From Gammaproteobacteria bacterium (lineage in GTDB: Bacteria > Pseudomonadota > Gammaproteobacteria > G965277405): 64,000 bases of DNA. Below, piece after piece: positions 1-64,000 of the stretch (within the stretch, counting starts at the first letter, position 1; each line of letters begins with the position of its first letter). The notes beneath the pieces are model-generated. The model made no database searches, was not told the origin of the DNA, and saw only the letters and a list, made by a program, of their open reading frames with translations. The DNA is taken from positions 887,128 to 951,127 of the forward strand of contig OZ255726.1 in NCBI GenBank assembly GCA_965277405.1. Direction: 5' to 3'. The position numbers were made by a program, and so were the translations under genes.

Positions 1-506
1 ATCACTATTCCCAAGCGACAAGCGAAGTGCTCCTCTAATTTTTGGCAGAGATTTCGTGCGCTTTTATCAGGGTCTTTAGGTAATACAATCAGTTGACCAG
101 GATGATTAGCGTTCGACTCATCGACCGCCGCATTGGCACAAATATAGCCATTTTTATGCTCGGTAATCAGCACTCCTTCCTGTTGATCTTGGCGTTTAAT
201 TGCGCGAATAATCCGGGTTGATTGAGATAAAATAACGGCAACTTTACGCGGATCTTTGTTAATCGTTTTCGCCAGCTCAATCGCCTCTTGGCTCGGTGTT
301 ACTCGGTCTAAATAAATACATGCCCCTTCGGTTTTAGAGACCACCTTATGGGCGACAACCAAGATATCGCCTGCCAATAAGCGTTGCTGATTGACCGTCA
401 GCGCTGCGATAATACTGCAGGCTAGGTCGTCACCTTGGTTAAAATCGGGCAGCCCAGCCACCTGAAATATAGAAATGCAGTTGCTGGTGGACAACGAATC
501 AGCCAT
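1..506 (-). CDS. cofE: Coenzyme F420-0:L-glutamate ligase CofE. Partial: the start codon is at 506 and the 3' end runs off the window.
   Basis: Reverse translation from the ATG at 506 gives MADSLSTSNCISIFQVAGLPDFNQGDDL...HKVVSKTEG...ICANAAVDESN...LPKDPDKSARNL, which are CofE/FbiB N-domain motifs. It overlaps the cofC stop by 8 nt. Confidence 0.75.
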   Translation of the reverse strand, partial: MADSLSTSNCISIFQVAGLPDFNQGDDLACSIIAALTVNQQRLLAGDILVVAHKVVSKTEGACIYLDRVTPSQEAIELAKTINKDPRKVAVILSQSTRIIRAIKRQDQQEGVLITEHKNGYICANAAVDESNANHPGQLIVLPKDPDKSARNLCQKLEEHFACRLGIV

Positions 507-1206
507 ACAAAAACTCCGACACTGTATGTTGTTGATTATGTTGTTGATTATGTTGTTGATTTTTCTCTACCAGTTTTTTTTCACAGTAACAGCGCCATTC
601 TTGAAAGCGTTCTGGTGCTTGTTGTAGCGCTTTGATCAGATCGTCGCTGTGGTCAATGTCCAGCGCAAGGTGGGTAAAATGCAAATAACTACAAGAAAAG
701 CGATGCGCCAAAGCATTGGCATGATGCGCCAGCGCTGACTGATCCCCGTACTCAAATTCAATGGCGTCTGGCGGAGAAGTCAGCAAGGCATTTGTCCCGC
801 CGTCTGTTGCCGCCGCAATCACGACTTGGGCATCCTCAGCTGTGTAGATCAGTTCTTCGATTTCCTGATGGTCGAGTACCGCAATATCCGCTGGAACAAT
901 TAGTTGGCGCGCGTAGCCTGCTTGCTTTACCCAATTACAGGCAAAGCCCAATGCGCCATTCAAACCAGTTGAGCTATCATTGAATAAGGCATTTGCCCCA
1001 TAATCTCTGGCAAGGCTTAGTATCTGCGGGGATTCAGTCACTACCACAACATCTGCGGTGGGGAAGTGGTGCTGGAAAAATAATAGCGTGTTTTTAAATA
1101 AACTTAATGCCAGGCTTGCGCGCGCGGCATCTGACAAGATAGCGGCTAATCTGCGCTTGGAGCGTTGCGGCGCTTTCATCGGCACAACTACACAGAGATT
1201 ATTCAT
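499..1206 (-). CDS. cofC: 2-phospho-L-lactate (or PEP/3-PG) guanylyltransferase CofC, MobA-like family. It carries a C-terminal QQHN-repeat extension.
   Basis: The N-terminus LCVVVPMKAPQRSKRRL...TDGGTNAL is CofC-like. Its start overlaps the cofD stop by 1 nt (TAATG). It lies inside a co-oriented cofG-H-D-C-E operon. Confidence 0.75.
   Translation of the reverse strand: MNNLCVVVPMKAPQRSKRRLAAILSDAARASLALSLFKNTLLFFQHHFPTADVVVVTESPQILSLARDYGANALFNDSSTGLNGALGFACNWVKQAGYARQLIVPADIAVLDHQEIEELIYTAEDAQVVIAAATDGGTNALLTSPPDAIEFEYGDQSALAHHANALAHRFSCSYLHFTHLALDIDHSDDLIKALQQAPERFQEWRCYCEKKLVEKNQQHNQQHNQQHTVSEFLYG
525..560. repeat. In-frame 12-bp x3 tandem repeat (TATGTTGTTGAT) in the 3' end of cofC. It encodes the (NQQH)x3 stretch.
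   Basis: Three perfect copies are read directly in the sequence. Confidence 0.9.
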
Positions 1207-2165
1207 TAAGCAGCCCTGTATTGCTGGCGCGACATGGCAAACTCGACCACTTGGGTTAACAGACGACTTTTATCTTGTGTGGAATTCATCAAGGTCGGGG
1301 TCACCAAGGTATCTAAACCTTGTTGGTTGAGCCAAGTTGCTTCTCCGCTGTCTTCACGGTCAATTACCATGCCGTCTAACAACGTCGAATAACACTGGTA
1401 AATTCCTTTAGAGTCGACGCTTTTCCCTGTATTTTTGAGCATTTTATCCGCCGGACCTTTAACAGTTTTCCCTCCAATCAAAGGAGATACAGCTATCACA
1501 TACGCCTTACTTTCTTCAATTGATGTTTGAATATCTGCGATGGCAAGAATGGCGCCAATACTGACAATAGGGTTACTTGGAGCAATGATAATAATGTCAC
1601 TTTTTGCTATCTGCTCGATGGCGCTCGATGTGGCTGTTGCGGTTTCGACACCTGCATACTGGATTGCCAGCACATCAGGTCGGCAATGCTCGCGTACAAA
1701 ATATTGTTGGAAAGATAGCCAGCCAGCAGCAGTTTTTATTCGGGTTTTCACCACATCATCAGTGGGTAATAAGATAGTCAACGCGACACCATGGCGTTGG
1801 GACAAACGCTGGGTGATATCACTGGCGCTAACCCCCTGCTTTTTTAATTCTGTCCGAAAAATATGCGTGGCAAAATCTAAATCACCCAAGGTCATCCACG
1901 TATCCTGCCCTAAGGCGTTGAGCTCGGTTAGTACGCGGTGGGTTTCATGCGCCCGACCCCACCCTTGCTCGCGGTCAACCTGATTTCCTAGGGAATAAAT
2001 CAGCGTGTCTACATCAGGCGACACCCATAGACCATGGAATTCATCATCGTCGCCAATGTTGGCAATGATTTTGGTCGCGTCGGCGTATTTGCTCGCGGCT
2101 AACCCTTCTGCGGCTTTTGCCCCACCAATGCCACCGGCTAATAAGGTAATAGTTACACCTAGCAT
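1206..2165 (-). CDS. cofD: 2-phospho-L-lactate transferase CofD (LPPG:FO transferase)
   Basis: The N-terminal TLLAGGIGGAK motif and 319-aa length fit the CofD/YvcK-like family. It is translationally coupled to cofH and cofC. Confidence 0.85.
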   Translation of the reverse strand: MLGVTITLLAGGIGGAKAAEGLAASKYADATKIIANIGDDDEFHGLWVSPDVDTLIYSLGNQVDREQGWGRAHETHRVLTELNALGQDTWMTLGDLDFATHIFRTELKKQGVSASDITQRLSQRHGVALTILLPTDDVVKTRIKTAAGWLSFQQYFVREHCRPDVLAIQYAGVETATATSSAIEQIAKSDIIIIAPSNPIVSIGAILAIADIQTSIEESKAYVIAVSPLIGGKTVKGPADKMLKNTGKSVDSKGIYQCYSTLLDGMVIDREDSGEATWLNQQGLDTLVTPTLMNSTQDKSRLLTQVVEFAMSRQQYRAA

Positions 2166-3364
2166 GCGCTAACTCCTTGAGTCGTAATTCGATGCGTTAC
2201 CGGCGTCTTGCCATATGCCTTTACTACTGCGTATAGGGTATTACGCTGGATGGGGTCGAGGCCTGCGGCTTGAATATTTGTGACCATGTCTTGAGGAAAG
2301 ACTTCTTGCCCATGAGTTGCCCCCGCCGCGCGGGATATACTTTCATTCATCAAAGTACCGCCTAAGTCATTCGCCCCAGAACGCAACATTTTGCTGGCGA
2401 CATCTGCCCCCATTTTTACCCAAGAGGCTTGAATATTGTCGATATATCCTTGCAACATTAAACGCGCAATGGCGTGCATTTTAAAATGTTCATCGCGGGT
2501 TGGACCAGGGCGAACTTTGTCTGGATTATCCAGATACAGGCGTGTTTTATAATGAATAAACCCCAACGGAACGAATTCAGTAAAACCGCCTGTTGCACGC
2601 TGGATATCACGGAGTAGCTCAAGGTGTTTTGCCCAATGAATCGGCTGATCTACATGGCCGTACATGATGGTTGACGTTGTCGGCAAACCAACAGAGTGTG
2701 CCGCCTTAATAATGCGCACCCATTGTTGCGCCGTTAGTTTGTTCTTGGTTAATTGCTTGCGTACTTCAGTGTCTAGAATCTCCGCTGCGGTTCCTGGCAT
2801 TGACCCCAAACCAAGGGACTGCAATTCGGAGATAAAAACTTCTGGCTCTAGGCGTGCTTTTTTGCAGCCATACCAAATTTCAAACGGTGAAAAGGCATGG
2901 ATGTGAATATCAGCAACCCGCTTTTTTACGGCAATCACTAGGTTACGATAATAGTCTGCATCGATGGCAGGATGCAGCCCCCCTTGGATGCAGACTTCAG
3001 TGGCGTCTCGATACCACGCCTCTTCGGCACGGTCCGCCACCTGTTCAACGGTTAAAAACTCGGCGTCTTTATCGCCTTTCTGTTTGGCAAAATTGCAGAA
3101 ACGGCAACCCATATAGCAGACATTGGTAAAGTTGATATTTCTGGTGATAACGAAGGTTCCCGTATTGCCAACACGTTGTTCGCGTATTGTATCCGCCGTG
3201 GCTAACACAGCCTGCGCCTCAGCGCCTTGGGTGGCAAATAAAACGCAGGCGTCCTTAACACTCAGTTCTTCCCCACATAACGTTTTTTCTAAAATATCAC
3301 GCACACGCGAACTAATCACACGCGCACTAATCAGACGCGAACGAATATTGTCGCCAATTAGCAC
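2159..3364 (-). CDS. cofH: FO synthase subunit 2 CofH (radical SAM)
   Basis: It has the radical-SAM motif CYMGCRFCNF (the CxxxCRFC pattern typical of CofH). It overlaps cofD by 7 nt. Confidence 0.85.
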   Translation of the reverse strand: MLIGDNIRSRLISARVISSRVRDILEKTLCGEELSVKDACVLFATQGAEAQAVLATADTIREQRVGNTGTFVITRNINFTNVCYMGCRFCNFAKQKGDKDAEFLTVEQVADRAEEAWYRDATEVCIQGGLHPAIDADYYRNLVIAVKKRVADIHIHAFSPFEIWYGCKKARLEPEVFISELQSLGLGSMPGTAAEILDTEVRKQLTKNKLTAQQWVRIIKAAHSVGLPTTSTIMYGHVDQPIHWAKHLELLRDIQRATGGFTEFVPLGFIHYKTRLYLDNPDKVRPGPTRDEHFKMHAIARLMLQGYIDNIQASWVKMGADVASKMLRSGANDLGGTLMNESISRAAGATHGQEVFPQDMVTNIQAAGLDPIQRNTLYAVVKAYGKTPVTHRITTQGVSAC

Positions 3365-4635
3365 AGAGGTTCCATAGCTAACGGTAATAGGTTACTCGAG
3401 CGAGCCGCGCCACTGAGAAGAGACGCGACCCGTGGTAATAACGCTGGGGTTAAATATTTGTGTTGTTGGCGCTGGAAACGCGGGTAAATAGTCAGGCGTT
3501 CTGCCAGGGAGTAACCCAACCCTGCACAGGTCTGTGCCACGCTGCTAATTTGTGGCCAAGCGCGTTCTGGGTTAATAAAGTCCTTGGTAAGCGGAGAAAT
3601 ACCACCAAAATCATTGATGCCAGCGCTGATATAACTGCCGTATTCTTCTTCCAAATTAGGTGGTGCCTGTATGCTGATTTCATCGGGTAGGATTAGACGA
3701 GCCACCGCAATGGTGCGTTTCATGTCATCGAGCGTCGGCTCACGGCAGCCTGCCATCGCGGTTCGTGCTTTGGCGCGAAAATTTTGAATAATAACTTCTT
3801 GAATATGTCCGTAGGCCAGATGCCGATCGCGGATCGCTATGAGACTATGGATACGCTCTTCCCAAGATTCGCCAATACCAATCAGAATTCCCGTAGTAAA
3901 AGCAATATCCAAACGCCCAGCTTGTTCGATAGTATTGAGCCTGCGTTTTGGTGTTTTATCTGGACAAGCGTGGTGAGCTTGTCCTTTTTTGAACAAATTC
4001 ATCGAGAGATTTTCCACCATCATCCCCATGCTCGCAGCAACTGGCTTTAGCCGTTTAAGTTCGTCATAGGAAAGCGCGCCAGCGTTGACATGGGGCAATA
4101 GACTCGTTGCGGTTAACACGCTGGCGCATTGATCGTGCAGATAATCCAAGGTGTTGCTGTACCCGAGGGACGCGAGTAAGTCCCTGGCTTTTTGGTGGCG
4201 TTGTTCAGGGCGCTCGCCCAAACTAAACAAAGCTTCTTTACACGCTAACGCGGCGCCTTCCCGTGCTGTTTTAAGCACTTGCTCTGGCGTCATGTAATTG
4301 GCGTTTGCTGAATCCGCTGCCTGCACAAAGGTGCAATAACCGCAGCTATCACGGCACATATTGGTTAAGGGAATAAATACTTTCTTGGAATAAGTTAGTT
4401 GTTTACCCCAATAATTATCTCGGAGCTTAGCTGCCTGCTGACAGAGTGCGTATAAGTCTGGACCAGTGGCAAACTGATACGCTGCTGCCTCTGCAAAAGA
4501 AACCATACCCCTCCCCACGCGTGAATATAAATTTGATGCTAATGTGTTTCGCAAGGTTAACATAAACCTGATAATGTTGGTCGACTTATTTTTGGCGGCC
4601 AACAACCCTACAATATGTTGCAAGCAAATAATCAT
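3358..4635 (-). CDS. cofG: FO synthase subunit 1 CofG (radical SAM)
   Basis: It has the radical-SAM motif CRDSCGYCTF (the CxxxCGYC pattern typical of CofG) and is 425 aa. It overlaps cofH by 7 nt. Confidence 0.85.
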   Translation of the reverse strand: MIICLQHIVGLLAAKNKSTNIIRFMLTLRNTLASNLYSRVGRGMVSFAEAAAYQFATGPDLYALCQQAAKLRDNYWGKQLTYSKKVFIPLTNMCRDSCGYCTFVQAADSANANYMTPEQVLKTAREGAALACKEALFSLGERPEQRHQKARDLLASLGYSNTLDYLHDQCASVLTATSLLPHVNAGALSYDELKRLKPVAASMGMMVENLSMNLFKKGQAHHACPDKTPKRRLNTIEQAGRLDIAFTTGILIGIGESWEERIHSLIAIRDRHLAYGHIQEVIIQNFRAKARTAMAGCREPTLDDMKRTIAVARLILPDEISIQAPPNLEEEYGSYISAGINDFGGISPLTKDFINPERAWPQISSVAQTCAGLGYSLAERLTIYPRFQRQQHKYLTPALLPRVASLLSGAARSSNLLPLAMEPLC

Positions 4636-4658
4636 GATGTTGCAAGCAAATAATCATG
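4615..4658. repeat. Perfect 22-bp tandem duplication (ATGTTGCAAGCAAATAATCATG x2) spanning the cofG start codon
   Basis: Two identical units lie at 4615-4636 and 4637-4658. The second creates an out-of-frame upstream ATG. Confidence 0.9.
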
Positions 4659-4830
4659 GCTTGAATTGCTGAAAATCGATTATACTGCTAGTGTTTAAGG
4701 CAGTAATGACTGGTGTTTTTTTGTATTTTTTAAAAAAACAAAATATTAGGTGCTATACTTTATGTCTTACGTTACAACCGATAAATCGATACAGTTGCCA
4801 TTTAGGCATATTAGGCATAAGGGGGGAATA

Positions 4831-6081
4831 ATGCAAAATCTTCGTATTAACGCACAGCGCCTTTGGGACACTTTAATGGAAATGGGCGAGATTGGTGGCA
4901 CACAAAAAGGCGGTTGCAATCGACTGGTTGGCACAGATCTAGATAAACAAGCTCGTGATCTTTTTGTTTCTTGGTGTAAAGACGCTAATTGTGAAATTGA
5001 AGTTGATAAAATCGGTAACATCTTTGCACGTCGCCCTGGTAAATATAATGACCTCCCTGCCGTTGTAACTGGCAGCCATCTAGATACGCAGCCGACTGGA
5101 GGCAAATACGACGGCGTATTTGGCGTTTTATCTGGGGTTGAGGTGTTACGCATTCTCCACGAAAACAGCATACAAACGCCAACACCCATGGAGTTCACGG
5201 TATGGACCAACGAAGAAGGTTCGCGTTTCCAACCTGCCATGCAAGGCTCTGGTACGTATGTGGGGCGTTTTGACCTAGCAGATGAGTTGAACAAAACCGA
5301 TGTTGACGGCATCCGCCTTGGCGATGAGTTGCAACGCATCGGCTACCTAGGTGAGATGGAGTTAGGCAGCCGCAATATGGGCGCGTTTTTCGAGGTTCAC
5401 ATTGAACAAGGTCCAATTTTAGAAGATGAAAAAAAATCGATCGGTGTAGTGAGACTCGGACAAGGTATTCGCTGGTATAACATTGAGGTAACTGGTCGCC
5501 CGTCGCATTCTGGTACTACGCCAATGCATTTACGCAAAGATGCGATGCTGACGGCAGCATTGGTAGTATCCGAAACACAAGCGATTGCCAATCGCCATCC
5601 AAGTGGGCTTGGCACAGTCGGTTTTATGCAGGTTTGGCCGAACTCCCGCAATACGATTCCAGGTAGTGTGACATTTAGTGTTGATTTGCGTAATCCGCTG
5701 CCAGAAGTATTATTAGCAATGCATGAAGAGTTGCTAGCTTTCTGTGACGCAACAGCAAGCAACCAAGGTTTAGATATCAAAGTAGACCCCTTTTGGTATT
5801 TTGCCCCAGTGGAGTTTAAAGCCTCTGACGATGTAAAAGTTGCCGCTGCGAAACTGGGTTACACCCACATGGATATTTTCGCAGGTGCTGGCCACGACGC
5901 CTGCTATATGGCGGATATAGTGCCGACAGGGATGATATTTACTCCTTGTTTAAACGGTATTAGTCACAACGAGGCAGAATATACCTCCCCTGAAGAATGC
6001 GCCGCAGGAGCAAACGTACTCCTGCATACCATGTTAGAGGCGAGTGAACGGATTGCCAGAGAACAACAAACTAAAGTCTAG
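4831..6081 (+). CDS. M20-family amidohydrolase: N-carbamoyl-L-amino-acid hydrolase / beta-ureidopropionase / allantoate amidohydrolase-like
   Basis: The protein has zinc-amidase motifs of the HyuC/AllC type. The ATG at 4831 is preceded by an AAGGGGGG SD. The track ORF start at 4750 is probably too far upstream. Confidence 0.8.
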   Translation: MQNLRINAQRLWDTLMEMGEIGGTQKGGCNRLVGTDLDKQARDLFVSWCKDANCEIEVDKIGNIFARRPGKYNDLPAVVTGSHLDTQPTGGKYDGVFGVLSGVEVLRILHENSIQTPTPMEFTVWTNEEGSRFQPAMQGSGTYVGRFDLADELNKTDVDGIRLGDELQRIGYLGEMELGSRNMGAFFEVHIEQGPILEDEKKSIGVVRLGQGIRWYNIEVTGRPSHSGTTPMHLRKDAMLTAALVVSETQAIANRHPSGLGTVGFMQVWPNSRNTIPGSVTFSVDLRNPLPEVLLAMHEELLAFCDATASNQGLDIKVDPFWYFAPVEFKASDDVKVAAAKLGYTHMDIFAGAGHDACYMADIVPTGMIFTPCLNGISHNEAEYTSPEECAAGANVLLHTMLEASERIAREQQTKV

Positions 6082-6123
6082 TTTTGAATGATAATTAAAC
6101 ATTAAACAAAGTGGAGAAGCAAT

Positions 6124-7608
6124 ATGACCAGTAAAGCTGTAAACGTAGGTGATTTTTATGAATTAGAGGTTGGTAACGATCTTAAGCAAAGTACAGCATA
6201 CAACGACGACTTGGCGCCGACAAAAATAAAACAACGGACTTGGAATAAATGGAATATCGGCGCGTTATGGGTCGGGATGTCGATTTGTGTACCTACCTAT
6301 ACATTAGGTGGGGTGTTGACCGCCTATTTTGGGCTATCAGTGATGGAGGCCTTGTTGGCAATCCTTATCGCCAACATCGTAGTGCTCGTTCCACTCACGT
6401 TAAATGCTTACCCAGGCACTAAGTTTGGCATTCCTTTTCCTGTGTTATTGCGGTCGTCATTCGGCGTGGTTGGCTCTAACATTCCTTGTTTAATCCGCGC
6501 TCTCGTCGCTTGTGGCTGGTTTGGCATTCAAACCATGTTCGGCGGTTTAGCGATCCATTTATTCTTATCTGCGCTTTCAGATGGCTGGGCAAGTCTCGGC
6601 GGTTTTGGTGAGGTAATCGGTTTCTTCATTTTTTGGCTACTCAACTTGTACGTGGTCATCCGCGGTGCAGAGTCGATCAAGTGGATGGAAACCTTGTCCG
6701 CGCCGCTGTTGTTAATCGTCGCGATTGGTTTAATGTTCTGGGCAAGCGGGAAAGTATCTTTAATCGAAGTCATAACATCACCTGCTAATCGCCCTGCTGA
6801 CGCTGGCTTTTGGGGTTACTTTTTTAGTGGTATAACGGCTATGGTAGGGTTCTGGGCAACATTATCATTGAATATTCCTGATTTCAGTCGTTACGCAAAA
6901 TCACAAAAAGATCAGGTTATTGGTCAAATTATCGGGCTACCGCTGACGATGTTCTTTTTCTCAGCTTTAGGCGTGGTACTAACCGCCGCTTCAATGAGTT
7001 TAGTCGGCGAAACAATTGCTGATCCAATTACTTTGATTGGTAAAATAGACAGCCCTTTTTGGGTCGCAACGGCGATGGTGTTGATCGTTATCGCAACACT
7101 TTCAACCAATACGGCAGCCAACATCGTCTCTCCCACCAACGACTTCCAAAACATTGCCCCTAAACACATCAATCACTTTCGTGGCGCTGTATTGACAGGC
7201 TTAGTCGGTATCGTGCTAATGGGCTGGGAACTGCTGAAAAAAATAGGTTGGTTGACGACTGAGGTAAGTTTAGAAAGTATGTACTCAAACTGGCTGTTAG
7301 GGTATTCCAGTCTACTAGGTCCTATCGCTGGGATCATGATTGTCGACTACTTCCTAATCAAACGTCAGCAATTGGATTTGGTCGGGTTGTATACCCCAAA
7401 TAGCGTATACCCTGCTTTTAATAGCTCTGGATTGATCGCTTTTGCCGTACCGGTGGTAATGACATTGATCGCTTTAAGTTATCCTGCCGTTAATTGGTTC
7501 TACAGCTATGGTTGGTTCACGGGAGCATTCACAGGCGCTATCGTGTACTACGTGCTTGCTAAAATGCAAACGTCTACCTTGAGCCAAGCCACTGCGTTGC
7601 CATCTTAA
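6124..7608 (+). CDS. NCS1-family nucleobase/hydantoin/allantoin:cation symporter
   Basis: A 494-aa polytopic membrane protein with the typical NCS1 N-terminus (WNKWNIGALWVGMSI). Confidence 0.85.
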   Translation: MTSKAVNVGDFYELEVGNDLKQSTAYNDDLAPTKIKQRTWNKWNIGALWVGMSICVPTYTLGGVLTAYFGLSVMEALLAILIANIVVLVPLTLNAYPGTKFGIPFPVLLRSSFGVVGSNIPCLIRALVACGWFGIQTMFGGLAIHLFLSALSDGWASLGGFGEVIGFFIFWLLNLYVVIRGAESIKWMETLSAPLLLIVAIGLMFWASGKVSLIEVITSPANRPADAGFWGYFFSGITAMVGFWATLSLNIPDFSRYAKSQKDQVIGQIIGLPLTMFFFSALGVVLTAASMSLVGETIADPITLIGKIDSPFWVATAMVLIVIATLSTNTAANIVSPTNDFQNIAPKHINHFRGAVLTGLVGIVLMGWELLKKIGWLTTEVSLESMYSNWLLGYSSLLGPIAGIMIVDYFLIKRQQLDLVGLYTPNSVYPAFNSSGLIAFAVPVVMTLIALSYPAVNWFYSYGWFTGAFTGAIVYYVLAKMQTSTLSQATALPS

Positions 7609-7710
7609 TTAATTTTACTTGTTAGCGTTCTTTTGATAGCTAATGTTTGTATCAAATCATCGCTGATGCAGATGTTGTTGCGAAGTGGTTCACTGTTGAT
7701 TTTAATTTAA

Positions 7711-9165
<1,455 letters not shown>

Positions 9166-9188
9166 ATAGCTGATATGAAAATGCCTAG

Positions 9189-9351
9189 GGAAGCTCTGAT
9201 TAACTCGCTAGTGGAGCGAGGTTGCCTGCAATTGCCGCGTATGTTGTGCTATACCTTGCTTGAATACTACAATACTGCATTTTTGGGATATTCTTTGTCG
9301 GGTTGTAGTGGTTTGCATAAATTGCTTTATAAGCAACTGATTCAGAACTTC
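9189..9351 (-). mobile_element. Diverged, internally deleted copy of the MITE family (about 163 bp). The R-type terminus is on the left.
   Basis: The left end GGAAGCTCTGATTAACTCGCTAGTGGAGCGAGGTTGCCTGCAATTGC matches the R terminus of the full copies. The right end is CTGATTCAGAACTTC. The flanks are CTAG / TTTA. Confidence 0.6.
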
Positions 9352-9352
9352 T

Positions 9353-9712
9353 TTAGATGGAAAAATCAAGTTCGTCTACTGTTGGCATTGCTTTGATTAC
9401 TTCATATGATTGTACAATTCCTTGTTGAAAATATACAATTATATGCCCGTTTTTTTCTGTCGTTGCAGAATTACGCGCATCAAAAGTAAAAACATAGTCC
9501 CAACGGTTTGGTGAGAACGTATCAATCAGCAGTGGATTACCCAATACAAACCGTACTTGGTCTTGCGTCATCCCTACTTGTAAACGATCTAGCGCGGTTG
9601 TCTCAACAATAATGCCTTGCTGGACGGCCGTACGTTGTATGTATGGGTAGCAGCTAGTTAGAAAAAATCCTATGAAAACAAACAAGAATGAGTAAATTAG
9701 AATGATTCGCAT
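9353..9712 (-). CDS. bamE: Outer-membrane protein assembly factor BamE (SmpA/OmlA lipoprotein)
   Basis: It has a lipobox (FLTSC) and the BamE fold motifs LQVGMTQDQVRFVLGNP. It is divergent from fur, which is the conserved omlA-fur arrangement. Confidence 0.85.
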   Translation of the reverse strand: MRIILIYSFLFVFIGFFLTSCYPYIQRTAVQQGIIVETTALDRLQVGMTQDQVRFVLGNPLLIDTFSPNRWDYVFTFDARNSATTEKNGHIIVYFQQGIVQSYEVIKAMPTVDELDFSI

Positions 9713-9736
9713 AAACAGTAGTGTAGGATAAAGATT

Positions 9737-10174
9737 ATGAATGTCGATAAAATTTTACGCGCAGCAGCTCTCAAAGTCACTAAAGCAAGAAAAGATATAT
9801 ATGGTTTACTTGCACGTAGTAAATCACCGTTGCGTGCCGATGATATATACCATCAATTTAAAATAGATGGCAACCCTACAAGTTTAGCAACAATTTATCG
9901 TGTCCTCCTCCAATTAGAACAGGTAGGCCTGTTAAGTAAACATCATTTTGACTCAACTACCGCTTGGTATGAACTGGTAAGTATCAAACACCACGATCAT
10001 CTGCGCTGCCTTGATTGTGGACAATTCGTTGAGTTTTATAACGAAACAATCGAACAAAAGCAAAAAGAAGTAGCGAGGCAACTTGGTTTTACCATGGTTG
10101 ACCATACCCTGAATATTCAAGGTCATTGCCAACAAACAAATTGCGATCATAAACAGCAACAAACAGATACGTAA
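9737..10174 (+). CDS. fur: Ferric uptake regulator Fur
   Basis: A 145-aa Fur-family protein with H-rich C-terminal metal sites (HHDHLRCLDCG...HC). Confidence 0.85.
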   Translation: MNVDKILRAAALKVTKARKDIYGLLARSKSPLRADDIYHQFKIDGNPTSLATIYRVLLQLEQVGLLSKHHFDSTTAWYELVSIKHHDHLRCLDCGQFVEFYNETIEQKQKEVARQLGFTMVDHTLNIQGHCQQTNCDHKQQQTDT

Positions 10175-10176
10175 CT

Positions 10177-11097
10177 ATGATACAGCAGCGCACACTCAGA
10201 ACATCCATCAATGCAAAAGGCATTGGTTTGCATTCTGGTGTTCCAGTTATGATGAAGTTACGCCCTGCACCAGTCAACACTGGGATTATCATCATTCGCA
10301 CAGATCTGCAAGATAAACCACACATTCATGCAACGGCTACGAATGTCTGCGAAACAGTAATGTGTACTAAACTCGGCGCTAGCGGTGATACTGGCGTTAC
10401 AGTTGCAACTGTAGAGCATCTCCTCTCGGCTTTTGCAGGACTTGGAATTGACAATGCGTATGTCGATGTAAATGCTGGAGAAATCCCTATAATGGACGGC
10501 AGTTCTAGCCAGTTTGTTTTTTTAATTCAATCAGCAGGAATACAGGAACAGCAAGAAAATCGTACTTTTGTACGCATCTTGAAAGAGATCAAGATTGACC
10601 AAGGCGATCGTTGGGTCAGTCTTAAGCCATTTGAAGGGTTTCTCTTAAAGTTTTCTATTGGCTTTGATCACCCTTTTTTTGCGAACAAAACATTATCCCA
10701 AGTATTCAATTTTTCTAGCACTTCGTACCTGCGTGAATGTATGCGTTCCAGAACATTTGGCTTTCAAAAAGATATTGACTATTTAAAATCAAAAAAACTT
10801 GCAATGGGTGGCAGTGAAAAAAATGCCATCGTTATCGGTGATAAAGGTGTAATAAACCCAAAAGGGCTGCGCCGTAACAACGAACTGATAATGCATAAAA
10901 TTCTAGATGCTATTGGTGACTTATATCTGCTTGGCCACTTTATCATTGGCAAATTTGAAGGGTTTAAATCAGGTCATGCCTTAAACAATTTATTACTACG
11001 AAAACTACTTGAATCTCCTGACAGTTGGGAGTTTTATCAACCTCCGCCAAACACTGCAATGCCAAGTTACTTTGCTAAAACAGAAGAAACCGAATAA
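10177..11097 (+). CDS. lpxC: UDP-3-O-acyl-N-acetylglucosamine deacetylase LpxC
   Basis: The N-terminus MIQQRTLRTSINAKGIGLHSG is LpxC-like, and the protein is 306 aa. Confidence 0.9.
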   Translation: MIQQRTLRTSINAKGIGLHSGVPVMMKLRPAPVNTGIIIIRTDLQDKPHIHATATNVCETVMCTKLGASGDTGVTVATVEHLLSAFAGLGIDNAYVDVNAGEIPIMDGSSSQFVFLIQSAGIQEQQENRTFVRILKEIKIDQGDRWVSLKPFEGFLLKFSIGFDHPFFANKTLSQVFNFSSTSYLRECMRSRTFGFQKDIDYLKSKKLAMGGSEKNAIVIGDKGVINPKGLRRNNELIMHKILDAIGDLYLLGHFIIGKFEGFKSGHALNNLLLRKLLESPDSWEFYQPPPNTAMPSYFAKTEETE

Positions 11098-12455
11098 TTA
11101 ACCAATTGCTTTTCATATTGTAACAACTCCTTGTATAACGCCCCATCAGCATCAAGCTCCTCTAATTCTGTACGAAACGTGTGTAACCGCGTATGAATTG
11201 ATTGTTTTTGCCATGTATCAAAGCGTACTCGCTCAATTTCGCTCATTGTTGCTGGTGCGTATCTGCATTTCAGCCGATTAAATAACTCTGGTAATCGTGA
11301 ATCACGAAACTCGCATTGCTGCCATTGTGCAATAGGCTGTTGATGTAACGCTGCAGCTTTGAGCATATCCTGTTTGTTAAAAAACCCATTGTATAATTGT
11401 TCTTCAACATCATCAAGCCCTGTTGACCCAACACTAATTTCAGTACGTGACATCACTTGAAGAATTTTTTCATGCAATCGATGTCGTTTTAACACCTCGT
11501 AATGTGCAAAGCATTCCTTTACATCTATTCCTAGCTGTATGGCGCGATCCTCGCCCAACAACTTTGCAGGCATCACCATCGGACTGCGGTTCAAATGCAT
11601 ACCCTTAATGCGAATGGCAGGGGCGCCATCTTGCTGGCGCGACAGCAACGCACGTAATTCCTCAATTGTCGATTGAATAATTAATTGTGGATCACAACTT
11701 AAATCAATAACATAGCAACAATTTTGATTATCAGGATCAAACACTATTGGCAGCACAATTGCAGCGCATCCATGCGCTGCTGGAAACATTCCTGATATAT
11801 GCAGCACTGGCTTGCCGATAACTATCTGCATTGCAACTGCATGCTTATTCCGCAATTGTAGCGCAAAAGAAAATAGCTTAGGTTGGCGGGTTTGTACTAT
11901 TTTCATTAGGGCAATCGTCGCATGAACATCCGCCAAAGCATCATGGGCATTGTGTGAAATATCATTGGCAGCTGTCAAATGCTCTAGGCGAAATGTTGGT
12001 ATTCCATCAATAAGCTGCCATTGTAATGTTTTTGGACGAATTGCATACACCAACCGCAACACATCAAGCACGTCCCAGCGGCTATTTCCATTTTGATAAT
12101 GCCACGTATATGGTTCATATAAATTTCGATAACAGGCATACCGAATAAACTGATCATCAAAGCGTGCAGAATTAAAACCAACAATGCACGTAGGGGTTTT
12201 GGTAAAACACGCATGGATATCTGTAATAAACTGATACTCATTAACCCCATGTTCGCTTGCTAGTTGCGGGGTAATATGCGTGACCATCACAGCTTGTGGA
12301 TGGATTACTTTTTCTAATGGAGGCTTACAATACCAAGGTCCATACGTTTCTATAAGCTGCAACTCGTCATCGGTACGGACACCTGCAAACTGTGCAATTG
12401 CATCTTGCGCAGGATTCAGTCCAAATGTTTCAAGGTCATACCAAACGAACTCCAT
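11067..12455 (-). CDS. sbcB: Exodeoxyribonuclease I SbcB
   Basis: It has the N-terminal exonuclease motif FVWYDLETFG and is 462 aa. Confidence 0.85.
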   Translation of the reverse strand: MEFVWYDLETFGLNPAQDAIAQFAGVRTDDELQLIETYGPWYCKPPLEKVIHPQAVMVTHITPQLASEHGVNEYQFITDIHACFTKTPTCIVGFNSARFDDQFIRYACYRNLYEPYTWHYQNGNSRWDVLDVLRLVYAIRPKTLQWQLIDGIPTFRLEHLTAANDISHNAHDALADVHATIALMKIVQTRQPKLFSFALQLRNKHAVAMQIVIGKPVLHISGMFPAAHGCAAIVLPIVFDPDNQNCCYVIDLSCDPQLIIQSTIEELRALLSRQQDGAPAIRIKGMHLNRSPMVMPAKLLGEDRAIQLGIDVKECFAHYEVLKRHRLHEKILQVMSRTEISVGSTGLDDVEEQLYNGFFNKQDMLKAAALHQQPIAQWQQCEFRDSRLPELFNRLKCRYAPATMSEIERVRFDTWQKQSIHTRLHTFRTELEELDADGALYKELLQYEKQLVNYSVSSVLAK

Positions 12456-12559
12456 ACTTGCCCAATTTCCTCTAATATTAAAATGGTATTAGATTAAACT
12501 GTAAAAGATAAATAATGTCAAATTGACACCGTGGAATTGCTGCCTATTATGCCAGTATT

Positions 12560-12649
12560 GGAGGGATGGCAGAGCGGTTGAATGCACTGGTCTTGAAAAC
12601 CAGCAAGGGTTAACACCCTTCCAGGGTTCGAATCCCTGTCCCTCCGCCA
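12560..12649 (+). tRNA. tRNA-Ser (anticodon UGA) with a long variable arm
   Basis: The sequence is GGAGGGATGGCAGAGCGG...CTTGAAAACCAG...GGTTCGAATCCCTGTCCCTCCGCCA. The 7-bp acceptor stem pairs, the anticodon loop is CTTGAAA and the type II variable arm is present. Confidence 0.9.
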
Positions 12650-12741
12650 TTGCTGTCAAACTCCACCACTTTTTTGGGTTGATGAAGCAGTTATTTCATG
12701 AAACTCTGATTCAATGTGGCGTAACAACAAAGAATTGTAAT

Positions 12742-13692
12742 ATGGCTCAAAAAATTATAATTGATACAGATCCAGGGCAGGATGACGCCGTTGCTTTGCT
12801 GCTGGCACTCGCTTCACCAGAAAATGTTGATGTTTTGGGGGTTGTTGCTGTAGCTGGCAATGTCGGTTTGGCACAAAACGCGCAAAACGCCTTAAAAATT
12901 GTCGAGTTGAGCGGGAGAGTGGATGTGCCTGTATTTGCTGGTTCCTCTGCCCCGCTACAACGCCGGCCGGTGACTGCCGAGCATGTGCATGGTGATACGG
13001 GTTTGAACGGTGCTGATCTGCCAGCTCCTCAAATCAAGCTGCAGGAACAAGACGGTGTGGATTTTATTATCGGCACCATCTTAGCCAATGCAGCCAACAG
13101 TGTTACTTTGTGTGCTCTGGGGCCGCTGACCAACATCGCTGTGGCGCTAACGCGGCAACCTAAAATTGCCAACCGTATTCAAAAAATCGTGTTGATGGGT
13201 GGCGCCTATTTCCAAGTCGGCAACATTACCCCGGCTGCGGAATTTAATATCTATGTGGACCCTGAAGCTGCGGATATTGTGTTCCGTTCTGGCGTGCCGA
13301 TTGTCGTAGCTTCACTCGATGTTACCCACAAAGTTTTGACTAGTAAAAGGCGGCTGCTGAGGATTGCGAACATTGGTAACGCATGCAGTGATGCCGTCGT
13401 AAAAATGCTCAAATTTTCCGCTCAGTTTGACTTGAAAAAATACGGCTGGGACGGCGCGCCGTTGCACGACCCGTGTGTGATTGCCTATTTGATCAAGCCC
13501 GAACTGTTTGTGGGACGGATGATCAATGTCTCCATTGAAACGCAAAGCGAATTAACGCGTGGGATGAGTGTTGCCGATTTTTGGAGCGTTATGGACCAAG
13601 CTGACTATCCAGCGAATGCCAAGTTTTTATCTGATGTCGATGCCAACGGGTTGTATGACCTGTTGTGCGCACGACTGGCGCGGCTACCGTAA
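12742..13692 (+). CDS. Inosine-uridine preferring nucleoside hydrolase (Rih family)
   Basis: The motif IIIDTDPGQDDAVALLLA identifies the IUNH family. The track ORF start at 12523 runs through the tRNA, so the true start is the ATG at 12742. Confidence 0.85.
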   Translation: MAQKIIIDTDPGQDDAVALLLALASPENVDVLGVVAVAGNVGLAQNAQNALKIVELSGRVDVPVFAGSSAPLQRRPVTAEHVHGDTGLNGADLPAPQIKLQEQDGVDFIIGTILANAANSVTLCALGPLTNIAVALTRQPKIANRIQKIVLMGGAYFQVGNITPAAEFNIYVDPEAADIVFRSGVPIVVASLDVTHKVLTSKRRLLRIANIGNACSDAVVKMLKFSAQFDLKKYGWDGAPLHDPCVIAYLIKPELFVGRMINVSIETQSELTRGMSVADFWSVMDQADYPANAKFLSDVDANGLYDLLCARLARLP

Positions 13693-13867
13693 ATTTTTAC
13701 CAGACATAATTTTTACTAGACATATATGCTGATAAGAATTATTAAGGGATAACATATAGCTGTTTTCTTTGTTGTGACAAAGGATTATTGCTGTCATCCC
13801 TTACTTAAATTTTCACAATAACAAGTGATTGTAATGCTGTCCTGCTGGTTGCTGTAGGCATCAAGAA

Positions 13868-14290
13868 CTAATTGACAGTAGTTGTGATTTCAATATTTCC
13901 TCGCGTTGCATTTGAATATGGGCAGACTTGGTGCGCGTCTTCCACAAGTTTTTCAGCAATATTTTGTTCCATGTCGGGCACACTGACCAATAATTCTACA
14001 GCAATAGCAAAGCCAACCCCTGTAACGTTTTCACCAATACCTACATGCGCAGTAGCGCTTACATTGTCACTGATAGCGAGTTTTTGTTCCTTTGCTACAT
14101 GTTGCATTGCTCCGATAAAACAAGCAGAATATCCTGCGGCAAAAAGCTGTTCTGGGTTAGTGCCGTTTCCTCCAGTGCCGCCAAGCTCCTTTGGCACACT
14201 CAATGAAACAGCTAATTTGTTATCATCACTGGCTGATGTTCCTTCTCGCCCGCCAGTTGATGTGGCTCGTGCTGTATATATATTTTGCAT
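13868..14290 (-). CDS. ohr: Organic hydroperoxide resistance protein (OsmC/Ohr family)
   Basis: A 140-aa protein with the two conserved Cys in the Ohr context (AGYSACF...HQVCPYSNA). Confidence 0.8.
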   Translation of the reverse strand: MQNIYTARATSTGGREGTSASDDNKLAVSLSVPKELGGTGGNGTNPEQLFAAGYSACFIGAMQHVAKEQKLAISDNVSATAHVGIGENVTGVGFAIAVELLVSVPDMEQNIAEKLVEDAHQVCPYSNATRGNIEITTTVN

Positions 14291-14364
14291 GTAATTTCCT
14301 TTTCCTTAGGTTGTAACAGATAGTATTCAGTCAATGATATGTTTGACTGAATGATTCGGCTTAG

Positions 14365-14647
14365 TGAAGCTCTGATTAATTCCATGATGGGCGAGACGGA
14401 GAAAAAACGCTGATGATAACTAGACGCAGCACTTGATAATACTGGTGGTATTATCAAGTGCTGCAACGACGTTAGCGCAGCGTTTTTTCCCGTCCTTCTG
14501 TTGAATATACAACGGTTTGATGGTAGCGGTACTTGCTGTGTTGCATCCCTTGGCGTATATGCTATGGCATGCGCCTGCGGAATGCGCCTTGCAATCATCA
14601 GCAATTGCCATCAAACTCGCCCCATCAGCGACTTAATCAGAGCTTCC
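14365..14647 (+). mobile_element. MITE copy 1 (283 bp) with a perfect 4-bp TSD TTAG
   Basis: About 30-bp TIRs (TGAAGCTCTGATTAATTCCATGATGGGCGAG ... CTCGCCCCATCAGCGACTTAATCAGAGCTTCC). TTAG occurs at 14361-14364 and 14648-14651. It is about 90-95% identical to copies 2-6. Confidence 0.85.
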
Positions 14648-14960
14648 TTAGGCTATGATACTAGTAACTAGGAGCATTATTTCAAGTAATCAGAACTGCT
14701 TTGGCGAGGAATTGCTAATTATGATACTGATGTGTTGCTATTGCTATAAAAGTGTTAGCATGCTGTATTGTGAGAGTGGGCACAGTAACATTCACAATCC
14801 ATCAATAAATAAGACGAAAGTTTTTTGATGAACTGTGATAGATTGCTCACTGTTAGTCGTCGTAGATAATATAAGTATGGGCTATGCGCAGGCTTGTGGG
14901 TGTTTCTACCTGAGTTATTCCCACAAACAGTTTTAGAAAATTTTACGATTCATTATATTT

Positions 14961-16313
14961 ATGTACCAAAGAAAACCAATGTCCTTTGCCAATAATATGC
15001 GTATCAACAAGCTGTGTATTCAAACGATTATTGCGTTGACGGTGATGGTGTTTGGGCATGGAGTTTATGCGGAAGATAATGCCATCACAATTCAAATTTC
15101 TAAAGGCATTGTCGCACCAGTTACTATGGCAATTTCTCCATTTTTTCGTGCTGCAGGCATTGATGCGAATATTAATGTGGTTGATGTCATCAGGCAAGAT
15201 ATGCGCTTAAGTGGCGAGATTGTGGTATTGCCAGCGAATAAGTATTTAAGTTTGCCAAGCCGCGCTGATGAAGTGTTTTGGAGCGATTGGGAGAATATTG
15301 ATGCAGAGTATTTATTGATTGGTCGTGTCCGCAAAGACGGAGCCAACCATCGCGTAGAATATGAATTATTCGATGTTTTTGGTCGGCGTACAATCGGCGA
15401 CGAGTATTTAATTTTTACCAAAAAAAATGTTCGGTCGGTCGGTCATTTGATTTCTGATTATATCTATAAAGAAATCACTGGGCTACCAGGAGTGTATTCA
15501 ACAAAATTGGCATATGTGCTAATTGATGGGAAACGAGAGACTCACCCAACATTCCTTTTGCAGATTTCCGACTATGACGGCAAACGTGCCCAGACTATTT
15601 TAAAATCAAAACAGCCAATTATTTCGCCAACGTGGGCTCCCAATGGCTATGACATTGCGTATGTGTCGTATGAGCGCGGTCAGTCAAATATTTTTAGCCA
15701 AAACGTGCGCACAGGAAAGCGGCAGATCATTACTTGGTTTAAAGGCTTGAATAGTTCTCCAGCATGGTCGCCAGATGGCAAAAAACTTGCAATTGTGCTG
15801 TCCCGTGGTGCCAATGCAGATATTTATTTATATACCTTTGCCAACAAAAAATTTACCCGATTGACGAAGCATCTGGGGATTGATACGGAGCCTAGTTGGT
15901 CGGCAGATAGCAACACCTTGTTGTTTACCTCAGAACGTGCTGGCGGATCACCGCAGATTTTTAAATTGAATTTAACGAATAAAACTATTCACCAAATAAC
16001 AAGCGAGGGTCAGTATGCAACCCATGCGCGCTACAGCAATGGCGGTCGTGCCATTGTATATATTAAGAAGATTGGCAATGTGTATAAATTAGTCCACCAT
16101 AATTTAGCTACACGAGAAATAAAGCCGCTTGGCAATAGCCGCGATTATGATGAATCACCAAGCGTTTCTCCAAATGGCAATAGAGTAATATTCTCAACAA
16201 AAATAAACGGGCGTAGTGTGTTAAAGATAGTCTCAGTAGACGGCACTGTTGAACATACACTGCCGTTTAAGAAAGGCGAAGTGCTTGACCCAGCTTGGTC
16301 TGGTTATCGATAA
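14961..16313 (+). CDS. tolB: Tol-Pal system beta-propeller protein TolB. The start is uncertain; an alternative ATG at 14997 gives a clean signal peptide.
   Basis: The signal peptide MRINKLCIQTIIALTVMVFGHGVYA is followed by the TolB N-domain and WD40-like repeats (SPAWSPDGKKLAIV). There is no tolQRA upstream and no pal downstream. Confidence 0.85.
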   Translation: MYQRKPMSFANNMRINKLCIQTIIALTVMVFGHGVYAEDNAITIQISKGIVAPVTMAISPFFRAAGIDANINVVDVIRQDMRLSGEIVVLPANKYLSLPSRADEVFWSDWENIDAEYLLIGRVRKDGANHRVEYELFDVFGRRTIGDEYLIFTKKNVRSVGHLISDYIYKEITGLPGVYSTKLAYVLIDGKRETHPTFLLQISDYDGKRAQTILKSKQPIISPTWAPNGYDIAYVSYERGQSNIFSQNVRTGKRQIITWFKGLNSSPAWSPDGKKLAIVLSRGANADIYLYTFANKKFTRLTKHLGIDTEPSWSADSNTLLFTSERAGGSPQIFKLNLTNKTIHQITSEGQYATHARYSNGGRAIVYIKKIGNVYKLVHHNLATREIKPLGNSRDYDESPSVSPNGNRVIFSTKINGRSVLKIVSVDGTVEHTLPFKKGEVLDPAWSGYR

Positions 16314-16340
16314 TAACTAGCGTGCAATACGCAAATAATA

Positions 16341-17492
16341 ATGACCGCAACACTGCGCCCAGTCCGCTTTATCACCATTGGTTCTGCGATGATAGATATC
16401 ATTGCGTTGATTGGTAAAGATGACATAGAAAAAGTATCGTTTACTAACGCAATAACAGCTTTTCTATTGGTTGAACCAGGCCGAAAAATAGAAGCAAAAA
16501 AAATATTTACCAATGTCGGGGGTGGTGCAATCAATACCGCTGTGTCAATGAAACGCCTCGGTGGTGATGGTGCGGCAATGGTGCGGATTGGTGATGATTT
16601 TGATGGCAAAAAAATAACGCAATTCCTAGAAAAACATGACATTGCTACACGGCTCATAATCACTGACGCAGCGCAGCAAACAGGCAGCGCTGTGTTGATT
16701 ACAGCGCATGATTATAATAATGCTATCTATACCTATCGCGGTGCCAACACTGCATTTATTGCAGCAGAATTTGCCGCTAAAATTTTTTTAGATGTTGATG
16801 TGCTACATATTTGTCCGTTGAGTGGTCGATCTGCAAACCACCTACCAAGAATCATTCAGCAAGCGCGAGCGCAGCCAAATGTTTTTATTTCAGTGAATCC
16901 TGGAATTCGCCAAATGACAGCGCATGCTACTAAACTTTTTTCTCTTGTCGCTCAAATCAATCTGCTCGCGTGTAACGCGGTAGAGGCTGGAGTTTTAGCG
17001 CAGGCCATTGCTCATTTTCTGCATGAAGATATTAGCGAACACAGCATAAAAAAACGCCATGTTGATATCAATACAGCATGCAAACTTTTGCATACAGGCG
17101 CCCCAGTCGGCACAACTGGCCAGACTATTGATGTGCTATGGTTGATGCAAGTGCTCCTCAAGCAAGGACTTGAATATGGCTTGATAACCGATGGCAGCAA
17201 CGGCGCGTATTTATACAGCAAAAGCGGTATTTGGTATCAACCATCGCTGCTGAGTAAGGGGATTCGCGGCACAGCAGGGGCGGGGGATGCGTATATATCC
17301 ACAGTAGTATATTTATTGAACACAGGGCTAGCACCTGAGTTAGTTGTTGCGTATGCTGCCATGAATGCGGTCAATGTTATCGAACATTTAGACACTCACT
17401 CTGGATTATCGTCGCTAGCAAACTTGCAATTACAACGTGATGAAAACACTCCATCGCCGCAGTTTATTTGTTTTACGCATACACCGGGTTAA
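16341..17492 (+). CDS. PfkB-family carbohydrate/nucleoside kinase (ribokinase-like)
   Basis: The N-terminal GG motif (NVGGGAINTA) and the C-terminal PfkB signature GTAGAGDAY are both present. Confidence 0.7.
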   Translation: MTATLRPVRFITIGSAMIDIIALIGKDDIEKVSFTNAITAFLLVEPGRKIEAKKIFTNVGGGAINTAVSMKRLGGDGAAMVRIGDDFDGKKITQFLEKHDIATRLIITDAAQQTGSAVLITAHDYNNAIYTYRGANTAFIAAEFAAKIFLDVDVLHICPLSGRSANHLPRIIQQARAQPNVFISVNPGIRQMTAHATKLFSLVAQINLLACNAVEAGVLAQAIAHFLHEDISEHSIKKRHVDINTACKLLHTGAPVGTTGQTIDVLWLMQVLLKQGLEYGLITDGSNGAYLYSKSGIWYQPSLLSKGIRGTAGAGDAYISTVVYLLNTGLAPELVVAYAAMNAVNVIEHLDTHSGLSSLANLQLQRDENTPSPQFICFTHTPG

Positions 17493-17496
17493 CGCT

Positions 17497-18792
17497 ATGA
17501 CTACTGAATTGTTGTCGCCTGCAGGCACCCTCAAGCATTTGCAATATGCCATAGCATATGGCGCAGATGCAGTATATGCTGGGCAGCCACGATATAGTTT
17601 ACGCGTACGCAATAACTCATTTAATAAAATTGAACATATCAAAACAGGTATAGCAACCGCGCATGCCCAAGGAAAGTTATTTTTTTTAGCGAGCAATATT
17701 GCCGCGCATAATGACAAAGTTAAAACCTATATTCGCGACTTAGAGCCAATCATTGCCTGTCGTCCAGATGCGCTGATTATGTCTGATCCAGGGCTTATTA
17801 TGCTGGTTCGTGAACGCTGGCCAGAGCAAGTCATCCATCTGTCAGTACAAAGCAATGTTGTCAATTACCAAGCGGTGACGTTCTGGCAGAACATCGGCGT
17901 GCAGCGCATTATTTTATCCCGTGAGTTATCGCTAGATGAGATTCGTGAAATCCGCCAACTATGCCCAGATATTGAATTAGAAGTATTTGTCCACGGTGCG
18001 CTGTGCATGGCGTATTCTGGTCGCTGCTTGTTGTCTGGATATTTTAATCATCGCGATGCAAATCAAGGCGCGTGCACCAATGCATGCCGTTGGAAATACG
18101 ATACCTTTGCGACAAATAAAACAGCAAGTGGCGATTACGTGAAACAGCACGACCCCGTCGCTATCGAAGAAAAAACGCGTCCTGGTGAATACATGATTGC
18201 TGACGAAGATGAACACGGCACGTATATTATGAATTCAAAAGACCTGCGTGCCATCGAGCATGTCCACCAACTATGCCGCATTGGTATAAATTCACTCAAA
18301 ATTGAAGGGCGGACAAAGTCGTATTATTATGTAGCAAGAACCGCACAATTATACCGACGAGCAATCCACGCCGCTGAACAAGGTATCCCGTTCGACCCAC
18401 AATGGCTATTCGAATTAGACAAACTGGCGAATCGTGGTTATACAGAAGGTTTTTACCGCAGGCACACCCCAGCAGATGAGTTGCAAAACTACGAACAGGG
18501 TAGTTCGCAAAACTTTAACCAGCAATTTGTTGGTGAAATTACTGATGTCATGGAAAAAGAATTGACGATTGAAGTCAAAAATAAGTTTGTTGTCGGCGAC
18601 ACATTAGAAGTCATCTCACCTACAGGCAATCATCAATTTGTGCTGGATTCAATGCGCGATAAAAACGGCATCGCCACAACTGCAGCGCTCGGCTCTGGGC
18701 ATTTGGTGACTATTCCAAATCCAACAGGAATTGCTGATATACAATATGGCTTATTAGCGTGTAATCGTAACAAAATGGAACAGGCAGCATGA
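17497..18792 (+). CDS. U32-family peptidase-like protein (YegQ/TrhP-type tRNA or rRNA hydroxylation factor)
   Basis: It has the U32 motifs (E-x-F-x-H-G-A-L-C-x-A-Y-S-G-R-C) and is about 430 aa from the ATG at 17497. The track start at 17437 is upstream. Confidence 0.8.
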   Translation: MTTELLSPAGTLKHLQYAIAYGADAVYAGQPRYSLRVRNNSFNKIEHIKTGIATAHAQGKLFFLASNIAAHNDKVKTYIRDLEPIIACRPDALIMSDPGLIMLVRERWPEQVIHLSVQSNVVNYQAVTFWQNIGVQRIILSRELSLDEIREIRQLCPDIELEVFVHGALCMAYSGRCLLSGYFNHRDANQGACTNACRWKYDTFATNKTASGDYVKQHDPVAIEEKTRPGEYMIADEDEHGTYIMNSKDLRAIEHVHQLCRIGINSLKIEGRTKSYYYVARTAQLYRRAIHAAEQGIPFDPQWLFELDKLANRGYTEGFYRRHTPADELQNYEQGSSQNFNQQFVGEITDVMEKELTIEVKNKFVVGDTLEVISPTGNHQFVLDSMRDKNGIATTAALGSGHLVTIPNPTGIADIQYGLLACNRNKMEQAA

Positions 18793-19160
18793 GCAACAGA
18801 CAACAACCAACTCCGCGCAGTGAGCGCCGCGAAAAAATCGCCAGTTTGATACAAAAAACACTCGCTCCATTGCTGCAACAATCGCATATTATTGGCATTG
18901 AATTGTTGAGTATTCATTATGTGCGGATGAATAAAGATTTAAGCATTGCAACTGTATATGTCGATAGTTTTGATCTCGATAAAGATATGGCAGTGGTATG
19001 TAAGCAATTGAACGCACACAGTTATGTGTTGCGCCGACAATTAGCGACTCGCGTGGCGCTAAGACGCATACCTGAACTACGCTTTGCTATTGACGCATCG
19101 CTGACGCGTGGTAATCGAATTGAGAGTATTATCGACAACTACCAAGCGTTGCAAGAGTGA
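18789..19160 (+). CDS. rbfA: Ribosome-binding factor A
   Basis: A 123-aa RbfA-family protein, directly upstream of truB. Confidence 0.85.
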   Translation: MSNRQQPTPRSERREKIASLIQKTLAPLLQQSHIIGIELLSIHYVRMNKDLSIATVYVDSFDLDKDMAVVCKQLNAHSYVLRRQLATRVALRRIPELRFAIDASLTRGNRIESIIDNYQALQE

Positions 19161-20071
19161 ATGGCTTTATTTGTGTAGACAAACCACAAGGATGCACCTC
19201 AAGCCAAGTAGTCGTCAAAATTAAGCGCTTGTTACGCAATTTTGACCCCATCCAACACCGAAAAATAAAAGTCGGCCACACTGGGACGCTTGACCCCATG
19301 GCAACTGGCGTGTTACTAGTGGCAATTGGCAAAGCCACCGTGCTCAGTGATTTTTTTTTGCATGGCGAGAAAACCTATCGAGCGATACTGCAGCTAGGTT
19401 GCGCAACAACGACTGGAGACAGCGAGGGCGCAGTCATGCAGCGACAAATAATACCGCCGTACGATCTGCAAATACTCCAAAATATCGCGCAACAACTGCA
19501 AGGGACACAACAGCAAATTCCGCCGATGTATTCGGCCTTAAAACATAATGGCAAGCCGCTGTATGTATACGCACGAGCAGGTGAAACTATTCCTCGCAAA
19601 CCTAGACAAATCACTGTACACCATCTTGAGATACAGCCAGGGGTGAATACACACACCATAGCCATTACCGTGCATTGTTCAGGGGGAACCTATGTGCGGG
19701 CATTGGCAGAAACCATTGCGCATAATATTGGCACATGTGGTCATTTAACGGCATTGCGGCGTATTAAAAGCGGTAATATTAGTATCAAGCAAGCATATTC
19801 AATTGATTATGTCGCCAAGCAAATTGCAGCGGGAATGGTGGATGACTTGCTGATGCCGATGAATATAATTACACAATACATCCCTTGTATTAAAGCGGAT
19901 AAACACCAGTTAGCACCAATTGCAAAAGGGCAGGCGATTACCATTCCAAATAAAATATCGCATGGTAGAGTAGCGCTGATTTTGCAACCAGAGAACGAAG
20001 TGGTTGCGTTATGTGACAACAAGGCGGATGGGATTTTTCCCAAACGCCTACTTCAACCGGAATTGCTGTAA
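19157..20071 (+). CDS. truB: tRNA pseudouridine(55) synthase TruB
   Basis: The motif GHTGTLDPMATGVL is present, and the rbfA-truB-rpsO-pnp synteny is conserved. Confidence 0.9.
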   Translation: MNGFICVDKPQGCTSSQVVVKIKRLLRNFDPIQHRKIKVGHTGTLDPMATGVLLVAIGKATVLSDFFLHGEKTYRAILQLGCATTTGDSEGAVMQRQIIPPYDLQILQNIAQQLQGTQQQIPPMYSALKHNGKPLYVYARAGETIPRKPRQITVHHLEIQPGVNTHTIAITVHCSGGTYVRALAETIAHNIGTCGHLTALRRIKSGNISIKQAYSIDYVAKQIAAGMVDDLLMPMNIITQYIPCIKADKHQLAPIAKGQAITIPNKISHGRVALILQPENEVVALCDNKADGIFPKRLLQPELL

Positions 20072-20121
20072 ATATGCATGGTAATGATGGTTTTTTTGGA
20101 AAGCATATTTAGGAGATAACA

Positions 20122-20391
20122 ATGGCACTTTCGTTTGAAGAAAAACGCGAAATTGTTGAACAATACGGTAAAACCGCAACAGATACTGGCTCGTCCAAAG
20201 TGCAAATAGCTTTGCTAACTGCAGACATTAATAAACTGCAGGACCATTTTAAAAGACAAGGCAAAGATCACCATTCTCGTCGTGGACTGATTCGCAAAGT
20301 AAATCAAAGACGAAAACTACTGCAATACCTGAAAAACTCAAGCATCCAAGCGTATGGCGAAATTATCCGCGCACTTGGACTACGCCGCTAG
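20122..20391 (+). CDS. rpsO: 30S ribosomal protein S15
   Basis: An 89-aa protein matching S15, preceded by an AGGAGA SD. Confidence 0.92.
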
Positions 20392-20401
20392 GACATACAA
20401 C

Positions 20402-22501
20402 ATGACTCAAAATTCAATTAATTTTAATACCCAAACTGTCTCTTTTGCATTTGGTGACCAAACAATTTCTCTTGAAACCGGCAGAATTGCACGTCAAGCA
20501 AGCGGGGCCGTGCTGGCAACAATGGGTGGAACTGCAATATTGGCAACAACAGTTGTTTCCAAACGCGAAAGCCGTTTTGACTTTTTCCCGTTGACGGTGA
20601 ATTATCAAGAAAAAATCTATTCTGCTGGAAAAATTCCAGGTGGTTTTTTCAAACGCGAAGGACGTCCAAGCGAAAAAGAAACGTTGACATCACGGTTGAT
20701 TGACCGCCCAATTCGTCCATTGTTTCCAAGCGGATACATGCAAGAAGTGCAAGTCGTTTGTACAGTGATGTCTGCGGACAAAAACACCAATCCTGATATA
20801 TTAGCGATGATTGCCGCCTCTGCGAGTTTGTGTATTTCAGGCGCTCCTTTTCAAGGCCCGATCGGCGCTGCGCGGGTCGGTGTTGGTGGTGATGGTTCGT
20901 ATATTCTGAACCCATCATATGATGACATGGGTAAGTCATCGTTGGATATGGTCGTGGCAGGCAGCCAAGATGCAATTTTAATGGTCGAATCTGAAGCCAG
21001 CGAACTTGGCGAAGAACATATGCTTGAGGCAGTGATGTTTGCCCATGAACAAATGCAAACTGCAATAGCCGCAATACAGGAATTGGTTGTCAAAGTTGGT
21101 AACCCCTCAAGTAAATGGGAAGCGCCAGCAACAGACGCAGCATTGGTTGATGGCGTAACTGCCAAGTTTGCAGAAAAAATTGCAGCTGCATATACCACCA
21201 GCGACAAACAGCAACGTAGCGAGCAACTCGATACAATTCGCCAACAAATTCATAGCGAATTTGACACAGAAGACAGCAGCAACGCTGGTGAAATTGACTT
21301 GATTATAAAGTCAATTGAAAAGTCATCAGTGCGCCAGCGTTTGATTCGAGGCGAGCCACGGATTGACGGACGAGATTTAAAAACAGTTCGACCGATTGCC
21401 ATTGAAATTGGTGTGCTACCGAATACACACGGCAGCGCATTGTTTACCCGTGGTGAAACACAGGCAATTGTTGTCAGTACGCTCGGTCCTGTAAAAAGCG
21501 CACAAATTATTGATGCGCTTGAAGGTGAATACCGTGATGGATTTATGTTGCATTATAATTTTCCGCCATTTTGCGTTGGTGAAACAGGAATGATGGTTGG
21601 ACCCAAGCGCCGTGAGATTGGTCATGGACGGTTAGCAAGAAGAGGTATTGCTGCGGTGTTGCCACCACAAGAGCAATTTCCATATACGATTCGTGTGGTT
21701 TCTGAAATTACTGAATCGAATGGTTCAAGTTCTATGGCAAGTATTTGCGGCACCAGTCTTTCATTAATGGATGCTGGTGTGCCAATTAAAGCCGCAGTTG
21801 CTGGGGTGGCGATGGGATTAGTAAAAGAGGCTGAAGGACATGCAATTATTACCGACATCCTCGGTGATGAAGATCACTTAGGCGATATGGACTTTAAAGT
21901 TGCCGGAACTGAAAAAGGTGTGACTGCGCTGCAAATGGATATTAAAATTAGCGGAATTACTCGAGAAATTATGGAAGAAGCGTTGACACAGGCGCGTGAA
22001 GGACGCTTACATATTCTTGGTGAAATGAACAAAGTCATTACCAAATCACGGGATCAGCTTGCTGCGTCTGCGCCAACATTGCTGACATTAAAAATCAAGC
22101 AAGATAAAATTCGTGATGTTATTGGTAAAGGTGGTGCAGTAATCAGACAAATGATAGAAGATAGCGGTGCGACAATTGATATAGCTGATGACGGTATGGT
22201 GCAAGTGTATGGAGAAGGTCGTGATTCAGCAGAAGCTGCGATTCAAATGGTCAAAGACATAGTTGCAGAAGCTGAAGTAGGGCAACAAATTACAGGTACA
22301 GTCCGCTCGATTGTTGATTTTGGCGCATTCGTTAACATTCTGCCAAACACTGATGGCTTGCTGCATATTTCTGAAGTATCAAAACGACGTATCCAAAATG
22401 TCAATGAATTCTTAAAAGAAGGACAGAAAATTGAGGTAATTGTCAAAGAAGTTGACCCGCGCGGGCGTATTAAGCTCAGTTTAGTGAATATTTTTGACTA
22501 A
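20402..22501 (+). CDS. pnp: Polyribonucleotide nucleotidyltransferase (PNPase)
   Basis: It has two RNase PH domains plus KH and S1 domains and is about 700 aa. The ATG at 20402 follows the rpsO stop. The TAA stop lies inside the CTAA flank of MITE copy 2. Confidence 0.92.
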
Positions 22502-22787
22502 GGAACCTCTGATTAATTCCATGATGGGCGAGACGGAGAAAAAACGCTGATGAAACTTAAGCGCAGTGCGCAGATAATACTGGTGGTATTATCAAGTGCT
22601 GCAACGACGTTAGCGCAGCGTTTTTTTTCCGTCCTTCTATTGAATATATGATGGTTTGCCTACAAGCGGTACTTGCTGTGTTGCATCCCTTGGCGTATAT
22701 GCTACGGCATGCGCCTACGGAATGCGCCTTGCAATCATCAGCAATTGCAGGCAAACTCGCTCCATCAGCAAGTTAATCAGAGGTTCC
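22502..22787 (+). mobile_element. MITE copy 2 (286 bp), inserted exactly at the pnp stop codon
   Basis: It has both TIRs. The flanks are CTAA (22498-22501, containing the pnp TAA) and CGAA, a 1-mismatch TSD. Confidence 0.85.
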
Positions 22788-22866
22788 CGAAGCATTGCTA
22801 TGGTTCACATTGACAGGATGGAATAAACTAGCAGTCATACATAAACTCACTTATCAAAGGGCTGTA

Positions 22867-23157
22867 ATGTTGGGGGTAGTCACTTTTTTTATGAAGGAAA
22901 AACAAAAAAACAAACAATTAATTCAGCCGTTTCTGCAGCAACGGTTTGAAGAATTTTTCGCAGCACTTGGTGATGAGAAAATGCCGAGTCTGTATACAAC
23001 AGTCATGCGCCAATGTGAAATTCCTCTGATTCGCGCCGCACTCAAACATTGTAATGATAATAAATCAAAAACTGCTTGTTTGCTTTCTGTCAGCCGAGTA
23101 ACGCTGCGCAATAAAATGCATAAATACAGTATTGAAAGCAGCGCAAATAGCTCATAG
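22867..23157 (+). CDS. Fis-family DNA-binding protein (small nucleoid-associated HTH regulator). The start is uncertain (22867 or 22891).
   Basis: The C-terminus ...NKSKTACLLSVSRVTLRNKMHKYSIE matches the Fis HTH ([26 protein letters not shown]). The track ORF start at 22795 lies inside the MITE. Confidence 0.65.
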   Translation: MLGVVTFFMKEKQKNKQLIQPFLQQRFEEFFAALGDEKMPSLYTTVMRQCEIPLIRAALKHCNDNKSKTACLLSVSRVTLRNKMHKYSIESSANSS

Positions 23158-23161
23158 GCAT

Positions 23162-23207
23162 GGAAACTCTGATTAAGTCGCTCCATGATGGGAAAATCAG
23201 AGTTTGC
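23162..23207. repeat. 46-bp mini-hairpin derived from the MITE termini (GGAAACTCTGATT...AATCAGAGTTTGC)
   Basis: A 13-bp inverted repeat matches the MITE TIR core and brackets a 20-nt TIR-derived loop. It lies between fis-like and gor, immediately upstream of the gor ATG. Confidence 0.6.
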
Positions 23208-23209
23208 GT

Positions 23210-24547
23210 ATGAATACCAACCAATTTGACATCATAGTTATTGGCGCAGGATCAGCAGGCGTACGCGCTGCGCGTGTTGCCGCAGCACTAGGGCGGTCTG
23301 TTGCTATTGTAGAAGCAGATAAAGTTGGTGGCACCTGCGTCAACGTTGGCTGTATTCCCAAAAAATTCTACGCATACGCTGGTGCTTTTCGGCACGACCT
23401 CGCCGTTATGCAAGGATATGGCTGGGATACAACTGCGTCATTTAGTTGGGATAGGCTGCGCGAGAATAAGACCAATGAAATCACGCGGTTGAATGGCATC
23501 TATAACAACATGCTCAAAGATGTAACGTTGCTGCATGGCTTGGCAACATGTGTTGATGCGCACACCATTAGTGTCGCTGGCAACCAATATTCCGCGAAAT
23601 ATATTATTATTGCAACTGGTGGAACACCATTCGTCCCGCAATTTCCAGGCAACGGCCTAGTTGAAACCTCAGACACTATTTTTGATATTGGCGCATTACC
23701 CAAAAAAATCATTGTTGTCGGCGGCGGGTATATTGCCGCAGAATTTGCCAGTATTTTTAATGGTTTAGGCTGTGAAACCACATTGTTATACCGTGGTAAG
23801 CAAATATTTAGGGGCTTCGATAGCCAAATAGCACGGTTCACTCAACAACAAATGATAGAACACGGAATCGACATCCGCTTACACAGCGTTGTTGCTGCCA
23901 TCAAGCAAAATGATGCCAGCTTACAGGTAGTCGTAGCTGATAAAACCATCAACGCTGATATCGTGTTACATGCCACAGGTCGCTCAGCAAATACGGCAAA
24001 ACTTGCATTGGAGAATGCCGGGGTGCTGCTGAACGACAATGGCAGTATTCCTGTCGATGAGCATTACCGCACCAATCAAAGCCATATCTACGCTATTGGC
24101 GATATTCTTTCCCATTTGCAGCTTACACCAGTTGCAATTAAACAGGCGATGCACGTTATCAGCCATATAACTAACCAAACAACGCATCCGCTTGACTATG
24201 CAACTATACCTACAGCCGTGTTCTGTACGCCGAATATTGGCACTGTTGGTCTCGGTGAAGAAGATGCAATCAAGCGGTATGGCAGTGCAGACATTGAGAT
24301 TTTTTTCAGTAATTTTCGCGCGCTAAAAATCACCATGTCCGCTGCGACTGACAAAACAATGACTAAATTGGTTGTGCAAAAATCCACACAGAAAATACTG
24401 GGAATTCATATGGCTGGTGACCATGCTGGTGAGGTTATTCAAGGGTTTGCGGTGGCGGTGCAAATGGGAGTTAGCAAACAACAGCTCGACGCAACAGTGG
24501 GCATCCACCCGACCACTGCAGAAGAATTTGTTACAATGCGCAACTAA
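23210..24547 (+). CDS. gor: Glutathione-disulfide reductase (class I pyridine nucleotide-disulfide oxidoreductase)
   Basis: The redox-active site GGTCVNVGCIPKK, the FAD GxGxxG motif and the 446-aa length fit Gor. The ATG at 23210 is the likely start; the track uses a TTG at 23204. Confidence 0.7.
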   Translation: MNTNQFDIIVIGAGSAGVRAARVAAALGRSVAIVEADKVGGTCVNVGCIPKKFYAYAGAFRHDLAVMQGYGWDTTASFSWDRLRENKTNEITRLNGIYNNMLKDVTLLHGLATCVDAHTISVAGNQYSAKYIIIATGGTPFVPQFPGNGLVETSDTIFDIGALPKKIIVVGGGYIAAEFASIFNGLGCETTLLYRGKQIFRGFDSQIARFTQQQMIEHGIDIRLHSVVAAIKQNDASLQVVVADKTINADIVLHATGRSANTAKLALENAGVLLNDNGSIPVDEHYRTNQSHIYAIGDILSHLQLTPVAIKQAMHVISHITNQTTHPLDYATIPTAVFCTPNIGTVGLGEEDAIKRYGSADIEIFFSNFRALKITMSAATDKTMTKLVVQKSTQKILGIHMAGDHAGEVIQGFAVAVQMGVSKQQLDATVGIHPTTAEEFVTMRN

Positions 24548-25431
24548 TGCGTGGTTTGTATTTACTGGCACCTGCAAAATTAAATTTATTTCTCCATGTG
24601 TTTGCACCACGTAGTGATGGCTATCATCCGTTACATACGTATTTTCAATATATTGGGTTATTCGATGAACTGTATTTTGCTATACTACCAACCACACGTT
24701 TGCAGCCACAAATAACGATAACTATGCAAGGATGTGGTACGGCAATACAAAATAATATCATCAACCAAGCTGCGCAATTGTTGTATGCCTACATTACAAC
24801 ACCCAAGCCAAATATTCACGTTGCCGTTTGCAAACATATCCCAATTGGCGCAGGGCTAGGCGGTGGTAGTAGTAACGCGGCAACGACACTCCATGCGTTA
24901 AATATGTTGTGGAAATTGCAATTGCCGCAACAACAAATACAAGAATTATCACTCGAACTTGGCGCAGACCTGCCGTTTTTTGTCAAAGGAGAAAGTGGCT
25001 TTGCTAGCGGAATTGGTGAAGTCATGACAGCGTATGCATATCCAGATTTGTATTGTGTAGTGGTTTTGAGTGGAATTCATTGCGTTACAAGTGCAGTGTT
25101 TTTGCATAAACAATTGACAACCAAAAAGCAGATGACAACAATACCGCCCGCCTATCAAGAGCTAACTATCAATGAGGTGGTTGGACTGGGAAACGATTGT
25201 ATTGACGCAGCGTTTGCTGAATATCCAAAGCTCAAACAGGTATACAGTATAATCAGCAACTATGGTCAGTTTGCAATGACTGGAACAGGCTCCACGTTTT
25301 TTGCAGTATACCAAAGCAAACAACAAGCGATGCAGCTGGCAAAGCGAATATGCGATGAGCGTGCACTCAACGCAATAGTAGTACCAAGTATTGCACGATG
25401 GCACACGTATTGGGGTGTAGCCAAGTGGTAA
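24547..25431 (+). CDS. ispE: 4-diphosphocytidyl-2-C-methyl-D-erythritol kinase IspE
   Basis: The N-terminus LLAPAKLNLFLHV...RSDGYHPL is IspE-like. The last ~21 nt overlap the tRNA-Gln gene. Confidence 0.85.
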   Translation: MRGLYLLAPAKLNLFLHVFAPRSDGYHPLHTYFQYIGLFDELYFAILPTTRLQPQITITMQGCGTAIQNNIINQAAQLLYAYITTPKPNIHVAVCKHIPIGAGLGGGSSNAATTLHALNMLWKLQLPQQQIQELSLELGADLPFFVKGESGFASGIGEVMTAYAYPDLYCVVVLSGIHCVTSAVFLHKQLTTKKQMTTIPPAYQELTINEVVGLGNDCIDAAFAEYPKLKQVYSIISNYGQFAMTGTGSTFFAVYQSKQQAMQLAKRICDERALNAIVVPSIARWHTYWGVAKW

Positions 25432-25485
25432 GGCAGCGGGTTTTGATCCCGCCATGCGGAGGTTCGAATCCTCCCACCCCAGCCA
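25411..25485 (+). tRNA. tRNA-Gln (anticodon UUG)
   Basis: The sequence TGGGGTGTAGCCAAGTGGTAAGGCAGCGGGTTTTGATCCCGCC...GGTTCGAATCCTCCCACCCCAGCCA closely resembles E. coli tRNA-Gln. It has a U1-A72 pair and the anticodon loop TTTTGAT. Confidence 0.88.
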
Positions 25486-25601
25486 ATTTAATAATGACTG
25501 CTTCACACTGAACTCTGTATCAAAAAGGACGCGCATTGACATTGATCAAGCGCAACTCAAACTTAATAATGGCTGCTGCGCTCACTGCATAAGTTCCCTA
25601 G

Positions 25602-25886
25602 GGAAGCTCTGATTAACTCGCTGATGGAGCGAGTTTGCCTGCAATTGCTGATGATTGCAAGGCGCATTTCGCAGGCGTATGCCGTAGCATATACGCCAAG
25701 GGATGCAACACAGCAAGTACCGCTTGTAGGCAAACCATCATATATTCAATAGAAGGACGGGAAAAAACGCTGCGCTAACGTCGTTACAGCACTTGATAAT
25801 ACCACCAGTGTTATCTGCGCACTGCGTCTAGTTATCATCAGCGTTTTTTCTCCGTCTCGCCCATCATGGACTTAATCAGAGCTTCC
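25602..25886 (-). mobile_element. MITE copy 3 (285 bp), in reverse orientation
   Basis: Both TIRs are present. The flanks are CTAG / TTTG with no TSD. It is about 95% identical to the reverse complement of copy 5. Confidence 0.85.
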
Positions 25887-26386
25887 TTTGTTAAGGCGCG
25901 AGCAGTTTACTGGCGACCACTGACTTGCATAGATTGTAAAGTTTTTTATCATATCTTCCAGTCTGTCGCCTGCATTGCTGCTGCTTTTAATTGATCTCTA
26001 TGTTTTGCGTGATTTACCTCTGTATTCGATCTTTTTTTTATACTGAACATGGATACACTTGCGTATCTGTCCCAGCTGGGGCATGTTATACACCCTGATT
26101 TTGGTCTCGGCCTGCATCAAGGTCACAGATGTGAGCGTTGATTGTAACGCCTGCATAAATTTGGTATCGTTGCGCTGCAGTCAGTCTGCTAGATGTCTTT
26201 GGCATGGTGATTTCACATTGGCTGAATGACCGTGAGATCCACTCACTGACCGTCAACATTCAATGTGTCGCGCTAGCGATTGAAGTCTACGTTTGCATGA
26301 AATAATCTAATTGCGTTGTTAATACTGTCAACACATCAGCTATTTCGTGAGAATGTAAGTATAACTACTTTGTCTAAGGAGGGATA

Positions 26387-28318
26387 ATGAGTAAAAAAGC
26401 AATTCCTAATGCTACAAAAGAGCGAGCATTAATCAACCCAGCGCAATATCAACAAATGTATGATGAATCTATTCAGGATCCTGAAGCATTTTGGCATAAA
26501 CAAGGTAGGCGCATAGATTGGATAACACCATATACGCAAACCAAAACAACATCATTTGCACAAGATAATGTGTCGATTGAATGGTACCGCGATGGTGGAT
26601 TAAACGTTGCAGCGAATTGCCTAGATAGGCATTTAGAGCAACGCGGTGATCAAGTTGCAATTATATGGGAAGGCGATAACTCCCAAGAAAAACGCACAAT
26701 AACATACACTGAATTACACCATCTTGTCTGCCAATGTGGCAATGCACTGCAGCGGATGGGGGTCGCTAAAGGTGACGTTGTAACAATATATATGCCAATG
26801 ATCCCAGAGGCAGCAATAGCCATGCTTGCATGTGCCAGAATTGGCGCGGTGCATTCTGTCATCTTTGCTGGGTTTTCTCCAGAAGCGATTGCCGGAAGAG
26901 TGGAAAATAGCGCGTCTACACTCATTATCACCGCGGATAGCGGCCCACGAGCTGGTAAGCAAACACCACTCAAAGCAAATGTTGATACAGCTATAGCAAA
27001 ACTCGGGTTTGCTGTGCAAACCCTGGTGGTTAAGCGCTCAGGAGAACCCGTTGCTTGGGATGATACGCGTGATCATTGGTGGCACGACATGCTGGACTCT
27101 GCCGACTGCCCGCCTGTAGAAATGAACGCAGAAGACCCTTTATTTATTTTGTATACTTCTGGATCTACTGGAGCACCCAAAGGACTAACGCATACATCGG
27201 GCGGTTATTTGGTCTACGCATCGATTACATATGAATATATTTTTGACTACCACCCGGGTGACATTTTTTGGTGCAGCGCCGATGTTGGATGGATAACTGG
27301 GCATTCATATATAGTGTATGGACCGCTTGCCAATGGTGCGACGACAGTGATGTTTGAAGGTGTACCGACATATCCTGACACCAGTCGTTGGGGGCAAATT
27401 ATTGAACAATACGGCGTAACAGTTTTTTATACGGCGCCGACAGCCATTCGCGCGTTAATGGCAGATGGAGATAATGTATTAGGCAACAGCGATTTATCTT
27501 CATTAAAATTATTAGGCACCGTTGGTGAACCAATAAACCCAGAAGCATGGGAATGGTATAGCCGAGTTTTTGGCAATGGCAAGTTAGCAATTGTAGACAC
27601 TTGGTGGCAAACAGAAACTGGCGCCGCGCTAATATCACCTCTTCCTGGGGCAATCGAAGCCAAACCTGGGTCGGCAACGAAGCCGTTTTTTGGCATTCAA
27701 CCTGCATTAGTCGACGCAGATGGGGTGATTTTGGAGGGTGCTGCGGCTGGAAATTTAGTGCTGCTCGATTCTTGGCCAGGTCAAGCCCGCAGCATTTGGG
27801 GAGACCACCCACGCTTTGTGGCCACATATTTTTCAACATATGCGGGTAAATATTTTACCAGCGATGGCGCGCGTCGCGACGAAGACGGGTATTATTGGAT
27901 TACTGGTCGCGTCGACGATGTTATGAATATATCTGGTCATCGGCTTGGCACAGCAGAAGTCGAGAGTGCGCTGGTGGCGCACCCGCTCGTTGTCGAGGCG
28001 GCGGTTGTTGGTTTTCACCACGATATTAAGGGTCAAGCAATTTATGCATACGTTACGCTCAAGCACGGAGTAGCAGATACGGACGCCCTCAATGCCGAGT
28101 TGAAGCAGTGGGTGCGCCAAGAGATTGGTGCTATCGCCACACCAGAGACTATTCAATGGGCACCAGGGCTGCCCAAAACCCGCTCTGGAAAAATTATGCG
28201 CAGGATATTGCGTCAAATTGCTAAAAATGAATATGAGCAACTTGGAGATATCAGCACACTCGCAGATACAAGTGTTGTCAGCAGCTTAATTGCAGAACAT
28301 AAATACATCAGCGGCTAA
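26387..28318 (+). CDS. acs: Acetyl-coenzyme A synthetase
   Basis: A 643-aa protein with AMP-binding motifs ([11 protein letters not shown]) and an Acs-type N-terminus. Confidence 0.92.
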
Positions 28319-29015
28319 CAGCAATCTTAGCAATTGCCCTAAGCGTTTGTATAAACCTTGCTGCTTTTCCGTTTGTCTGCGGCCTGTATGGTTTGGTAAA
28401 AACGTGCTTGATTTGACAAGCATCAAGATATCGATTTACGAACTTTGGTCGATATGCAGGACCGTTGCCTGTCATCAGCCGTTGCACCGCTATTCCCAAA
28501 GATGAAAAATGCTCCAATGATCGGTGCATAAACCCCTGAGTCGTTGCCTTTTTCTCATTAGGAAGCACCGCCACAAACGCCCATCGACTATGGTCATCAA
28601 TACCAACATGGACGCACTCAATACCATGGCCTGTATTTGCTGTTGCAGGAGCACCAAATTTATGCCCAGGTGGAGTAAAACGTTGCAGTTTCTTGATGTC
28701 CAGATGCAGCATGTCGCCAGGGTGCTCATATCAATGCGCTTTTTCTCTTGTTAAGGTCTTTTTTGTAAGGCACAGCCGTCTCAAAATTTTGGTGACAGTG
28801 GCGTATGCCAATTGCAAATACTTGGCAATGCTCCGTGCATTCATTTGTGACTCTAAATAGAGTTTTTGGATGCGTTGAGCCAAGATCTCAGCGAGTTTAG
28901 CTGGGTTTGAAATTGGCCTGCTGGAAAGATATTGTACAGTGCAGATGTTCCACCTGATGTATAGCGTCTGCGCCACTTGTAAACAGTTAGTAGCGTAATA
29001 GTAGCGAAATGGCAA
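28308..29015 (-). mobile_element. IS481-family transposase pseudogene. It is split into an HTH N-part (28731-29015) and an rve catalytic part (28308-28712), and is 3'-truncated at the acs boundary.
   Basis: An IS481-type HTH (ARSIAKYLQLAYATVTKILRR) and the rve core ...KPYRPQTNGKAARFIQTL are both present. They lie in two frames, and the C-terminal ~100 aa are missing. Confidence 0.75.
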
Positions 29016-29053
29016 AATCGTTGGCTACGCGATTCACAGGGTGCTTGTCGACA

Positions 29054-29083
29054 AGCACCCTGTGAACCATAACTTCTCGACTA
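29054..29083. repeat. Perfect 30-bp palindrome CACAGGGTGCTTGTC|GACAAGCACCCTGTG, with no loop
   Basis: Read directly from the sequence. It sits between the IS481-like and the IS5-like remnants. Confidence 0.9.
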
Positions 29084-29249
29084 TGAAACGTTGTTTTGGC
29101 ACAATGATGTGGGTTGTTCATGCTGTACTCCTTTGTTTAGTAACTAATACAGTACCAGCTTGTTAGTTAGCTGATGTGTGAACACACCTCCGTAGCATTT
29201 ACACTTAATAAGGTATAATGTTTCTTTTCCTGAGATAATTCGATACGAG

Positions 29250-30010
29250 GAACTGATTTCACCCAAGCTAGAATGTTCAGCACCCTGTCGCCTGTAAGCG
29301 CAGTACCCCAAAATCAGCCAATTCGCCATATCAAGAAAATGGTCGATGTGGCGTTGTAGGAAGTGAAAAGCTTCCACATGAAAGACGACGATGACCACAA
29401 TTATGGCAGCAGCAACAAACGGATTGATGTTAAAGGCAAGAAACGCCACCGCGCTACCCACCAATCTACCACAGATCCCGAAGCGCGCTTTGGCAAGAAA
29501 AGCCAAGCCCAAGCGGCAATACCGTGTTACGTGGGCAATATTATGATTGAGAACCGCAATGGTTTGGTGGTAGATGCACATAGCAAACAGTTCAGCGGCA
29601 CCGCTGCAACCGATGCTGCGATACCGATGCTGCGATAGAAATGCTTGCCAATATTCCAAGAAATCGCCAAGTGACATTGGCAGCGGACAAGAAATACGAC
29701 ACCAAAGTCCTTGTCAAGCAATGCCAAGCAATGCCAAGCAATGCCGTGAATTGAGCGTAACGCCCCACGTTGCGCAAAACACAGCAAAACGAAGTTCATC
29801 AATAGATCAACGAACGACGAGACACCCCGGGTATCAAACCAGCCAAAAAGTACGCAAACGCATACAAGAAGTCTTTGGCTGGGCTAAGACTATTGGCGGA
29901 CTTCACAAAGGAAAGTATGTGGTAATAGCAAAGTGAACCATCAATTTGTATTCACCATGGCCGCGTATCACTTGGTACGCATGCGCAATCTTGGTGCTGT
30001 ATCATGCTGA
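29250..30010 (+). mobile_element. IS5/IS1182-superfamily (DDE_Tnp_1) transposase remnant with multiple frameshifts. It contains a 10-bp x3 tandem repeat (CAAGCAATGC) at 29715-29744.
   Basis: The fragments TDPEARFGKK...NGLVVDAHS..., ...ADKKYDT..., RKRIQEVFGWAKTIGGLHKGKY and MAAYHLVRMRNL are spread over three frames. These are typical IS5-group transposase motifs. Confidence 0.65.
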
Positions 30011-30137
30011 TTTGCAACGACAGCGGACAGCCACGCCCAACAATTGGAAACGTGGTAGTTTCACACGGAATACCACCAAAATCCTCCCTAATAACAGCTG
30101 CTGTGCGCAAAAAAATCAATTTTGGCAGTCTTGAGGC

Positions 30138-30908
30138 TTATTTTATATGATAAATTTTTAACAGCCTGTTAAGATCAACCAAACAGACAGATATTTTATT
30201 CTTCTGCATCAATAGTGATGCAAACTGAAAGTACCCCAAAGACATATTGGCACCACTTCCATGAAAAAAAACTAGTGTTTTACCATTGTCGCTATTCGCT
30301 GCATAATAGCGAATATGAATATATTCCTTATCGTATTTTGATTGAACAAACAGGGGTTGGCTTGAAACTAGCTTTATGGCTTCTAATTTGTTAATAAAGT
30401 TATAAAATTTAACATATGACAACTAGTCTTCTGTAGCTATTTTCTTAACTACGTCAAGCATTGACTGTATTCTTAATTTATTAGAATTATCTGTAGTCCT
30501 TAGCAAATCCTCAAGTTTTTCAATAATATAATTAAAATCTGATTTTGCTAATCCTCCTTGCCCAAGGAAATCGGGAATGTTTTTGTTGATTATCGCCCGT
30601 TCGAATCTTGCTGCCAAGTTGTTAGGATTTTGAGAAACAGCTTTAGCCATCATTCTAGTTGCACTCCTTAAATACGAGTAGGCAGTACCTAAATTTTTCT
30701 CTTGCCCAGCTCGTAAAACTAGTAATCCACCATTTACGACTTGTATTAATGGATCTTTATACAATTCATGTAATTTTTCGATTAACTTCGCCCCTTGTTC
30801 AAACTCGAGTATCTGGTTCTCTTTTTGTTGACCGATAAAAATAAATATTAACATTGATAGCTCTTGAGCCTCTAGCAGCGTGAGCTTATTGATATCTTTT
30901 TTATTCAA
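30138..30908 (-). pseudogene. Hypothetical protein interrupted by an in-frame TAG (30423-30425). The downstream part resembles an alpha/beta-hydrolase N-terminal segment (TLVFFHGSGAN) and is truncated. The region is AT-rich (~32% GC).
   Basis: ORFs 30423-30908 and 30138-30422 are in the same frame, separated by a single TAG. The reading frame ends about 50 aa after the HG motif, at the IS remnant. Confidence 0.45.
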
Positions 30909-31152
30909 TTAGTGAAATAGGTCATGCCTTTGATCCATTTCTACTGGTATTTTAATTAGTAAAACTAAGTTATCATTAGACTGTACCTTTTGTATAGAAA
31001 TAAAACACGTCAAACAAACGAAAATCAGTAAACTAGTCAATTTTTTCATTGTTAATCTCTCCATTGTTAATACATATACAAATGGTTGCTGCGTGTACTA
31101 TAGAGGCATATAGTATGCCGCATGATACGCCGACACACCTAAAACATATACC

Positions 31153-31686
31153 ATGAAAGAAGATTTAAATATGGCAGTTGCGATCCTAACTACAGGAGGG
31201 ACAATTGCAAAAATATACGAAAATGGCGACATGATAGATTGTGCTAACGAGAATGTCTCGAATACTATTGGTAATTTACGTTTAGAAGGAACGGAAGTTT
31301 TGATAAATGATATTTTGCACAAAGACTCATTGGACTTTGACGATAACGATAGGCAAATCATGTATACCGCAATACAAGCACAGTTGGCTAATGACAAGAT
31401 AGATGCAATCTTGGTTACGCACGGCACAGATACAATGGTTGTAACGATCAAAAACTACGTTAAACTATTCAGCCATACAGTAGCAAAACCAGTGATTTTC
31501 ACAGGGGCAATGCGCCCACTAGAAGTGCAAAACTCTGATGGTGTGCAAAATATAACAGAAGCATTGTTAGCATGTCGTTTAGTAGCTGCGGGAATATATA
31601 TATCCTTCCACGGCAGGGTGTTGTCATGGCCTGGAATTATTAAGGACTATGAACGCGGAACATTTAAAAAGGCCATTTCTGACTAA
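31153..31686 (+). CDS. L-asparaginase family protein. Only the N-terminal catalytic domain is present, so it is possibly truncated.
   Basis: The asparaginase signatures ILTTGGTIA and VTHGTDTM are present. The 177 aa cover only the N-domain, and the ORF terminates 44 bp before the convergent priA. Confidence 0.55.
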   Translation: MKEDLNMAVAILTTGGTIAKIYENGDMIDCANENVSNTIGNLRLEGTEVLINDILHKDSLDFDDNDRQIMYTAIQAQLANDKIDAILVTHGTDTMVVTIKNYVKLFSHTVAKPVIFTGAMRPLEVQNSDGVQNITEALLACRLVAAGIYISFHGRVLSWPGIIKDYERGTFKKAISD

Positions 31687-31729
31687 ATCGCAGCCATATG
31701 CAACCCGCAACAGCCATATTCAAATGACG

Positions 31730-33943
31730 CTACTGCAGATCAAATGGGTCGACATTAATATGCCAGCGGGTGCGATTCATTGTTGTTGTTGCTGTAATAG
31801 CAATGCATAATTGGCGTAAAATTGCATTGCGCTCACTGTGACTTGGCGCGTTGATAATAATCTGCCAGCGGTAAAATAATTTTATTTTATTGCGTTCTGG
31901 CTGCGACGGAGCAAAAACATAGTGGTGTAGTTGCTGGGGTAGTGCCGCGTGTAGGTTGGTAAAAACATCATGTATACCATCTTGAGCGCGCTTGATATTT
32001 TGGCTTTCAACGCGAAACAATGCCAACTGGCTATACGGGGGTAAGCGTTGTTGCTGGCGAATTGGCAACAATTCTTTGCAAATATTGGCGTAATTATTCG
32101 TGATGATCTGGCTGATGAGGCGGTGGTGAGCCAACGCTGTTTGCAGAATTGCTGTCCCTTGTTTATCGCCACGCCCGACTCTGCCAATGACTTGTAACAG
32201 TTGTTGGCAGGTATGCTCTGGCGCTTTAAAATCCGCAGAAAATAACCCGCCATCAGCCTGCACGATTACAACTAAAGTAATATTATGAAAATCATGCCCT
32301 TTTGACAACATTTGCGTACCAACTAGAATCATCGGTTGTTGTTGATGGACGCGCTTGTATAATTTTCTAAACGCATCTTTACCGCGCATGGTATTGCTAT
32401 CAACACGGACAATATCAACGTCGGCAAAGTAGCGCTGCAGATTATCTTCGATGCGCTGCGAGCCGCTACCAACACTCAATAATGACTTTTGTAAGCAGTT
32501 TGGACATTCCACTGGCATCTGGGTATTATGCCCGCACAGGTGGCAGTGCAGACGTATTGGCAAAGGTTGCTGATGGATGGTTAAATTGGCGTCGCAGTTC
32601 TCACATGTAGCCTGCCAACCGCAGTTCCAGCAATGGAGTGTTGGAGCATACCCTCTGCGGTTAATGTAGATCATGACTTGATTACCCGCAGCGATATGGG
32701 TGCGGATTGCCTGAATTGATGCGGCGTGTAATCCAGCAGAATTTACGCCGTGTTGCGTACTGGTATCCACGCATTGAATAATGGGGGCAAACTTCGCACT
32801 AGGTCGATTGCGTAGCACAACATGTTTAAATCGCTTCGCTGCAATGTTGCGGATAGTTTCTAGGGAAAGTGTTGCGCTACCTAAGACAACAGGAATATTA
32901 AGCAGCTGTGCCCGCTTAATTGCAAGATCGCGGGCATGATAGCGAAAACCATCGTTTTGTTTGAACGACCCATCATGCTCTTCATCGATAATAATGATTC
33001 CTAGATTAGGCAACGGTGTAAACAATGCAGAGCGCGTACCAATGACGAGCCCAGCTTCCGCCAATTGCGCCAATTGCCATTGCTGCAAACGTTGTTGTGG
33101 CTTCATCCCAGAATGCATTTCAATGACGTGTGTATTTAAGCAGGCTTGAAAGCGCGAGACCGTTTGTGGGGTTAGGCCAATTTCAGGGACCAACACCAGT
33201 GCTGTTTTTTGGCGTGCGAGTATTGCGGTTATAGCATGAATATACACATCGGTTTTGCCACTACCGGTGACACCATCAACAGCAACTACGGCAAAGCTTG
33301 CGAACGACTGCTGAATCACTTGCAAGGCATGCTGCTGTTCTGCAGATAATTGTTGGAGTGGCTTGCTAGCTGTTGGTCTAGCTGGCAAAGCAAGAGTTTT
33401 TGTGCTGATATCGAGCAGCCCTCTTGCTGTAAGTGCATTGACCGTGCTGATTGAAATTTTTTGCGCAAGAACGATATGTTCATCAAAAAAGTTAAATTGT
33501 TGGAAGCGTTTAAAAGCTCGCTGCTGCGGCTGAGTGAGCTGTAGTTTGTCGATATTGCTAGCGCTACCTTTGGTAGAAATTGACCAATGTCGCTGGCGTA
33601 AGTCAGGAACCACAGCACTGCGCAAAATGCTTGGTAACGCGCTTGTCAGTACATGCCCAATTGGGCAGAAATAATATGCTGCCGCCCAGCGTAATAACGC
33701 AAACAACTCTTCGCTAATGAGTGGCTGGATATCGAGTAATTGTTTAATTTTCTTGAGTAATGGTGGAGCCAGTGAGCTGCTACTGGCAGCAATGACAATA
33801 CCAACAATCAATTTATTGCTTTTGCCAAAAGGAACGAGCACGCGTGCCCCTGGTAAATATTGGGCTATAGTTGTTGCTGGCGCAGGCAGATAATCGAACG
33901 TTTGAAACAACGCGCTGTCAATTGCAACGGCTATCGTGCGCAT
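31730..33943 (-). CDS. priA: Primosomal protein N' (PriA helicase)
   Basis: A 737-aa protein with Walker A (GVTGSGKT), a DEEH box and a Cys-rich zinc-binding region (CWNCGWQATCENC...CHLCGH...CPNC). Confidence 0.92.
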   Translation of the reverse strand: MRTIAVAIDSALFQTFDYLPAPATTIAQYLPGARVLVPFGKSNKLIVGIVIAASSSSLAPPLLKKIKQLLDIQPLISEELFALLRWAAAYYFCPIGHVLTSALPSILRSAVVPDLRQRHWSISTKGSASNIDKLQLTQPQQRAFKRFQQFNFFDEHIVLAQKISISTVNALTARGLLDISTKTLALPARPTASKPLQQLSAEQQHALQVIQQSFASFAVVAVDGVTGSGKTDVYIHAITAILARQKTALVLVPEIGLTPQTVSRFQACLNTHVIEMHSGMKPQQRLQQWQLAQLAEAGLVIGTRSALFTPLPNLGIIIIDEEHDGSFKQNDGFRYHARDLAIKRAQLLNIPVVLGSATLSLETIRNIAAKRFKHVVLRNRPSAKFAPIIQCVDTSTQHGVNSAGLHAASIQAIRTHIAAGNQVMIYINRRGYAPTLHCWNCGWQATCENCDANLTIHQQPLPIRLHCHLCGHNTQMPVECPNCLQKSLLSVGSGSQRIEDNLQRYFADVDIVRVDSNTMRGKDAFRKLYKRVHQQQPMILVGTQMLSKGHDFHNITLVVIVQADGGLFSADFKAPEHTCQQLLQVIGRVGRGDKQGTAILQTALAHHRLISQIITNNYANICKELLPIRQQQRLPPYSQLALFRVESQNIKRAQDGIHDVFTNLHAALPQQLHHYVFAPSQPERNKIKLFYRWQIIINAPSHSERNAILRQLCIAITATTTMNRTRWHINVDPFDLQ

Positions 33944-33945
33944 CT

Positions 33946-35124
33946 ATGAAGATAAAATGGAATCATACAAATATGACAAACATGCAAATACCGAGCCACC
34001 AGTTGCTGTCATGGGTGCAACGTTTATTATTGGTGTGGCTGATGGTCACGGCAATTATTGTATACAACATTCCTCAGCATATTCTATGGAATAACGAACT
34101 CCTACCCCAAACAGTGATACAAACTGATGTGTTGTTACCACCACAGCAATTTGTCATGCCGCCACCGCCAACAGTCCACGTTCATGCTGCAACTATGGCT
34201 ATTGTCGGCAAACAAATTCTAGCGGCGTGGTTTGGCGGTAGTAGCGAGGGTGGTACAGACGTATCAATTTATGGGTCATGGTTTGATCAACAGGCATTGC
34301 AATGGTCGCCAGTGCAATTACTAGTAAGCAGAGATGATATTGCCGAGCGTGTTGGTCGATACGTAAAAAAACTCGGCAACCCTGTATTGTTTACCGATGC
34401 GCAACATGTGTATCTTGGAGTAGTAGCCGTGTCGTTAGGTGGCTGGTCTGGAAGTTCGATTACCGTGCTAAAAGGAGCTGCCCAACAGCAGCGAATTATC
34501 TGGCAAGAGGGTGGTACGCGTCTGACATTATCACCATTTATCAATGTCAGTACTTTGGTTCGCAACCCTCCTATTGCGCTTACAAGCGGGTGGATATTTC
34601 CTGTTTATCATGAGTTGATAACAACAAGCAGCCAAGCTGTACACCTTAGCGCTGATTTTCATGTCAAAGATAAACAACGCATGGCAACAACAACTTCAGC
34701 ATTACAGCCAGCGTTGACTCAGCATGGCAATAATCAGCTATACGCCTGGTCAAGAAATGGCAGTGATCAGCGACAACGCCATGTTTTAACCAGCCACTAT
34801 CAGCACGGTCGTTGGCAGGCAGGAGCGTCTACAACTATGCGTAACCCGAATTCTGCAGTTGCAGGATTACCGCTCAATGATACCACGGTGTTGCTGGCAG
34901 GAAACGACCAATATGCAACACGAACATCGATAGATTTAGTTGTTATTGATGTATTGAGTGGTGATATGCTTGGAAAACACACTATCGCAACTGGCAAGCG
35001 GTTGGGGTATCCTGCGTTATTGCGTGGTAGTGAAGGAATTATTCATATATTGTATAGCGATAACCGCAGCAAAATTGTTCATCAGCTCTTCAGCACAGCT
35101 TGGGTGGCAACATGGACATCGTAA
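33946..35124 (+). CDS. Membrane-anchored BNR/sialidase-like beta-propeller family protein (uncharacterised)
   Basis: It has an N-terminal TM helix (LLLVWLMVTAIIVY) and repeated beta-strand-rich segments resembling non-viral sialidase/BNR folds. The start is placed just after the priA start; the track start at 33871 overlaps priA. Confidence 0.5.
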   Translation: MKIKWNHTNMTNMQIPSHQLLSWVQRLLLVWLMVTAIIVYNIPQHILWNNELLPQTVIQTDVLLPPQQFVMPPPPTVHVHAATMAIVGKQILAAWFGGSSEGGTDVSIYGSWFDQQALQWSPVQLLVSRDDIAERVGRYVKKLGNPVLFTDAQHVYLGVVAVSLGGWSGSSITVLKGAAQQQRIIWQEGGTRLTLSPFINVSTLVRNPPIALTSGWIFPVYHELITTSSQAVHLSADFHVKDKQRMATTTSALQPALTQHGNNQLYAWSRNGSDQRQRHVLTSHYQHGRWQAGASTTMRNPNSAVAGLPLNDTTVLLAGNDQYATRTSIDLVVIDVLSGDMLGKHTIATGKRLGYPALLRGSEGIIHILYSDNRSKIVHQLFSTAWVATWTS

Positions 35125-35726
35125 TTGCGCACATCTGGTTTTTTATTGTGGTTTTGGCATTTGTCTGGCGGATTATTCGATTGCTGCAGCTGCCGCGTTG
35201 GTTGGTGTTATGTGGAGTTATATTGCTGCCAATACCCGGGTTTCTCGGCTGGTATATCTACGCTGTGATTGGCGATTTGAGCGTATTATCGTTGCTGACG
35301 CTGGTATTCTGGCAGCGACGAACACCCACTGTCAACTTAAGTGTTGCTGTTGCTGTTGCTGTTGCTGGTATAGTGTTGTATGCGAGTACATTAAGCAGCA
35401 GCAATATTGACATATATCGTTGGGGTTTTGTTGCTGCTGAAGTGGCAGGAATCCATCTATTCGCCGGCACGCTGGTATTGATAGCAGCCTATTTACTCTA
35501 CTGCAAGCAACTTGTTGGGGTAGTCAGCCTACTGGTAGCTGTGAATGCGTGGTATTTTAAGATTTTACCAAGCGATAATCTTTGGGACTATGTGGTGGAT
35601 GTTTGGCTGGTGTTGGGGATTATCGCATGGTTACTATACAAAGCAGCAAAAACACTCGCAACACGGCGTTGCTTGATGATTTCAAAGCGCGGTGTTGGTA
35701 GTAATTCAACGGGAGATTCAGCGTAA
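35112..35726 (+). CDS. Hypothetical polytopic membrane protein. It contains the (GTTGCT)x4 repeat and its 3' end overlaps rsmD by about 140 nt.
   Basis: There are six predicted hydrophobic helices. The long convergent overlap with rsmD lowers confidence. Confidence 0.4.
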   Translation: MDIVIAHIWFFIVVLAFVWRIIRLLQLPRWLVLCGVILLPIPGFLGWYIYAVIGDLSVLSLLTLVFWQRRTPTVNLSVAVAVAVAGIVLYASTLSSSNIDIYRWGFVAAEVAGIHLFAGTLVLIAAYLLYCKQLVGVVSLLVAVNAWYFKILPSDNLWDYVVDVWLVLGIIAWLLYKAAKTLATRRCLMISKRGVGSNSTGDSA

Positions 35727-36169
35727 ATTAACATTGGGGTAGCTAGCATGCGCTGATCGATAGTCGCTATGACTGTTGCGGTGTTGATGCGTTGAAACGG
35801 TGGGTCGATAAACATAATGTCAAACTGCAGCGGTTGGGTTCTGATGTAGGCAAACGCGTCGCGTTGTTCGACTGTTATTTTGCCACCATCCACATGGCGC
35901 ATGCACAACTGCGCATTTTTACGCAGATAGCCTGCTTGTAGCTGGCTGGTTTCCATGAATGTGATTTGTTGCACACCCCGCGAATACGCCTCAAAACCCA
36001 GCACTCCAGAGCCTGCAAAGGCATCGAGTGCCGAAACAAGGGTGTATGGTTGCAACCAATTAAACAACATCTCACGGCAGCGCGATGTTGTCGGTCGCAA
36101 TTCTTGGTGTGAGGCGAAGGTTATTTTGCGTCTGCGCAGCTGTCCTGCGATAATTTGAACGGTATTCAC
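35588..36169 (-). CDS. rsmD: 16S rRNA (guanine966-N2)-methyltransferase RsmD
   Basis: The motifs IIAGQLRRRKI...RPTTSRCREMLFNWL...DAFAGSG...FIDPPF are RsmD-like, and the protein is 193 aa. Confidence 0.85.
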   Translation of the reverse strand: MNTVQIIAGQLRRRKITFASHQELRPTTSRCREMLFNWLQPYTLVSALDAFAGSGVLGFEAYSRGVQQITFMETSQLQAGYLRKNAQLCMRHVDGGKITVEQRDAFAYIRTQPLQFDIMFIDPPFQRINTATVIATIDQRMLATPMLIYAESPVELLPTPRFEIIKQRRVASVFAALYSNHAIIPNTSQTSTT

Positions 36170-36885
36170 GCGTTACGAACAAGTGCTTTTAGGCTGTTGA
36201 TGTCGTCTTGGCTAAGCTCAAAAAACTGCTTTGGTTTGACGCTTGGCAACAACATGATTGTACCAAAACGGACGCGAATAAGCCTACTTACTTGGGCGTC
36301 GACTGCCTGCCATAGCCGCCGTACTTGGCGATGCCCTCCGCTTTGTAACACGACATGGAACCAGTGATTCATATTTTCACCTTTGCCTACAGCAATATCG
36401 GTAAACCTGGCGACGCCGTCTTCCAGTTCAATGCCAGTACGCAGTGCTGCTAGCATTGTGTCAGTAATATTTCCGTAAACCCGTACCGCATATTCCCGGT
36501 CAATCTTGTTGGCACGTTTGGTAAGCTGATGGAGTAACATCCCGTCGTTGGTGCAGAGCAATAGTCCTGAAGTATTGACATCCAGTCTGCCGATATATTG
36601 CCAGTGACCATCGTTTATATTAGGCAGGCTACTAAAAATAGACGGCGTATCAGTTCGGCTGCAAAACTCACCAACAGGTTTGTGGTATGCAATAACCCTG
36701 GTGTTAAATCCAGCAGATTTGAGCGCCCCCTTATTGACGATAATCGTATCGTGATGGGTGACAGGTTGACCAATAATTGCTTGTTTCCCATTCACAAAAA
36801 CTAAGCCATTACGGATAAGTTCTTCTGCTTGACGCAGCGAATACTGGCTATTTTTTGCAATGAGTTTATGAATGCGGGTTGCCAT
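36166..36885 (-). CDS. rluB: rRNA pseudouridine synthase with an S4 domain (RsuA/RluB family; RluB is favoured by the scpAB synteny)
   Basis: An S4 domain is followed by the RLDVNTSGLLLCTNDG catalytic motif. It lies immediately downstream of scpB. Confidence 0.7.
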   Translation of the reverse strand: MATRIHKLIAKNSQYSLRQAEELIRNGLVFVNGKQAIIGQPVTHHDTIIVNKGALKSAGFNTRVIAYHKPVGEFCSRTDTPSIFSSLPNINDGHWQYIGRLDVNTSGLLLCTNDGMLLHQLTKRANKIDREYAVRVYGNITDTMLAALRTGIELEDGVARFTDIAVGKGENMNHWFHVVLQSGGHRQVRRLWQAVDAQVSRLIRVRFGTIMLLPSVKPKQFFELSQDDINSLKALVRNA

Positions 36886-37436
36886 TATTGTTGTGGTGTT
36901 TGTTCATACAGCAGTTCGCGTTGTGGCGGCTTAAGTGGCGGTAGATCGTTGACGGACTGCAAGCCAAAATGATCGAGAAATTCTTTAGTTGTGGCTAATA
37001 AGCTAGGCTTGCCTGGTACATCGCGTTGACCGATAACCCGAATCCAGTTATGTTCAAACAGCGTTCTGATAATTGACGAACTTGCCTGAACTCCACGAAT
37101 ATATTCAATTTCACTGCGGGTAATAGGCTGTTTATATGCAATGAGTGCGAGTGTTTCAAGCAATGCTGGTGAATACTTGCTCGGTTTTTCTTGCCACAAT
37201 GTGTGAATCAGTGGTGCAAATTGCTGTTTAATTTGTAATCGCCATCCAGTTGCAACTTCGACAAGATCAAGCGACTGCTGCGCCGTATATGTTTGCTGTA
37301 TGTGTTGCAGCGCAGCAATAATGTCTTCTGCAGTGATACTGGTTGGTAGACAATGTTGAATTGTTGCTATATCCAACGGCTTATCTGCTGCGAACAGCAA
37401 TGCGCTGATCATGTGTGGTAATGCGAGCTTTGCCAT
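36885..37436 (-). CDS. scpB: Segregation and condensation protein B
   Basis: A 183-aa protein with ScpB winged-helix motifs (KQPITRSEIEYIRGV). Confidence 0.85.
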   Translation of the reverse strand: MAKLALPHMISALLFAADKPLDIATIQHCLPTSITAEDIIAALQHIQQTYTAQQSLDLVEVATGWRLQIKQQFAPLIHTLWQEKPSKYSPALLETLALIAYKQPITRSEIEYIRGVQASSSIIRTLFEHNWIRVIGQRDVPGKPSLLATTKEFLDHFGLQSVNDLPPLKPPQRELLYEQTPQQ

Positions 37437-37438
37437 AT

Positions 37439-38224
37439 TTATTGGGTGCGGATGTGCAGTTCATCATATAATTGCGGCTGTATCGCCACAATCGTATTAT
37501 CACGGAGCATTTCGAGTATTGCGACAAAACTTACCACAACACCTGCTAGCCCTTCTTGATGCTCAAAGCATTGTGAGAACGAACAAAATTCCTGTGTAAT
37601 CGCCAGCAATGATTTAATATAACTAATCCTGGTGGTAACTGATAGGACTTGTTGATCAATGACAAATGTCTTACTAAATTGTGCGCGTCTGCTAATAGCT
37701 GCCAGCGCTGCGGTTAATTGCTCGAGTGTCACTGTAGCAATCGCCTTTGGTATTTCTGTATTTATATGAACATTCGCTGGCATGACGTCGCGGTGGTATT
37801 GTGGTATTTCTGCAATTAATGTGGCTGCTTCTTTTATTTGTGAATACGTTTGCAGTCGTTGTAACAACGCTGCGCGCGGGTCTTGTTCCTCGTCATCATC
37901 AAATATTGTTGTTGGCAATAGATAGCGTGATTTTAATTCGGTTAACCACGCAGCCATTGCTAAATAATCAGCAGCTAGCTCTAAATCGAATGCATTCATT
38001 TTGTCAATATACGCAATATATTGATCCGTTATCAATGCCACATTAATGGTGACAATATCGATGTTTTGTTTTTTTGTGAGGTATAGCAGTAAATCAAGAG
38101 GTCCTTCAAATTGTTCTAACAACACCCGCAGTGCATCAGGTGGTATATACAGATCTTTGGGAAATGTATGGATATAGTCATCACCTATTTTAGCAACTGC
38201 TGGCTGAGTCAAAATAGCTTCCAT
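37439..38224 (-). CDS. scpA: Segregation and condensation protein A
   Basis: The motif FEGPLDLLLYLTKKQNIDIVTINVALITDQY is ScpA-like. The protein is 261 aa and lies upstream of scpB. Confidence 0.85.
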   Translation of the reverse strand: MEAILTQPAVAKIGDDYIHTFPKDLYIPPDALRVLLEQFEGPLDLLLYLTKKQNIDIVTINVALITDQYIAYIDKMNAFDLELAADYLAMAAWLTELKSRYLLPTTIFDDDEEQDPRAALLQRLQTYSQIKEAATLIAEIPQYHRDVMPANVHINTEIPKAIATVTLEQLTAALAAISRRAQFSKTFVIDQQVLSVTTRISYIKSLLAITQEFCSFSQCFEHQEGLAGVVVSFVAILEMLRDNTIVAIQPQLYDELHIRTQ

Positions 38225-38256
38225 TATAGCGATTTATTCAAAGTGCTGCGAGATAT

Positions 38257-39951
38257 TCACGGCTGTATGTGCTGTGCATCATCTTGTGTATTCTGTGTGT
38301 CCTTTCCCGCAACGTTATCCAAAGGCTGTATACCTTTTCCTTCAGTTGCAATAACCTCAGCTGATGGAGTATCAGTTGCTATGTCTACACGCGTTGGCAC
38401 TGGCGTATCGTTACTATCATCTTCACCACCTATAGTTTCTAAGATATCCAGCTTAAATTGGACAAATTCGAGGAATTGCTGCCGGCGAATTTTAATATCC
38501 TCATTGCGTTTTGTTTGCATTAAACGGAAGTTATCCAAAGCTGTCACAGTCAGCCGCGCATCCTTGCCATTTCTGGTGCGGACTATGTCGACTTTTACTT
38601 GATCTATCGTCTCCCAGCGGTAGTCACGATCATAATCAAAAAGATTGCCTGCAAGCAATTGTTGGTTGTCAATTGTTTGCCCCAGTTGTTCTGCAATATT
38701 GGTATACAGTCCGCGGTATTGCAGATTTTGTATGTTTCTAAATGTTAATTCGAATTGACTAAATTGATTGTTGTAGGTATACAAAATATTTAGTTCATTT
38801 GAACCTGGCCAAAATGAGAATGAATAATACATATCGCCCCAATTATTCATGTCTTGTGAGCGAACTTTAACGTCAAGAAACCCCAGGTATATTTGCATTG
38901 TCTCCCTATCGATACATTTGATCTTGTGATCAAAAAAAATAGTTAGACCTTTACGAGCACAATAACTATAGCGTTGAATTCTATCTATATCTGTTAACGC
39001 CTGTTCTAATTGTGACTGCTTATATAATTCAAGTGCCATTACTTTGTTGACTGCAATGCCAATCCCAAATTCATAGGCAACACCGAGTTGGTATGCTGCT
39101 GGTTTTGAATGCAACATCGCAGCGCTTTCCAACAACTTGGTAGATTTTTCATAATCTTTGGACAGCCATCTTCCTTCACGGTAATACATGGCCAAACGAA
39201 ACATAGCTGCTGCTGACTGCTGTTCAAGCGCACGTCGATACCAACGAATAGCAAGCTCATGGTCGACTGCAACGTCACGACCTGTGCGGTAACGGTATGC
39301 CAAGTCAAGCTGTGCTGCTAAGCTACCTTGGCGAGCTGAGCGCGTTAACCATATCATACCTTTTTCTATATCGCGAAGATTGTATGCAGCAGATTTTTCG
39401 CTGAGATACACCTTAGCTAGCAATGTGGTTACTGTTTTATTTCCAAGAGCTGCTGCGTAATTGTAATATTCTAATGCTTTGTTTATATCAGTGGCAACAG
39501 TGATGCCAATCTCATAAAACCGGCCTAAATGCTCCAACGCTTTTGCGTCTTTTCGATTGGCAGCTTTGGTATAATACCAGCGTGCCAGTTCGTTGTTGCT
39601 TGCACCAAACTGACCGTTTTCGTACAGTTCTCCAATTCGGCGCAACGCAGGTGCGTAGTTTTGTGCAGCAGCGGCACGATACAACGCAATAGCCTTAGCC
39701 GCATCCTGTGAAACAATATCGTTACCATAATCATATCCCTCAGCAACTGTGAACTGGGCATCGGCATCACCTGCTGCGGCGCGCTCAACCGCTTGCTCAA
39801 ATATAACAGCCGAGTTAAGTGTTGGGGTTTGCGCATCTTCTATTTGCGCAATCTTCGGGGAAAAAGTACAGCTGGATAGCAGTATGCCCACAACAACCAG
39901 TCCATAAAATTGGTTGCGCGTCTGCCGTTGCAATACTATTCGTGCTACCAT
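38257..39951 (-). CDS. Sel1-repeat (SLR) lipoprotein with an uncharacterised ~230-aa C-terminal domain
   Basis: It has a lipobox (LLSSCTF) and about 8 Sel1-like repeats (A..YRRAA.QG...A...LG.MY..G). The C-terminal domain has no similarity I can recognise. Confidence 0.7.
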   Translation of the reverse strand: MVARIVLQRQTRNQFYGLVVVGILLSSCTFSPKIAQIEDAQTPTLNSAVIFEQAVERAAAGDADAQFTVAEGYDYGNDIVSQDAAKAIALYRAAAAQNYAPALRRIGELYENGQFGASNNELARWYYTKAANRKDAKALEHLGRFYEIGITVATDINKALEYYNYAAALGNKTVTTLLAKVYLSEKSAAYNLRDIEKGMIWLTRSARQGSLAAQLDLAYRYRTGRDVAVDHELAIRWYRRALEQQSAAAMFRLAMYYREGRWLSKDYEKSTKLLESAAMLHSKPAAYQLGVAYEFGIGIAVNKVMALELYKQSQLEQALTDIDRIQRYSYCARKGLTIFFDHKIKCIDRETMQIYLGFLDVKVRSQDMNNWGDMYYSFSFWPGSNELNILYTYNNQFSQFELTFRNIQNLQYRGLYTNIAEQLGQTIDNQQLLAGNLFDYDRDYRWETIDQVKVDIVRTRNGKDARLTVTALDNFRLMQTKRNEDIKIRRQQFLEFVQFKLDILETIGGEDDSNDTPVPTRVDIATDTPSAEVIATEGKGIQPLDNVAGKDTQNTQDDAQHIQP

Positions 39952-39954
39952 GTT

Positions 39955-41505
39955 TTAATGATAAAAATGGCGGCGGTGGGTCGAAATCATTGTTATATTG
40001 TTGTTTTTAGCATGTTCAACCACAGCATCGTGTTGTCCGCCACCACCAGGTTGGATAATACACCAAACACCAATAGCTATAGAGGCATCAACACTATCAC
40101 AAAATGGTAAAAATGCATCTGATGCAAGTACTGGATTTTGATAGAGTTTAGCAAACTTTTTTGCTTGTCGTATAGCGTTGTCTATTGCGTTAATACGGCT
40201 TACTTGTCCAGCGCCAAGACCGATTAAACGCCCATCTTTTACCAACACAATCGCATTTGACTTGACGTGGGCGACGAGTGCCCATGCTAGTAATATATCC
40301 GTTTTTTGAACATCAGAAAATTGTGCAAAACTGGTGTTCTTTCCTGTTTCAATCCTCCAGTTTTCCGTATCGAATGCTACGACATCTATTGATTGTGCTA
40401 TTGACAGCGCAGGGTCTAAATTGACTATTTGAAAATCAGGCTGTCGCTGGCTAGGTAGACTCACTAGCCGGACATTCGGCTTGTATGCGGCAGCGGCCAC
40501 AGCACAGTCACTGATTGCTGGAGCAATAATCACTTCAATAAATTGGTTTGCTAGCATGTGAGACACCAACGCGGCGTTGATGGGCTGGTAAAAGGCAATG
40601 ATGCCACCAAATGCCGCTTGTGGCTCAGCAGCAAACGCGTGGTCATATGCTTGTTGGGGCGTTGCTGCCAGTGCTGCGCCACATGGATTTGCATGTTTGA
40701 CAATGACGCATGCGGCTTGACAAGCGTTTGGTATCGCAGCAATCGAGGCGCAGATGCGCATTGCTGCATACATGTCGATGATGTTATTATACGATAATGG
40801 CTTACCACAGTGCTGAGTGTAGGGTAAAACATCGTTGGTAGAATATAGCTGTGCCTGTTGTTGTGGGTTTTCTCCATAGCGCAATACTTGCTGGTTGTGT
40901 TTGCTGATATGCAGCAGTTGCGGCAACATTCTAGGCGCTGCTCTCTCGTTGAAATATGCTGCAATGTTACTGTCGTACACCGCTACATGGTTAAAGGCTT
41001 TAGCCGCGCAACAACAGCGGGTTTTTTCTGTTACGTCTGCGTCAATCAATTGATAGTCGCTGGGGTCGCACAGCACTAATACATCAGCATAGTTTTTGGC
41101 AGCAGCACGTAATAAAGTTGGTCCGCCAATATCAATATTTTCAATATGGACATTGTGATCGCAACTATTGGCAACTGCTTGGGCAAATGGATATAAATTG
41201 ACAGCAACAATATCAATAGCAGGTAGAGAAAACTTAGTAATTTGCGCTGCATCAATGTTGCGACGTGCCAGGATGCCGCCATGGATGATTGGGTGGAGTG
41301 TTTTTACCCTGCCTCCGAGCATTGGCGCAACGCCGGTGAGTGTGGCGACATCAACGTGGTCGATGTTGTGTTCAGTCAATACGGCGCTGGTACCGCCTGT
41401 AGCTACAAGCGTGTAGTGTTGCGCTGTCAACGCTTGTGCAAAAGAGATAATTCCTGTTTTATCGAATACCGATAACAGGGCAAAGCGTTGTTTTGGTTTA
41501 TCCAT
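39955..41505 (-). CDS. purH: Bifunctional AICAR transformylase / IMP cyclohydrolase PurH
   Basis: An MGS-like N-domain (RFALLSVFDKTG...LVATGGT) and AICARFT domain are present. The start is taken at the ATG at 41505; the track start at 41586 overlaps galU. Confidence 0.88.
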   Translation of the reverse strand: MDKPKQRFALLSVFDKTGIISFAQALTAQHYTLVATGGTSAVLTEHNIDHVDVATLTGVAPMLGGRVKTLHPIIHGGILARRNIDAAQITKFSLPAIDIVAVNLYPFAQAVANSCDHNVHIENIDIGGPTLLRAAAKNYADVLVLCDPSDYQLIDADVTEKTRCCCAAKAFNHVAVYDSNIAAYFNERAAPRMLPQLLHISKHNQQVLRYGENPQQQAQLYSTNDVLPYTQHCGKPLSYNNIIDMYAAMRICASIAAIPNACQAACVIVKHANPCGAALAATPQQAYDHAFAAEPQAAFGGIIAFYQPINAALVSHMLANQFIEVIIAPAISDCAVAAAAYKPNVRLVSLPSQRQPDFQIVNLDPALSIAQSIDVVAFDTENWRIETGKNTSFAQFSDVQKTDILLAWALVAHVKSNAIVLVKDGRLIGLGAGQVSRINAIDNAIRQAKKFAKLYQNPVLASDAFLPFCDSVDASIAIGVWCIIQPGGGGQHDAVVEHAKNNNITMISTHRRHFYH

Positions 41506-42346
41506 CAATATATAGTTTATGTTGGTAGACATGGGCAGTTGCTGCAGCATAACCATGGACTTGACCACAGTCAAAACGCAGGCCACGGTGGCGCACGGCT
41601 ATGACTTTGCCTTGTGCCGCGAGTATCGCTAAAGCATCAGTTATTTGAATCTCTCCATGCTGTGTTGTTTTAATTTGCTTAGCTAACACTGCAAAAACTT
41701 CAGGTATAAGAATGTATCTACCAATGATCGCTAAATTTGATGGCGGGTTGTTGCTCGGTTTTTCAATCATGCTGTCGACGCGCAGTATGTCCTCATCAAT
41801 GGCTGTTGCGGTGACGATGCCATAATTATGCGTAGTTTGTATTGGCACTTCTTCAACGGCAATTACACAACATTGATGCGCAATATACGCAGCAATCATT
41901 TGCTGTAAAATTGAACTTGCAGCAACGCCTGTTGCCGTCAAGCATAAATCGTCAGCTAGAATAACTGCAAAAGGGTTGTCACCGATCAGTGAGGCACCAG
42001 TATATATAGCATGGCCGAGCCCAGCTATTATGCGTTGCCGAGTAAAGGAAAACGTACACGACTCCATCAGTTGCCGAATTGAAATCATGCTATTTTCTTT
42101 GCTGCTACCAGCGATTTGCTGATCTAGCTCAAAGTTACTATCAAAATAATTCATTACAGGTTCTTTATTGCGACCAAGCACAAAATGAATATTATGCACA
42201 CCTGCGTTTACCGCTTCTTCTACGGCAAAATGAATAAGCGGCTTATTGACGATTGGCAACATTTCTTTAGGCAGCGATTTCGTCGCAGGAAGAAACCGCG
42301 TGCCATATCCCGCAGCAGGGTATAAACAATGTTGAATTGCAGCCAT
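41498..42346 (-). CDS. galU: UTP-glucose-1-phosphate uridylyltransferase GalU
   Basis: The motif LYPAAGYGTRFLPATKSLPKEMLPIVNKPLI is GalU-like, and the protein is 282 aa. Confidence 0.9.
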   Translation of the reverse strand: MAAIQHCLYPAAGYGTRFLPATKSLPKEMLPIVNKPLIHFAVEEAVNAGVHNIHFVLGRNKEPVMNYFDSNFELDQQIAGSSKENSMISIRQLMESCTFSFTRQRIIAGLGHAIYTGASLIGDNPFAVILADDLCLTATGVAASSILQQMIAAYIAHQCCVIAVEEVPIQTTHNYGIVTATAIDEDILRVDSMIEKPSNNPPSNLAIIGRYILIPEVFAVLAKQIKTTQHGEIQITDALAILAAQGKVIAVRHRGLRFDCGQVHGYAAATAHVYQHKLYIDG

Positions 42347-43239
42347 TACGCAGTTGGTGTAGTTGATAGCAAAGACCAGTGTATTGGCACGGACACCTCA
42401 ATTGTTGCTGCTTTGCCGATCGGTTTAAAGCCGATGGTCTCTGCGTGTAAATGTAACCTACTGGCTGGAGTATTGCTGTATACAGAATCACCAATGACAG
42501 GATGTTGTGCGCTGGCACAATGACTGCGAATTTGATGGTTGCGACCTGTTATTGGGAATGCATGCAGCACACTGACAATCCCAAGCTCTGGGTCATGAAC
42601 AGTCTTTTGCTTGGTAAAGCGTGTAAGTGATTGCTTCCCCATGGGTTGAGATATACTCAAAGTTTGTCCAGATATAAATTGCTTGGTTAAGGGAATATCG
42701 ATTTCTCGCAAGTCATCAGGCCAGTCTCCGGCAACGACACAATTATATTGCTTGTAGACAGCGCGATGCTTAAGCTGCTGTTGCAATGCCAATAGTGCCG
42801 CACGGTTTTTTGAGATAAGCAGGCAACCTGAGGTGTCTTTATCGATTCTATGCACAAGTTCGTATTCGTTGTTCCATACTGTCCGCACCAGATTTATCAA
42901 GCCAAATTGATGACCAGAGCCACCATGCACAGGAATTCCAGCAGGCTTATTGACAACAATACACGCTTCATCTTCATACACAATTGCATCAATAACCCAA
43001 CTGCTGCGCTCAAAACTTGGTTGCATTGGGATATGCTGTTCAAGCCACGGAGGTAGGCGAATAATGTCTCCTGTAGCAACGCGTTGCATCGGTTTACAGC
43101 GCGACTTATTGCAACGCACTTGACCAGATCTGATTAGTTTGTAGATATTTGAGCGAGCCAGCGACCGCACTTTGCCTAATAAAAAATTATCCAGCCGTTG
43201 ACCATGATGCTGCGTATCAACAATCATGGTGTTACTCAT
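42346..43239 (-). CDS. rluC: 23S rRNA pseudouridine synthase RluC (RluA family with S4 domain)
   Basis: An S4 N-domain is followed by HRIDKDTSGCLLISK and a C-terminal GDSVY motif. The protein is 297 aa. Confidence 0.8.
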   Translation of the reverse strand: MSNTMIVDTQHHGQRLDNFLLGKVRSLARSNIYKLIRSGQVRCNKSRCKPMQRVATGDIIRLPPWLEQHIPMQPSFERSSWVIDAIVYEDEACIVVNKPAGIPVHGGSGHQFGLINLVRTVWNNEYELVHRIDKDTSGCLLISKNRAALLALQQQLKHRAVYKQYNCVVAGDWPDDLREIDIPLTKQFISGQTLSISQPMGKQSLTRFTKQKTVHDPELGIVSVLHAFPITGRNHQIRSHCASAQHPVIGDSVYSNTPASRLHLHAETIGFKPIGKAATIEVSVPIHWSLLSTTPTA

Positions 43240-44308
43240 CAGCTAGTCCGGCCATGAGTCGCGCTTGATGTTCTTGTTGCAAAGCAGTGATGGTTTCGTC
43301 TAAATCACCTTCGACAATAGTATCGAGTTTATACAGCGTTAAACCAATACGATGGTCTGTCATCCGTCCTTGGGGAAAGTTATAAGTACGGATTCGTTGC
43401 GACCGGTCACCACTACCGATTAAATTTCTACGTGTTTCTGCTTGTTGCTGATGCGCTTGCTGACGCTGCTGATCTTCGAGTCTTGCCCCAAGCAATGATA
43501 GCGCACGCGCTTTGTTTTTATGCTGTGAGCGCTCATCTTGACATTCAACGACAACGCCTGTTGGAACATGGGTGATGCGTATCGCAGAATCAGTGGTATT
43601 AACATGTTGCCCGCCAGCACCAGAAGAGCGAAAGGTATCAATGCGCAAGTCACTTTTGTCAATTTGTATTGCTAACTCTTCTGGTTCGACTAGTACAGCC
43701 ACTGTGCACGCCGATGTATGAATACGCCCTTGCGACTCAGTCGCTGGCACCCGTTGGACACGGTGTGCGCCTGATTCAAATTTCAAATGCCGATAAACAT
43801 CTTTTCCTTCAACCCGGGTGATAATTTCACGATAGCCTCCTTGTTCACTTTCGCTAATCGATACAACTTGCGTCGTCCAACGGTGTTGCTCAGCAAAACG
43901 CAGATACATCCGCTGCAGGTCAGCACAAAAAAGTGCAGCTTCGCTGCCACCAGTCCCTGCGCGGATTTCGACGAATACATTGGCGCCATCATCTTTATCT
44001 TTTGGTAACAATAGTGTTTTGATAGTCATTAATGTGTCGTCAATTCCATGTTGCAGGTCTTGCAGTTCCGTTACCGCAAGATTATGCATTTCTGCATCCG
44101 CTAATAATACAGATGTTGATTGGTGCTGCGCTTCAAAGCCTATATATGTCAACCATGCATTGTGGATTGGCTCTAAGTCGGCAATTTCTTGCATCAACGC
44201 CTTGTATACATCAATATCGTTAGTAATGTCTGGCTGTGCCAGCTGATTCGCAACAATGGTATGACGCTCTTCAAGAGCTTGGAGCCGATTGCGCAGTTGA
44301 TTATTCAT
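43232..44308 (-). CDS. prfA: Peptide chain release factor 1
   Basis: A GGQ motif (SGAGGQHVNTTDSAIRITHVPTG) and PxT-type RF1 features are present. It lies downstream of hemA. Confidence 0.92.
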   Translation of the reverse strand: MNNQLRNRLQALEERHTIVANQLAQPDITNDIDVYKALMQEIADLEPIHNAWLTYIGFEAQHQSTSVLLADAEMHNLAVTELQDLQHGIDDTLMTIKTLLLPKDKDDGANVFVEIRAGTGGSEAALFCADLQRMYLRFAEQHRWTTQVVSISESEQGGYREIITRVEGKDVYRHLKFESGAHRVQRVPATESQGRIHTSACTVAVLVEPEELAIQIDKSDLRIDTFRSSGAGGQHVNTTDSAIRITHVPTGVVVECQDERSQHKNKARALSLLGARLEDQQRQQAHQQQAETRRNLIGSGDRSQRIRTYNFPQGRMTDHRIGLTLYKLDTIVEGDLDETITALQQEHQARLMAGLADE

Positions 44309-45615
44309 GGTGTTGGTGTTTGCTGTTTGCTGTTTACGCTGGTAGCGGGTGGATGGATTGCAAAGAGGGTATGCGCTGCTTGCAAGAGTTGGGTATCGCC
44401 TTTCTTTCCGGCTTCACGCATTGCTACGGTTGGATGGTGGGCAATTTTTTGGATGAGCGCAGACGCCATCCGCTCGATGACGTATTTTGGATCATCTCCT
44501 CTGTTGAGCATAGTATATGCTTTGCGTATTTCTACATCTCGAACTGATTGTATATGTGCGCGAAATGGCCGCAACAATGCGTTATGATTGGTTTGATTGA
44601 TGCGCTGTTGCAGCTCATACATGGCTGTATTGATGATCAAGTGTGCGTGTTGAGCTGCTTGTTTGCGTAACTTACTGTTGCCTTCGATAATGGCTCCTAA
44701 GTCGTCAACACAATATAAAAATACATGGTCTATTGCAGCCACTTCATATTCAATATCACGCGGTACCGCTAAGTCAAAATACAGTTGAGTTGCATATTTT
44801 CGTTGTTTGCCTGCCTGCTCTACTTGCCCTTTTCCTACCAGCGGTAATGTGCTAGATGTTGCGCTGACTATAATATCTGCTTGGTGAAGTAGTTCAGGAA
44901 TTTCATACAGCGGGTAGGTGCTTCCCCCAGTTTTTTGCGCCAACCGCGTGCCACGAACACTACTGCGGTTGCATATCCAAGGAGGTGGACAGCCCAAATC
45001 TGACAGATATTGGGCGACCAAAACGATGGTATCGCCAGCACCAATAAGTAACACGCGTTTATTGTCAAATCTAGAGAATATATTTTTTGCCAATGAAACC
45101 GCTATATGGGCGACCGACATTGGTGATTGGCCAATTGCGGTGTTGTGACGAATGCGTTTAACAATATGGAATACAAACGGGATGACTGTAGCAAAAAAAT
45201 CCCCACAGTAATCAAGCTGCTTGGCGTGGTCGTACGCTGCTTTCATTTGCCCAAATATTTGCGGCTCACCGAGCGCCATCGATTCAAGACCGCAGGCAAC
45301 TATAATTAAGTGCCTAATTGCCTCGTCGCCAGTATAGCAATAATGGTCAGCAATTTTTTCGGCGACAACAAAGCGCAGCCACGTGTCAAGGATGCGTTGC
45401 AAGCAAACCTCAGTTGCCAACGTCTTGGCAACGATATACCACTCTATTCTATTGCAGGTTGATAGCACAAAACACTCATCAACGCCATGCTGTTGTAGTT
45501 CGGCGTATATCAACTCTATCGCAGCGGCATTTGGCAATAATCGCTCGCGCTGAGCAATATCTGTTTTGCGGTGATCTATGCCAACGATAAGGCATTGCAT
45601 ACTGTTGAGTTTCAT
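44305..45615 (-). CDS. hemA: Glutamyl-tRNA reductase HemA
   Basis: The N-terminus MKLNSMQCLIVGIDHRKTDI...LSTCNRIEWY has the catalytic Cys (CNR) and an NADPH domain. The protein is 436 aa. Confidence 0.9.
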   Translation of the reverse strand: MKLNSMQCLIVGIDHRKTDIAQRERLLPNAAAIELIYAELQQHGVDECFVLSTCNRIEWYIVAKTLATEVCLQRILDTWLRFVVAEKIADHYCYTGDEAIRHLIIVACGLESMALGEPQIFGQMKAAYDHAKQLDYCGDFFATVIPFVFHIVKRIRHNTAIGQSPMSVAHIAVSLAKNIFSRFDNKRVLLIGAGDTIVLVAQYLSDLGCPPPWICNRSSVRGTRLAQKTGGSTYPLYEIPELLHQADIIVSATSSTLPLVGKGQVEQAGKQRKYATQLYFDLAVPRDIEYEVAAIDHVFLYCVDDLGAIIEGNSKLRKQAAQHAHLIINTAMYELQQRINQTNHNALLRPFRAHIQSVRDVEIRKAYTMLNRGDDPKYVIERMASALIQKIAHHPTVAMREAGKKGDTQLLQAAHTLFAIHPPATSVNSKQQTPTP

Positions 45616-45626
45616 ACGTATGCTAA

Positions 45627-45910
45627 GGAACCTCTGATTAAGTCCATGATGGGCGAGACGGAGAAAAAACGCTGATGATAACTAGACGCAGTGCGCAGAT
45701 AATACTGGTGGTATTATTAAGTGCTGCAACGACGTTAGCGCAGCGTTTTTTCCCGTCCTTCTGTTGAATATACAACAGTTTGATGGTAGCGGTACTTGCT
45801 GTGTTGCATCCTTTGGCGTATATGCTACGGCATACGCCTGCGGAATGCGCCTTGCAATCATCAGCAATTACCATCAAACTCGCTCCATCAGCGACTTAAT
45901 CAGAGGTCCC
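45627..45910 (+). mobile_element. MITE copy 4 (284 bp) with a perfect TSD CTAA. It is inserted between the plsC stop and the hemA start.
   Basis: CTAA occurs at 45623-45626 and 45911-45914. The right TSD contains the plsC stop (TAG on the minus strand). The hemA ATG is 11 bp from the left end. Confidence 0.88.
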
Positions 45911-46630
45911 CTAATGAATGGAGCTACAAGTAGCTTCGATCCAGGTTCTTAGTTGTTGTGTTGCTAACTTACTATCTGGCATTGGTTGTATATGCGGACC
46001 AAAAATCACGCGGATAGTTCCAGGGTATTTAGTTATTTGATGCGCGGGCCAACGCGACCCAGCATTGTGTGCAAATGGAATAATTGGGCATTTGTTTTCA
46101 TGCGCCAGTTTTGTCGCGGTGCGGGTAAATGGTCCAAGTTCAGGTGCATAACGTCTGGTTCCTTCAGGGAAAATGAGTAAATTATGACCTTGAGATAAGT
46201 GGACACTTCCTTGCGCAATAACTTGGCGAAGTGCCTGTGTCTTATTTTTTCTAATCAGTGTTACTGGTTTGAGCAATGCTAATGCCCAACCAAATATTGG
46301 AATCCAAATCAGCTCATACTTTAATACACTGACCATTGGCATTGCAAATGATTGAATAACCAGTGTTTCCCATGGGCTTTGGTGGTTACCGGCAAACACA
46401 CAGGCACGATGCGCTTGCAATGCGGTGCGGATATGTTCTAAGCCATCGATTTGCATGGAAATATTGCAGCTGAGTTTTAGCCAAAATAACACAAACCGCG
46501 TGAGTACAGCAGGCACTATAAAGCGTTTTTTGAACGGCAGCATCCAACCAAATAGCAGCGATGCCACGCACACTATAGTGACCGCTACCACGTAGCCGAT
46601 ATAAAAAATTATTGAACGGAAAATCAACAT
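45911..46630 (-). CDS. plsC: 1-acyl-sn-glycerol-3-phosphate acyltransferase (PlsC family)
   Basis: The HX4D-type motif (NHQSPWE) and FPEGTR motif are present, along with an N-terminal TM segment. Confidence 0.8.
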   Translation of the reverse strand: MLIFRSIIFYIGYVVAVTIVCVASLLFGWMLPFKKRFIVPAVLTRFVLFWLKLSCNISMQIDGLEHIRTALQAHRACVFAGNHQSPWETLVIQSFAMPMVSVLKYELIWIPIFGWALALLKPVTLIRKNKTQALRQVIAQGSVHLSQGHNLLIFPEGTRRYAPELGPFTRTATKLAHENKCPIIPFAHNAGSRWPAHQITKYPGTIRVIFGPHIQPMPDSKLATQQLRTWIEATCSSIH

Positions 46631-46634
46631 TTAG

Positions 46635-46838
46635 AGAATCTCTGATGTAATTGCTAGTGAAACACTGTATGTGTCGCCAATTAGTTGCGGTAACATCGCC
46701 GCTACAACAGCAGGGCAAGATTTACTGTGAACGGCTGGTGTGCATGGGCTTGCCAAGGCAGCACCATTTACAGCAAACCGCCGTGCTTTTCAACCTGTAA
46801 AGTTGCCTCACACCCATCATGGGCTTAATCAGCGCTTC
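46635..46838 (-). mobile_element. Diverged older MITE copy (about 204 bp), between the yaaA stop and the plsC start
   Basis: The left end is AGAATCTCTGATGTAATTGC and the right end is CACCCATCATGGGCTTAATCAGCGCTTC, which matches the L-type TIR in reverse complement. The left flank TTAG lies directly after the plsC ATG. Confidence 0.6.
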
Positions 46839-46841
46839 TCT

Positions 46842-47618
46842 CTATACAGTAACAGGATGCCTGCGTAAAAACACCCAAGTATTGGCGGTGCTACGCTCAC
46901 ATGAAAAGCTATAGCTATCCATTGCGAATAACTGTAATTCTTCAATACTTGTAATATTATTTTCAGCCACAAAACGCACAAACCTGCCGCGTGCATGCTT
47001 TGCATACACGCCGATAGTTTTTACCACAGCGTTTTTTTCTTCTACAAATGAAATATTGATAACGTGGCGTTGTTGGCTTATTGCCTGCAAGTCGAGCGCT
47101 TTGGCGTATTCAATCGATGCTAAGTTGATAATTGCAGCGGTTGCTGCTGTTTGCTCAAGCAGCGTCTCGGTGAGTTGTTTCTTCCAGAAAGCGTATAAAT
47201 TACCACCTGCTGGATTTGGCATTTTAGCACCCATTTCTAGACGATACGGCATAATTCCATCGCTGGGACGCAGCAGCCCGTACAGCCCTGAAAGAATGCG
47301 CACATGGCTGTTGATGTACTCACGTCCAGCGGCATCGATTGTAGCAATATCAAGACCGCGGTATACATCTCCTTGGAACATCCAAATCGACTGGAAGCCA
47401 GCGCCAGCATCAACCGACCAGTTATTATGGTAGGACAGCGTGCGTTGCGCTACGGCAGGCGAAATCCCCAGCAACTGTTGTAAGTCATGCTGCGAATATT
47501 GACGCAATATTCCATGGAGCTGTTGTGCTTGTTGGCTAAATTCAGGAACCGTGGCTGCAGGAAGACCTGCGTGGAATTCCGTTCGCAGTTTTTTCGCTGG
47601 AGAAATCAGGAATTTCAT
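46842..47618 (-). CDS. yaaA: Peroxide stress protein YaaA (UPF0246/DUF328)
   Basis: The N-terminus MKFLISPAKKL is YaaA-like, and the protein is 258 aa. Confidence 0.85.
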   Translation of the reverse strand: MKFLISPAKKLRTEFHAGLPAATVPEFSQQAQQLHGILRQYSQHDLQQLLGISPAVAQRTLSYHNNWSVDAGAGFQSIWMFQGDVYRGLDIATIDAAGREYINSHVRILSGLYGLLRPSDGIMPYRLEMGAKMPNPAGGNLYAFWKKQLTETLLEQTAATAAIINLASIEYAKALDLQAISQQRHVINISFVEEKNAVVKTIGVYAKHARGRFVRFVAENNITSIEELQLFAMDSYSFSCERSTANTWVFLRRHPVTV

Positions 47619-48020
47619 TTGCTATACCATCGAGCAGTCTTCAAAATGAACAAACAAGCATTGCGCTTCGCTACGAATGCGTCGGGGGGCTATGTTGCCA
47701 CATTTGCTTAGGCTGTCATCGCTTTGACGCCAATTGTGTTGGATATTTACCAAGATATATTTGCTCGATAGATGTATTTGCTCGATAGCTGCCGCTAAAA
47801 TTCGAAAAACACCTGATATTTGTCCGTTATTCAGTACTCCAATGAGCTAATGCTGGCTGTAAAACTCCTTGCCAAGTTATTTTTTTAACAAAAAAAATAA
47901 TTTTTAGCAAATTTGTGCATTTTTGGTATCATGAACACGCTCAATATTGGTTTGCAACATTGCTGCGTCAAGAACATCAAATGTGGTCAGTTTTTCGAGA
48001 TTTGTTAGGGTATATTTAAA

Positions 48021-48887
48021 ATGAATGGAAAGTTTTTATATTACCAAGGTGTTTACGCAGAGGCAGAAAAATACCCATTTTTGCTGGCTCATGCGCTGCA
48101 TTATGCAACGTCCGTTTTCGAAGGGATACGAGTTTACAATGGCGCACCATTTTTGCTCGAAGAGCATCTCTCACGGCTGATAACCTCTTGCGAACTCATC
48201 GGCATTGATTGTCCGGCAACGGTCCAAGAACTATCCAAGATCTGCTACAACCTTATCGACAAGACTGGGGTGCAAAATGCCTACCTAAGACCGGTGGTAT
48301 TCAAAGGCGGTCCCGATCTTGGCGTGTATGCACCCAAAAACACGATTGAGTTAAGTGTCATCATCTGGGAATGGCCATCAGTCTTCGGCGCAGCTGCGGT
48401 TTCTAAGGGAATATCGCTAACTTCAGATATCCCTTATAGACGACCGCCACCAACGTGTTTTCCAACTCAAGCAAAGAGTTCAGCAGCGTATCTCATAGGC
48501 GCAATTAACCGGCAAAAAGCGGAAAACGACGGCTTCAATGACGCCCTACTTTTCACCCACGCAGGGATGGTTGCGGAAGCAACTGGCGCCAATATTTTTT
48601 TAGTCAATGGCAACACTGTTACTACACCACCTGCAAATGATTTCCTCAATGGCCTTACCCGCCAGACGGTGATTGGATTGCTGGCAAGCGGTCAAGTTGA
48701 GGAAAGAGAAATCACGTTGGATGATGTTAAATCGGCAGATGAGGTCTTTCTCACTGGCACTGCCTACGAAGTAATTGGCGTCTCAAAAATTGACGATTGT
48801 GAAAAATCCGTTGGTCAATTTACCAGCAACATTCGCAATGCCTACCTCAAACTTACCAAAACAACCAACCTTAAAGGCGCGGCCTGA
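48021..48887 (+). CDS. Class IV PLP-dependent aminotransferase (branched-chain / D-amino-acid aminotransferase family)
   Basis: The EGIRVY motif and 288-aa length fit the fold-type IV family (IlvE/Dat/PabC). Confidence 0.75.
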   Translation: MNGKFLYYQGVYAEAEKYPFLLAHALHYATSVFEGIRVYNGAPFLLEEHLSRLITSCELIGIDCPATVQELSKICYNLIDKTGVQNAYLRPVVFKGGPDLGVYAPKNTIELSVIIWEWPSVFGAAAVSKGISLTSDIPYRRPPPTCFPTQAKSSAAYLIGAINRQKAENDGFNDALLFTHAGMVAEATGANIFLVNGNTVTTPPANDFLNGLTRQTVIGLLASGQVEEREITLDDVKSADEVFLTGTAYEVIGVSKIDDCEKSVGQFTSNIRNAYLKLTKTTNLKGAA

Positions 48888-49085
48888 ACACGACAGAATG
48901 TATGATGGCTGCTAACACCAAAATTCGCAAAATTTACACGCTTGGCCCTGGAGGCACAAACTGCGCAGCAGCGGCTGCTGAACTCTGTCGATCTGGTGGA
49001 GTAGCAGCCTGTATACCAACATTACCTGCAGCCAAAGCCAAATGAAAAAGCACTTTCTGCACGACGCAAACCTGCGGGGCTGCTG

Positions 49086-50042
49086 ATGATAGGTATTAGT
49101 CACCCTTTTTCAAAACACATGCGGCTGTTGGCGCTGACGATCAGTATTCTTGCCTGCTTCACAGCAAGCTGGGTGTTGGCTAAAAACATCATCGAAAGTG
49201 CCCCTGCGTATGCTTCGGCTACCGGCCGGGTGTTGGCGACTAGTCTGTTCCTTTGGGCTTTTCTCCTACTCCGTCCTGGCGAACGCGTAAAGTCGATGGT
49301 AGTGTTGCGCCGCTGGCCAGCTATCATCGTATTAGCTTTGCTGGGTTTTGTCCTGTATTCGCTACTGACATTTCTCGCCTTGACGGTGCTAAATCCATCG
49401 GATCTGGGAATGACGCTGGCGCTTATACCTGGGTTTACCTACGTGCTTGGGTTGGCTTTTTTTAGCGACCAAATTCACCATCTCAAATTGCTCGGTGTTT
49501 CTTTGGCCAGCGGGGCGGCGCTATACTACACCACCAACGGCTTCCTAAGTTTGACAACAGCAGATGCTTTTGGAATCACAATGGCAGCGGGGGCGGCACT
49601 TAGCTATGCCCTGTATGGTTTAACGTATAAAAAGCTCATGGCAGACTTGCCCACAACAAGCGTGTTACCGTTTATCACTGCCGTTGCTTTCCTCATGTTG
49701 CTACCCTGGTTGCTGTTTGTCAGCCCAGCAGAAAGGTCAATTGACCTTTGGACAGCTGCTAAATTGCTGATGCTCGGTGCTGGGCTGTCTGCGCCAGTAT
49801 TCTTAATGTATCATGCCGTGCTTGATTTAGGCGGGGTGCTGTATGCAAATTCAATCGGAATTCTTGCGCCTTTTGCGATCTTACTCACCGAATGGGGCTG
49901 CGGCTATCGCAGTAGCGTCAGCCTAGGAGAACTAAGCGCGATGGCGATCTGTGCAGTCGGCGTCGCTTTAATTTTTAAAGACGCCGCCAGACCAAATCGC
50001 GTATCTGCGAACATCGCCGTATCTAACCGCCCCACTGATTAG
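49086..50042 (+). CDS. DMT-superfamily (EamA-like) transporter
   Basis: Ten predicted TM helices in two EamA-like halves. Confidence 0.7.
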   Translation: MIGISHPFSKHMRLLALTISILACFTASWVLAKNIIESAPAYASATGRVLATSLFLWAFLLLRPGERVKSMVVLRRWPAIIVLALLGFVLYSLLTFLALTVLNPSDLGMTLALIPGFTYVLGLAFFSDQIHHLKLLGVSLASGAALYYTTNGFLSLTTADAFGITMAAGAALSYALYGLTYKKLMADLPTTSVLPFITAVAFLMLLPWLLFVSPAERSIDLWTAAKLLMLGAGLSAPVFLMYHAVLDLGGVLYANSIGILAPFAILLTEWGCGYRSSVSLGELSAMAICAVGVALIFKDAARPNRVSANIAVSNRPTD

Positions 50043-50064
50043 GATAATTTAGGAGGAATACTAT

Positions 50065-50347
50065 GGAAGCTATGATTAAGTCCATGACGGGCGAGACGGA
50101 GAAAAAACGCTGATGATAACTAGACGCAGTGCGCAGATAATACTGGTGGTATTATCAAGTGCTGCAACGACGTTAGCGCAGCGTTTTTTTCCGTCCTTCT
50201 GTTGAATATATGATGGTTTGCTGCAGCGGTACTTGCTGTGTTGCATCCCTTGGCGTATATGCTACGGCATGCGCCTGCGGAATGCGCCTTGCAATCATCA
50301 GCAATTGCAGGCAAACTCGCTCCATCAGCGACTTAATCAGAGCTTCC
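50065..50347 (+). mobile_element. MITE copy 5 (283 bp) with a perfect TSD CTAT. It is inserted between the SD and start codon of the ATP-grasp gene.
   Basis: CTAT occurs at 50061-50064 and 50348-50351. The AGGAGG SD at 50051-50056 is now separated from the ATG (50350) by the element. Confidence 0.9.
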
Positions 50348-50349
50348 CT

Positions 50350-51615
50350 ATGGGCCTTACATTAGGGTTGGTCTGTCAGCGCAATAACAACGTGCCGTTC
50401 CTATTTGAAGCAGCGGCAGCCAATCGATGTGGTTTAGTACTTATTCACGCACCCGGTGAATCTCCCCCGACGCATATGCCAGCTGTTGTCCACACGTTGG
50501 AGCTCGACGTATTTGCTCATCCACAAGCCGCGCTCTCACAGCTTGAGGCTGAAAAAATCGGACTAGATGGCATATTAACCTGCCGTGAAGAGGCTGTGCC
50601 CTGGACTGCCTTAGCAGCCCAACGCCTCAAACTACCTGGACTCAACCCCGATGCGGCACTCATCACCCGCGATAAAGCACAGATGAGAAAAGCTTTTGCA
50701 GTGGCGGGGTTAAATGTTCCAAGCTATACCTCCCTGTCAGCAGACGCCCCAGTAACACTATCCGCTAGCATGTCATACCCGCTAGTCGTCAAACCCACAG
50801 GTGGCTACGCAAGCCAAGGTGTCATTCGCGTTGATAAAGCGAGTGATCTGAAAAATACAGTAGCTAAAGTGCGAGCAATCAATGCCAATGACCTCGACGC
50901 TTTCGCCACCACTACCAGCGGAATCAATTGGGGCGCTGTTATCGTTGAAGAGTATATCGACGGCCCCGAATATGCAGTAGAGGTGTTTGCAACCGAAGGG
51001 CGGGTACATGTACTCTCCATTGGTTACAAAGGCGAGCCCAAGGGTCCTTACTTTGAGGAGACAGTTTACCTCGCGCCACCACACCTCGCGCCAGCTACAC
51101 ATAAGGCAATTGTGGAGCAAGCAATTGGCGGCATGGAATCTTTAGGCCTTACTGACGGCCCAGGCCACTGCGAGTTAAGACTGCAAAATAGCACGAAACC
51201 CTATCTGCTTGAGATTGGAGCAAGGATCGGCGGGTCTGGGGTAAGCCAATTTATAGTACAGGAAAGTTCAGGAATTGATTATGCTGGCCTACAGTTCCGC
51301 CAGTCCGCCAAGTCCTCCCTTCCCGAACTTCCTGACATAGCGACGCCAATCGCGACTGCAGGAAACTGGATTATCCCACTCGGTGGTCATGGAAAATTGG
51401 TTGATATTGCAGGTCTACAAGTGGTTCATGAGCATCCAGAAACCAAGCGCGTGCTAACCTTCCTCGAACCTGGCACCGCTGTGCAACCCTATCCAATTTT
51501 CAGTGGGTATCCAGGTTTCGTGTTATCACGCCACACCGACTGGCAGTCTGGTATAGACTATCATCGCTGGCTCAGCCAAAAACTCCGTACACATTGGGTG
51601 GAGGTAGAAACTTAA
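50350..51615 (+). CDS. ATP-grasp domain protein (carboxylate-amine / L-amino-acid ligase-like)
   Basis: ATP-grasp motifs (PLVVKPTGGYASQGV...EEYIDGPEYAVE...ELRL...LLEIGARIGG). The start at 50350 is reconstructed from the pre-insertion site. The track ORF start at 50218 lies inside the MITE. Confidence 0.75.
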   Translation: MGLTLGLVCQRNNNVPFLFEAAAANRCGLVLIHAPGESPPTHMPAVVHTLELDVFAHPQAALSQLEAEKIGLDGILTCREEAVPWTALAAQRLKLPGLNPDAALITRDKAQMRKAFAVAGLNVPSYTSLSADAPVTLSASMSYPLVVKPTGGYASQGVIRVDKASDLKNTVAKVRAINANDLDAFATTTSGINWGAVIVEEYIDGPEYAVEVFATEGRVHVLSIGYKGEPKGPYFEETVYLAPPHLAPATHKAIVEQAIGGMESLGLTDGPGHCELRLQNSTKPYLLEIGARIGGSGVSQFIVQESSGIDYAGLQFRQSAKSSLPELPDIATPIATAGNWIIPLGGHGKLVDIAGLQVVHEHPETKRVLTFLEPGTAVQPYPIFSGYPGFVLSRHTDWQSGIDYHRWLSQKLRTHWVEVET

Positions 51616-51671
51616 ATCGCCTGTTAATCCTATGTTATCGCTATGCAGTTAGCAGATTATGCCGCTCTTAT

Positions 51672-51701
51672 TACATACTAATACATACTAATACATACTA
51701 T
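51672..51701. repeat. 10-bp x3 tandem repeat (ATACATACTA) in the convergent intergenic region between ATP-grasp and gatC
   Basis: Read directly from the sequence. Confidence 0.85.
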
Positions 51702-51982
51702 AAAATTTTCGGAACTGTATAAAAATGGTCAGTAACATAGGGATTATCCCTTTGCAGCTCTGCTCTGCTATGGTGTTTGGCAACAATATCTGCGCGCAAT
51801 GGCTGTGCTTGTTCCAATGGGGTGTGGAGGGGTTCTAACCCTGTCACGTCGATTGTTTTCATTGTTTCAATCATTTGTAAAACATTTTCAAGATCAGCGC
51901 TGAATGCGGCAGCTTGCTCATCACTCAGTTGAAGTTTTGCCAGTGTGCAGAGTTTTTGTATGTCGATATGTAACGGCGTCAT
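51698..51982 (-). CDS. gatC: Glu-tRNA(Gln)/Asp-tRNA(Asn) amidotransferase subunit C
   Basis: A 94-aa GatC-family protein. No gatA or gatB is adjacent. A MITE TIR-like 13-mer (GAACCTCTGATTT) lies 8 nt upstream of the start. Confidence 0.8.
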   Translation of the reverse strand: MTPLHIDIQKLCTLAKLQLSDEQAAAFSADLENVLQMIETMKTIDVTGLEPLHTPLEQAQPLRADIVAKHHSRAELQRDNPYVTDHFYTVPKIL

Positions 51983-51984
51983 AT

Positions 51985-52730
51985 TTAATGAACCTCTGAT
52001 TTAAAATGTTTACATGAATATCGCTGTGCTTGGACAGCTGTCATTGCGCTGGTCGCTATAATATCGTCAATACTGCAACCACGCGAGAGCTCATTCACTG
52101 GTTTGTTTGACCCTTGTAAAAAGGTCCAATCGCAGTCCCTCCGCCCATTCGCCCATTCGCCCATTAGTTGCGCAATTGTATCGCCACTATTCGCAACCTC
52201 TAGCGCTGGAAATATTAAAACATTGGCGCTGCATTGGCTGATTATTAACCAACCACAACCAATCACCATCAACAACCGCGTGCTATTGTGCCACGCTGGT
52301 ATGAATATGCAGTATATTTTTGCTTGTAAACTGTCGCAGCCATGAGTTTTGTGATCCCCAGCAATGGCACATATGCATGCGTCGCCGGGTAATTGCATGC
52401 TGCATGCAACAGATATTGTTCTTGTGTATCAATATAATCTTCTATAAACGGCGGATACCACAGCGGTAGTGGGTCGTAGCACGTAGTAAGCTGTTCAAGG
52501 TATGCGCTGCACCAATGCTGCCGTACATTTGTTTGCTTCCTTTTTACAGCACTTTGATAAACGCTTCTTGTATTGTCATTTGTATCATATACCGCTCCTG
52601 CTAAATAATTTCTCAGTAACGACCTATGGTCAATCAAGATAATGCGAGATTGAATAGCAACCGCGCAGCAACTGTACTGAATTTTGCACCATGCAGACAC
52701 ATCCAACAATAATTGCTGCGTAACTATCAC
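51985..52730 (-). pseudogene. Cys-rich hypothetical reading frame split over two overlapping ORFs (52269-52730 and 51985-52398). It is possibly a frameshifted remnant.
   Basis: The two ORFs lie in different frames and overlap by 130 nt. I recognise no family, and a (CGCCCATT)x3 repeat lies at 52142-52165. Confidence 0.25.
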
Positions 52731-52882
52731 GCTTGTCCAAACTCCCCCCAGCTACGAAAGCACCACCGCCCCATTAAAAAATCTATGCTGCATACCAACT
52801 ATCAACGCCTAAACTATAAATTCTAAATAGTTATGTCTCGCTTCACAATTGGTGCGGGCAAATACAATCCCAAAGCATCTAG

Positions 52883-53026
52883 GGAACCTCTGATTAAGTC
52901 CATAATGGGCGAAACGGAGCAAAAACGACGTGAGCACAGCGTTTTTCCTGTTCCTCTGTTGCATATACTGTTCAATATACAACGGTTTGGAGCAATTGCT
53001 GCATCAGCGCCTTAATTAGGACTTCC
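52883..53026 (+). mobile_element. Internally deleted MITE derivative (144 bp) retaining both termini
   Basis: The left end is GGAACCTCTGATTAAGTCCATAATGGGCGAAACGGAGCAAAAACG and the right end is ...GCGCCTTAATTAGGACTTCC. The flanks are CTAG / TTAA. Confidence 0.7.
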
Positions 53027-53149
53027 TTAAGTCAAAAAATCTAAAAATGATTCATATGGGGTATACGGCATACGTTTATCATATTATCATATTATCATTA
53101 GTCATATTACAACACTTGCTATTTACAAGCTTTGCCTAAGGAGAAATAC

Positions 53150-54949
53150 ATGACTGCTTCTATGCCTAATCGTCTATTCAACACCCCGATAGATACGCAA
53201 GACGATATAACAGCACTTATTCCTGATTTCCCGTTTGATTACGCAGTTTTCTTGGACACCGCTAAGATCAATCGCAAACCGTTGTTCAATATTCCTTCAG
53301 CCAATTATGGACAAGAAGTCTGTATTGTTGGAGGTGGCATGGCCGGCTTGACGGCAGCATACGAACTTATGAGAAGCGGACTCAAACCGATCATTTTTGA
53401 AGCTGATCGGATTGGCGGGCGTATGGACGCTAAGCCGATGAGTAACTCCGGCACATTGGCTGAAATGGGTTCGATGAGGTTTCCGCTAAGTGGGAAAGCA
53501 TTGTTCCACTATATCAATAAGGTTGGAGCCTATACTGCGCCATTTCCAAACCCAGGTACAGCTGCATCTTTTGGGAATCTGGTCAATTACCGCGGCGAAA
53601 ACTTCTATTACGAACGTGATAGTAAAAATTTCCCGATACCATCACACTTCGTTGCGCTTGAGCAAGATTGGCAGGACATGCTGGACGGTTCACCGACCAA
53701 TTTTCAGCAGATGCGCCAGGCGCTAATTCGCAAGGATATAACTACGATCAAGAGAATATGGAATAATCTTATCACGGGGACGGAGAGCATAGACAGTTTT
53801 GATAACATCAGTTTTTACAACTATCTAAAGATGTACGGCAACTGGTCAATGGATGAAATTGACCTGTTTGGTCAAGTGGGCTTTGGCACAGGTGGATGGA
53901 ATACAGATTTTCCAAACTGTATACTTGAGGTCCTTAGGGTCGCGATGACCTACCTTGATTCCGACCACCAGTTGATTTATGAAGGCTCCACTTTTGTACC
54001 TAGCTCACTTCTACAGCAGACCCCTAGTGTATTGGGTGACGTCATGGTGCATTGGTCTGAAAATACAACTGTTCAGTCTCTAACAGAATCGGTCTTGAAT
54101 AGTGTATCTGGCAACAAAGTTAATGCTTTTCAACCTTCTAACAGCGACACTAACAAAATCAAAGTTGAATACTCAGGTCCGAATGGCGAAAAGAAATCCC
54201 GAGATTTCAGTGCTGTAATTTACACTCCTCAAGTGCGCTGCCTACAGCAAATGGGTCATAATTACGCTGAACAAAATTCCTATAGCATTCTTACCCAGGA
54301 TATTATCGAAGCAGTTCAATACACTCACTACATGCAATCAGCAAAAACATTCATTGAGCTTAAAACACCATTCTGGAAGGAACGCGATTCAACTACCGGA
54401 AAGTATAAGATGAGTATCACTCTTACAGACCGTAAGACACGTGGGACCTATCTTCTTGACTATACCCGCGATGATGAAACACCGCGTCCTGTTGTATGCA
54501 TCTCATACACTTGGAACGATGATGCGCTGAAATATCTTCCGCTTAAATCCGCCGACCGTCTATATGGAGGAATTACGACCCTGTACGACATTGATCCAAA
54601 TTTAATGGGGCATCTGGGGCATGAGGTGACCGGCGACCCCATTACTATCTCCTGGGAAAACGAACTGTTCTACCTTGGTGCCTTCAAAAATAACCTTCCT
54701 GGCCAATACAGAATGCAAAGACGCCTGTTCACTCAGTTCATGCAAAATACAAGCTCGGTCAAAGATCGTTTTATCTTGGCAGGTGACGACATTTCTTGGA
54801 CGGCTGGATGGGCAGAAGGAGCAGTATCAACTGCCATAAATGCAGCAAATGCCGTCGCGGGCTTGTTCGAAGGCTCAACTTATCAAAATAACTCTGATCC
54901 TGTAAGCCGTTTTAATGACTTAAAGCCGGTCGAACTGAATGCTGTTTGA
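53150..54949 (+). CDS. Flavin-dependent amino-acid 2-monooxygenase (oxidative decarboxylase) of the Trp/Lys/Arg 2-monooxygenase - amine oxidase family
   Basis: The FAD dinucleotide motif VCIVGGGMAGLTAAYEL..GGR is present. By my recollection it resembles lysine 2-monooxygenase DavB-type sequences, for example the conserved block FGQVGFGTGGWNTDFPN. The SD AAGGAG is 6 nt upstream of the ATG at 53150. Confidence 0.75.
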   Translation: MTASMPNRLFNTPIDTQDDITALIPDFPFDYAVFLDTAKINRKPLFNIPSANYGQEVCIVGGGMAGLTAAYELMRSGLKPIIFEADRIGGRMDAKPMSNSGTLAEMGSMRFPLSGKALFHYINKVGAYTAPFPNPGTAASFGNLVNYRGENFYYERDSKNFPIPSHFVALEQDWQDMLDGSPTNFQQMRQALIRKDITTIKRIWNNLITGTESIDSFDNISFYNYLKMYGNWSMDEIDLFGQVGFGTGGWNTDFPNCILEVLRVAMTYLDSDHQLIYEGSTFVPSSLLQQTPSVLGDVMVHWSENTTVQSLTESVLNSVSGNKVNAFQPSNSDTNKIKVEYSGPNGEKKSRDFSAVIYTPQVRCLQQMGHNYAEQNSYSILTQDIIEAVQYTHYMQSAKTFIELKTPFWKERDSTTGKYKMSITLTDRKTRGTYLLDYTRDDETPRPVVCISYTWNDDALKYLPLKSADRLYGGITTLYDIDPNLMGHLGHEVTGDPITISWENELFYLGAFKNNLPGQYRMQRRLFTQFMQNTSSVKDRFILAGDDISWTAGWAEGAVSTAINAANAVAGLFEGSTYQNNSDPVSRFNDLKPVELNAV

Positions 54950-55002
54950 CAGGAAATTTGGCAGCGGTGTCTAAACTAGCGCTGAACAGCGTTGTAGCCT
55001 AG

Positions 55003-55294
55003 GGGATCTCTGATGAACTAGCTGACGGAATGAGTTTGCCTGCAATTGCTGATGATTACAAGGCGTAGAGCGCATGACCTAGCTATACGCCAAGGGATGC
55101 AATACAGCAAGCGTAAGCAATTGCCGCAAACCAAAAGTGTATTCAACACAACGACGGAGAAAAAACGCTGTGCTACCGTCGTTGCAGCACTTGGCAATAC
55201 CCACAGGACCCACCAATATTATCTGCGCACTGCGCTTAAGTTTCATCAAGCGTTTTTCTCCGTCTCGTCCAGCATGGACTGAATCAGAGCTTCC
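55003..55294 (-). mobile_element. MITE copy 6 (292 bp), in reverse orientation, between the monooxygenase and ureohydrolase genes
   Basis: Both TIRs are present (GGGATCTCTGATGAA... / ...GACTGAATCAGAGCTTCC). The flanks are CTAG / TTTA with no TSD. Confidence 0.82.
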
Positions 55295-55562
55295 TTTATG
55301 GGACAGCCGCTGAGTTCACTTGTCAACCAGACCGCGTGGAGTGTAGTAACTAATACGTTGAAATCTTCAAGCCTAGTGCCCGATAGTCGAAAAATAATGC
55401 AGGTTGCGCGCTTAGAACCTTACAGAAGCTTAATAATATGACACTCCAACTATTCAGACCTAACATCGTATAAAAACAGCCTATTTGTGCAGCACGTCTG
55501 TTTAATCTAGGTAATTTCTAAGCTATAATTCGTTTTCGCAGTATATTTTGGGGGAATGGAAT

Positions 55563-56516
55563 ATGGTGCCAAAAGAATATTTTCAACCGTTAAGTGGCAA
55601 CGAAATGCCCCGTTTTGCTGGGCTGTCTACTATGATGCGTCTGCCTGCTAAGCACACTGCACTTGACCTTGATGCCTGTTTTATCGGTATCCCGTTAGAT
55701 ATTGGCACATCGAACCGATCAGGAACACGCTTTGGACCGCGACAAATACGTGCTGAGTCTAGCATGCTGCGCCCCTATAATATGGCGACTGGTGCGGCAC
55801 CCTTTGATGCCATGCGGGTTGCCGATATCGGTGATGTGCCAATTAATACATTTAATTTAAAAGACAGTATACAGCTAATTTCAAAGTATTATTGCGATCT
55901 GCTAAAACATGATGTTATTCCTCTAACGATGGGCGGGGATCATACGATTAGCTTCCCTATTTTGCAGGCAATCGCGGCCAAACATGGACCAGTAGCTTTA
56001 ATCCACATTGACGCTCACGCCGACATTAATGACGAGATGTTTGGTGAAAAAATTGCCCATGGCACACCCTTTAGACGGGCCTTTGATGATGGTTTACTGA
56101 ACAACGACAAGGTTTTCCAGATAGGATTGCGCGGCACAGGATATTCACCAGAAGACTTTAACTGGTCCCGTCAACAAGGGTGGACGGTTGTTCAAGCCGA
56201 AGAGTGCTGGGGCAAATCTCTTGCACCATTAATAAAGAATATCAGCAAAAAAATCGGCAACACCCCAACGTATATCACCTACGATATTGACAGCCTTGAC
56301 CCGGCATTTGCACCTGGCACTGGTACGGTAGAGATAGGTGGGTTGACCACATGGCAGGCTTTGGAACTCGTGCGGGGATGTGCTGGTCTTAATATCGTAG
56401 GAGGTGATCTGGTTGAGGTGTCACCACCGTATGACCCCAGCGGCAATACCGCTTTAATTGCAGCAAATCTGCTGTATGAAATGCTCTGCGTGCTACCAAA
56501 AAACTATCAAGACTGA
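55563..56516 (+). CDS. Arginase-family ureohydrolase (agmatinase / guanidinobutyrase / guanidinopropionase-like)
   Basis: The binuclear Mn motifs GGDHTIS, DAHADIND and SLDPAFAPGTG are present. The protein is 317 aa. The ATG at 55563 is preceded by a GGGGGA SD. Confidence 0.85.
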   Translation: MVPKEYFQPLSGNEMPRFAGLSTMMRLPAKHTALDLDACFIGIPLDIGTSNRSGTRFGPRQIRAESSMLRPYNMATGAAPFDAMRVADIGDVPINTFNLKDSIQLISKYYCDLLKHDVIPLTMGGDHTISFPILQAIAAKHGPVALIHIDAHADINDEMFGEKIAHGTPFRRAFDDGLLNNDKVFQIGLRGTGYSPEDFNWSRQQGWTVVQAEECWGKSLAPLIKNISKKIGNTPTYITYDIDSLDPAFAPGTGTVEIGGLTTWQALELVRGCAGLNIVGGDLVEVSPPYDPSGNTALIAANLLYEMLCVLPKNYQD

Positions 56517-56542
56517 CTAAATCTAAACAGGGAGAAAATAAT

Positions 56543-57646
56543 ATGTCGAAACGCAAACAAACAATCAAATTGAGCCGCCGCGCCTTTGTCGGCACTGCGA
56601 TTACAGCAGGAGTTGTGGCGGCCTCAATAGGCGCGCCTTCAATCTTACGGGGAGCAGCAGATCGAACCCTCAAAGTGGGGGTATACGGCGGTTACTTTCA
56701 GGAATCTTTCGACAAGCATATTTTTCCTGATTTTACAACTGCAACGGGTATCAAGCTTGAATCAATTGGAGAGCCGACAGGTGAAGCATGGTTGGTACAG
56801 CTGATGGCGGCTGCGCGGGCAAACCAAGCGCCTGCTGATGTCTCGATGATGGCACAAGTTGCACGTTTGAAAGGTGAGAAAGCAAAACTTTGGGGAGCGT
56901 TGGATGATAGCGCATTAACGAATGCTGCTAACTTACCTGATCACTTCGTGCACCGGTATGAAGATGGCAAAATCAATAGCTTAGGCGCTGTGGCTTGGTA
57001 TGTCACATTGGTTACAAACACTGATGTTTACAAAGATGCGCCAACATCATGGAAATCTTTATGGGATTCGGCAAATGCTGATAGTCTTGGCCTTATGGCA
57101 CTCGTAACCAACTCTTTTCTTTTAGAAATCACAGCTAAGACATGGTTCGGTGGCACCGGAATCTTGGACACAAAAGATGGCATTTTGCAGACCATGCACA
57201 AGCTGGAAGAAGTAAAACCAAACGTGCGACTGTGGTATCGCGACGAAGGTCAATTCCAGCAAGCCTTGGAAACTGGCGAGATCCCTATGGGCGAGTATTA
57301 TCACGATGTTACTGGACTGGCTGCGTCTGCAGGAAAGCCTGTAAGATCAACGTTCCCAGTAGAAGGTGGGGTGCTTGACTCAGGGTCTTGGTGTGTTTCC
57401 AAAGCATCCAAAAAAGTGACAGAAGCACAAGAATTCATCAACTATATGTGCCAACCTGAAATTCAAGCTAAACTGTCGCGTTTCGTCGGTACGGCACCAA
57501 CTGTACGGCGTGATCTGACGGATTTGACCGATGAAGAATATGCCGCAGTTGCAAGCCCCATTGATCCAATCATCCCACGTTATGATTTATATAGCGAACG
57601 TGAAGATTGGCTGACTCAAAAATGGTCTGAATTGGTAACTGGATAA
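56543..57646 (+). CDS. Periplasmic polyamine-type substrate-binding protein (PotF/PotD-like) with a Tat signal
   Basis: The twin-arginine motif SRRAFVGTAI is followed by an SBP family 1 fold. It is the first gene of a PotFGHI-ordered operon. Confidence 0.8.
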   Translation: MSKRKQTIKLSRRAFVGTAITAGVVAASIGAPSILRGAADRTLKVGVYGGYFQESFDKHIFPDFTTATGIKLESIGEPTGEAWLVQLMAAARANQAPADVSMMAQVARLKGEKAKLWGALDDSALTNAANLPDHFVHRYEDGKINSLGAVAWYVTLVTNTDVYKDAPTSWKSLWDSANADSLGLMALVTNSFLLEITAKTWFGGTGILDTKDGILQTMHKLEEVKPNVRLWYRDEGQFQQALETGEIPMGEYYHDVTGLAASAGKPVRSTFPVEGGVLDSGSWCVSKASKKVTEAQEFINYMCQPEIQAKLSRFVGTAPTVRRDLTDLTDEEYAAVASPIDPIIPRYDLYSEREDWLTQKWSELVTG

Positions 57647-57672
57647 ACCAATACTGGCTCGCCAAAAAATTT

Positions 57673-58764
57673 TGACGGGGACCATACACATCAACTATTG
57701 CGAGAATATTCATTAGCCAGGTTAAAATTGAAAATTTCACAAAGAAATTTGGTCATTTTACCGCCGTTGATAACGTCTCTCTTGATGTTGCTGATGGTAG
57801 TTTAGTCTGCTTGCTTGGTCCTTCTGGTTGCGGCAAGACGACTTTGCTGCGCTTGATTGCTGGTTTAGAAGACCTGACAGCAGGAAAATTAACGGTTGGC
57901 GGCGAAGATTATGGCGAGGTTCCAGCGCATAAACGTAATTTTGGGATGGTATTTCAATCTCTAGCTCTTTTCCCGCATCTGACAGTCGGCGAAAATATTG
58001 CATATCCGCTTAAGATCAGGGGAGCTTCTGCCACCAAGCAGCGAACTCGTGCAACCGAATTGCTCGAATTGGTAAAACTGGCAGGTCTGGAAGATCGCAA
58101 AATTTATCAACTATCTGGTGGTCAGCGGCAACGCGTGGCAATCGCACGTGGTCTAGCAATTGACCCCAACGTATTTTTGTTAGATGAACCGCTTTCGGCA
58201 CTTGATGCCAATTTACGGGAACATATGCAGATTGAACTCAGACAATTGCAACAAGATTTGGGCGTAACAACAATTGTAGTGACCCATGACCAGCGTGAGG
58301 CCATGTCGATGGCTGATATAGTTATTGTTATGGAAGCAGGAAAAGTACAACAAGTTGGATCGCCCATCGACATTTATCGTAACCCAGAAAACACCTTTGT
58401 CGCCAATTTTATCGGCGTCAACAATTTACTAACAGGACAGATGCTCGACGCAACAACCTTTGATTTTGACGGCAATCATATCGACCTTACGGACGATGAT
58501 AGCGTACATTACGAAATTGGCAGGCCAGCCATATTATCATTTCGGCCTGAGGATGTCGTTGTATCTACTAAAAAAGGTAGCGCACAACTTAACGGTGAAG
58601 TTCTTTTTATTCGCGATCTGGGGGCAAGCGTAGAGATTTTGACCCGTGTTGGCGATATTGAGATCACTGCGGTTTGTGCGCCCAAACATCGACCAGATGT
58701 GAATATTGGTGATGTCGTCTGGCTTGAGATCCACACTGGTCGCACAACGGTACTGGCATCATAA
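57673..58764 (+). CDS. ABC transporter ATP-binding protein (PotG/PotA-like). The start codon is uncertain and may be non-canonical.
   Basis: Walker A (GPSGCGKTT), LSGGQ, Walker B and a C-terminal TOBE domain are present. A conserved N-terminal segment (VKIENFTKKFGHFTAVDNVSL) lies upstream of the track start (a TTG at 57811). The only in-frame candidate starts there are the TTG at 57673 or ATT/ATA codons. Confidence 0.75.
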
Positions 58765-58772
58765 GCACGCGC

Positions 58773-59606
58773 ATGTCTTTGTTTAAGGATAATAAAGGGG
58801 TTAGCTATGCACTGCTAATGTTGGTCGTATTTTTCTTTATTCCCTTTTTGATTATGTTTGCGGTCAGCTTCTTCAATCGAGACGAAGGTGCATTTTTTCA
58901 TACCGCCTTTGAGTTGAATAACTATGTGCGTTTCCTAACGCCGTTCTTCGGAAAAGTACTGTTAACATCGCTTGGCCTGTCCATAGCGACGGCTGTCATT
59001 TCTGTATCAGTTGCCCTGCCATTCACCTATTTCGTGACCCGTATGTCAGCGGTTCGGCAATCGATTATTCTGGTTTTTCTATTGTCAGTGTTATCGCTAT
59101 CAGAAGTCATAATCGGTTTTGCATGGTCCATCTTGTTGTCAAAGACAGCAGGCGTGGGCAACCTGCTAGCTGCGCTCGGAATTCTTGAAGCATCAAAGAG
59201 TTTTACGCCCAGTCTGGGTGCATTACTGCTCGGCGTGACTTATCTTGGGTTTCCCTACGCGGTTTTGGTGATCTACCCCGCCTTGTCGCGGCTTGACCCT
59301 GAGATTCCCGAAGCGGCGCGGATGTTTGGCGCATCTCCAATCAAAAGCTTCCTAAATGTCACTGTCCCTTTGATGAAAAACACCATTATAGGAACGCTCA
59401 TTCTGGTGTTCGCCTTCACCTTGGGTGCATATCTGTTGCCACAGGTGCTGGGTCGCCCCCAGCATTGGACATTATCCGTACATATTACTGACCAGGCAAT
59501 TTTTCAATCTAATCTTCCATTTGCGGCAGCAATGGCTATCTTCTTGATGCTTGTCTCATTGGCATTGGTTGGGCTGTCGGCACTGGTCATCAAAAAAACG
59601 GCATAA
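58773..59606 (+). CDS. ABC transporter permease (PotH/PotB-like)
   Basis: There are six TM segments and an EAA loop (EAARMFGASP). Confidence 0.85.
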   Translation: MSLFKDNKGVSYALLMLVVFFFIPFLIMFAVSFFNRDEGAFFHTAFELNNYVRFLTPFFGKVLLTSLGLSIATAVISVSVALPFTYFVTRMSAVRQSIILVFLLSVLSLSEVIIGFAWSILLSKTAGVGNLLAALGILEASKSFTPSLGALLLGVTYLGFPYAVLVIYPALSRLDPEIPEAARMFGASPIKSFLNVTVPLMKNTIIGTLILVFAFTLGAYLLPQVLGRPQHWTLSVHITDQAIFQSNLPFAAAMAIFLMLVSLALVGLSALVIKKTA

Positions 59607-59609
59607 CTC

Positions 59610-60407
59610 ATGTCCAAGCTGATAAAAAACACTTTTATCCTGCTGGTCTTGGTATTCCTTGCCGCGCCACTTGTTGTTGTTCTTGGTGTCTCCTTAAATA
59701 AATCCAAGCAGATGTTGTTCCCGCCTGAAGACTTTTCGCTACATTGGTATGCTGATTTTTTTCAGGCAAAGGATTGGCTAAATGCGTTGAGCAATTCTCT
59801 GGTTATTGCGCTTGGGGCAAGCACGCTTGCAGTCTCAATTGCCTTGCCGTTGGCACTCTACATTTGGCGAAAACAGAACAGCCTCGCCAAAGCACTTTTT
59901 GGGCTTGGCGTCGCGCCGTTCATGCTGCCACCAGTCATTTCTGCACTCGGCTTTATGATATTCTGGATAACCATCGGATTTTACGGGCAAATCTCTGCAA
60001 CGATAATTTCTCATGGAGTATTTCTGGTGACACTACCACTTGTCACGATTTCACTGGGTCTTGATTCCATCGACAAACAGTTGATTGAAGTCTCGCGCAC
60101 CATGGGAGCCGACAAGAGAACAGTCTTGCGAACAATTATCTGGCCGTTGGTAAGGCCCTACATGGTTTCAGGTTTTGCCTTTGCGTTCGTCCTCAGCCTG
60201 AACGAGTATATTATCGCATATATGGTGTCAGGCTTTACAGCGGAAACACTGCCAATCAAAATATTCAATTCGCTTAGATATGGCTATACACCAGTCATGG
60301 CTGTTGTTGCGGTGTTTTTCGTGATGACTGCGGTTGTGGTATTCGGAACCTTTGCTCTGTTTGGGGATTTGCCTAAACTTTTGGGCGCAGAGAGAGCGGA
60401 CAAATGA
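59610..60407 (+). CDS. ABC transporter permease (PotI/PotC-like)
   Basis: There are six TM segments and an EAA-like loop (EVSRTMGADKRTVLRTIIWPLVRP). Confidence 0.85.
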   Translation: MSKLIKNTFILLVLVFLAAPLVVVLGVSLNKSKQMLFPPEDFSLHWYADFFQAKDWLNALSNSLVIALGASTLAVSIALPLALYIWRKQNSLAKALFGLGVAPFMLPPVISALGFMIFWITIGFYGQISATIISHGVFLVTLPLVTISLGLDSIDKQLIEVSRTMGADKRTVLRTIIWPLVRPYMVSGFAFAFVLSLNEYIIAYMVSGFTAETLPIKIFNSLRYGYTPVMAVVAVFFVMTAVVVFGTFALFGDLPKLLGAERADK

Positions 60408-61213
60408 GTGGAACTGATAAAGAAATGATCTTAGGTCTTTGGCAAGGCGTCGGTATCCGCGGTGAGGTGACGTCGAACATCGAAGACATTCAGCGAATAG
60501 CAATACAGGCAGCTGCTGAGGGTGTCGAACTTCTGGTTTTTCCCGAATGTTTTTTGACGGGATACTTAGCGTCGGCAGATGTAGCAGAGATCGCAGCGCA
60601 AGTAGATGGTCTTGTCTTTGATAAATTGGAGAGCATCGCGGATGAATACAACATCGCCTTGGTTGTTGGCTCCTATGAAGTCTCCACGCGAGGGGTCTAT
60701 AATGCGGCCTTTGTCGTGCATCCTGGAATAGGATTAGTCGGAATTTATCGAAAACGCATGCTCTATGGCGCTTGGGAAAAGCGGACATTCCAGCAAGGCA
60801 CCGAACCGCTGACCTTCAAATGGAAGGGACTAACAGTCGGGGTGTTGATCTGCTTTGATATTGAGTTTCCAGAGCGCACCAGAGAATTGGCAAACTTAGG
60901 AGTCGATTTGATTGTTACACCAACCGCACTGATGGAGCCGTTTGCTAAAATTTCATCGCTTGTTGTCCCAACGCGGGCGCTGGAAAACGGTATATATGTA
61001 GGCTACGCAAACCGGATAGATCGTGAAGAAGAATTTGAATATGTCGGTGGTAGTTGTATTATTGCCCCAGATGGGACGGATATGGCGCGGGCGGAAAAAG
61101 CAACAGCAACGCTGCTGACTGCTAGTATATCAACACAATACCGCGATTTGATAACATCAAAAATCAACTACCTTGTTGAAGTTTCTCGCGAAAATACGCA
61201 TGTCATTGATTGA
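60404..61213 (+). CDS. Carbon-nitrogen hydrolase family amidase (nitrilase superfamily, DavA/omega-amidase-like)
   Basis: The catalytic glutamate context LLVFPECFLTGY, the Cys context VLICFDIEFPE and a 269-aa length fit the CN-hydrolase family. The start overlaps the upstream permease stop. Confidence 0.8.
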   Translation: MSGTDKEMILGLWQGVGIRGEVTSNIEDIQRIAIQAAAEGVELLVFPECFLTGYLASADVAEIAAQVDGLVFDKLESIADEYNIALVVGSYEVSTRGVYNAAFVVHPGIGLVGIYRKRMLYGAWEKRTFQQGTEPLTFKWKGLTVGVLICFDIEFPERTRELANLGVDLIVTPTALMEPFAKISSLVVPTRALENGIYVGYANRIDREEEFEYVGGSCIIAPDGTDMARAEKATATLLTASISTQYRDLITSKINYLVEVSRENTHVID

Positions 61214-61264
61214 GTATCCCCGCACAATGAAAAATGCAACATCAGGAATGGTTGCTTATCTTTA

Positions 61265-61302
61265 ACAACGAGGATATGCGCTAACAACGAGGATATGCGC
61301 TA
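61265..61302. repeat. 19-bp x2 perfect tandem duplication (ACAACGAGGATATGCGCTA)
   Basis: Read directly from the sequence, in the intergenic region upstream of the second SBP gene. Confidence 0.85.
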
Positions 61303-61510
61303 AGCATAAAATTCCACATTCTCCAGCAAGGACTCCTACTGCGGCTGTAGCCCTTAAGATCTGCACCAGTTGAGAACACCTATCCGGCAACAATAACAAC
61401 CTTTAATTAGAGGTTGTCAAGCAACAATTATTGCGAGTTTTCTTCTTGTAACTCCTCTAATTTTAGAGGGGATATCATGATGCCGAAAAAATAAAACATC
61501 TATGTAAATT

Positions 61511-61563
61511 GTGATATAATGTAAACTAAGTGTGTTGGATGTACTGGATGCATAGATGCATCC
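61511..61563 (+). promoter_or_regulatory. Candidate sigma70 promoter with an extended -10 (TGaTATAAT at 61512-61520), followed by a palindromic operator-like site GGATGCAT-AG-ATGCATCC (61546-61563) and an extra GGATG half-site
   Basis: TATAAT lies 67 nt upstream of the ATG at 61587. An 8-bp perfect inverted repeat lies between the -10 and the SD AAGGAG (61575-61580). Confidence 0.45.
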
Positions 61564-61586
61564 AAACGAACAACAAGGAGAAAAAT

Positions 61587-63170
61587 ATGACCAAAATGCT
61601 TAAGCAATCTCTGATTACGTCGATAATTAGCAAGACGGGGCAACAAGATGATAATAATAGCCGCAGTACGCAGACAATACTGCTGGGTATTATCGAGTAC
61701 TTTAACGACCTTCGCGCAGCGCTGTTTGCCGCCGATGTGTTGAAGATACTGTTGGTTTACGGTACATGTTGTGTTACTCGCTTGGCGGATATGCTCAGGT
61801 CTGCGGTTTGCGCCTTGCAATCATCAGCAATTGCCATCAAGCTCGCCAATCAGCGCCTTAATCAGAGCTTCCTTAGAATACTAGCTATTTCTGCCACAGT
61901 ATTTGTCACATTGCCGGTTTTGGCAAAGGACACTCCTGTTACTTGGTGGTATGAACGCGCCACCCCTGAGCAACAAGCTGCACTGTCGGAACTGATGATT
62001 GATAAATTCAATGCTGCTGACAATGGCAACACTCTCACAATCGACTACCGTGGCAACGAATTGGATAAGCAGCTGCGGATTGCACTTTTATCAGGAACTG
62101 GTCCGGATGTAGTCAATACACCTGGTCCGTCTTTCGTGGCAACAATGGCACGCGCTGGGCAATTGCTGGCACTCGATGATATCGCTGTTAAAAAAGGCTG
62201 GAACGACCGAATCCTGCCATTCTTCATGGATTTGGGTCGGTTCGATGGCCATCTGTATGCGCTGCCAAAAACCTATGAAACACTTGGATTGTTCTACAAC
62301 AAAAAGGTCATGGCAGAGAATGGCTGGGCGGTACCTACAACTCTTGCAGAACTGACGACAGTTGCCGATGCAATGCTGTCTAAAAACATTATCCCATTTG
62401 GGTCTGGCAACTCGGACTGGCGTCCAGCCAACGAATTTCAGGTATCAATTGCTCTCAACTCCATCGCTGGTCCAGACAACATGCAAAAAGCGCTAACAGG
62501 TGAGTTGCCGTGGACGGCAGAACCTTTTGCCAAAGCCATCAATACACTAGATAGCTGGTGGAAAAAAGGCTATTTTGGACCTGACTACTTCTCACTCACC
62601 GGTGATCAGGTCATGGCTAACCTGGCTAATGGTTCTGCTGCGATGGTGCCAACCGGCACATGGAACTTCCAACTAGTCCCAGAATATTTTGGCGATCAAC
62701 TTGACAACATTGGTTTTGTAGGTTTTCCCAGCGGCGAAGGAGTGGCATACCCAATATACGCACTTGGCATTGGCTCCACACTCTCTATCGCGGCAAAAGC
62801 CAACAACCCTGAAGGTGCTGCCAACGTCATTGATTTTATCTTTAGTAAAGGTTTCTATCAGGACATGAACAGTGTTTGGCAAGGTGAGTGGAACATGCCG
62901 CTGCGTGACCTCAGCAACGTAAAACTGAGCGAAGATATCATCCCGCTGTATACGGAATCTATGGCTGCCTTGGCTGAATCCGTGAATCAAAGTCAATACG
63001 GTTACACTACTTGGACGTTCTTCCCTCCTGCAAGCAACTCTTACATTGTGAGTGGCATCGAGCAAGTTTGGCTGGATGATATTACTACCGAAGAATTCCT
63101 CGCAGAACTTGATGATATTTTCAAGCAGGAATTGGCTGAAGGCAAAGTCGCGGATATCCCTGCGCGTTAA
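61587..63170 (+). CDS. Periplasmic substrate-binding protein (SBP family 1) of a CUT1-type ABC importer. A MITE is inserted in frame inside its signal-peptide coding region.
   Basis: An SBP_bac_1-like mature domain is present. The ATG at 61587 follows an SD. Codons 1-5 (MTKML) are followed by a 91-codon MITE-derived insertion and then RILAISATVFVTLPVLA|KDTP. The frame stays open through the element. Confidence 0.75.
   Translation: MTKMLKQSLITSIISKTGQQDDNNSRSTQTILLGIIEYFNDLRAALFAADVLKILLVYGTCCVTRLADMLRSAVCALQSSAIAIKLANQRLNQSFLRILAISATVFVTLPVLAKDTPVTWWYERATPEQQAALSELMIDKFNAADNGNTLTIDYRGNELDKQLRIALLSGTGPDVVNTPGPSFVATMARAGQLLALDDIAVKKGWNDRILPFFMDLGRFDGHLYALPKTYETLGLFYNKKVMAENGWAVPTTLAELTTVADAMLSKNIIPFGSGNSDWRPANEFQVSIALNSIAGPDNMQKALTGELPWTAEPFAKAINTLDSWWKKGYFGPDYFSLTGDQVMANLANGSAAMVPTGTWNFQLVPEYFGDQLDNIGFVGFPSGEGVAYPIYALGIGSTLSIAAKANNPEGAANVIDFIFSKGFYQDMNSVWQGEWNMPLRDLSNVKLSEDIIPLYTESMAALAESVNQSQYGYTTWTFFPPASNSYIVSGIEQVWLDDITTEEFLAELDDIFKQELAEGKVADIPAR
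61604..61872 (+). mobile_element. Diverged MITE copy (269 bp) inserted in frame within the SBP gene. Flanks are TTAA / TTAG.
   Basis: The left end is GCAATCTCTGATTACGTCGATAAT...GACGGGGCAACAAGATGATAATAATAGCCGCAGTACGCAGACAATACTGCTGGGTATTATCGAGTAC. The right end ...GCGCCTTGCAATCATCAGCAATTGCCATCAAGCTCGCCAATCAGCGCCTTAATCAGAGCTTCC aligns along the full length of the family consensus. Confidence 0.8.
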
Positions 63171-63264
63171 ATCCTGACTAACAACAATGGTGTGCCAGGC
63201 TAGATTATGCCGCAACTATGTTAAAAAATAGTTGAAAAATAGTTAAAAAATACTGAAATTGCCG

Positions 63265-64000
63265 ATGCACCGTTTGTTTGTTATACCGACATTGCTCATC
63301 AGCGTTTCTATCATCATGTTACCAGCAATATTAACCATATTGCTTGCATTCTTAAGATGGGATGGGGTTTCTGTCCCGCAGTTTATTGGCCTAGAAAATT
63401 TTGAGAAACTTTGGAATGATCGTATTTTTTGGCGCTCACTCGCAAATAACTTAAAATGGACAGTTCTGTTTATGACGTTTCCCATCATAATCGGCCTTGT
63501 CGCTGCCTCTTTGTTGTTGATTGTGAAACGAGGTAAGACATTCTTTCAGGTTATCTACTTTTTGCCAGTCATCATTGCGTCCGTGATTACGGCGCGTATT
63601 TGGCAAGGTATGATCTACAACCCGCAAACGGGCATTGTGGCATTGCTGAATCGATATGGGTTTGAGTTGAACGATCCGCTCGCCCGCATGTCTTCCGCGC
63701 TCTACGGCGTGGCTGTGGTTGATCTTTGGCACTGGTGGGGGTTCATTGCGATGATTTTCTTTGCGTCCCTGCGGCAGGTTCCGACCGAACAGATCGAAGC
63801 TGCGCGGATTGATGGGGCTAGCTACTTGCAACAAATGCGCTGGGTGCTGATCCCCGCAATCAAACCAACGATCACACTGATGATGATCATGACCGTGATC
63901 TGGTCGTTCCTTGTCTTCGATTTCATCTACGTTATGACCCAAGGCGGTCCTGCGTTTTCTAGCGAAGTTCTTTCAACAATGTCCTATCGCGAGGCGTTTT
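63265..64000 (+). CDS. ABC transporter permease of the MalF/UgpA (CUT1) type. Partial: the 3' end runs off the window.
   Basis: The ORF is open from the ATG at 63265 to the window end. There are multiple TM helices and the EAA motif (IEAARIDGASYLQQMRWVLIP). It is not in the ORF track because no stop lies within the window. Confidence 0.8.
   Translation, partial: MHRLFVIPTLLISVSIIMLPAILTILLAFLRWDGVSVPQFIGLENFEKLWNDRIFWRSLANNLKWTVLFMTFPIIIGLVAASLLLIVKRGKTFFQVIYFLPVIIASVITARIWQGMIYNPQTGIVALLNRYGFELNDPLARMSSALYGVAVVDLWHWWGFIAMIFFASLRQVPTEQIEAARIDGASYLQQMRWVLIPAIKPTITLMMIMTVIWSFLVFDFIYVMTQGGPAFSSEVLSTMSYREAF

Follow-up and report, generated by a model that had tools for sequence, protein, structure and literature searches.

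A possible patchwork arginine-catabolic unit combining a flavin 2-monooxygenase gene with a horizontally acquired six-gene block

Seven co-directional genes on the + strand occupy positions 53150-61213 of the 64-kb stretch of DNA that was analysed (the window): a flavin amino-acid 2-monooxygenase gene (MO, 53150-54949), followed by a block of six genes (55563-61213) for a ureohydrolase, a binding protein, an ATPase, two permeases and a CN-hydrolase. We give somewhat better than even odds to the view that they constitute a patchwork arginine-catabolic unit, in which a divergent MO stands beside an acquired, tightly packed six-gene operon. MO would convert L-arginine to 4-guanidinobutanamide by oxidative decarboxylation, the CN-hydrolase would hydrolyse this amide to 4-guanidinobutanoate and ammonia, and the ureohydrolase would release GABA and urea. 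The initial annotation had proposed such an arginine-to-GABA route; its three enzyme assignments and its proposed chemistry stand, whereas its single co-evolved cluster does not. The chemistry and the pathway are already known, and what is new is the assembly of MO with the six-gene block.

Results

Organization of the locus

Gene families were assigned by Pfam, and the transporter and enzyme subtypes were scored against curated NCBIfam cut-offs (Table 1). The seven-gene content was confirmed with the coordinates, strand and families originally described, through the domains Amino_oxidase (135.7 bits), arginase family (310 bits), SBP_bac_8, ABC_tran with TOBE_2, BPD_transp_1 (in both permeases) and CN_hydrolase (150 bits), and none of the seven reading frames is interrupted or shortened relative to its homologues. 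The length of 600 aa given earlier for MO has to be amended, as the ATG at 53150, preceded at 6 nt by AAGGAG, gives 599 aa, identical to the database protein P0001; the protein has no signal peptide. A 613-bp gap with a MITE-like repeat divides the MO gene from the ureohydrolase gene, and no promoter or terminator signals above shuffled controls were found. In the proposed scheme MO and the operon would be co-expressed. Genes for a GABA aminotransferase, a succinate-semialdehyde dehydrogenase or a urease were not found within the 64-kb window.

Table 1. Genes, repeats and the acquired block at the locus, in window coordinates
Feature	Position	Strand	Details
Short internally deleted copy of a ~300-bp MITE-like palindromic repeat, 151 bp	52879..53029		Upstream of MO; both termini align with full copies
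FAD-dependent basic-L-amino-acid 2-monooxygenase (MO), proposed arginine 2-monooxygenase	53150..54949	+	599 aa; Pfam Amino_oxidase
Full-length ~300-bp MITE-like repeat	54998..55297		In the 613-bp MO-ureohydrolase gap
Acquired block, DNA homology to Rhodobacteraceae bacterium Araon29 (CP046865.1)	55501..61103	+	83.6% nucleotide identity over 5604 bp
Guanidinobutyrase-type (GbuA-like) ureohydrolase, 317 aa	55563..56516	+	GbuA similarity; metal-ligand motifs
Tat-signal periplasmic binding protein, distantly PotD-like	56543..57646	+	SBP_bac_8; twin-arginine signal SRRAFV
ABC ATPase, 350 aa, ATT start	57712..58764	+	ABC_tran + TOBE_2; N-terminal alignment
ABC permease, PotB-like at superfamily level	58773..59606	+	BPD_transp_1; 86% identical to L090 protein
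ABC permease, PotC-like at superfamily level	59610..60407	+	BPD_transp_1; 87% identical to L090 protein
CN-hydrolase amidase, 269 aa, proposed 4-guanidinobutanamide hydrolase	60404..61213	+	CN_hydrolase 150 bits
Degenerate third repeat copy	61601..61875		Downstream of cluster; 34-nt terminal inverted repeats

The six-gene block is horizontally acquired and lacks MO elsewhere

The block is the sole similarity between the window and the Araon29 locus. Protein identity is 77-89%. For HemA of the host genome, no other protein exceeds 42% identity. Judged from these comparisons, the six-gene block is evidently of horizontal origin. Marine Alphaproteobacteria and metagenomes contain homologues of its binding protein at 61-86% identity, and the six-gene uptake-and-hydrolysis unit is common in marine bacteria. 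For all six block genes dN/dS lies at 0.08-0.19. The two enzymes have accumulated unique changes at an equal rate on the window and Araon29 branches (22 versus 22), and the four transporter proteins faster on the window branch (75 versus 43).

In none of the 83 related loci examined was an MO gene present within 9 kb of the block. The adjacency of MO and block is thus seen in this genome only and could be a matter of chance, and co-conservation of the seven genes as a single cluster does not hold. The closest relatives of the block (loci L090-L095) carry a LysR regulator gene upstream, in MO's place. No remnant of it was found in the window, and neither Pfam domains nor inspection of the neighbourhood revealed a regulator gene in or adjoining the cluster; the earlier observation that the cluster encodes no regulator was correct and reflects the loss of this gene. 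The LysR gene is gone from this genome, and in our proposal the MITE-bracketed MO gene upstream would let the block handle arginine on its own. Gene content varies among the relatives: a ureohydrolase lies directly upstream in only 24 of 58 loci and is of a different type in six of these 24, and 24 of the 33 loci with enough downstream sequence still have the CN-hydrolase.

The ureohydrolase is of the guanidinobutyrase type

Against solved structures, the ureohydrolase scored 489 bits with Pseudomonas aeruginosa GbuA (3NIO; 66% BLASTP identity), 313 bits with GpuA (46%) and 191 bits with the best agmatinase. It therefore groups with guanidinobutyrase and not with SpeB, which would have told against the initial annotation, and the binuclear-Mn ligands are intact as claimed, since the GGDH, DAHAD and DIDSLDP motifs align column for column with those of GbuA. 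The most likely start is the ATG at 55563. A TATAAT hexamer, read from the sequence, lies 35 nt upstream of it.

The LysR-family gene adjoining the block in its relatives is a further likeness to the Pseudomonas system, where the LysR-type GbuR regulates GbuA and the 2-ketoarginine routes supply it. Here, by contrast, 4-guanidinobutanoate is proposed to arise from the amide. In Pseudomonas, GbuA is not known to have an attached importer or CN-hydrolase.

MO belongs to a clade apart from the lysine enzyme

The best solved relative of MO is a Lys/Orn/Arg oxidase-monooxygenase (3WE0, 407 bits), with 40.6% identity over 539 tree-alignment columns; its nearest homologue is 46-47% identical. Firm clustering with lysine enzymes would have told against the initial annotation; instead, MO was placed in a separate clade of ~600-aa proteins in 200 of 200 bootstraps. 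This clade includes members adjoining GbuA-type ureohydrolases and amidases, while those with Asn238 adjoin an Amidase-family gene and a LIV-type ABC system, without a ureohydrolase. All ligand-binding residues of the Lys/Orn/Arg enzyme are retained in MO (Arg102, Asp238, Tyr416, Trp418, Phe473 and Trp516), of which Asp238 binds the cationic side chain in that enzyme, and the plug loop VGFGTGGW is kept. At 15 inspected positions MO equals its GbuA-linked counterparts in L001 and L086 at 14 and differs from the lysine enzyme at five; relative to 3WE0 it has Thr, Leu, His and Gly for Ser237, Cys254, Gln258 and Ala515. Compared as they were with one characterised reference sequence, the binding residues do not confidently split arginine from lysine or ornithine, and arginine is the presumed substrate.

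The CN-hydrolase resembles aliphatic amidases

The first 4 nt of the CN-hydrolase gene overlap the end of the permease gene, and the Glu/Lys/Cys triad can be read in FPECF, YRKRM and LICFD. Its best solved relatives are short-chain aliphatic amidases (~110 bits), and it reaches no curated NCBIfam cut-off. In the tree, block CN-hydrolases interleave with those adjoining MO genes, to which the block enzyme is only 32-44% identical. Its substrate would be 4-guanidinobutanamide.

The importer probably takes up a guanidino intermediate

The transporter shares the four-component layout of PotABCD and PotFGHI (binding protein, TOBE-domain ATPase, two permeases), but every component falls far under the curated cut-offs (PotD, 52 bits against 582; PotB, 125 against 348; PotC, 122 against 326; PotG, 239 against 613), and the ligand is not readable from Pot similarity. 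It is closer to PotB/PotC/PotD than to PotH/PotI/PotF, and the label PotFGHI-like was too specific. Tat export of the binding protein is borne out by its twin-arginine signal; its solved relatives, all at ~50 bits, are PotD, a putrescine binder and the agropine protein AgtB. As the block occurs in relatives without MO, the importer should not be assumed to bring in the amino acid, and its ligand is most probably a pathway intermediate or analogue (4-guanidinobutanamide, 4-guanidinobutanoate or a close analogue) and not arginine.

The ATPase frame is open from 57676, and none of the codons ATG, GTG and TTG precedes Walker A in it. Its N-terminal 32 residues align with homologues and place the start at an ATT (57712) that is ATG in L090, L091 and L092. 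With this start and the loss of LysR, the importer may be poorly expressed.

Similar gene sets and known routes

In unrelated bacteria, independent clusters bring MO and an amidase together with a ureohydrolase of the GbuA type (67-74% identity to GbuA). L086 has the order Aminotran_3, MO, CN_hydrolase, Arginase; in L053, opine-oxidase-like genes and an amino-acid-type ABC system are followed by GbuA, CN-hydrolase and MO; L001 combines MO with a beta-lactamase-family hydrolase, Arginase, Aldedh and Aminotran_3; and the Burkholderiales loci L005, L006 and L088 also unite the three genes. Together with the GbuA-type ureohydrolase and the MO residues, these recurring clusters support a conversion of arginine to GABA and urea. 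The classical arginine 2-monooxygenase pathway likewise includes a guanidinobutyrase (EC 1.13.12.1, EC 3.5.3.7).

Among loci L009-L085, most of those from Streptomyces and related actinomycetes have a CN-hydrolase gene immediately upstream of MO, and these CN-hydrolases fall among those of the block in the tree. In Streptomyces, an arginine monooxygenase and a 4-guanidinobutyramide hydrolase have been described (Hong, Fill and Leadlay 2013, described in PMC5082578 and PMC10322714), with the reaction order and enzyme families proposed here. The window MO is ~41% identical to the proteins of the Streptomyces loci and belongs to another clade, the characterised Streptomyces enzymes being likened by description. 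In those characterised cases the product goes on to a CoA ligase and polyketide synthases, whereas the locus here has an attached GbuA-type ureohydrolase and ABC importer. The lysine 2-monooxygenase DavB of Pseudomonas, which is paired with the 5-aminovaleramidase DavA, and the L-amino acid oxidase/monooxygenase of Pseudomonas sp. AIU 813 (3WE0; PMC5832979) share the fold, plug loop, aromatic cage and Asp238 with MO, and the partner amidase in lysine clusters is, as here, a CN-hydrolase (PF00795) (PMC12462448). The identity and the separate clade given above set MO apart from them, as does the attached guanidinobutyrase in place of 5-aminovalerate genes.

Alternative explanations

The absence of MO from all 83 related blocks, the 613-bp MITE-holding gap and the MITE copies flanking the MO gene would also suit an MO functionally unrelated to the block, acting as a 2-monooxygenase or oxidase on lysine, ornithine or another basic amino acid and perhaps placed by MITE-associated rearrangement. 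We consider this unlikely, though deserving of attention: the best solved relative prefers lysine, Asp238 serves Lys, Orn and Arg alike, and MO has Leu at the Cys254 position, where C254I made the reference enzyme an oxidase. However, Leu or Met254 is also found in MOs that adjoin an amidase and must therefore make amides, and the block CN-hydrolase is the only amidase near MO. The modest identity to the lysine enzyme, the fully supported separate clade with its repeated links to GbuA-type ureohydrolases and the absence of 5-aminovalerate genes nearby likewise speak against this alternative. Decay of the locus to the point where it no longer works as a unit seems very improbable. The ATG to ATT change at 57712, the missing LysR remnant, the three MITE copies and the excess change in the transporter proteins all point that way, but the seven full-length frames, the low dN/dS and the lack of any rate excess in the two enzymes do not. 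Translation can start weakly from ATT, as in E. coli infC, and a TATAAT hexamer precedes the ureohydrolase gene.

The block, in this genome as in the related ones, might instead take up and degrade 4-guanidinobutanoate or another guanidino compound. The CN-hydrolase would then act on some other substrate, such as a nitrile, an N-carbamoyl compound or an unrelated amide, and would not supply the amide step of the arginine route. The binding-protein superfamily includes GABA, opine and polyamine binders, the CN-hydrolase reaches no curated cut-off, and the patchy and variable upstream ureohydrolase suggests varied substrates. This reading is rather doubtful in view of the retention of the CN-hydrolase gene in 24 of 33 loci, its translational coupling to the permease, its interleaving with 2-monooxygenase-adjoining CN-hydrolases and the aliphatic amidases among its nearest solved relatives. 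We attach very little weight to an agmatine or polyamine route with a Pot-type importer, an agmatinase (SpeB) and an AguB-like N-carbamoylputrescine amidase. The ureohydrolase does pass the TIGR01230 agmatinase cut-off (211 versus 174 bits), Pot components are the best named matches of the transporter and the AguB model gives a weak match, but that match reaches 82 bits against a cut-off of 410, the Pot scores are all far below theirs, and GbuA far outscores the best solved agmatinase. Moreover, agmatine deiminase is absent, and SpeB and AguB are parts of two alternative routes and not of a single one.

MITE-like repeats at the locus

About nine copies of the MITE-like element are present in the window. 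The full copy in the MO-ureohydrolase gap has terminal and nested inverted repeats and is 78-80% identical to copies at 22500, 25597 and 50065. Both copies reported previously are real, the "144-bp form" measuring 151 bp. The third, downstream copy, absent from the initial annotation, is 68-76% identical to the full copies.

Locus organization and repeats

The locus comprises seven genes oriented in the same direction. In Pfam terms, they encode, in order, a flavin amine-oxidase-family protein (the monooxygenase, MO), an arginase-family ureohydrolase, a family-8 solute-binding protein, an ABC ATPase with a TOBE domain, two binding-protein-dependent permeases, and a CN-hydrolase. All reading frames of the locus are intact, and the seven-gene description of the initial annotation was borne out with slightly corrected gene starts. 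In the six-gene block, which runs from ureohydrolase to CN-hydrolase, the genes are separated by gaps of 26, 65, 8, and 3 nt and, once, by a 4-nt overlap. The distance from the MO gene to the ureohydrolase gene is 613 nt.

A palindromic MITE-like repeat of ~290-300 bp is present in about nine copies in the 64-kb window, and three of them touch the cluster, including a degenerate copy absent from the initial annotation. The copies starting at 14366, 22498, 25597, 45623, and 50061 share 90-94% identity among themselves. To that group, the full and degenerate cluster copies are only 68-80% identical and are therefore probably older. No copy of the repeat was found in any fetched locus of other organisms.

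Positions of the features in the window and in the compared loci (L053, L089, and L120 have their own numbering)
Feature	Coordinates	Strand	Remarks
Four ORFs, the first CofC-like	499-4635	-	Tightly packed, co-directional
M20 peptidase, NCS1-family transporter, amidohydrolase	4750-9165		Co-directional
Repeat copy	9184-9235
tRNA	12560-12646		Within mechanically listed ORF 12523-13692
Repeat copy	14366-14650
Repeat copy	22498-22788
tRNA	25411-25482		Overlaps the end of ORF 24547-25431; ~115 nt before a repeat copy
Repeat copy	25597-25889
HemA gene	44305-45615
Repeat copy	45623-45913
Repeat copy	50061-50350
PTA_PTB-matching region	51985-52730	-	137-aa and 153-aa ORFs
Repeat copy	52879-53029		Cluster-associated; 151 bp, internal deletion
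Seven-gene cluster	53150-61213	+
MO gene	53150-54949	+
Repeat copy	54998-55297		Cluster-associated; full
Region aligned to Araon29	55501-61103
Six-gene block	55563-61213	+
ATPase start region	57676-57811		Frame open from 57676; ATT at 57712
Mechanically listed ORF	61530-63170		546 aa
Repeat copy	61601-61875		Cluster-associated; degenerate
L120, metagenomic block copy	4603-8687
L053, gammaproteobacterial MAG	2211-11671
L089, locus of an Asn238 enzyme	2066-11157

Promoter and terminator scans of 52400-61700 gave counts no different from those of shuffled sequences, and no credible riboswitch or other RNA element was matched upstream of MO or the ureohydrolase (52400-55650). Over the whole window, the only RNA elements found were two tRNAs, both located elsewhere.

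On the upstream side, a 137-aa ORF covers only positions 260-319 of the 319 positions of PTA_PTB (phosphate acetyltransferase) and overlaps a second ORF, of 153 aa, that matched no family. A broken gene may border the locus here. On the other side, the 546-aa ORF encodes a sugar-type binding protein (SBP_bac_1, residues 148-440). Since the ORF as listed opens within the degenerate repeat, its start probably lies downstream of ~61880.

The monooxygenase

MO matches Pfam Amino_oxidase over residues 70-575 as well as NAD_binding_8, carries the N-terminal FAD-binding GxGxxG motif in the form GGGMAG, and has no signal peptide. Its best solved relative is the lysine/ornithine/arginine oxidase-monooxygenase of Pseudomonas sp. 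AIU 813 (3WE0, hereafter the lysine enzyme; 407 bits), followed by tryptophan 2-monooxygenase (190 bits). The structural paper on the lysine enzyme names its substrate-binding residues: Arg102 and Tyr416 bind the alpha-carboxylate and amine, Phe473 and Trp516 form an aromatic cage, and Asp238 contacts the cationic side chain (PMC5832979). In MO, the plug loop, Arg102, Tyr416, Trp418, Phe473, Trp516, and Asp238 are all conserved (lysine enzyme numbering). The two proteins differ at positions 236, 237, 254, 258, and 515; Cys254 is replaced by Leu in MO and by Leu or Met in amidase-paired relatives. At 14 of 15 inspected positions MO is identical to relatives encoded beside genes of the type of GbuA, the Pseudomonas aeruginosa guanidinobutyrase (3NIO). 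One characterized reference sequence stands behind this arginine versus lysine/ornithine residue comparison.

The nearest database relatives of MO are only 46-47% identical, and neither exact look-ups nor scans of genome and metagenome collections with the single protein returned a close relative. The initial annotation had named a firm grouping with lysine or tryptophan 2-monooxygenases as part of what would count against its pathway. A grouping with the lysine enzyme was not observed: in a neighbour-joining tree computed on a reduced sequence set, MO fell within a clade of ~600-aa proteins that includes neither the lysine enzyme nor those of actinomycetes (200/200 bootstraps), where it is probably the earliest branch (139/200). 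We also considered whether this clade might correspond to the L-arginine oxidase AROD of Pseudomonas sp. TPU 7192, for which solved structures exist (PMC11694665), and rejected the candidate: no chain of that name was present among the PDB matches of MO at E up to 0.001.

Gene neighbourhoods elsewhere

In the ~600-aa clade and around it in the tree, genes for MO, amidase, and GbuA-type ureohydrolase recur as neighbours. Locus L086 contains Aminotran_3, MO, CN_hydrolase, and Arginase genes, and L001 combines MO with a TonB-dependent receptor, an MFS transporter, a beta-lactamase-family hydrolase, Arginase, Aldedh, and Aminotran_3. Burkholderiales loci carry MO with an NCS1 transporter, a CN-hydrolase, and GbuA. 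In L053, an SBP_bac_3 amino-acid-type ABC system and a pair of DAO-family and Pyr_redox_2-family oxidoreductases resembling opine oxidase subunits come first, with GbuA, CN-hydrolase, and MO (here a sister of the lysine-type enzyme, 200/200) after them; this may be an opine-to-arginine-to-GABA cluster. For the ureohydrolases at these loci, identity to GbuA is 67-74%.

In one subgroup of the MO clade, Asn replaces Asp238 (the L089 enzyme and the database proteins P0010, P0020, P0023, P0039, and P0041). The L089 enzyme is encoded with a LIV-type ABC transporter, an Amidase-family gene, and an M20 peptidase and with no ureohydrolase, and members of this subgroup probably act on a non-basic amino acid. 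For the Asp238-bearing enzymes, the neighbourhood pattern supports arginine as the substrate, as an association rather than a proof.

The two hydrolases

The ureohydrolase scored 489 bits against GbuA, 313 against guanidinopropionase (GpuA), 191 against the best agmatinase, and at most 127 against arginases, with BLASTP identities of 66% to GbuA and 46% to GpuA. The metal-ligand motifs GGDH, DAHxD, and DxDxxDP all align and are conserved relative to 3NIO. Assignment as an agmatinase (SpeB), which the initial annotation had listed as contrary to its pathway, draws on the broad model TIGR01230, which the protein passes (211 bits versus a cut-off of 174). The second agmatinase model, NF002564, is missed (289 versus 302), and solved agmatinases score far below GbuA, so we rejected this alternative. 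With good confidence, the enzyme can be assigned as a guanidinobutyrase (GbuA, EC 3.5.3.7).

The CN-hydrolase, a candidate DavA-type omega-amidase, matches PF00795 at 150 bits, and the motifs of the Glu-Lys-Cys triad are readable in its sequence. Among solved structures, short-chain aliphatic amidases come closest to it (~110 bits). In a neighbour-joining tree without bootstrap, CN-hydrolases of the block intermix with MO-adjacent ones, including that of the CN-hydrolase-MO gene pair widespread in Streptomyces; the two sets are only 32-44% identical, and the comparison comprised no characterized DavA sequence.

Origin of the six-gene block

Homologues of the binding protein with 61-86% identity are found in marine Alphaproteobacteria and metagenomes. 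This contrasts with MO and with HemA, a housekeeping protein of this genome, whose best non-self match among 5.8 billion proteins is only 42% identical and whose best matches are gammaproteobacterial. At 90% identity, each cluster protein that was looked up is a singleton, and the lineage of the source genome is very sparsely sampled. The block aligns with Rhodobacteraceae bacterium Araon29 (CP046865.1) at 83.6% nucleotide identity over 5604 bp, with no further similarity to that locus in the rest of the window. The six block proteins show identities of 77-89% and dN/dS of 0.08-0.19.

In Araon29 and marine metagenome contigs, the gene order is LysR, ureohydrolase, binding protein, ATPase, permease, permease, and CN-hydrolase, with no MO; a LysR remnant was sought in the window and not found. 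Among the loci with enough flanking sequence, the ureohydrolase lies directly upstream of the binding protein in 24 of 58 (18 of them GbuA-type), and the CN-hydrolase is present in 24 of 33. A metagenomic copy of the block (L120) adjoins the conjugation genes TrbI and TrbL.

The initial annotation treated the seven genes as a single cluster and named a lack of co-conservation as counting against it. Co-conservation of MO, amidase, and guanidinobutyrase holds in L001, L086, L053, and the Burkholderiales loci; it fails for the orthologues of the block, as MO was encoded in none of the 83 binding-protein loci. Because of this absence, the conjugation-gene neighbour, the gene order shared elsewhere, and the nucleotide match to Araon29, we regard the block as a mobile module independent of MO, very probably acquired by horizontal transfer. 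In L120, a zinc alcohol dehydrogenase gene is inserted ahead of the CN-hydrolase.

The importer

The PotFGHI-like label of the initial annotation could not be retained: every importer protein scored below the curated equivalog cut-offs for Pot components, and the binding protein had no PotF match at all. It reached 52 bits against the PotD model (cut-off 582) and ~50 bits against the best solved structures. At the sequence level, it is thus only distantly PotD-like, and a polyamine ligand is not warranted.

The ATPase frame contains no ATG, GTG, or TTG ahead of Walker A, and the first 32 residues align with homologues. The ATT in this region is the exact counterpart of the ATG in three homologous operons and is preceded by GAGAA 7 nt upstream. 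We compared relative rates over the block with three of its closest relatives (L090, L091, and L094; the sums are our own). The four transporter proteins had 75 unique amino-acid changes on the window branch versus 43 on the Araon29 branch, while the ureohydrolase and CN-hydrolase together had 22 on each. This gives a modest hint that the enzymes are more important than the importer in the window's host.

Proposed pathway and significance

The arginine 2-monooxygenase pathway is classical, and the reaction sequence proposed for the locus matches it. MO is predicted to decarboxylate its substrate oxidatively to the amide, and we slightly favor the view that the three-step arginine route operates in this organism. 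Compared with the known systems, the locus has an ABC importer and a ureohydrolase of GbuA type attached and is mosaic in origin. In Streptomyces, the arginine monooxygenase and 4-guanidinobutyramide hydrolase genes are characterized and make polyketide starter units (PMC5082578, PMC10322714). DavB/DavA is the well-known lysine counterpart, and CN-hydrolase pairing serves annotation there (PMC12462448).

Since the block encodes an importer and both hydrolases but lacks an oxidase, the CN-hydrolase and ureohydrolase should be able to use its native substrate directly. Most economically, the block would import 4-guanidinobutanamide, or 4-guanidinobutanoate or a close analogue, and convert it to GABA, urea, and ammonia, and in this genome, MO could turn arginine inside the cell into the amide. 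The block without MO (LysR, GbuA, binding protein, ABC transporter, and CN-hydrolase) occurs widely among marine Alphaproteobacteria, and no description of its substrate was found in the literature searched. A more tentative and rather unlikely reading makes it a dedicated scavenger of 4-guanidinobutanamide or a close guanidino-amide, and the window a step toward a self-sufficient arginine pathway, in which MO would have been recruited, the regulator lost, and constraint on the importer relaxed (the ATT start and faster protein change). If so, the amide from arginine 2-monooxygenases would be exchanged as a nitrogen-rich metabolite.

The biochemistry of the route has long been known, and beyond starter-unit supply in Streptomyces it has been little described at the level of genes. 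Several independent MO/amidase/guanidinobutyrase clusters offer candidate catabolic genes in Proteobacteria and other phyla. The highly conserved mobile uptake and hydrolysis block of marine bacteria has so far been annotated only as a "spermidine/putrescine" transporter, and its junction with MO in this genome provides a testable guess at its substrate. The locus is also a clear example of a catabolic pathway built from parts with different origins.

Other genes of the window

We scanned ORFs of at least 200 aa, covering 27 of the 34 ORFs upstream of the cluster and those flanking it, and found no GABA aminotransferase, succinate-semialdehyde dehydrogenase, urease, or regulator. The group of M20 peptidase, NCS1-family transporter, and amidohydrolase genes resembles hydantoin- or pyrimidine-utilization genes; NCS1 transporters are common to this group and the Burkholderiales MO/GbuA loci. 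The four minus-strand ORFs led by the CofC-like guanylyltransferase gene may represent cofactor F420-related biosynthesis in a gammaproteobacterium-like genome.

Follow-up and report, generated by a model that had tools for sequence, protein, structure and literature searches.

A diverged IS5-type MITE inserted in frame in the signal peptide of a predicted carbohydrate-binding protein

Can a secreted protein keep its export signal when a transposon has landed inside it? The question is raised by a gene for a solute-binding protein (SBP) in the 64-kb stretch of gammaproteobacterial DNA analysed here (the window), in which 91 stop-free codons of MITE sequence separate the first five codons from the hydrophobic core of the signal peptide. 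The answer that we consider best supported, with a probability of about 0.55, is that the decayed element is read through in frame from the ancestral start codon and that the internal Sec signal, as predicted, still works.

The interrupted gene and its orthologues

The 527-aa product matches PF01547 over residues 129–421 (Pfam, E = 1.6e-29), the PDB entries nearest to it are SBPs for sugars and chitin oligosaccharides, and it is predicted to be the SBP of a carbohydrate ABC transporter (SBP_bac_1). The downstream permease is 88% identical over 245 aa to that of the orthologous locus L014 and contains no stops (tblastn), and the genes around the SBP are free of frameshifts; the LacI regulator that adjoins the orthologues is missing at this locus. 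The putative extended -10 motif upstream of the gene was not among the matches of a consensus promoter scan, which requires a -35 box. The features described by the sequence-only reading are all present in the DNA: a Shine-Dalgarno sequence (SD, AAGGAG) and an MTKML start are followed by a 269-bp element plus its 4-bp duplication, together 91 codons without a stop, after which the frame resumes as RILAISATVFVTLPVLA and continues into KDTPVTWWYE, with the cut predicted before KDTP.

All SBP orthologues (436–441 aa, up to 87% identical) use the same start codon and lack the 91-residue segment. In 12 aligned orthologues nothing is inserted between M(T/K).. and the h-region, and N-termini reading MTKI, MTKL or MTHK lie at the aligned position of the SBP start. 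DNA alignment with the two closest loci (L013 and L014) shows that SD and ATG have been conserved, the 17 nt spanning the SD, AAACGAACAACAAGGAG, being identical in L013. In the SBP itself, h-region and AXA site line up with their counterparts in the orthologues. No match to the MITE was found in the orthologous loci L001–L014. These insert-free orthologues, together with inverted repeats shared with other members of the family, bear out the claim that a diverged MITE lies in frame in the n-region of the signal peptide.

The SBP is 86–87% identical to the protein P0002 with no frame disruption, and its dN/dS against the two closest genes is 0.08 and 0.11, values that indicate purifying selection. 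Its dN on the window branch (~0.056) is far below the divergence of the MITE from its consensus (~0.2), and the 7–11 indels found in 284 nt of the MITE copy compare with no frame disruption in the 1.3-kb SBP. The sister-strain comparison comprises a single assembly in which the SBP locus is absent, and it offers no pair of empty and filled sites within the lineage: synteny with the sister contig, reached via hemA, ends at 52.9 kb, and cluster look-ups found neither the SBP nor the five genes looked up at 56.5–61.2 kb in that assembly.

The repeat family and its putative IS5 parent

Seven full MITE copies, the one in the SBP gene included, and one 147-bp variant lie in the window (Table 1), where inverted-repeat matches numbered 12 against 0 expected. 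Family members measure 147–292 bp and lack a transposase gene, and terminal inverted repeats are common to the seven aligned copies. The 4-bp duplications are perfect in three copies (TTAG, CTAA and CTAT), carry one mismatch in two, among them the SBP copy (TTAA/TTAG), and are degraded in two; the target sites (TTAG, CTAA, CTAG, CTAT and TTAA) are mostly YTAR, CTAT being off by one base. Elements of the IS5 group generate a 4-bp duplication at a YTAR-type target. Moreover, the site of the 147-bp variant holds a full insertion sequence (IS) in the sister strain, whose contig L015 is 98.3% identical: this 1229-bp IS, at 1510–2738, has the ends GGAAGCTCTGATTAAGTCC and GTCTTAATCAGAGCTTCC and contains three ORF fragments spanning positions 5–285 of NF033581, 'IS5 family transposase'. 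The inverted repeats of the family start GGAAGCTCTGATTAAG, identical to those of this IS. The IS copy is itself broken, and no active transposase was found. On the strength of its ends and target sites, the family is placed among the IS5-family MITEs, with a putative parent IS in the sister strain. A family-conserved 22-mer had no match in genome and metagenome contig collections and BLAST of the MITE against plasmids gave no match; the family, which comes with its putative parent IS from a divergent small-genome gammaproteobacterium, appears to be previously uncatalogued.

Table 1. Features of the SBP locus and members of the MITE family in the window
Feature	Coordinates	Strand	Evidence or note
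Family copy, 283 bp, duplication TTAG/TTAG	14365..14647	+	alignment, inverted repeats
Family copy, 286 bp, directly 3' of pnp stop codon	22502..22787	+	alignment, inverted repeats
Family copy, 285 bp	25602..25886	-	alignment, inverted repeats
Family copy, 284 bp, duplication CTAA/CTAA	45627..45910	+	alignment, inverted repeats
Family copy, 283 bp, CTAT/CTAT, on ATP-grasp gene start codon	50065..50347	+	alignment
Short family variant, 147 bp	52883..53029	+	inverted-repeat search, sister comparison
Family copy, 292 bp, second most diverged	55003..55294	-	alignment, inverted repeats
Promoter-like extended -10 motif TGaTATAAT, putative	61512..61520	+	read from sequence, 5' of SBP gene
Shine-Dalgarno AAGGAG, 6 nt 5' of ancestral ATG	61575..61580	+	sequence
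SBP ORF	61587-63170	+	527 aa
SBP ancestral start codon, ATG ACC AAA ATG CTT = MTKML	61587..61589	+	orthologue alignment
Left target-site duplication TTAA, 1 mismatch vs right	61600..61603	+	sequence
91 inserted codons KQSL...NQSFL, 273 nt, 0 stops	61602..61874	+	translation
Diverged IS5-type MITE copy, 269 bp	61604..61872	+	BLAST, alignment to 6 other copies, inverted-repeat search
Internal in-frame ATG (M69, ADMLRSAV), candidate alternative start	61791..61793	+	sequence
Right target-site duplication TTAG	61873..61876	+	sequence
Predicted empty (pre-insertion) site of the SBP MITE, ATGACCAAAATGCTTAGAATACTAGCT			
Original h- and c-region RILAISATVFVTLPVLA, cleavage expected after VLA	61875..61925	+	orthologue alignment
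Mature carbohydrate-type SBP (SBP_bac_1/SBP_bac_8), intact	61926..63170	+	Pfam, orthologues, dN/dS
ABC permease, same operon, intact to window end	63265..64000	+	tblastn

The copy in the SBP gene is 76–82% identical to the six other full copies in the window (BLAST, alignment) and about 79–83% identical to the family consensus, from which it departs by five 1-nt indels and two 6-nt deletions. Its left inverted repeat is degraded (GCAATCTCTGATTACGTCG, 5/19 mismatches) and its right one nearly intact. With an RNA fold z of -1.2, against -7 to -13.5 for five younger copies, it has lost the strong hairpin typical of the family. Its consensus identity of ~80% suggests that it is the oldest family member in the window; this dating argument is weakened because part of the divergence may predate the insertion, the GCGCCTTAAT variant being common to the SBP copy and the 147-bp element. 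A known structured RNA was considered for the MITE sequence and rejected, no Rfam family reaching threshold. Copies of the family are repeatedly placed on start and stop codons.

The open frame in the element

In the six other full copies every one of the six frames holds 1–9 stops, and the idea that family members might have one stop-poor frame was rejected on this ground. The chance of 91 open codons, put at 0.01–0.02 by the sequence-only reading, was recomputed for this composition as ~0.006–0.008, and it drops to ~0.002–0.003 if a length divisible by three is required as well; simulation of neutral mutation from consensus-like copies gave a probability of 0.006–0.009 for an insert both open and in frame. 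The proposal of selection against stops in the insert is moderately supported by these values, which are suggestive rather than decisive: a neutral probability of ~0.7% is not extreme for a case that was picked for being open, in a genome that probably holds many copies.

The indels of the SBP copy add to this picture. When consensus bases are threaded on its indel path, the frame is open throughout, and each of the five 1-nt indels precedes the next consensus stop. Selection may have preserved this open frame or restored it. The five 1-nt indels cannot each have been singly selected, and a route to the open frame from a consensus-like insertion is hard to see unless the region drifted with another start in use. 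One conceivable course, which we regard as quite unlikely, is a stepwise rebuilding in which a start within the MITE was used first, 1-nt indels then extended the ancestral frame, the two frames fused and the hairpin was lost. If true, it would be a recorded case of a gene disrupted by a transposon and mended step by step ('repair by read-through'), and it would show by a natural example that a bacterial Sec signal still functions behind ~96 extra de novo residues.

Translation start, export and alternative readings

In the history that we favour, the SBP gene would long ago have received an IS5-family MITE at a TTAG target five codons from its start, within the n-region of the Sec signal peptide. 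The copy would then have decayed in place, with degradation of the left inverted repeat, of one duplication base and of the RNA hairpin. Translation would start from the conserved ancestral SD and ATG, which are accessible in the predicted mRNA fold (the SD being mostly unpaired), and would run through the 91 codons of the element to produce a 113-residue cleavable leader, the last 17 residues of which are the original hydrophobic core and AXA site. The old h-region would act as an internal cleavable signal, and cleavage by signal peptidase after membrane targeting would leave the mature SBP unchanged, the insertion being tolerated because it falls in a segment that the cell throws away. Both the start codon in use and the working internal signal are what we infer from the DNA and its orthologues. 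The sequence-only reading had offered the alternatives of abolished export or an internal ATG; it omitted read-through from the ancestral start, which we judge likeliest.

The geometry of this leader is unusual. About 96 residues of the 527-aa protein come before the h-region, and a Sec core so far from the N-terminus could fail or work poorly. The 21 residues preceding the h-region include three K/R and no D/E, no other segment among the first 140 residues is as hydrophobic as the h-region, and none of the segments of the insert has a favourable membrane-insertion energy. No lipoprotein or Tat signals were seen in the insert on inspection of the sequence by eye.

In an alternative reading, translation of the SBP would now start inside the element, at the in-frame ATG at 61791 that the sequence-only reading had pointed out and that is indeed present, with the openness of the upstream codons due to chance. 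The product would carry a 45-residue signal peptide, MLRSAVCALQSSAIAIKLANQRLNQSFLRILAISATVFVTLPVLA, in which a positive n-region precedes the native h- and c-regions. The right-hand ~175 nt of consensus-like copies are open in the SBP frame and include an in-frame ATG, so that an internal start could have kept the gene in use straight after the insertion, and a start here would explain the accumulation of five non-compensating indels upstream. However, none of the six internal in-frame starts in the element (61737–61815), that at 61791 included, is preceded by an SD, and ribosomes would load anyway at the ancestral start, whose ATG and strong SD have been conserved and are predicted to be accessible. 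That the 63 codons upstream are open and in register would moreover be a coincidence of ~1% (0.945^63 x 1/3), and we consider an internal start unlikely.

We are similarly doubtful that the gene has been inactivated, that is, that the long extension blocks the signal and leaves the SBP in the cytoplasm as a pseudogene-in-waiting, its open frame a matter of luck, in a genome that is probably host-restricted. The distance of the h-region from the N-terminus is consistent with this view, as are the small size of the genome (a 2.17-Mb contig) and its density of MITEs (seven full copies and the short variant in 64 kb), the missing LacI regulator, the absence of the region from the sister assembly and the break made by another MITE copy in the initiation region of the ATP-grasp gene. 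Yet the element is old (~20% diverged, with 7–11 indels), whereas the SBP has acquired no stop or frameshift and evolves at a dN/dS of ~0.1; the adjacent permease is intact, and SD, ATG, h-region and AXA site have all been kept. Inactivation would need both an open insert (~0.7%) and an intact SBP by chance.

The sequence-only reading had itself named, as the finding that would speak against it, a genuine domain of ~91 aa carried by orthologues in unrelated genomes. A full HMMER scan of 1.84 billion (1.84e9) representative proteins found no homologue of the segment, so that this objection fails, and AlphaFold2 gave a pLDDT of 31–54 across the leader, with a generic helix and no confident fold; a word-index protein search with the 91-aa peptide also returned 0 matches, a weak result in that it missed the source protein too. 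A genuine domain was rejected on the HMMER and AlphaFold2 results, and it is very improbable that the 91 residues are such a domain or that errors of assembly or sequencing produced the insertion or its open frame, since the DNA of the segment belongs to a family of repeats that have inverted termini and target duplications, its ~80% identity to every other copy rules out a collapsed or misplaced repeat, and the neighbouring genes are free of frameshifts.

In signal peptides of the autotransporter type, the extension is a conserved stretch of ~25 residues and the whole leader measures roughly 50. The SBP leader read through from the ancestral start would resemble the long signal peptides of autotransporters and two-partner secretion proteins in that an extension precedes a classical n/h/c structure and is removed together with it (PMC2805444), but its extension consists of 91 unconserved residues from a transposon and its role in export is predicted. 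Rickettsia palindromic elements (RPEs), the parallel drawn by the sequence-only reading, occur as in-frame insertions within protein-coding genes (Ogata et al. 2000, Science 290:347; via PMC10969869). The likeness holds for the way of working: as in the RPE cases outlined there, a small palindromic mobile element sits in an intact conserved gene of a small, repeat-rich genome, is read through, as predicted here, and adds a peptide without homologues. It does not extend to membership, the MITE family having no sequence relation to RPEs and its host being a gammaproteobacterium. RPE families have a conserved ORF and are repeatedly in frame, whereas only one decayed copy is open here, and the SBP insert lies in a cleaved signal peptide instead of a mature fold.

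The closer comparison is with IS5-family MITEs, with which the family shares IS-matching inverted repeats, 4-bp mostly YTAR duplications, lengths of 147–292 bp, the lack of a transposase, many copies and a strong hairpin in young copies. Intragenic MITEs of other bacteria include ERIC, QMITE1/2 of Coxiella and the Anabaena MITEs; in-frame fusions of MITEs with host ORFs have been called 'not unusual', and Coxiella QMITEs add or replace residues in annotated proteins (PMC10969869, PMC5896051). Survival of in-frame MITEs in bacterial genes is thus already known, and the SBP case is a tidy example and no new system, one that leaves the general view of MITEs as it was. The in-frame QMITE examples of Coxiella lie in mid-ORF or at the 3' end, in contrast to the signal peptide here; the terms 'signal', 'N-termin' and 'start codon' do not occur in the text of the Coxiella QMITE paper, and a non-exhaustive literature search found no reported case of a MITE inside a signal peptide. 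As a clean natural experiment, the SBP gene would show one place where an insertion of ~270 bp is tolerated, an n-region that is discarded with its signal peptide, and poses the question of whether a Sec signal is functional ~96 residues from the N-terminus. For annotation, the 527-aa call is probably right, and its extra 91 residues are transposon sequence and no domain.

An in-frame MITE copy in a signal peptide

The gene for the carbohydrate-type solute-binding protein (SBP) forms one uninterrupted frame of 527 aa (61587-63170), in which an inserted segment is followed by residues 97-113, RILAISATVFVTLPVLA, and then by KDTPVTWWYE. In a BLAST search against the window, six further full-length copies matched this region at 76-82% identity; alignment of the family copies revealed common ends (GGAAGCTCTGATTAAGTCC...GACTTAATCAGAGCTTCC), and a search of the window for the family end sequence gave 12 matches against 0 expected. 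These coordinates, the six copies and the 12 end matches show that the sequence-only reading was right in all particulars on the SD, MTKML, insert, open frame and family membership.

Positions of the SBP insertion, its neighbours and related features
Feature	Position	Strand	Remarks
SD AAGGAG	61575-61580	+	6-nt spacer to ATG
SBP ATG	61587	+	start of MTKML (residues 1-5)
Left TTAA	61600-61603	+	flanks SBP MITE copy
Inserted segment, residues 6-96	61602-61874	+	273 nt
SBP MITE copy, 269 bp	61604-61872	+	DNA-level structure
Right TTAG	61873-61876	+	flanks SBP MITE copy
In-frame candidate starts within element	GTG 61737; TTG 61740, 61752, 61782, 61815; ATG 61791	+	sequence
Region with hemA, glutamyl-tRNA reductase	44305-45626	-	
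Amine oxidase and arginase-family genes (two)	53132-56516		
Polyamine-type ABC operon and nitrilase-family hydrolase	56543-61213		five genes
1229-bp element	L015 (sister-strain contig) 1510-2738		flanked CTAG/CTAA; terminal repeats same as MITE family

A search with the full-length SBP found the identical 527-aa protein, encoded on a contig of 2,174,577 bp; among the matches listed, the best non-self match was 87% identical and all others measured ~430-445 aa, except for a 344-aa fragment and a 755-aa fusion. M(T/K)xx runs straight into the hydrophobic core and AXA site in 12/12 aligned orthologues, in all of which the 91 residues correspond to one single gap. Of the two closest orthologous loci, L013 reads AAACGAACAACAAGGAGGAAAAAATGACTAAGATACTTGGAAGA and L014 has a counterpart sequence, while the window reads AAACGAACAACAAGGAGAAAAATATGACCAAAATGCTTAA, the element, then TTAGAATA; by this alignment the SD and start codon are therefore orthologous. 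A genuine protein domain, which the earlier reading had named as the finding that would overturn it, was rejected: the segment is a gap in all these orthologues, a search of 1.84 billion representative proteins gave no relative of the 91-aa peptide at E <= 0.001, and AlphaFold2 models the leader as a featureless helix of low confidence (pLDDT 31-54). The core proposal, a diverged MITE copy inserted in frame in the SBP signal peptide, was thus borne out.

The MITE family and its parent IS

The sister-strain contig L015 was reached via its identical hemA product and is 98.3% identical to window positions 34305-52901. Three broken ORFs of its 1229-bp element jointly span positions 5-285 of NCBIfam NF033581, 'IS5 family transposase'. 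These ORFs and the shared terminal repeats identify the family as an IS5-family MITE and the 1229-bp element as its parent IS, known only as a degraded copy. The 4-bp duplications are perfect in three copies (TTAG, CTAA, CTAT), carry one mismatch in two and are degraded in two. Five young copies are 92-96% identical in pairwise comparisons and have very stable folds (MFE -122 to -141 kcal/mol, z -7 to -13.5). The family matches no Rfam family, and no member was found in the plasmid collection or by the genome and metagenome scans. Young intact copies, including 14365-14647, fold into an inverted-repeat stem around a pair of long internal hairpins (z as low as -13.5); the left hairpin arm of copy 14365 has been altered so as to complement its partner perfectly (GCAGCACTTGATAATAC / GTATTATCAAGTGCTGC), which may reflect structural constraint or conversion.

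According to a 2024 review of prokaryotic MITEs, it is 'not unusual' for intragenic MITEs to be fused in frame to host ORFs, the named examples being Rickettsia palindromic elements (RPEs), ERIC, QMITE1 and Anabaena elements (PMC10969869), and in-frame cases are tabulated in a Coxiella study (PMC5896051). The SBP case works likewise. Its element belongs to the IS5-derived MITEs and is not an RPE, because it has neither a conserved element ORF nor any sequence relation to RPEs. A limited literature search found no described MITE case inside a signal peptide; this location is a variation in position and not a new kind of system.

Start codon, export and the opening of the frame

We put the probability that translation reads through the insert from the ancestral start at about 0.55. 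Folding predictions leave the ancestral SD and ATG mostly unpaired in both the present and the reconstructed empty-site mRNA, no part of the leader is more hydrophobic than the native core (residues 95-113), and the 21 residues preceding it contain three K/R and zero D/E; together with the in-element starts lacking an SD, these features make read-through the best-supported mechanism. The initiation region differs from L013 at 5 of 38 nt, against a synonymous-site pS of ~0.5. Ribosomes would start at 61587 and translate all 91 insert codons; the now-internal core, ~96 residues in, would target the SBP if accepted by Sec or SRP, and cleavage between VLA and KD would free an unchanged mature SBP. 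No favourable membrane-insertion energy was found in the insert (best +3.6 to +4.2 kcal/mol, Hessa scale), and a topology-inverting extra transmembrane segment is therefore not expected from it. N-terminally extended long leaders occur in autotransporters and two-partner secretion proteins (PMC2805444).

Initiation of SBP translation at an internal start is unlikely, given that none of the six in-element candidates is preceded by an SD-like sequence. Functional loss of the SBP through the insertion is likewise doubtful in view of its low dN/dS (0.081 vs L013, 0.108 vs L014), a mature region that aligns with orthologues without any frame disruption, and the intact downstream permease (88% identity to that of L014). 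A three-taxon estimate for the window branch gave dN ~0.056 and dS ~0.44. The SBP copy has diverged from the consensus by ~0.2 substitutions per site, and its 284-nt alignment has 7-11 gaps; neutral change at this pace would have left tens of indels in a 1.3-kb coding region, and a dN several-fold above that observed. Part of this divergence may be older than the insertion, the GCGCCTTAAT variant being common to the 147-bp element. The left terminal repeat, with 5/19 mismatches, is probably unable to support transposition, and much of the decay must therefore have happened in place. The SBP copy has also lost the family fold (MFE -80 kcal/mol, z -1.2).

The idea that family members are generally stop-poor in one frame failed: all six other copies have 1-9 stops in each of six frames, and stops crowd one block of the consensus, CGCTGATGATAACTAG. 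Placed at the SBP site in the same orientation, a consensus-like copy would have a length that preserves the frame (284 + 4 = 288 nt), yet it would end translation after 16 codons. Compared with a consensus built from the six other copies, the SBP copy carries 55-57 substitutions (79-83% identity), five 1-nt indels and two 6-nt deletions, net -15 nt. Traced along the consensus, its reading frame follows the path 2 > 0 > 1 > 0 > 1 > 2, and every 1-nt indel sits shortly before the point where the consensus would next meet a stop in the current frame. Consensus bases threaded on this path are already completely open, so that zero substitutions were needed to remove stops. In neutral trials, random indels alone gave an open, in-frame path in 1.9%, 55 random substitutions introduced no new stop in 17%, and the full simulation, started from the consensus or any of the six copies, was open and in frame in 0.6-0.9%; 91 codons of random sequence of the same composition are open with P ~0.006-0.008. 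Such values are suggestive of selection having kept the frame open, as the sequence-only reading had surmised, but are not overwhelming for a case chosen because it is open. By the shortest path, two indels would suffice to turn the consensus into an open frame. Stepwise selection on a frame already in use does not readily account for five non-compensating 1-nt shifts, which agree better with a phase of drift during which a different start was used, or with a copy that had diverged before it inserted; the mismatched left terminal repeat speaks against the latter.

Other copies and the genomic neighbourhood

Copy 50065-50347 (duplication CTAT; region 50051-50352) interrupts an ATP-grasp gene at its start codon, and the original AGGAGG and ATG now lead a 16-codon stub closed by the element's TGA. 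An ATG was rebuilt at 50350 after the element end, without an SD; the host frame enters the right end of the element in the phase also seen for the SBP, and the insertion is also present in the sister strain. The duplication at 22498-22501 overlaps the pnp stop (TAA within CTAA), and that at 45911-45914 overlaps an acyltransferase stop (TAG, - strand, within CTAA). It appears that a TA-centred 4-bp target steers insertions towards stop codons and AT-rich initiation regions. Between copy 45627-45910 and the hemA start codon downstream of it on the - strand lie 11 nt (a 4-bp duplication and 7 further nt), so that hemA's own SD cannot fit between element and ATG. A common CTAG target holds the 147-bp variant in the window (52883-53029) versus the 1229-bp IS5-family element in the 98%-identical sister strain; synteny stops exactly at this element, which suggests that copies recombined or that one element replaced the other.

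By its PNPase, the host belongs among divergent Gammaproteobacteria, the best outside match (65% identical) lying among Pseudomonadales, Endozoicomonas and Teredinibacter. Relatives of the SBP lie on metagenomic contigs (87% identity), followed by alphaproteobacterial MAGs (75-78%); the nearest named ones are alphaproteobacterial, whereas the host is gammaproteobacterial. For the SBP and the five operon and hydrolase genes, exact look-ups gave clusters with a single member, so the sister assembly is without their counterparts. The region 53132-64000 may be accessory or horizontally acquired. A LacI regulator lies directly upstream of the SBP in orthologous loci and is absent from the window. 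Upstream of the SBP there are a near-perfect tandem 19-mer (AACAACGAGGATATGCGCT x2, 61262-61300), an extended -10-like TGaTATAAT (61512-61520) and, immediately before the SD, a perfect 9-bp inverted repeat, TGGATGCAT-AG-ATGCATCCA (61545-61564).
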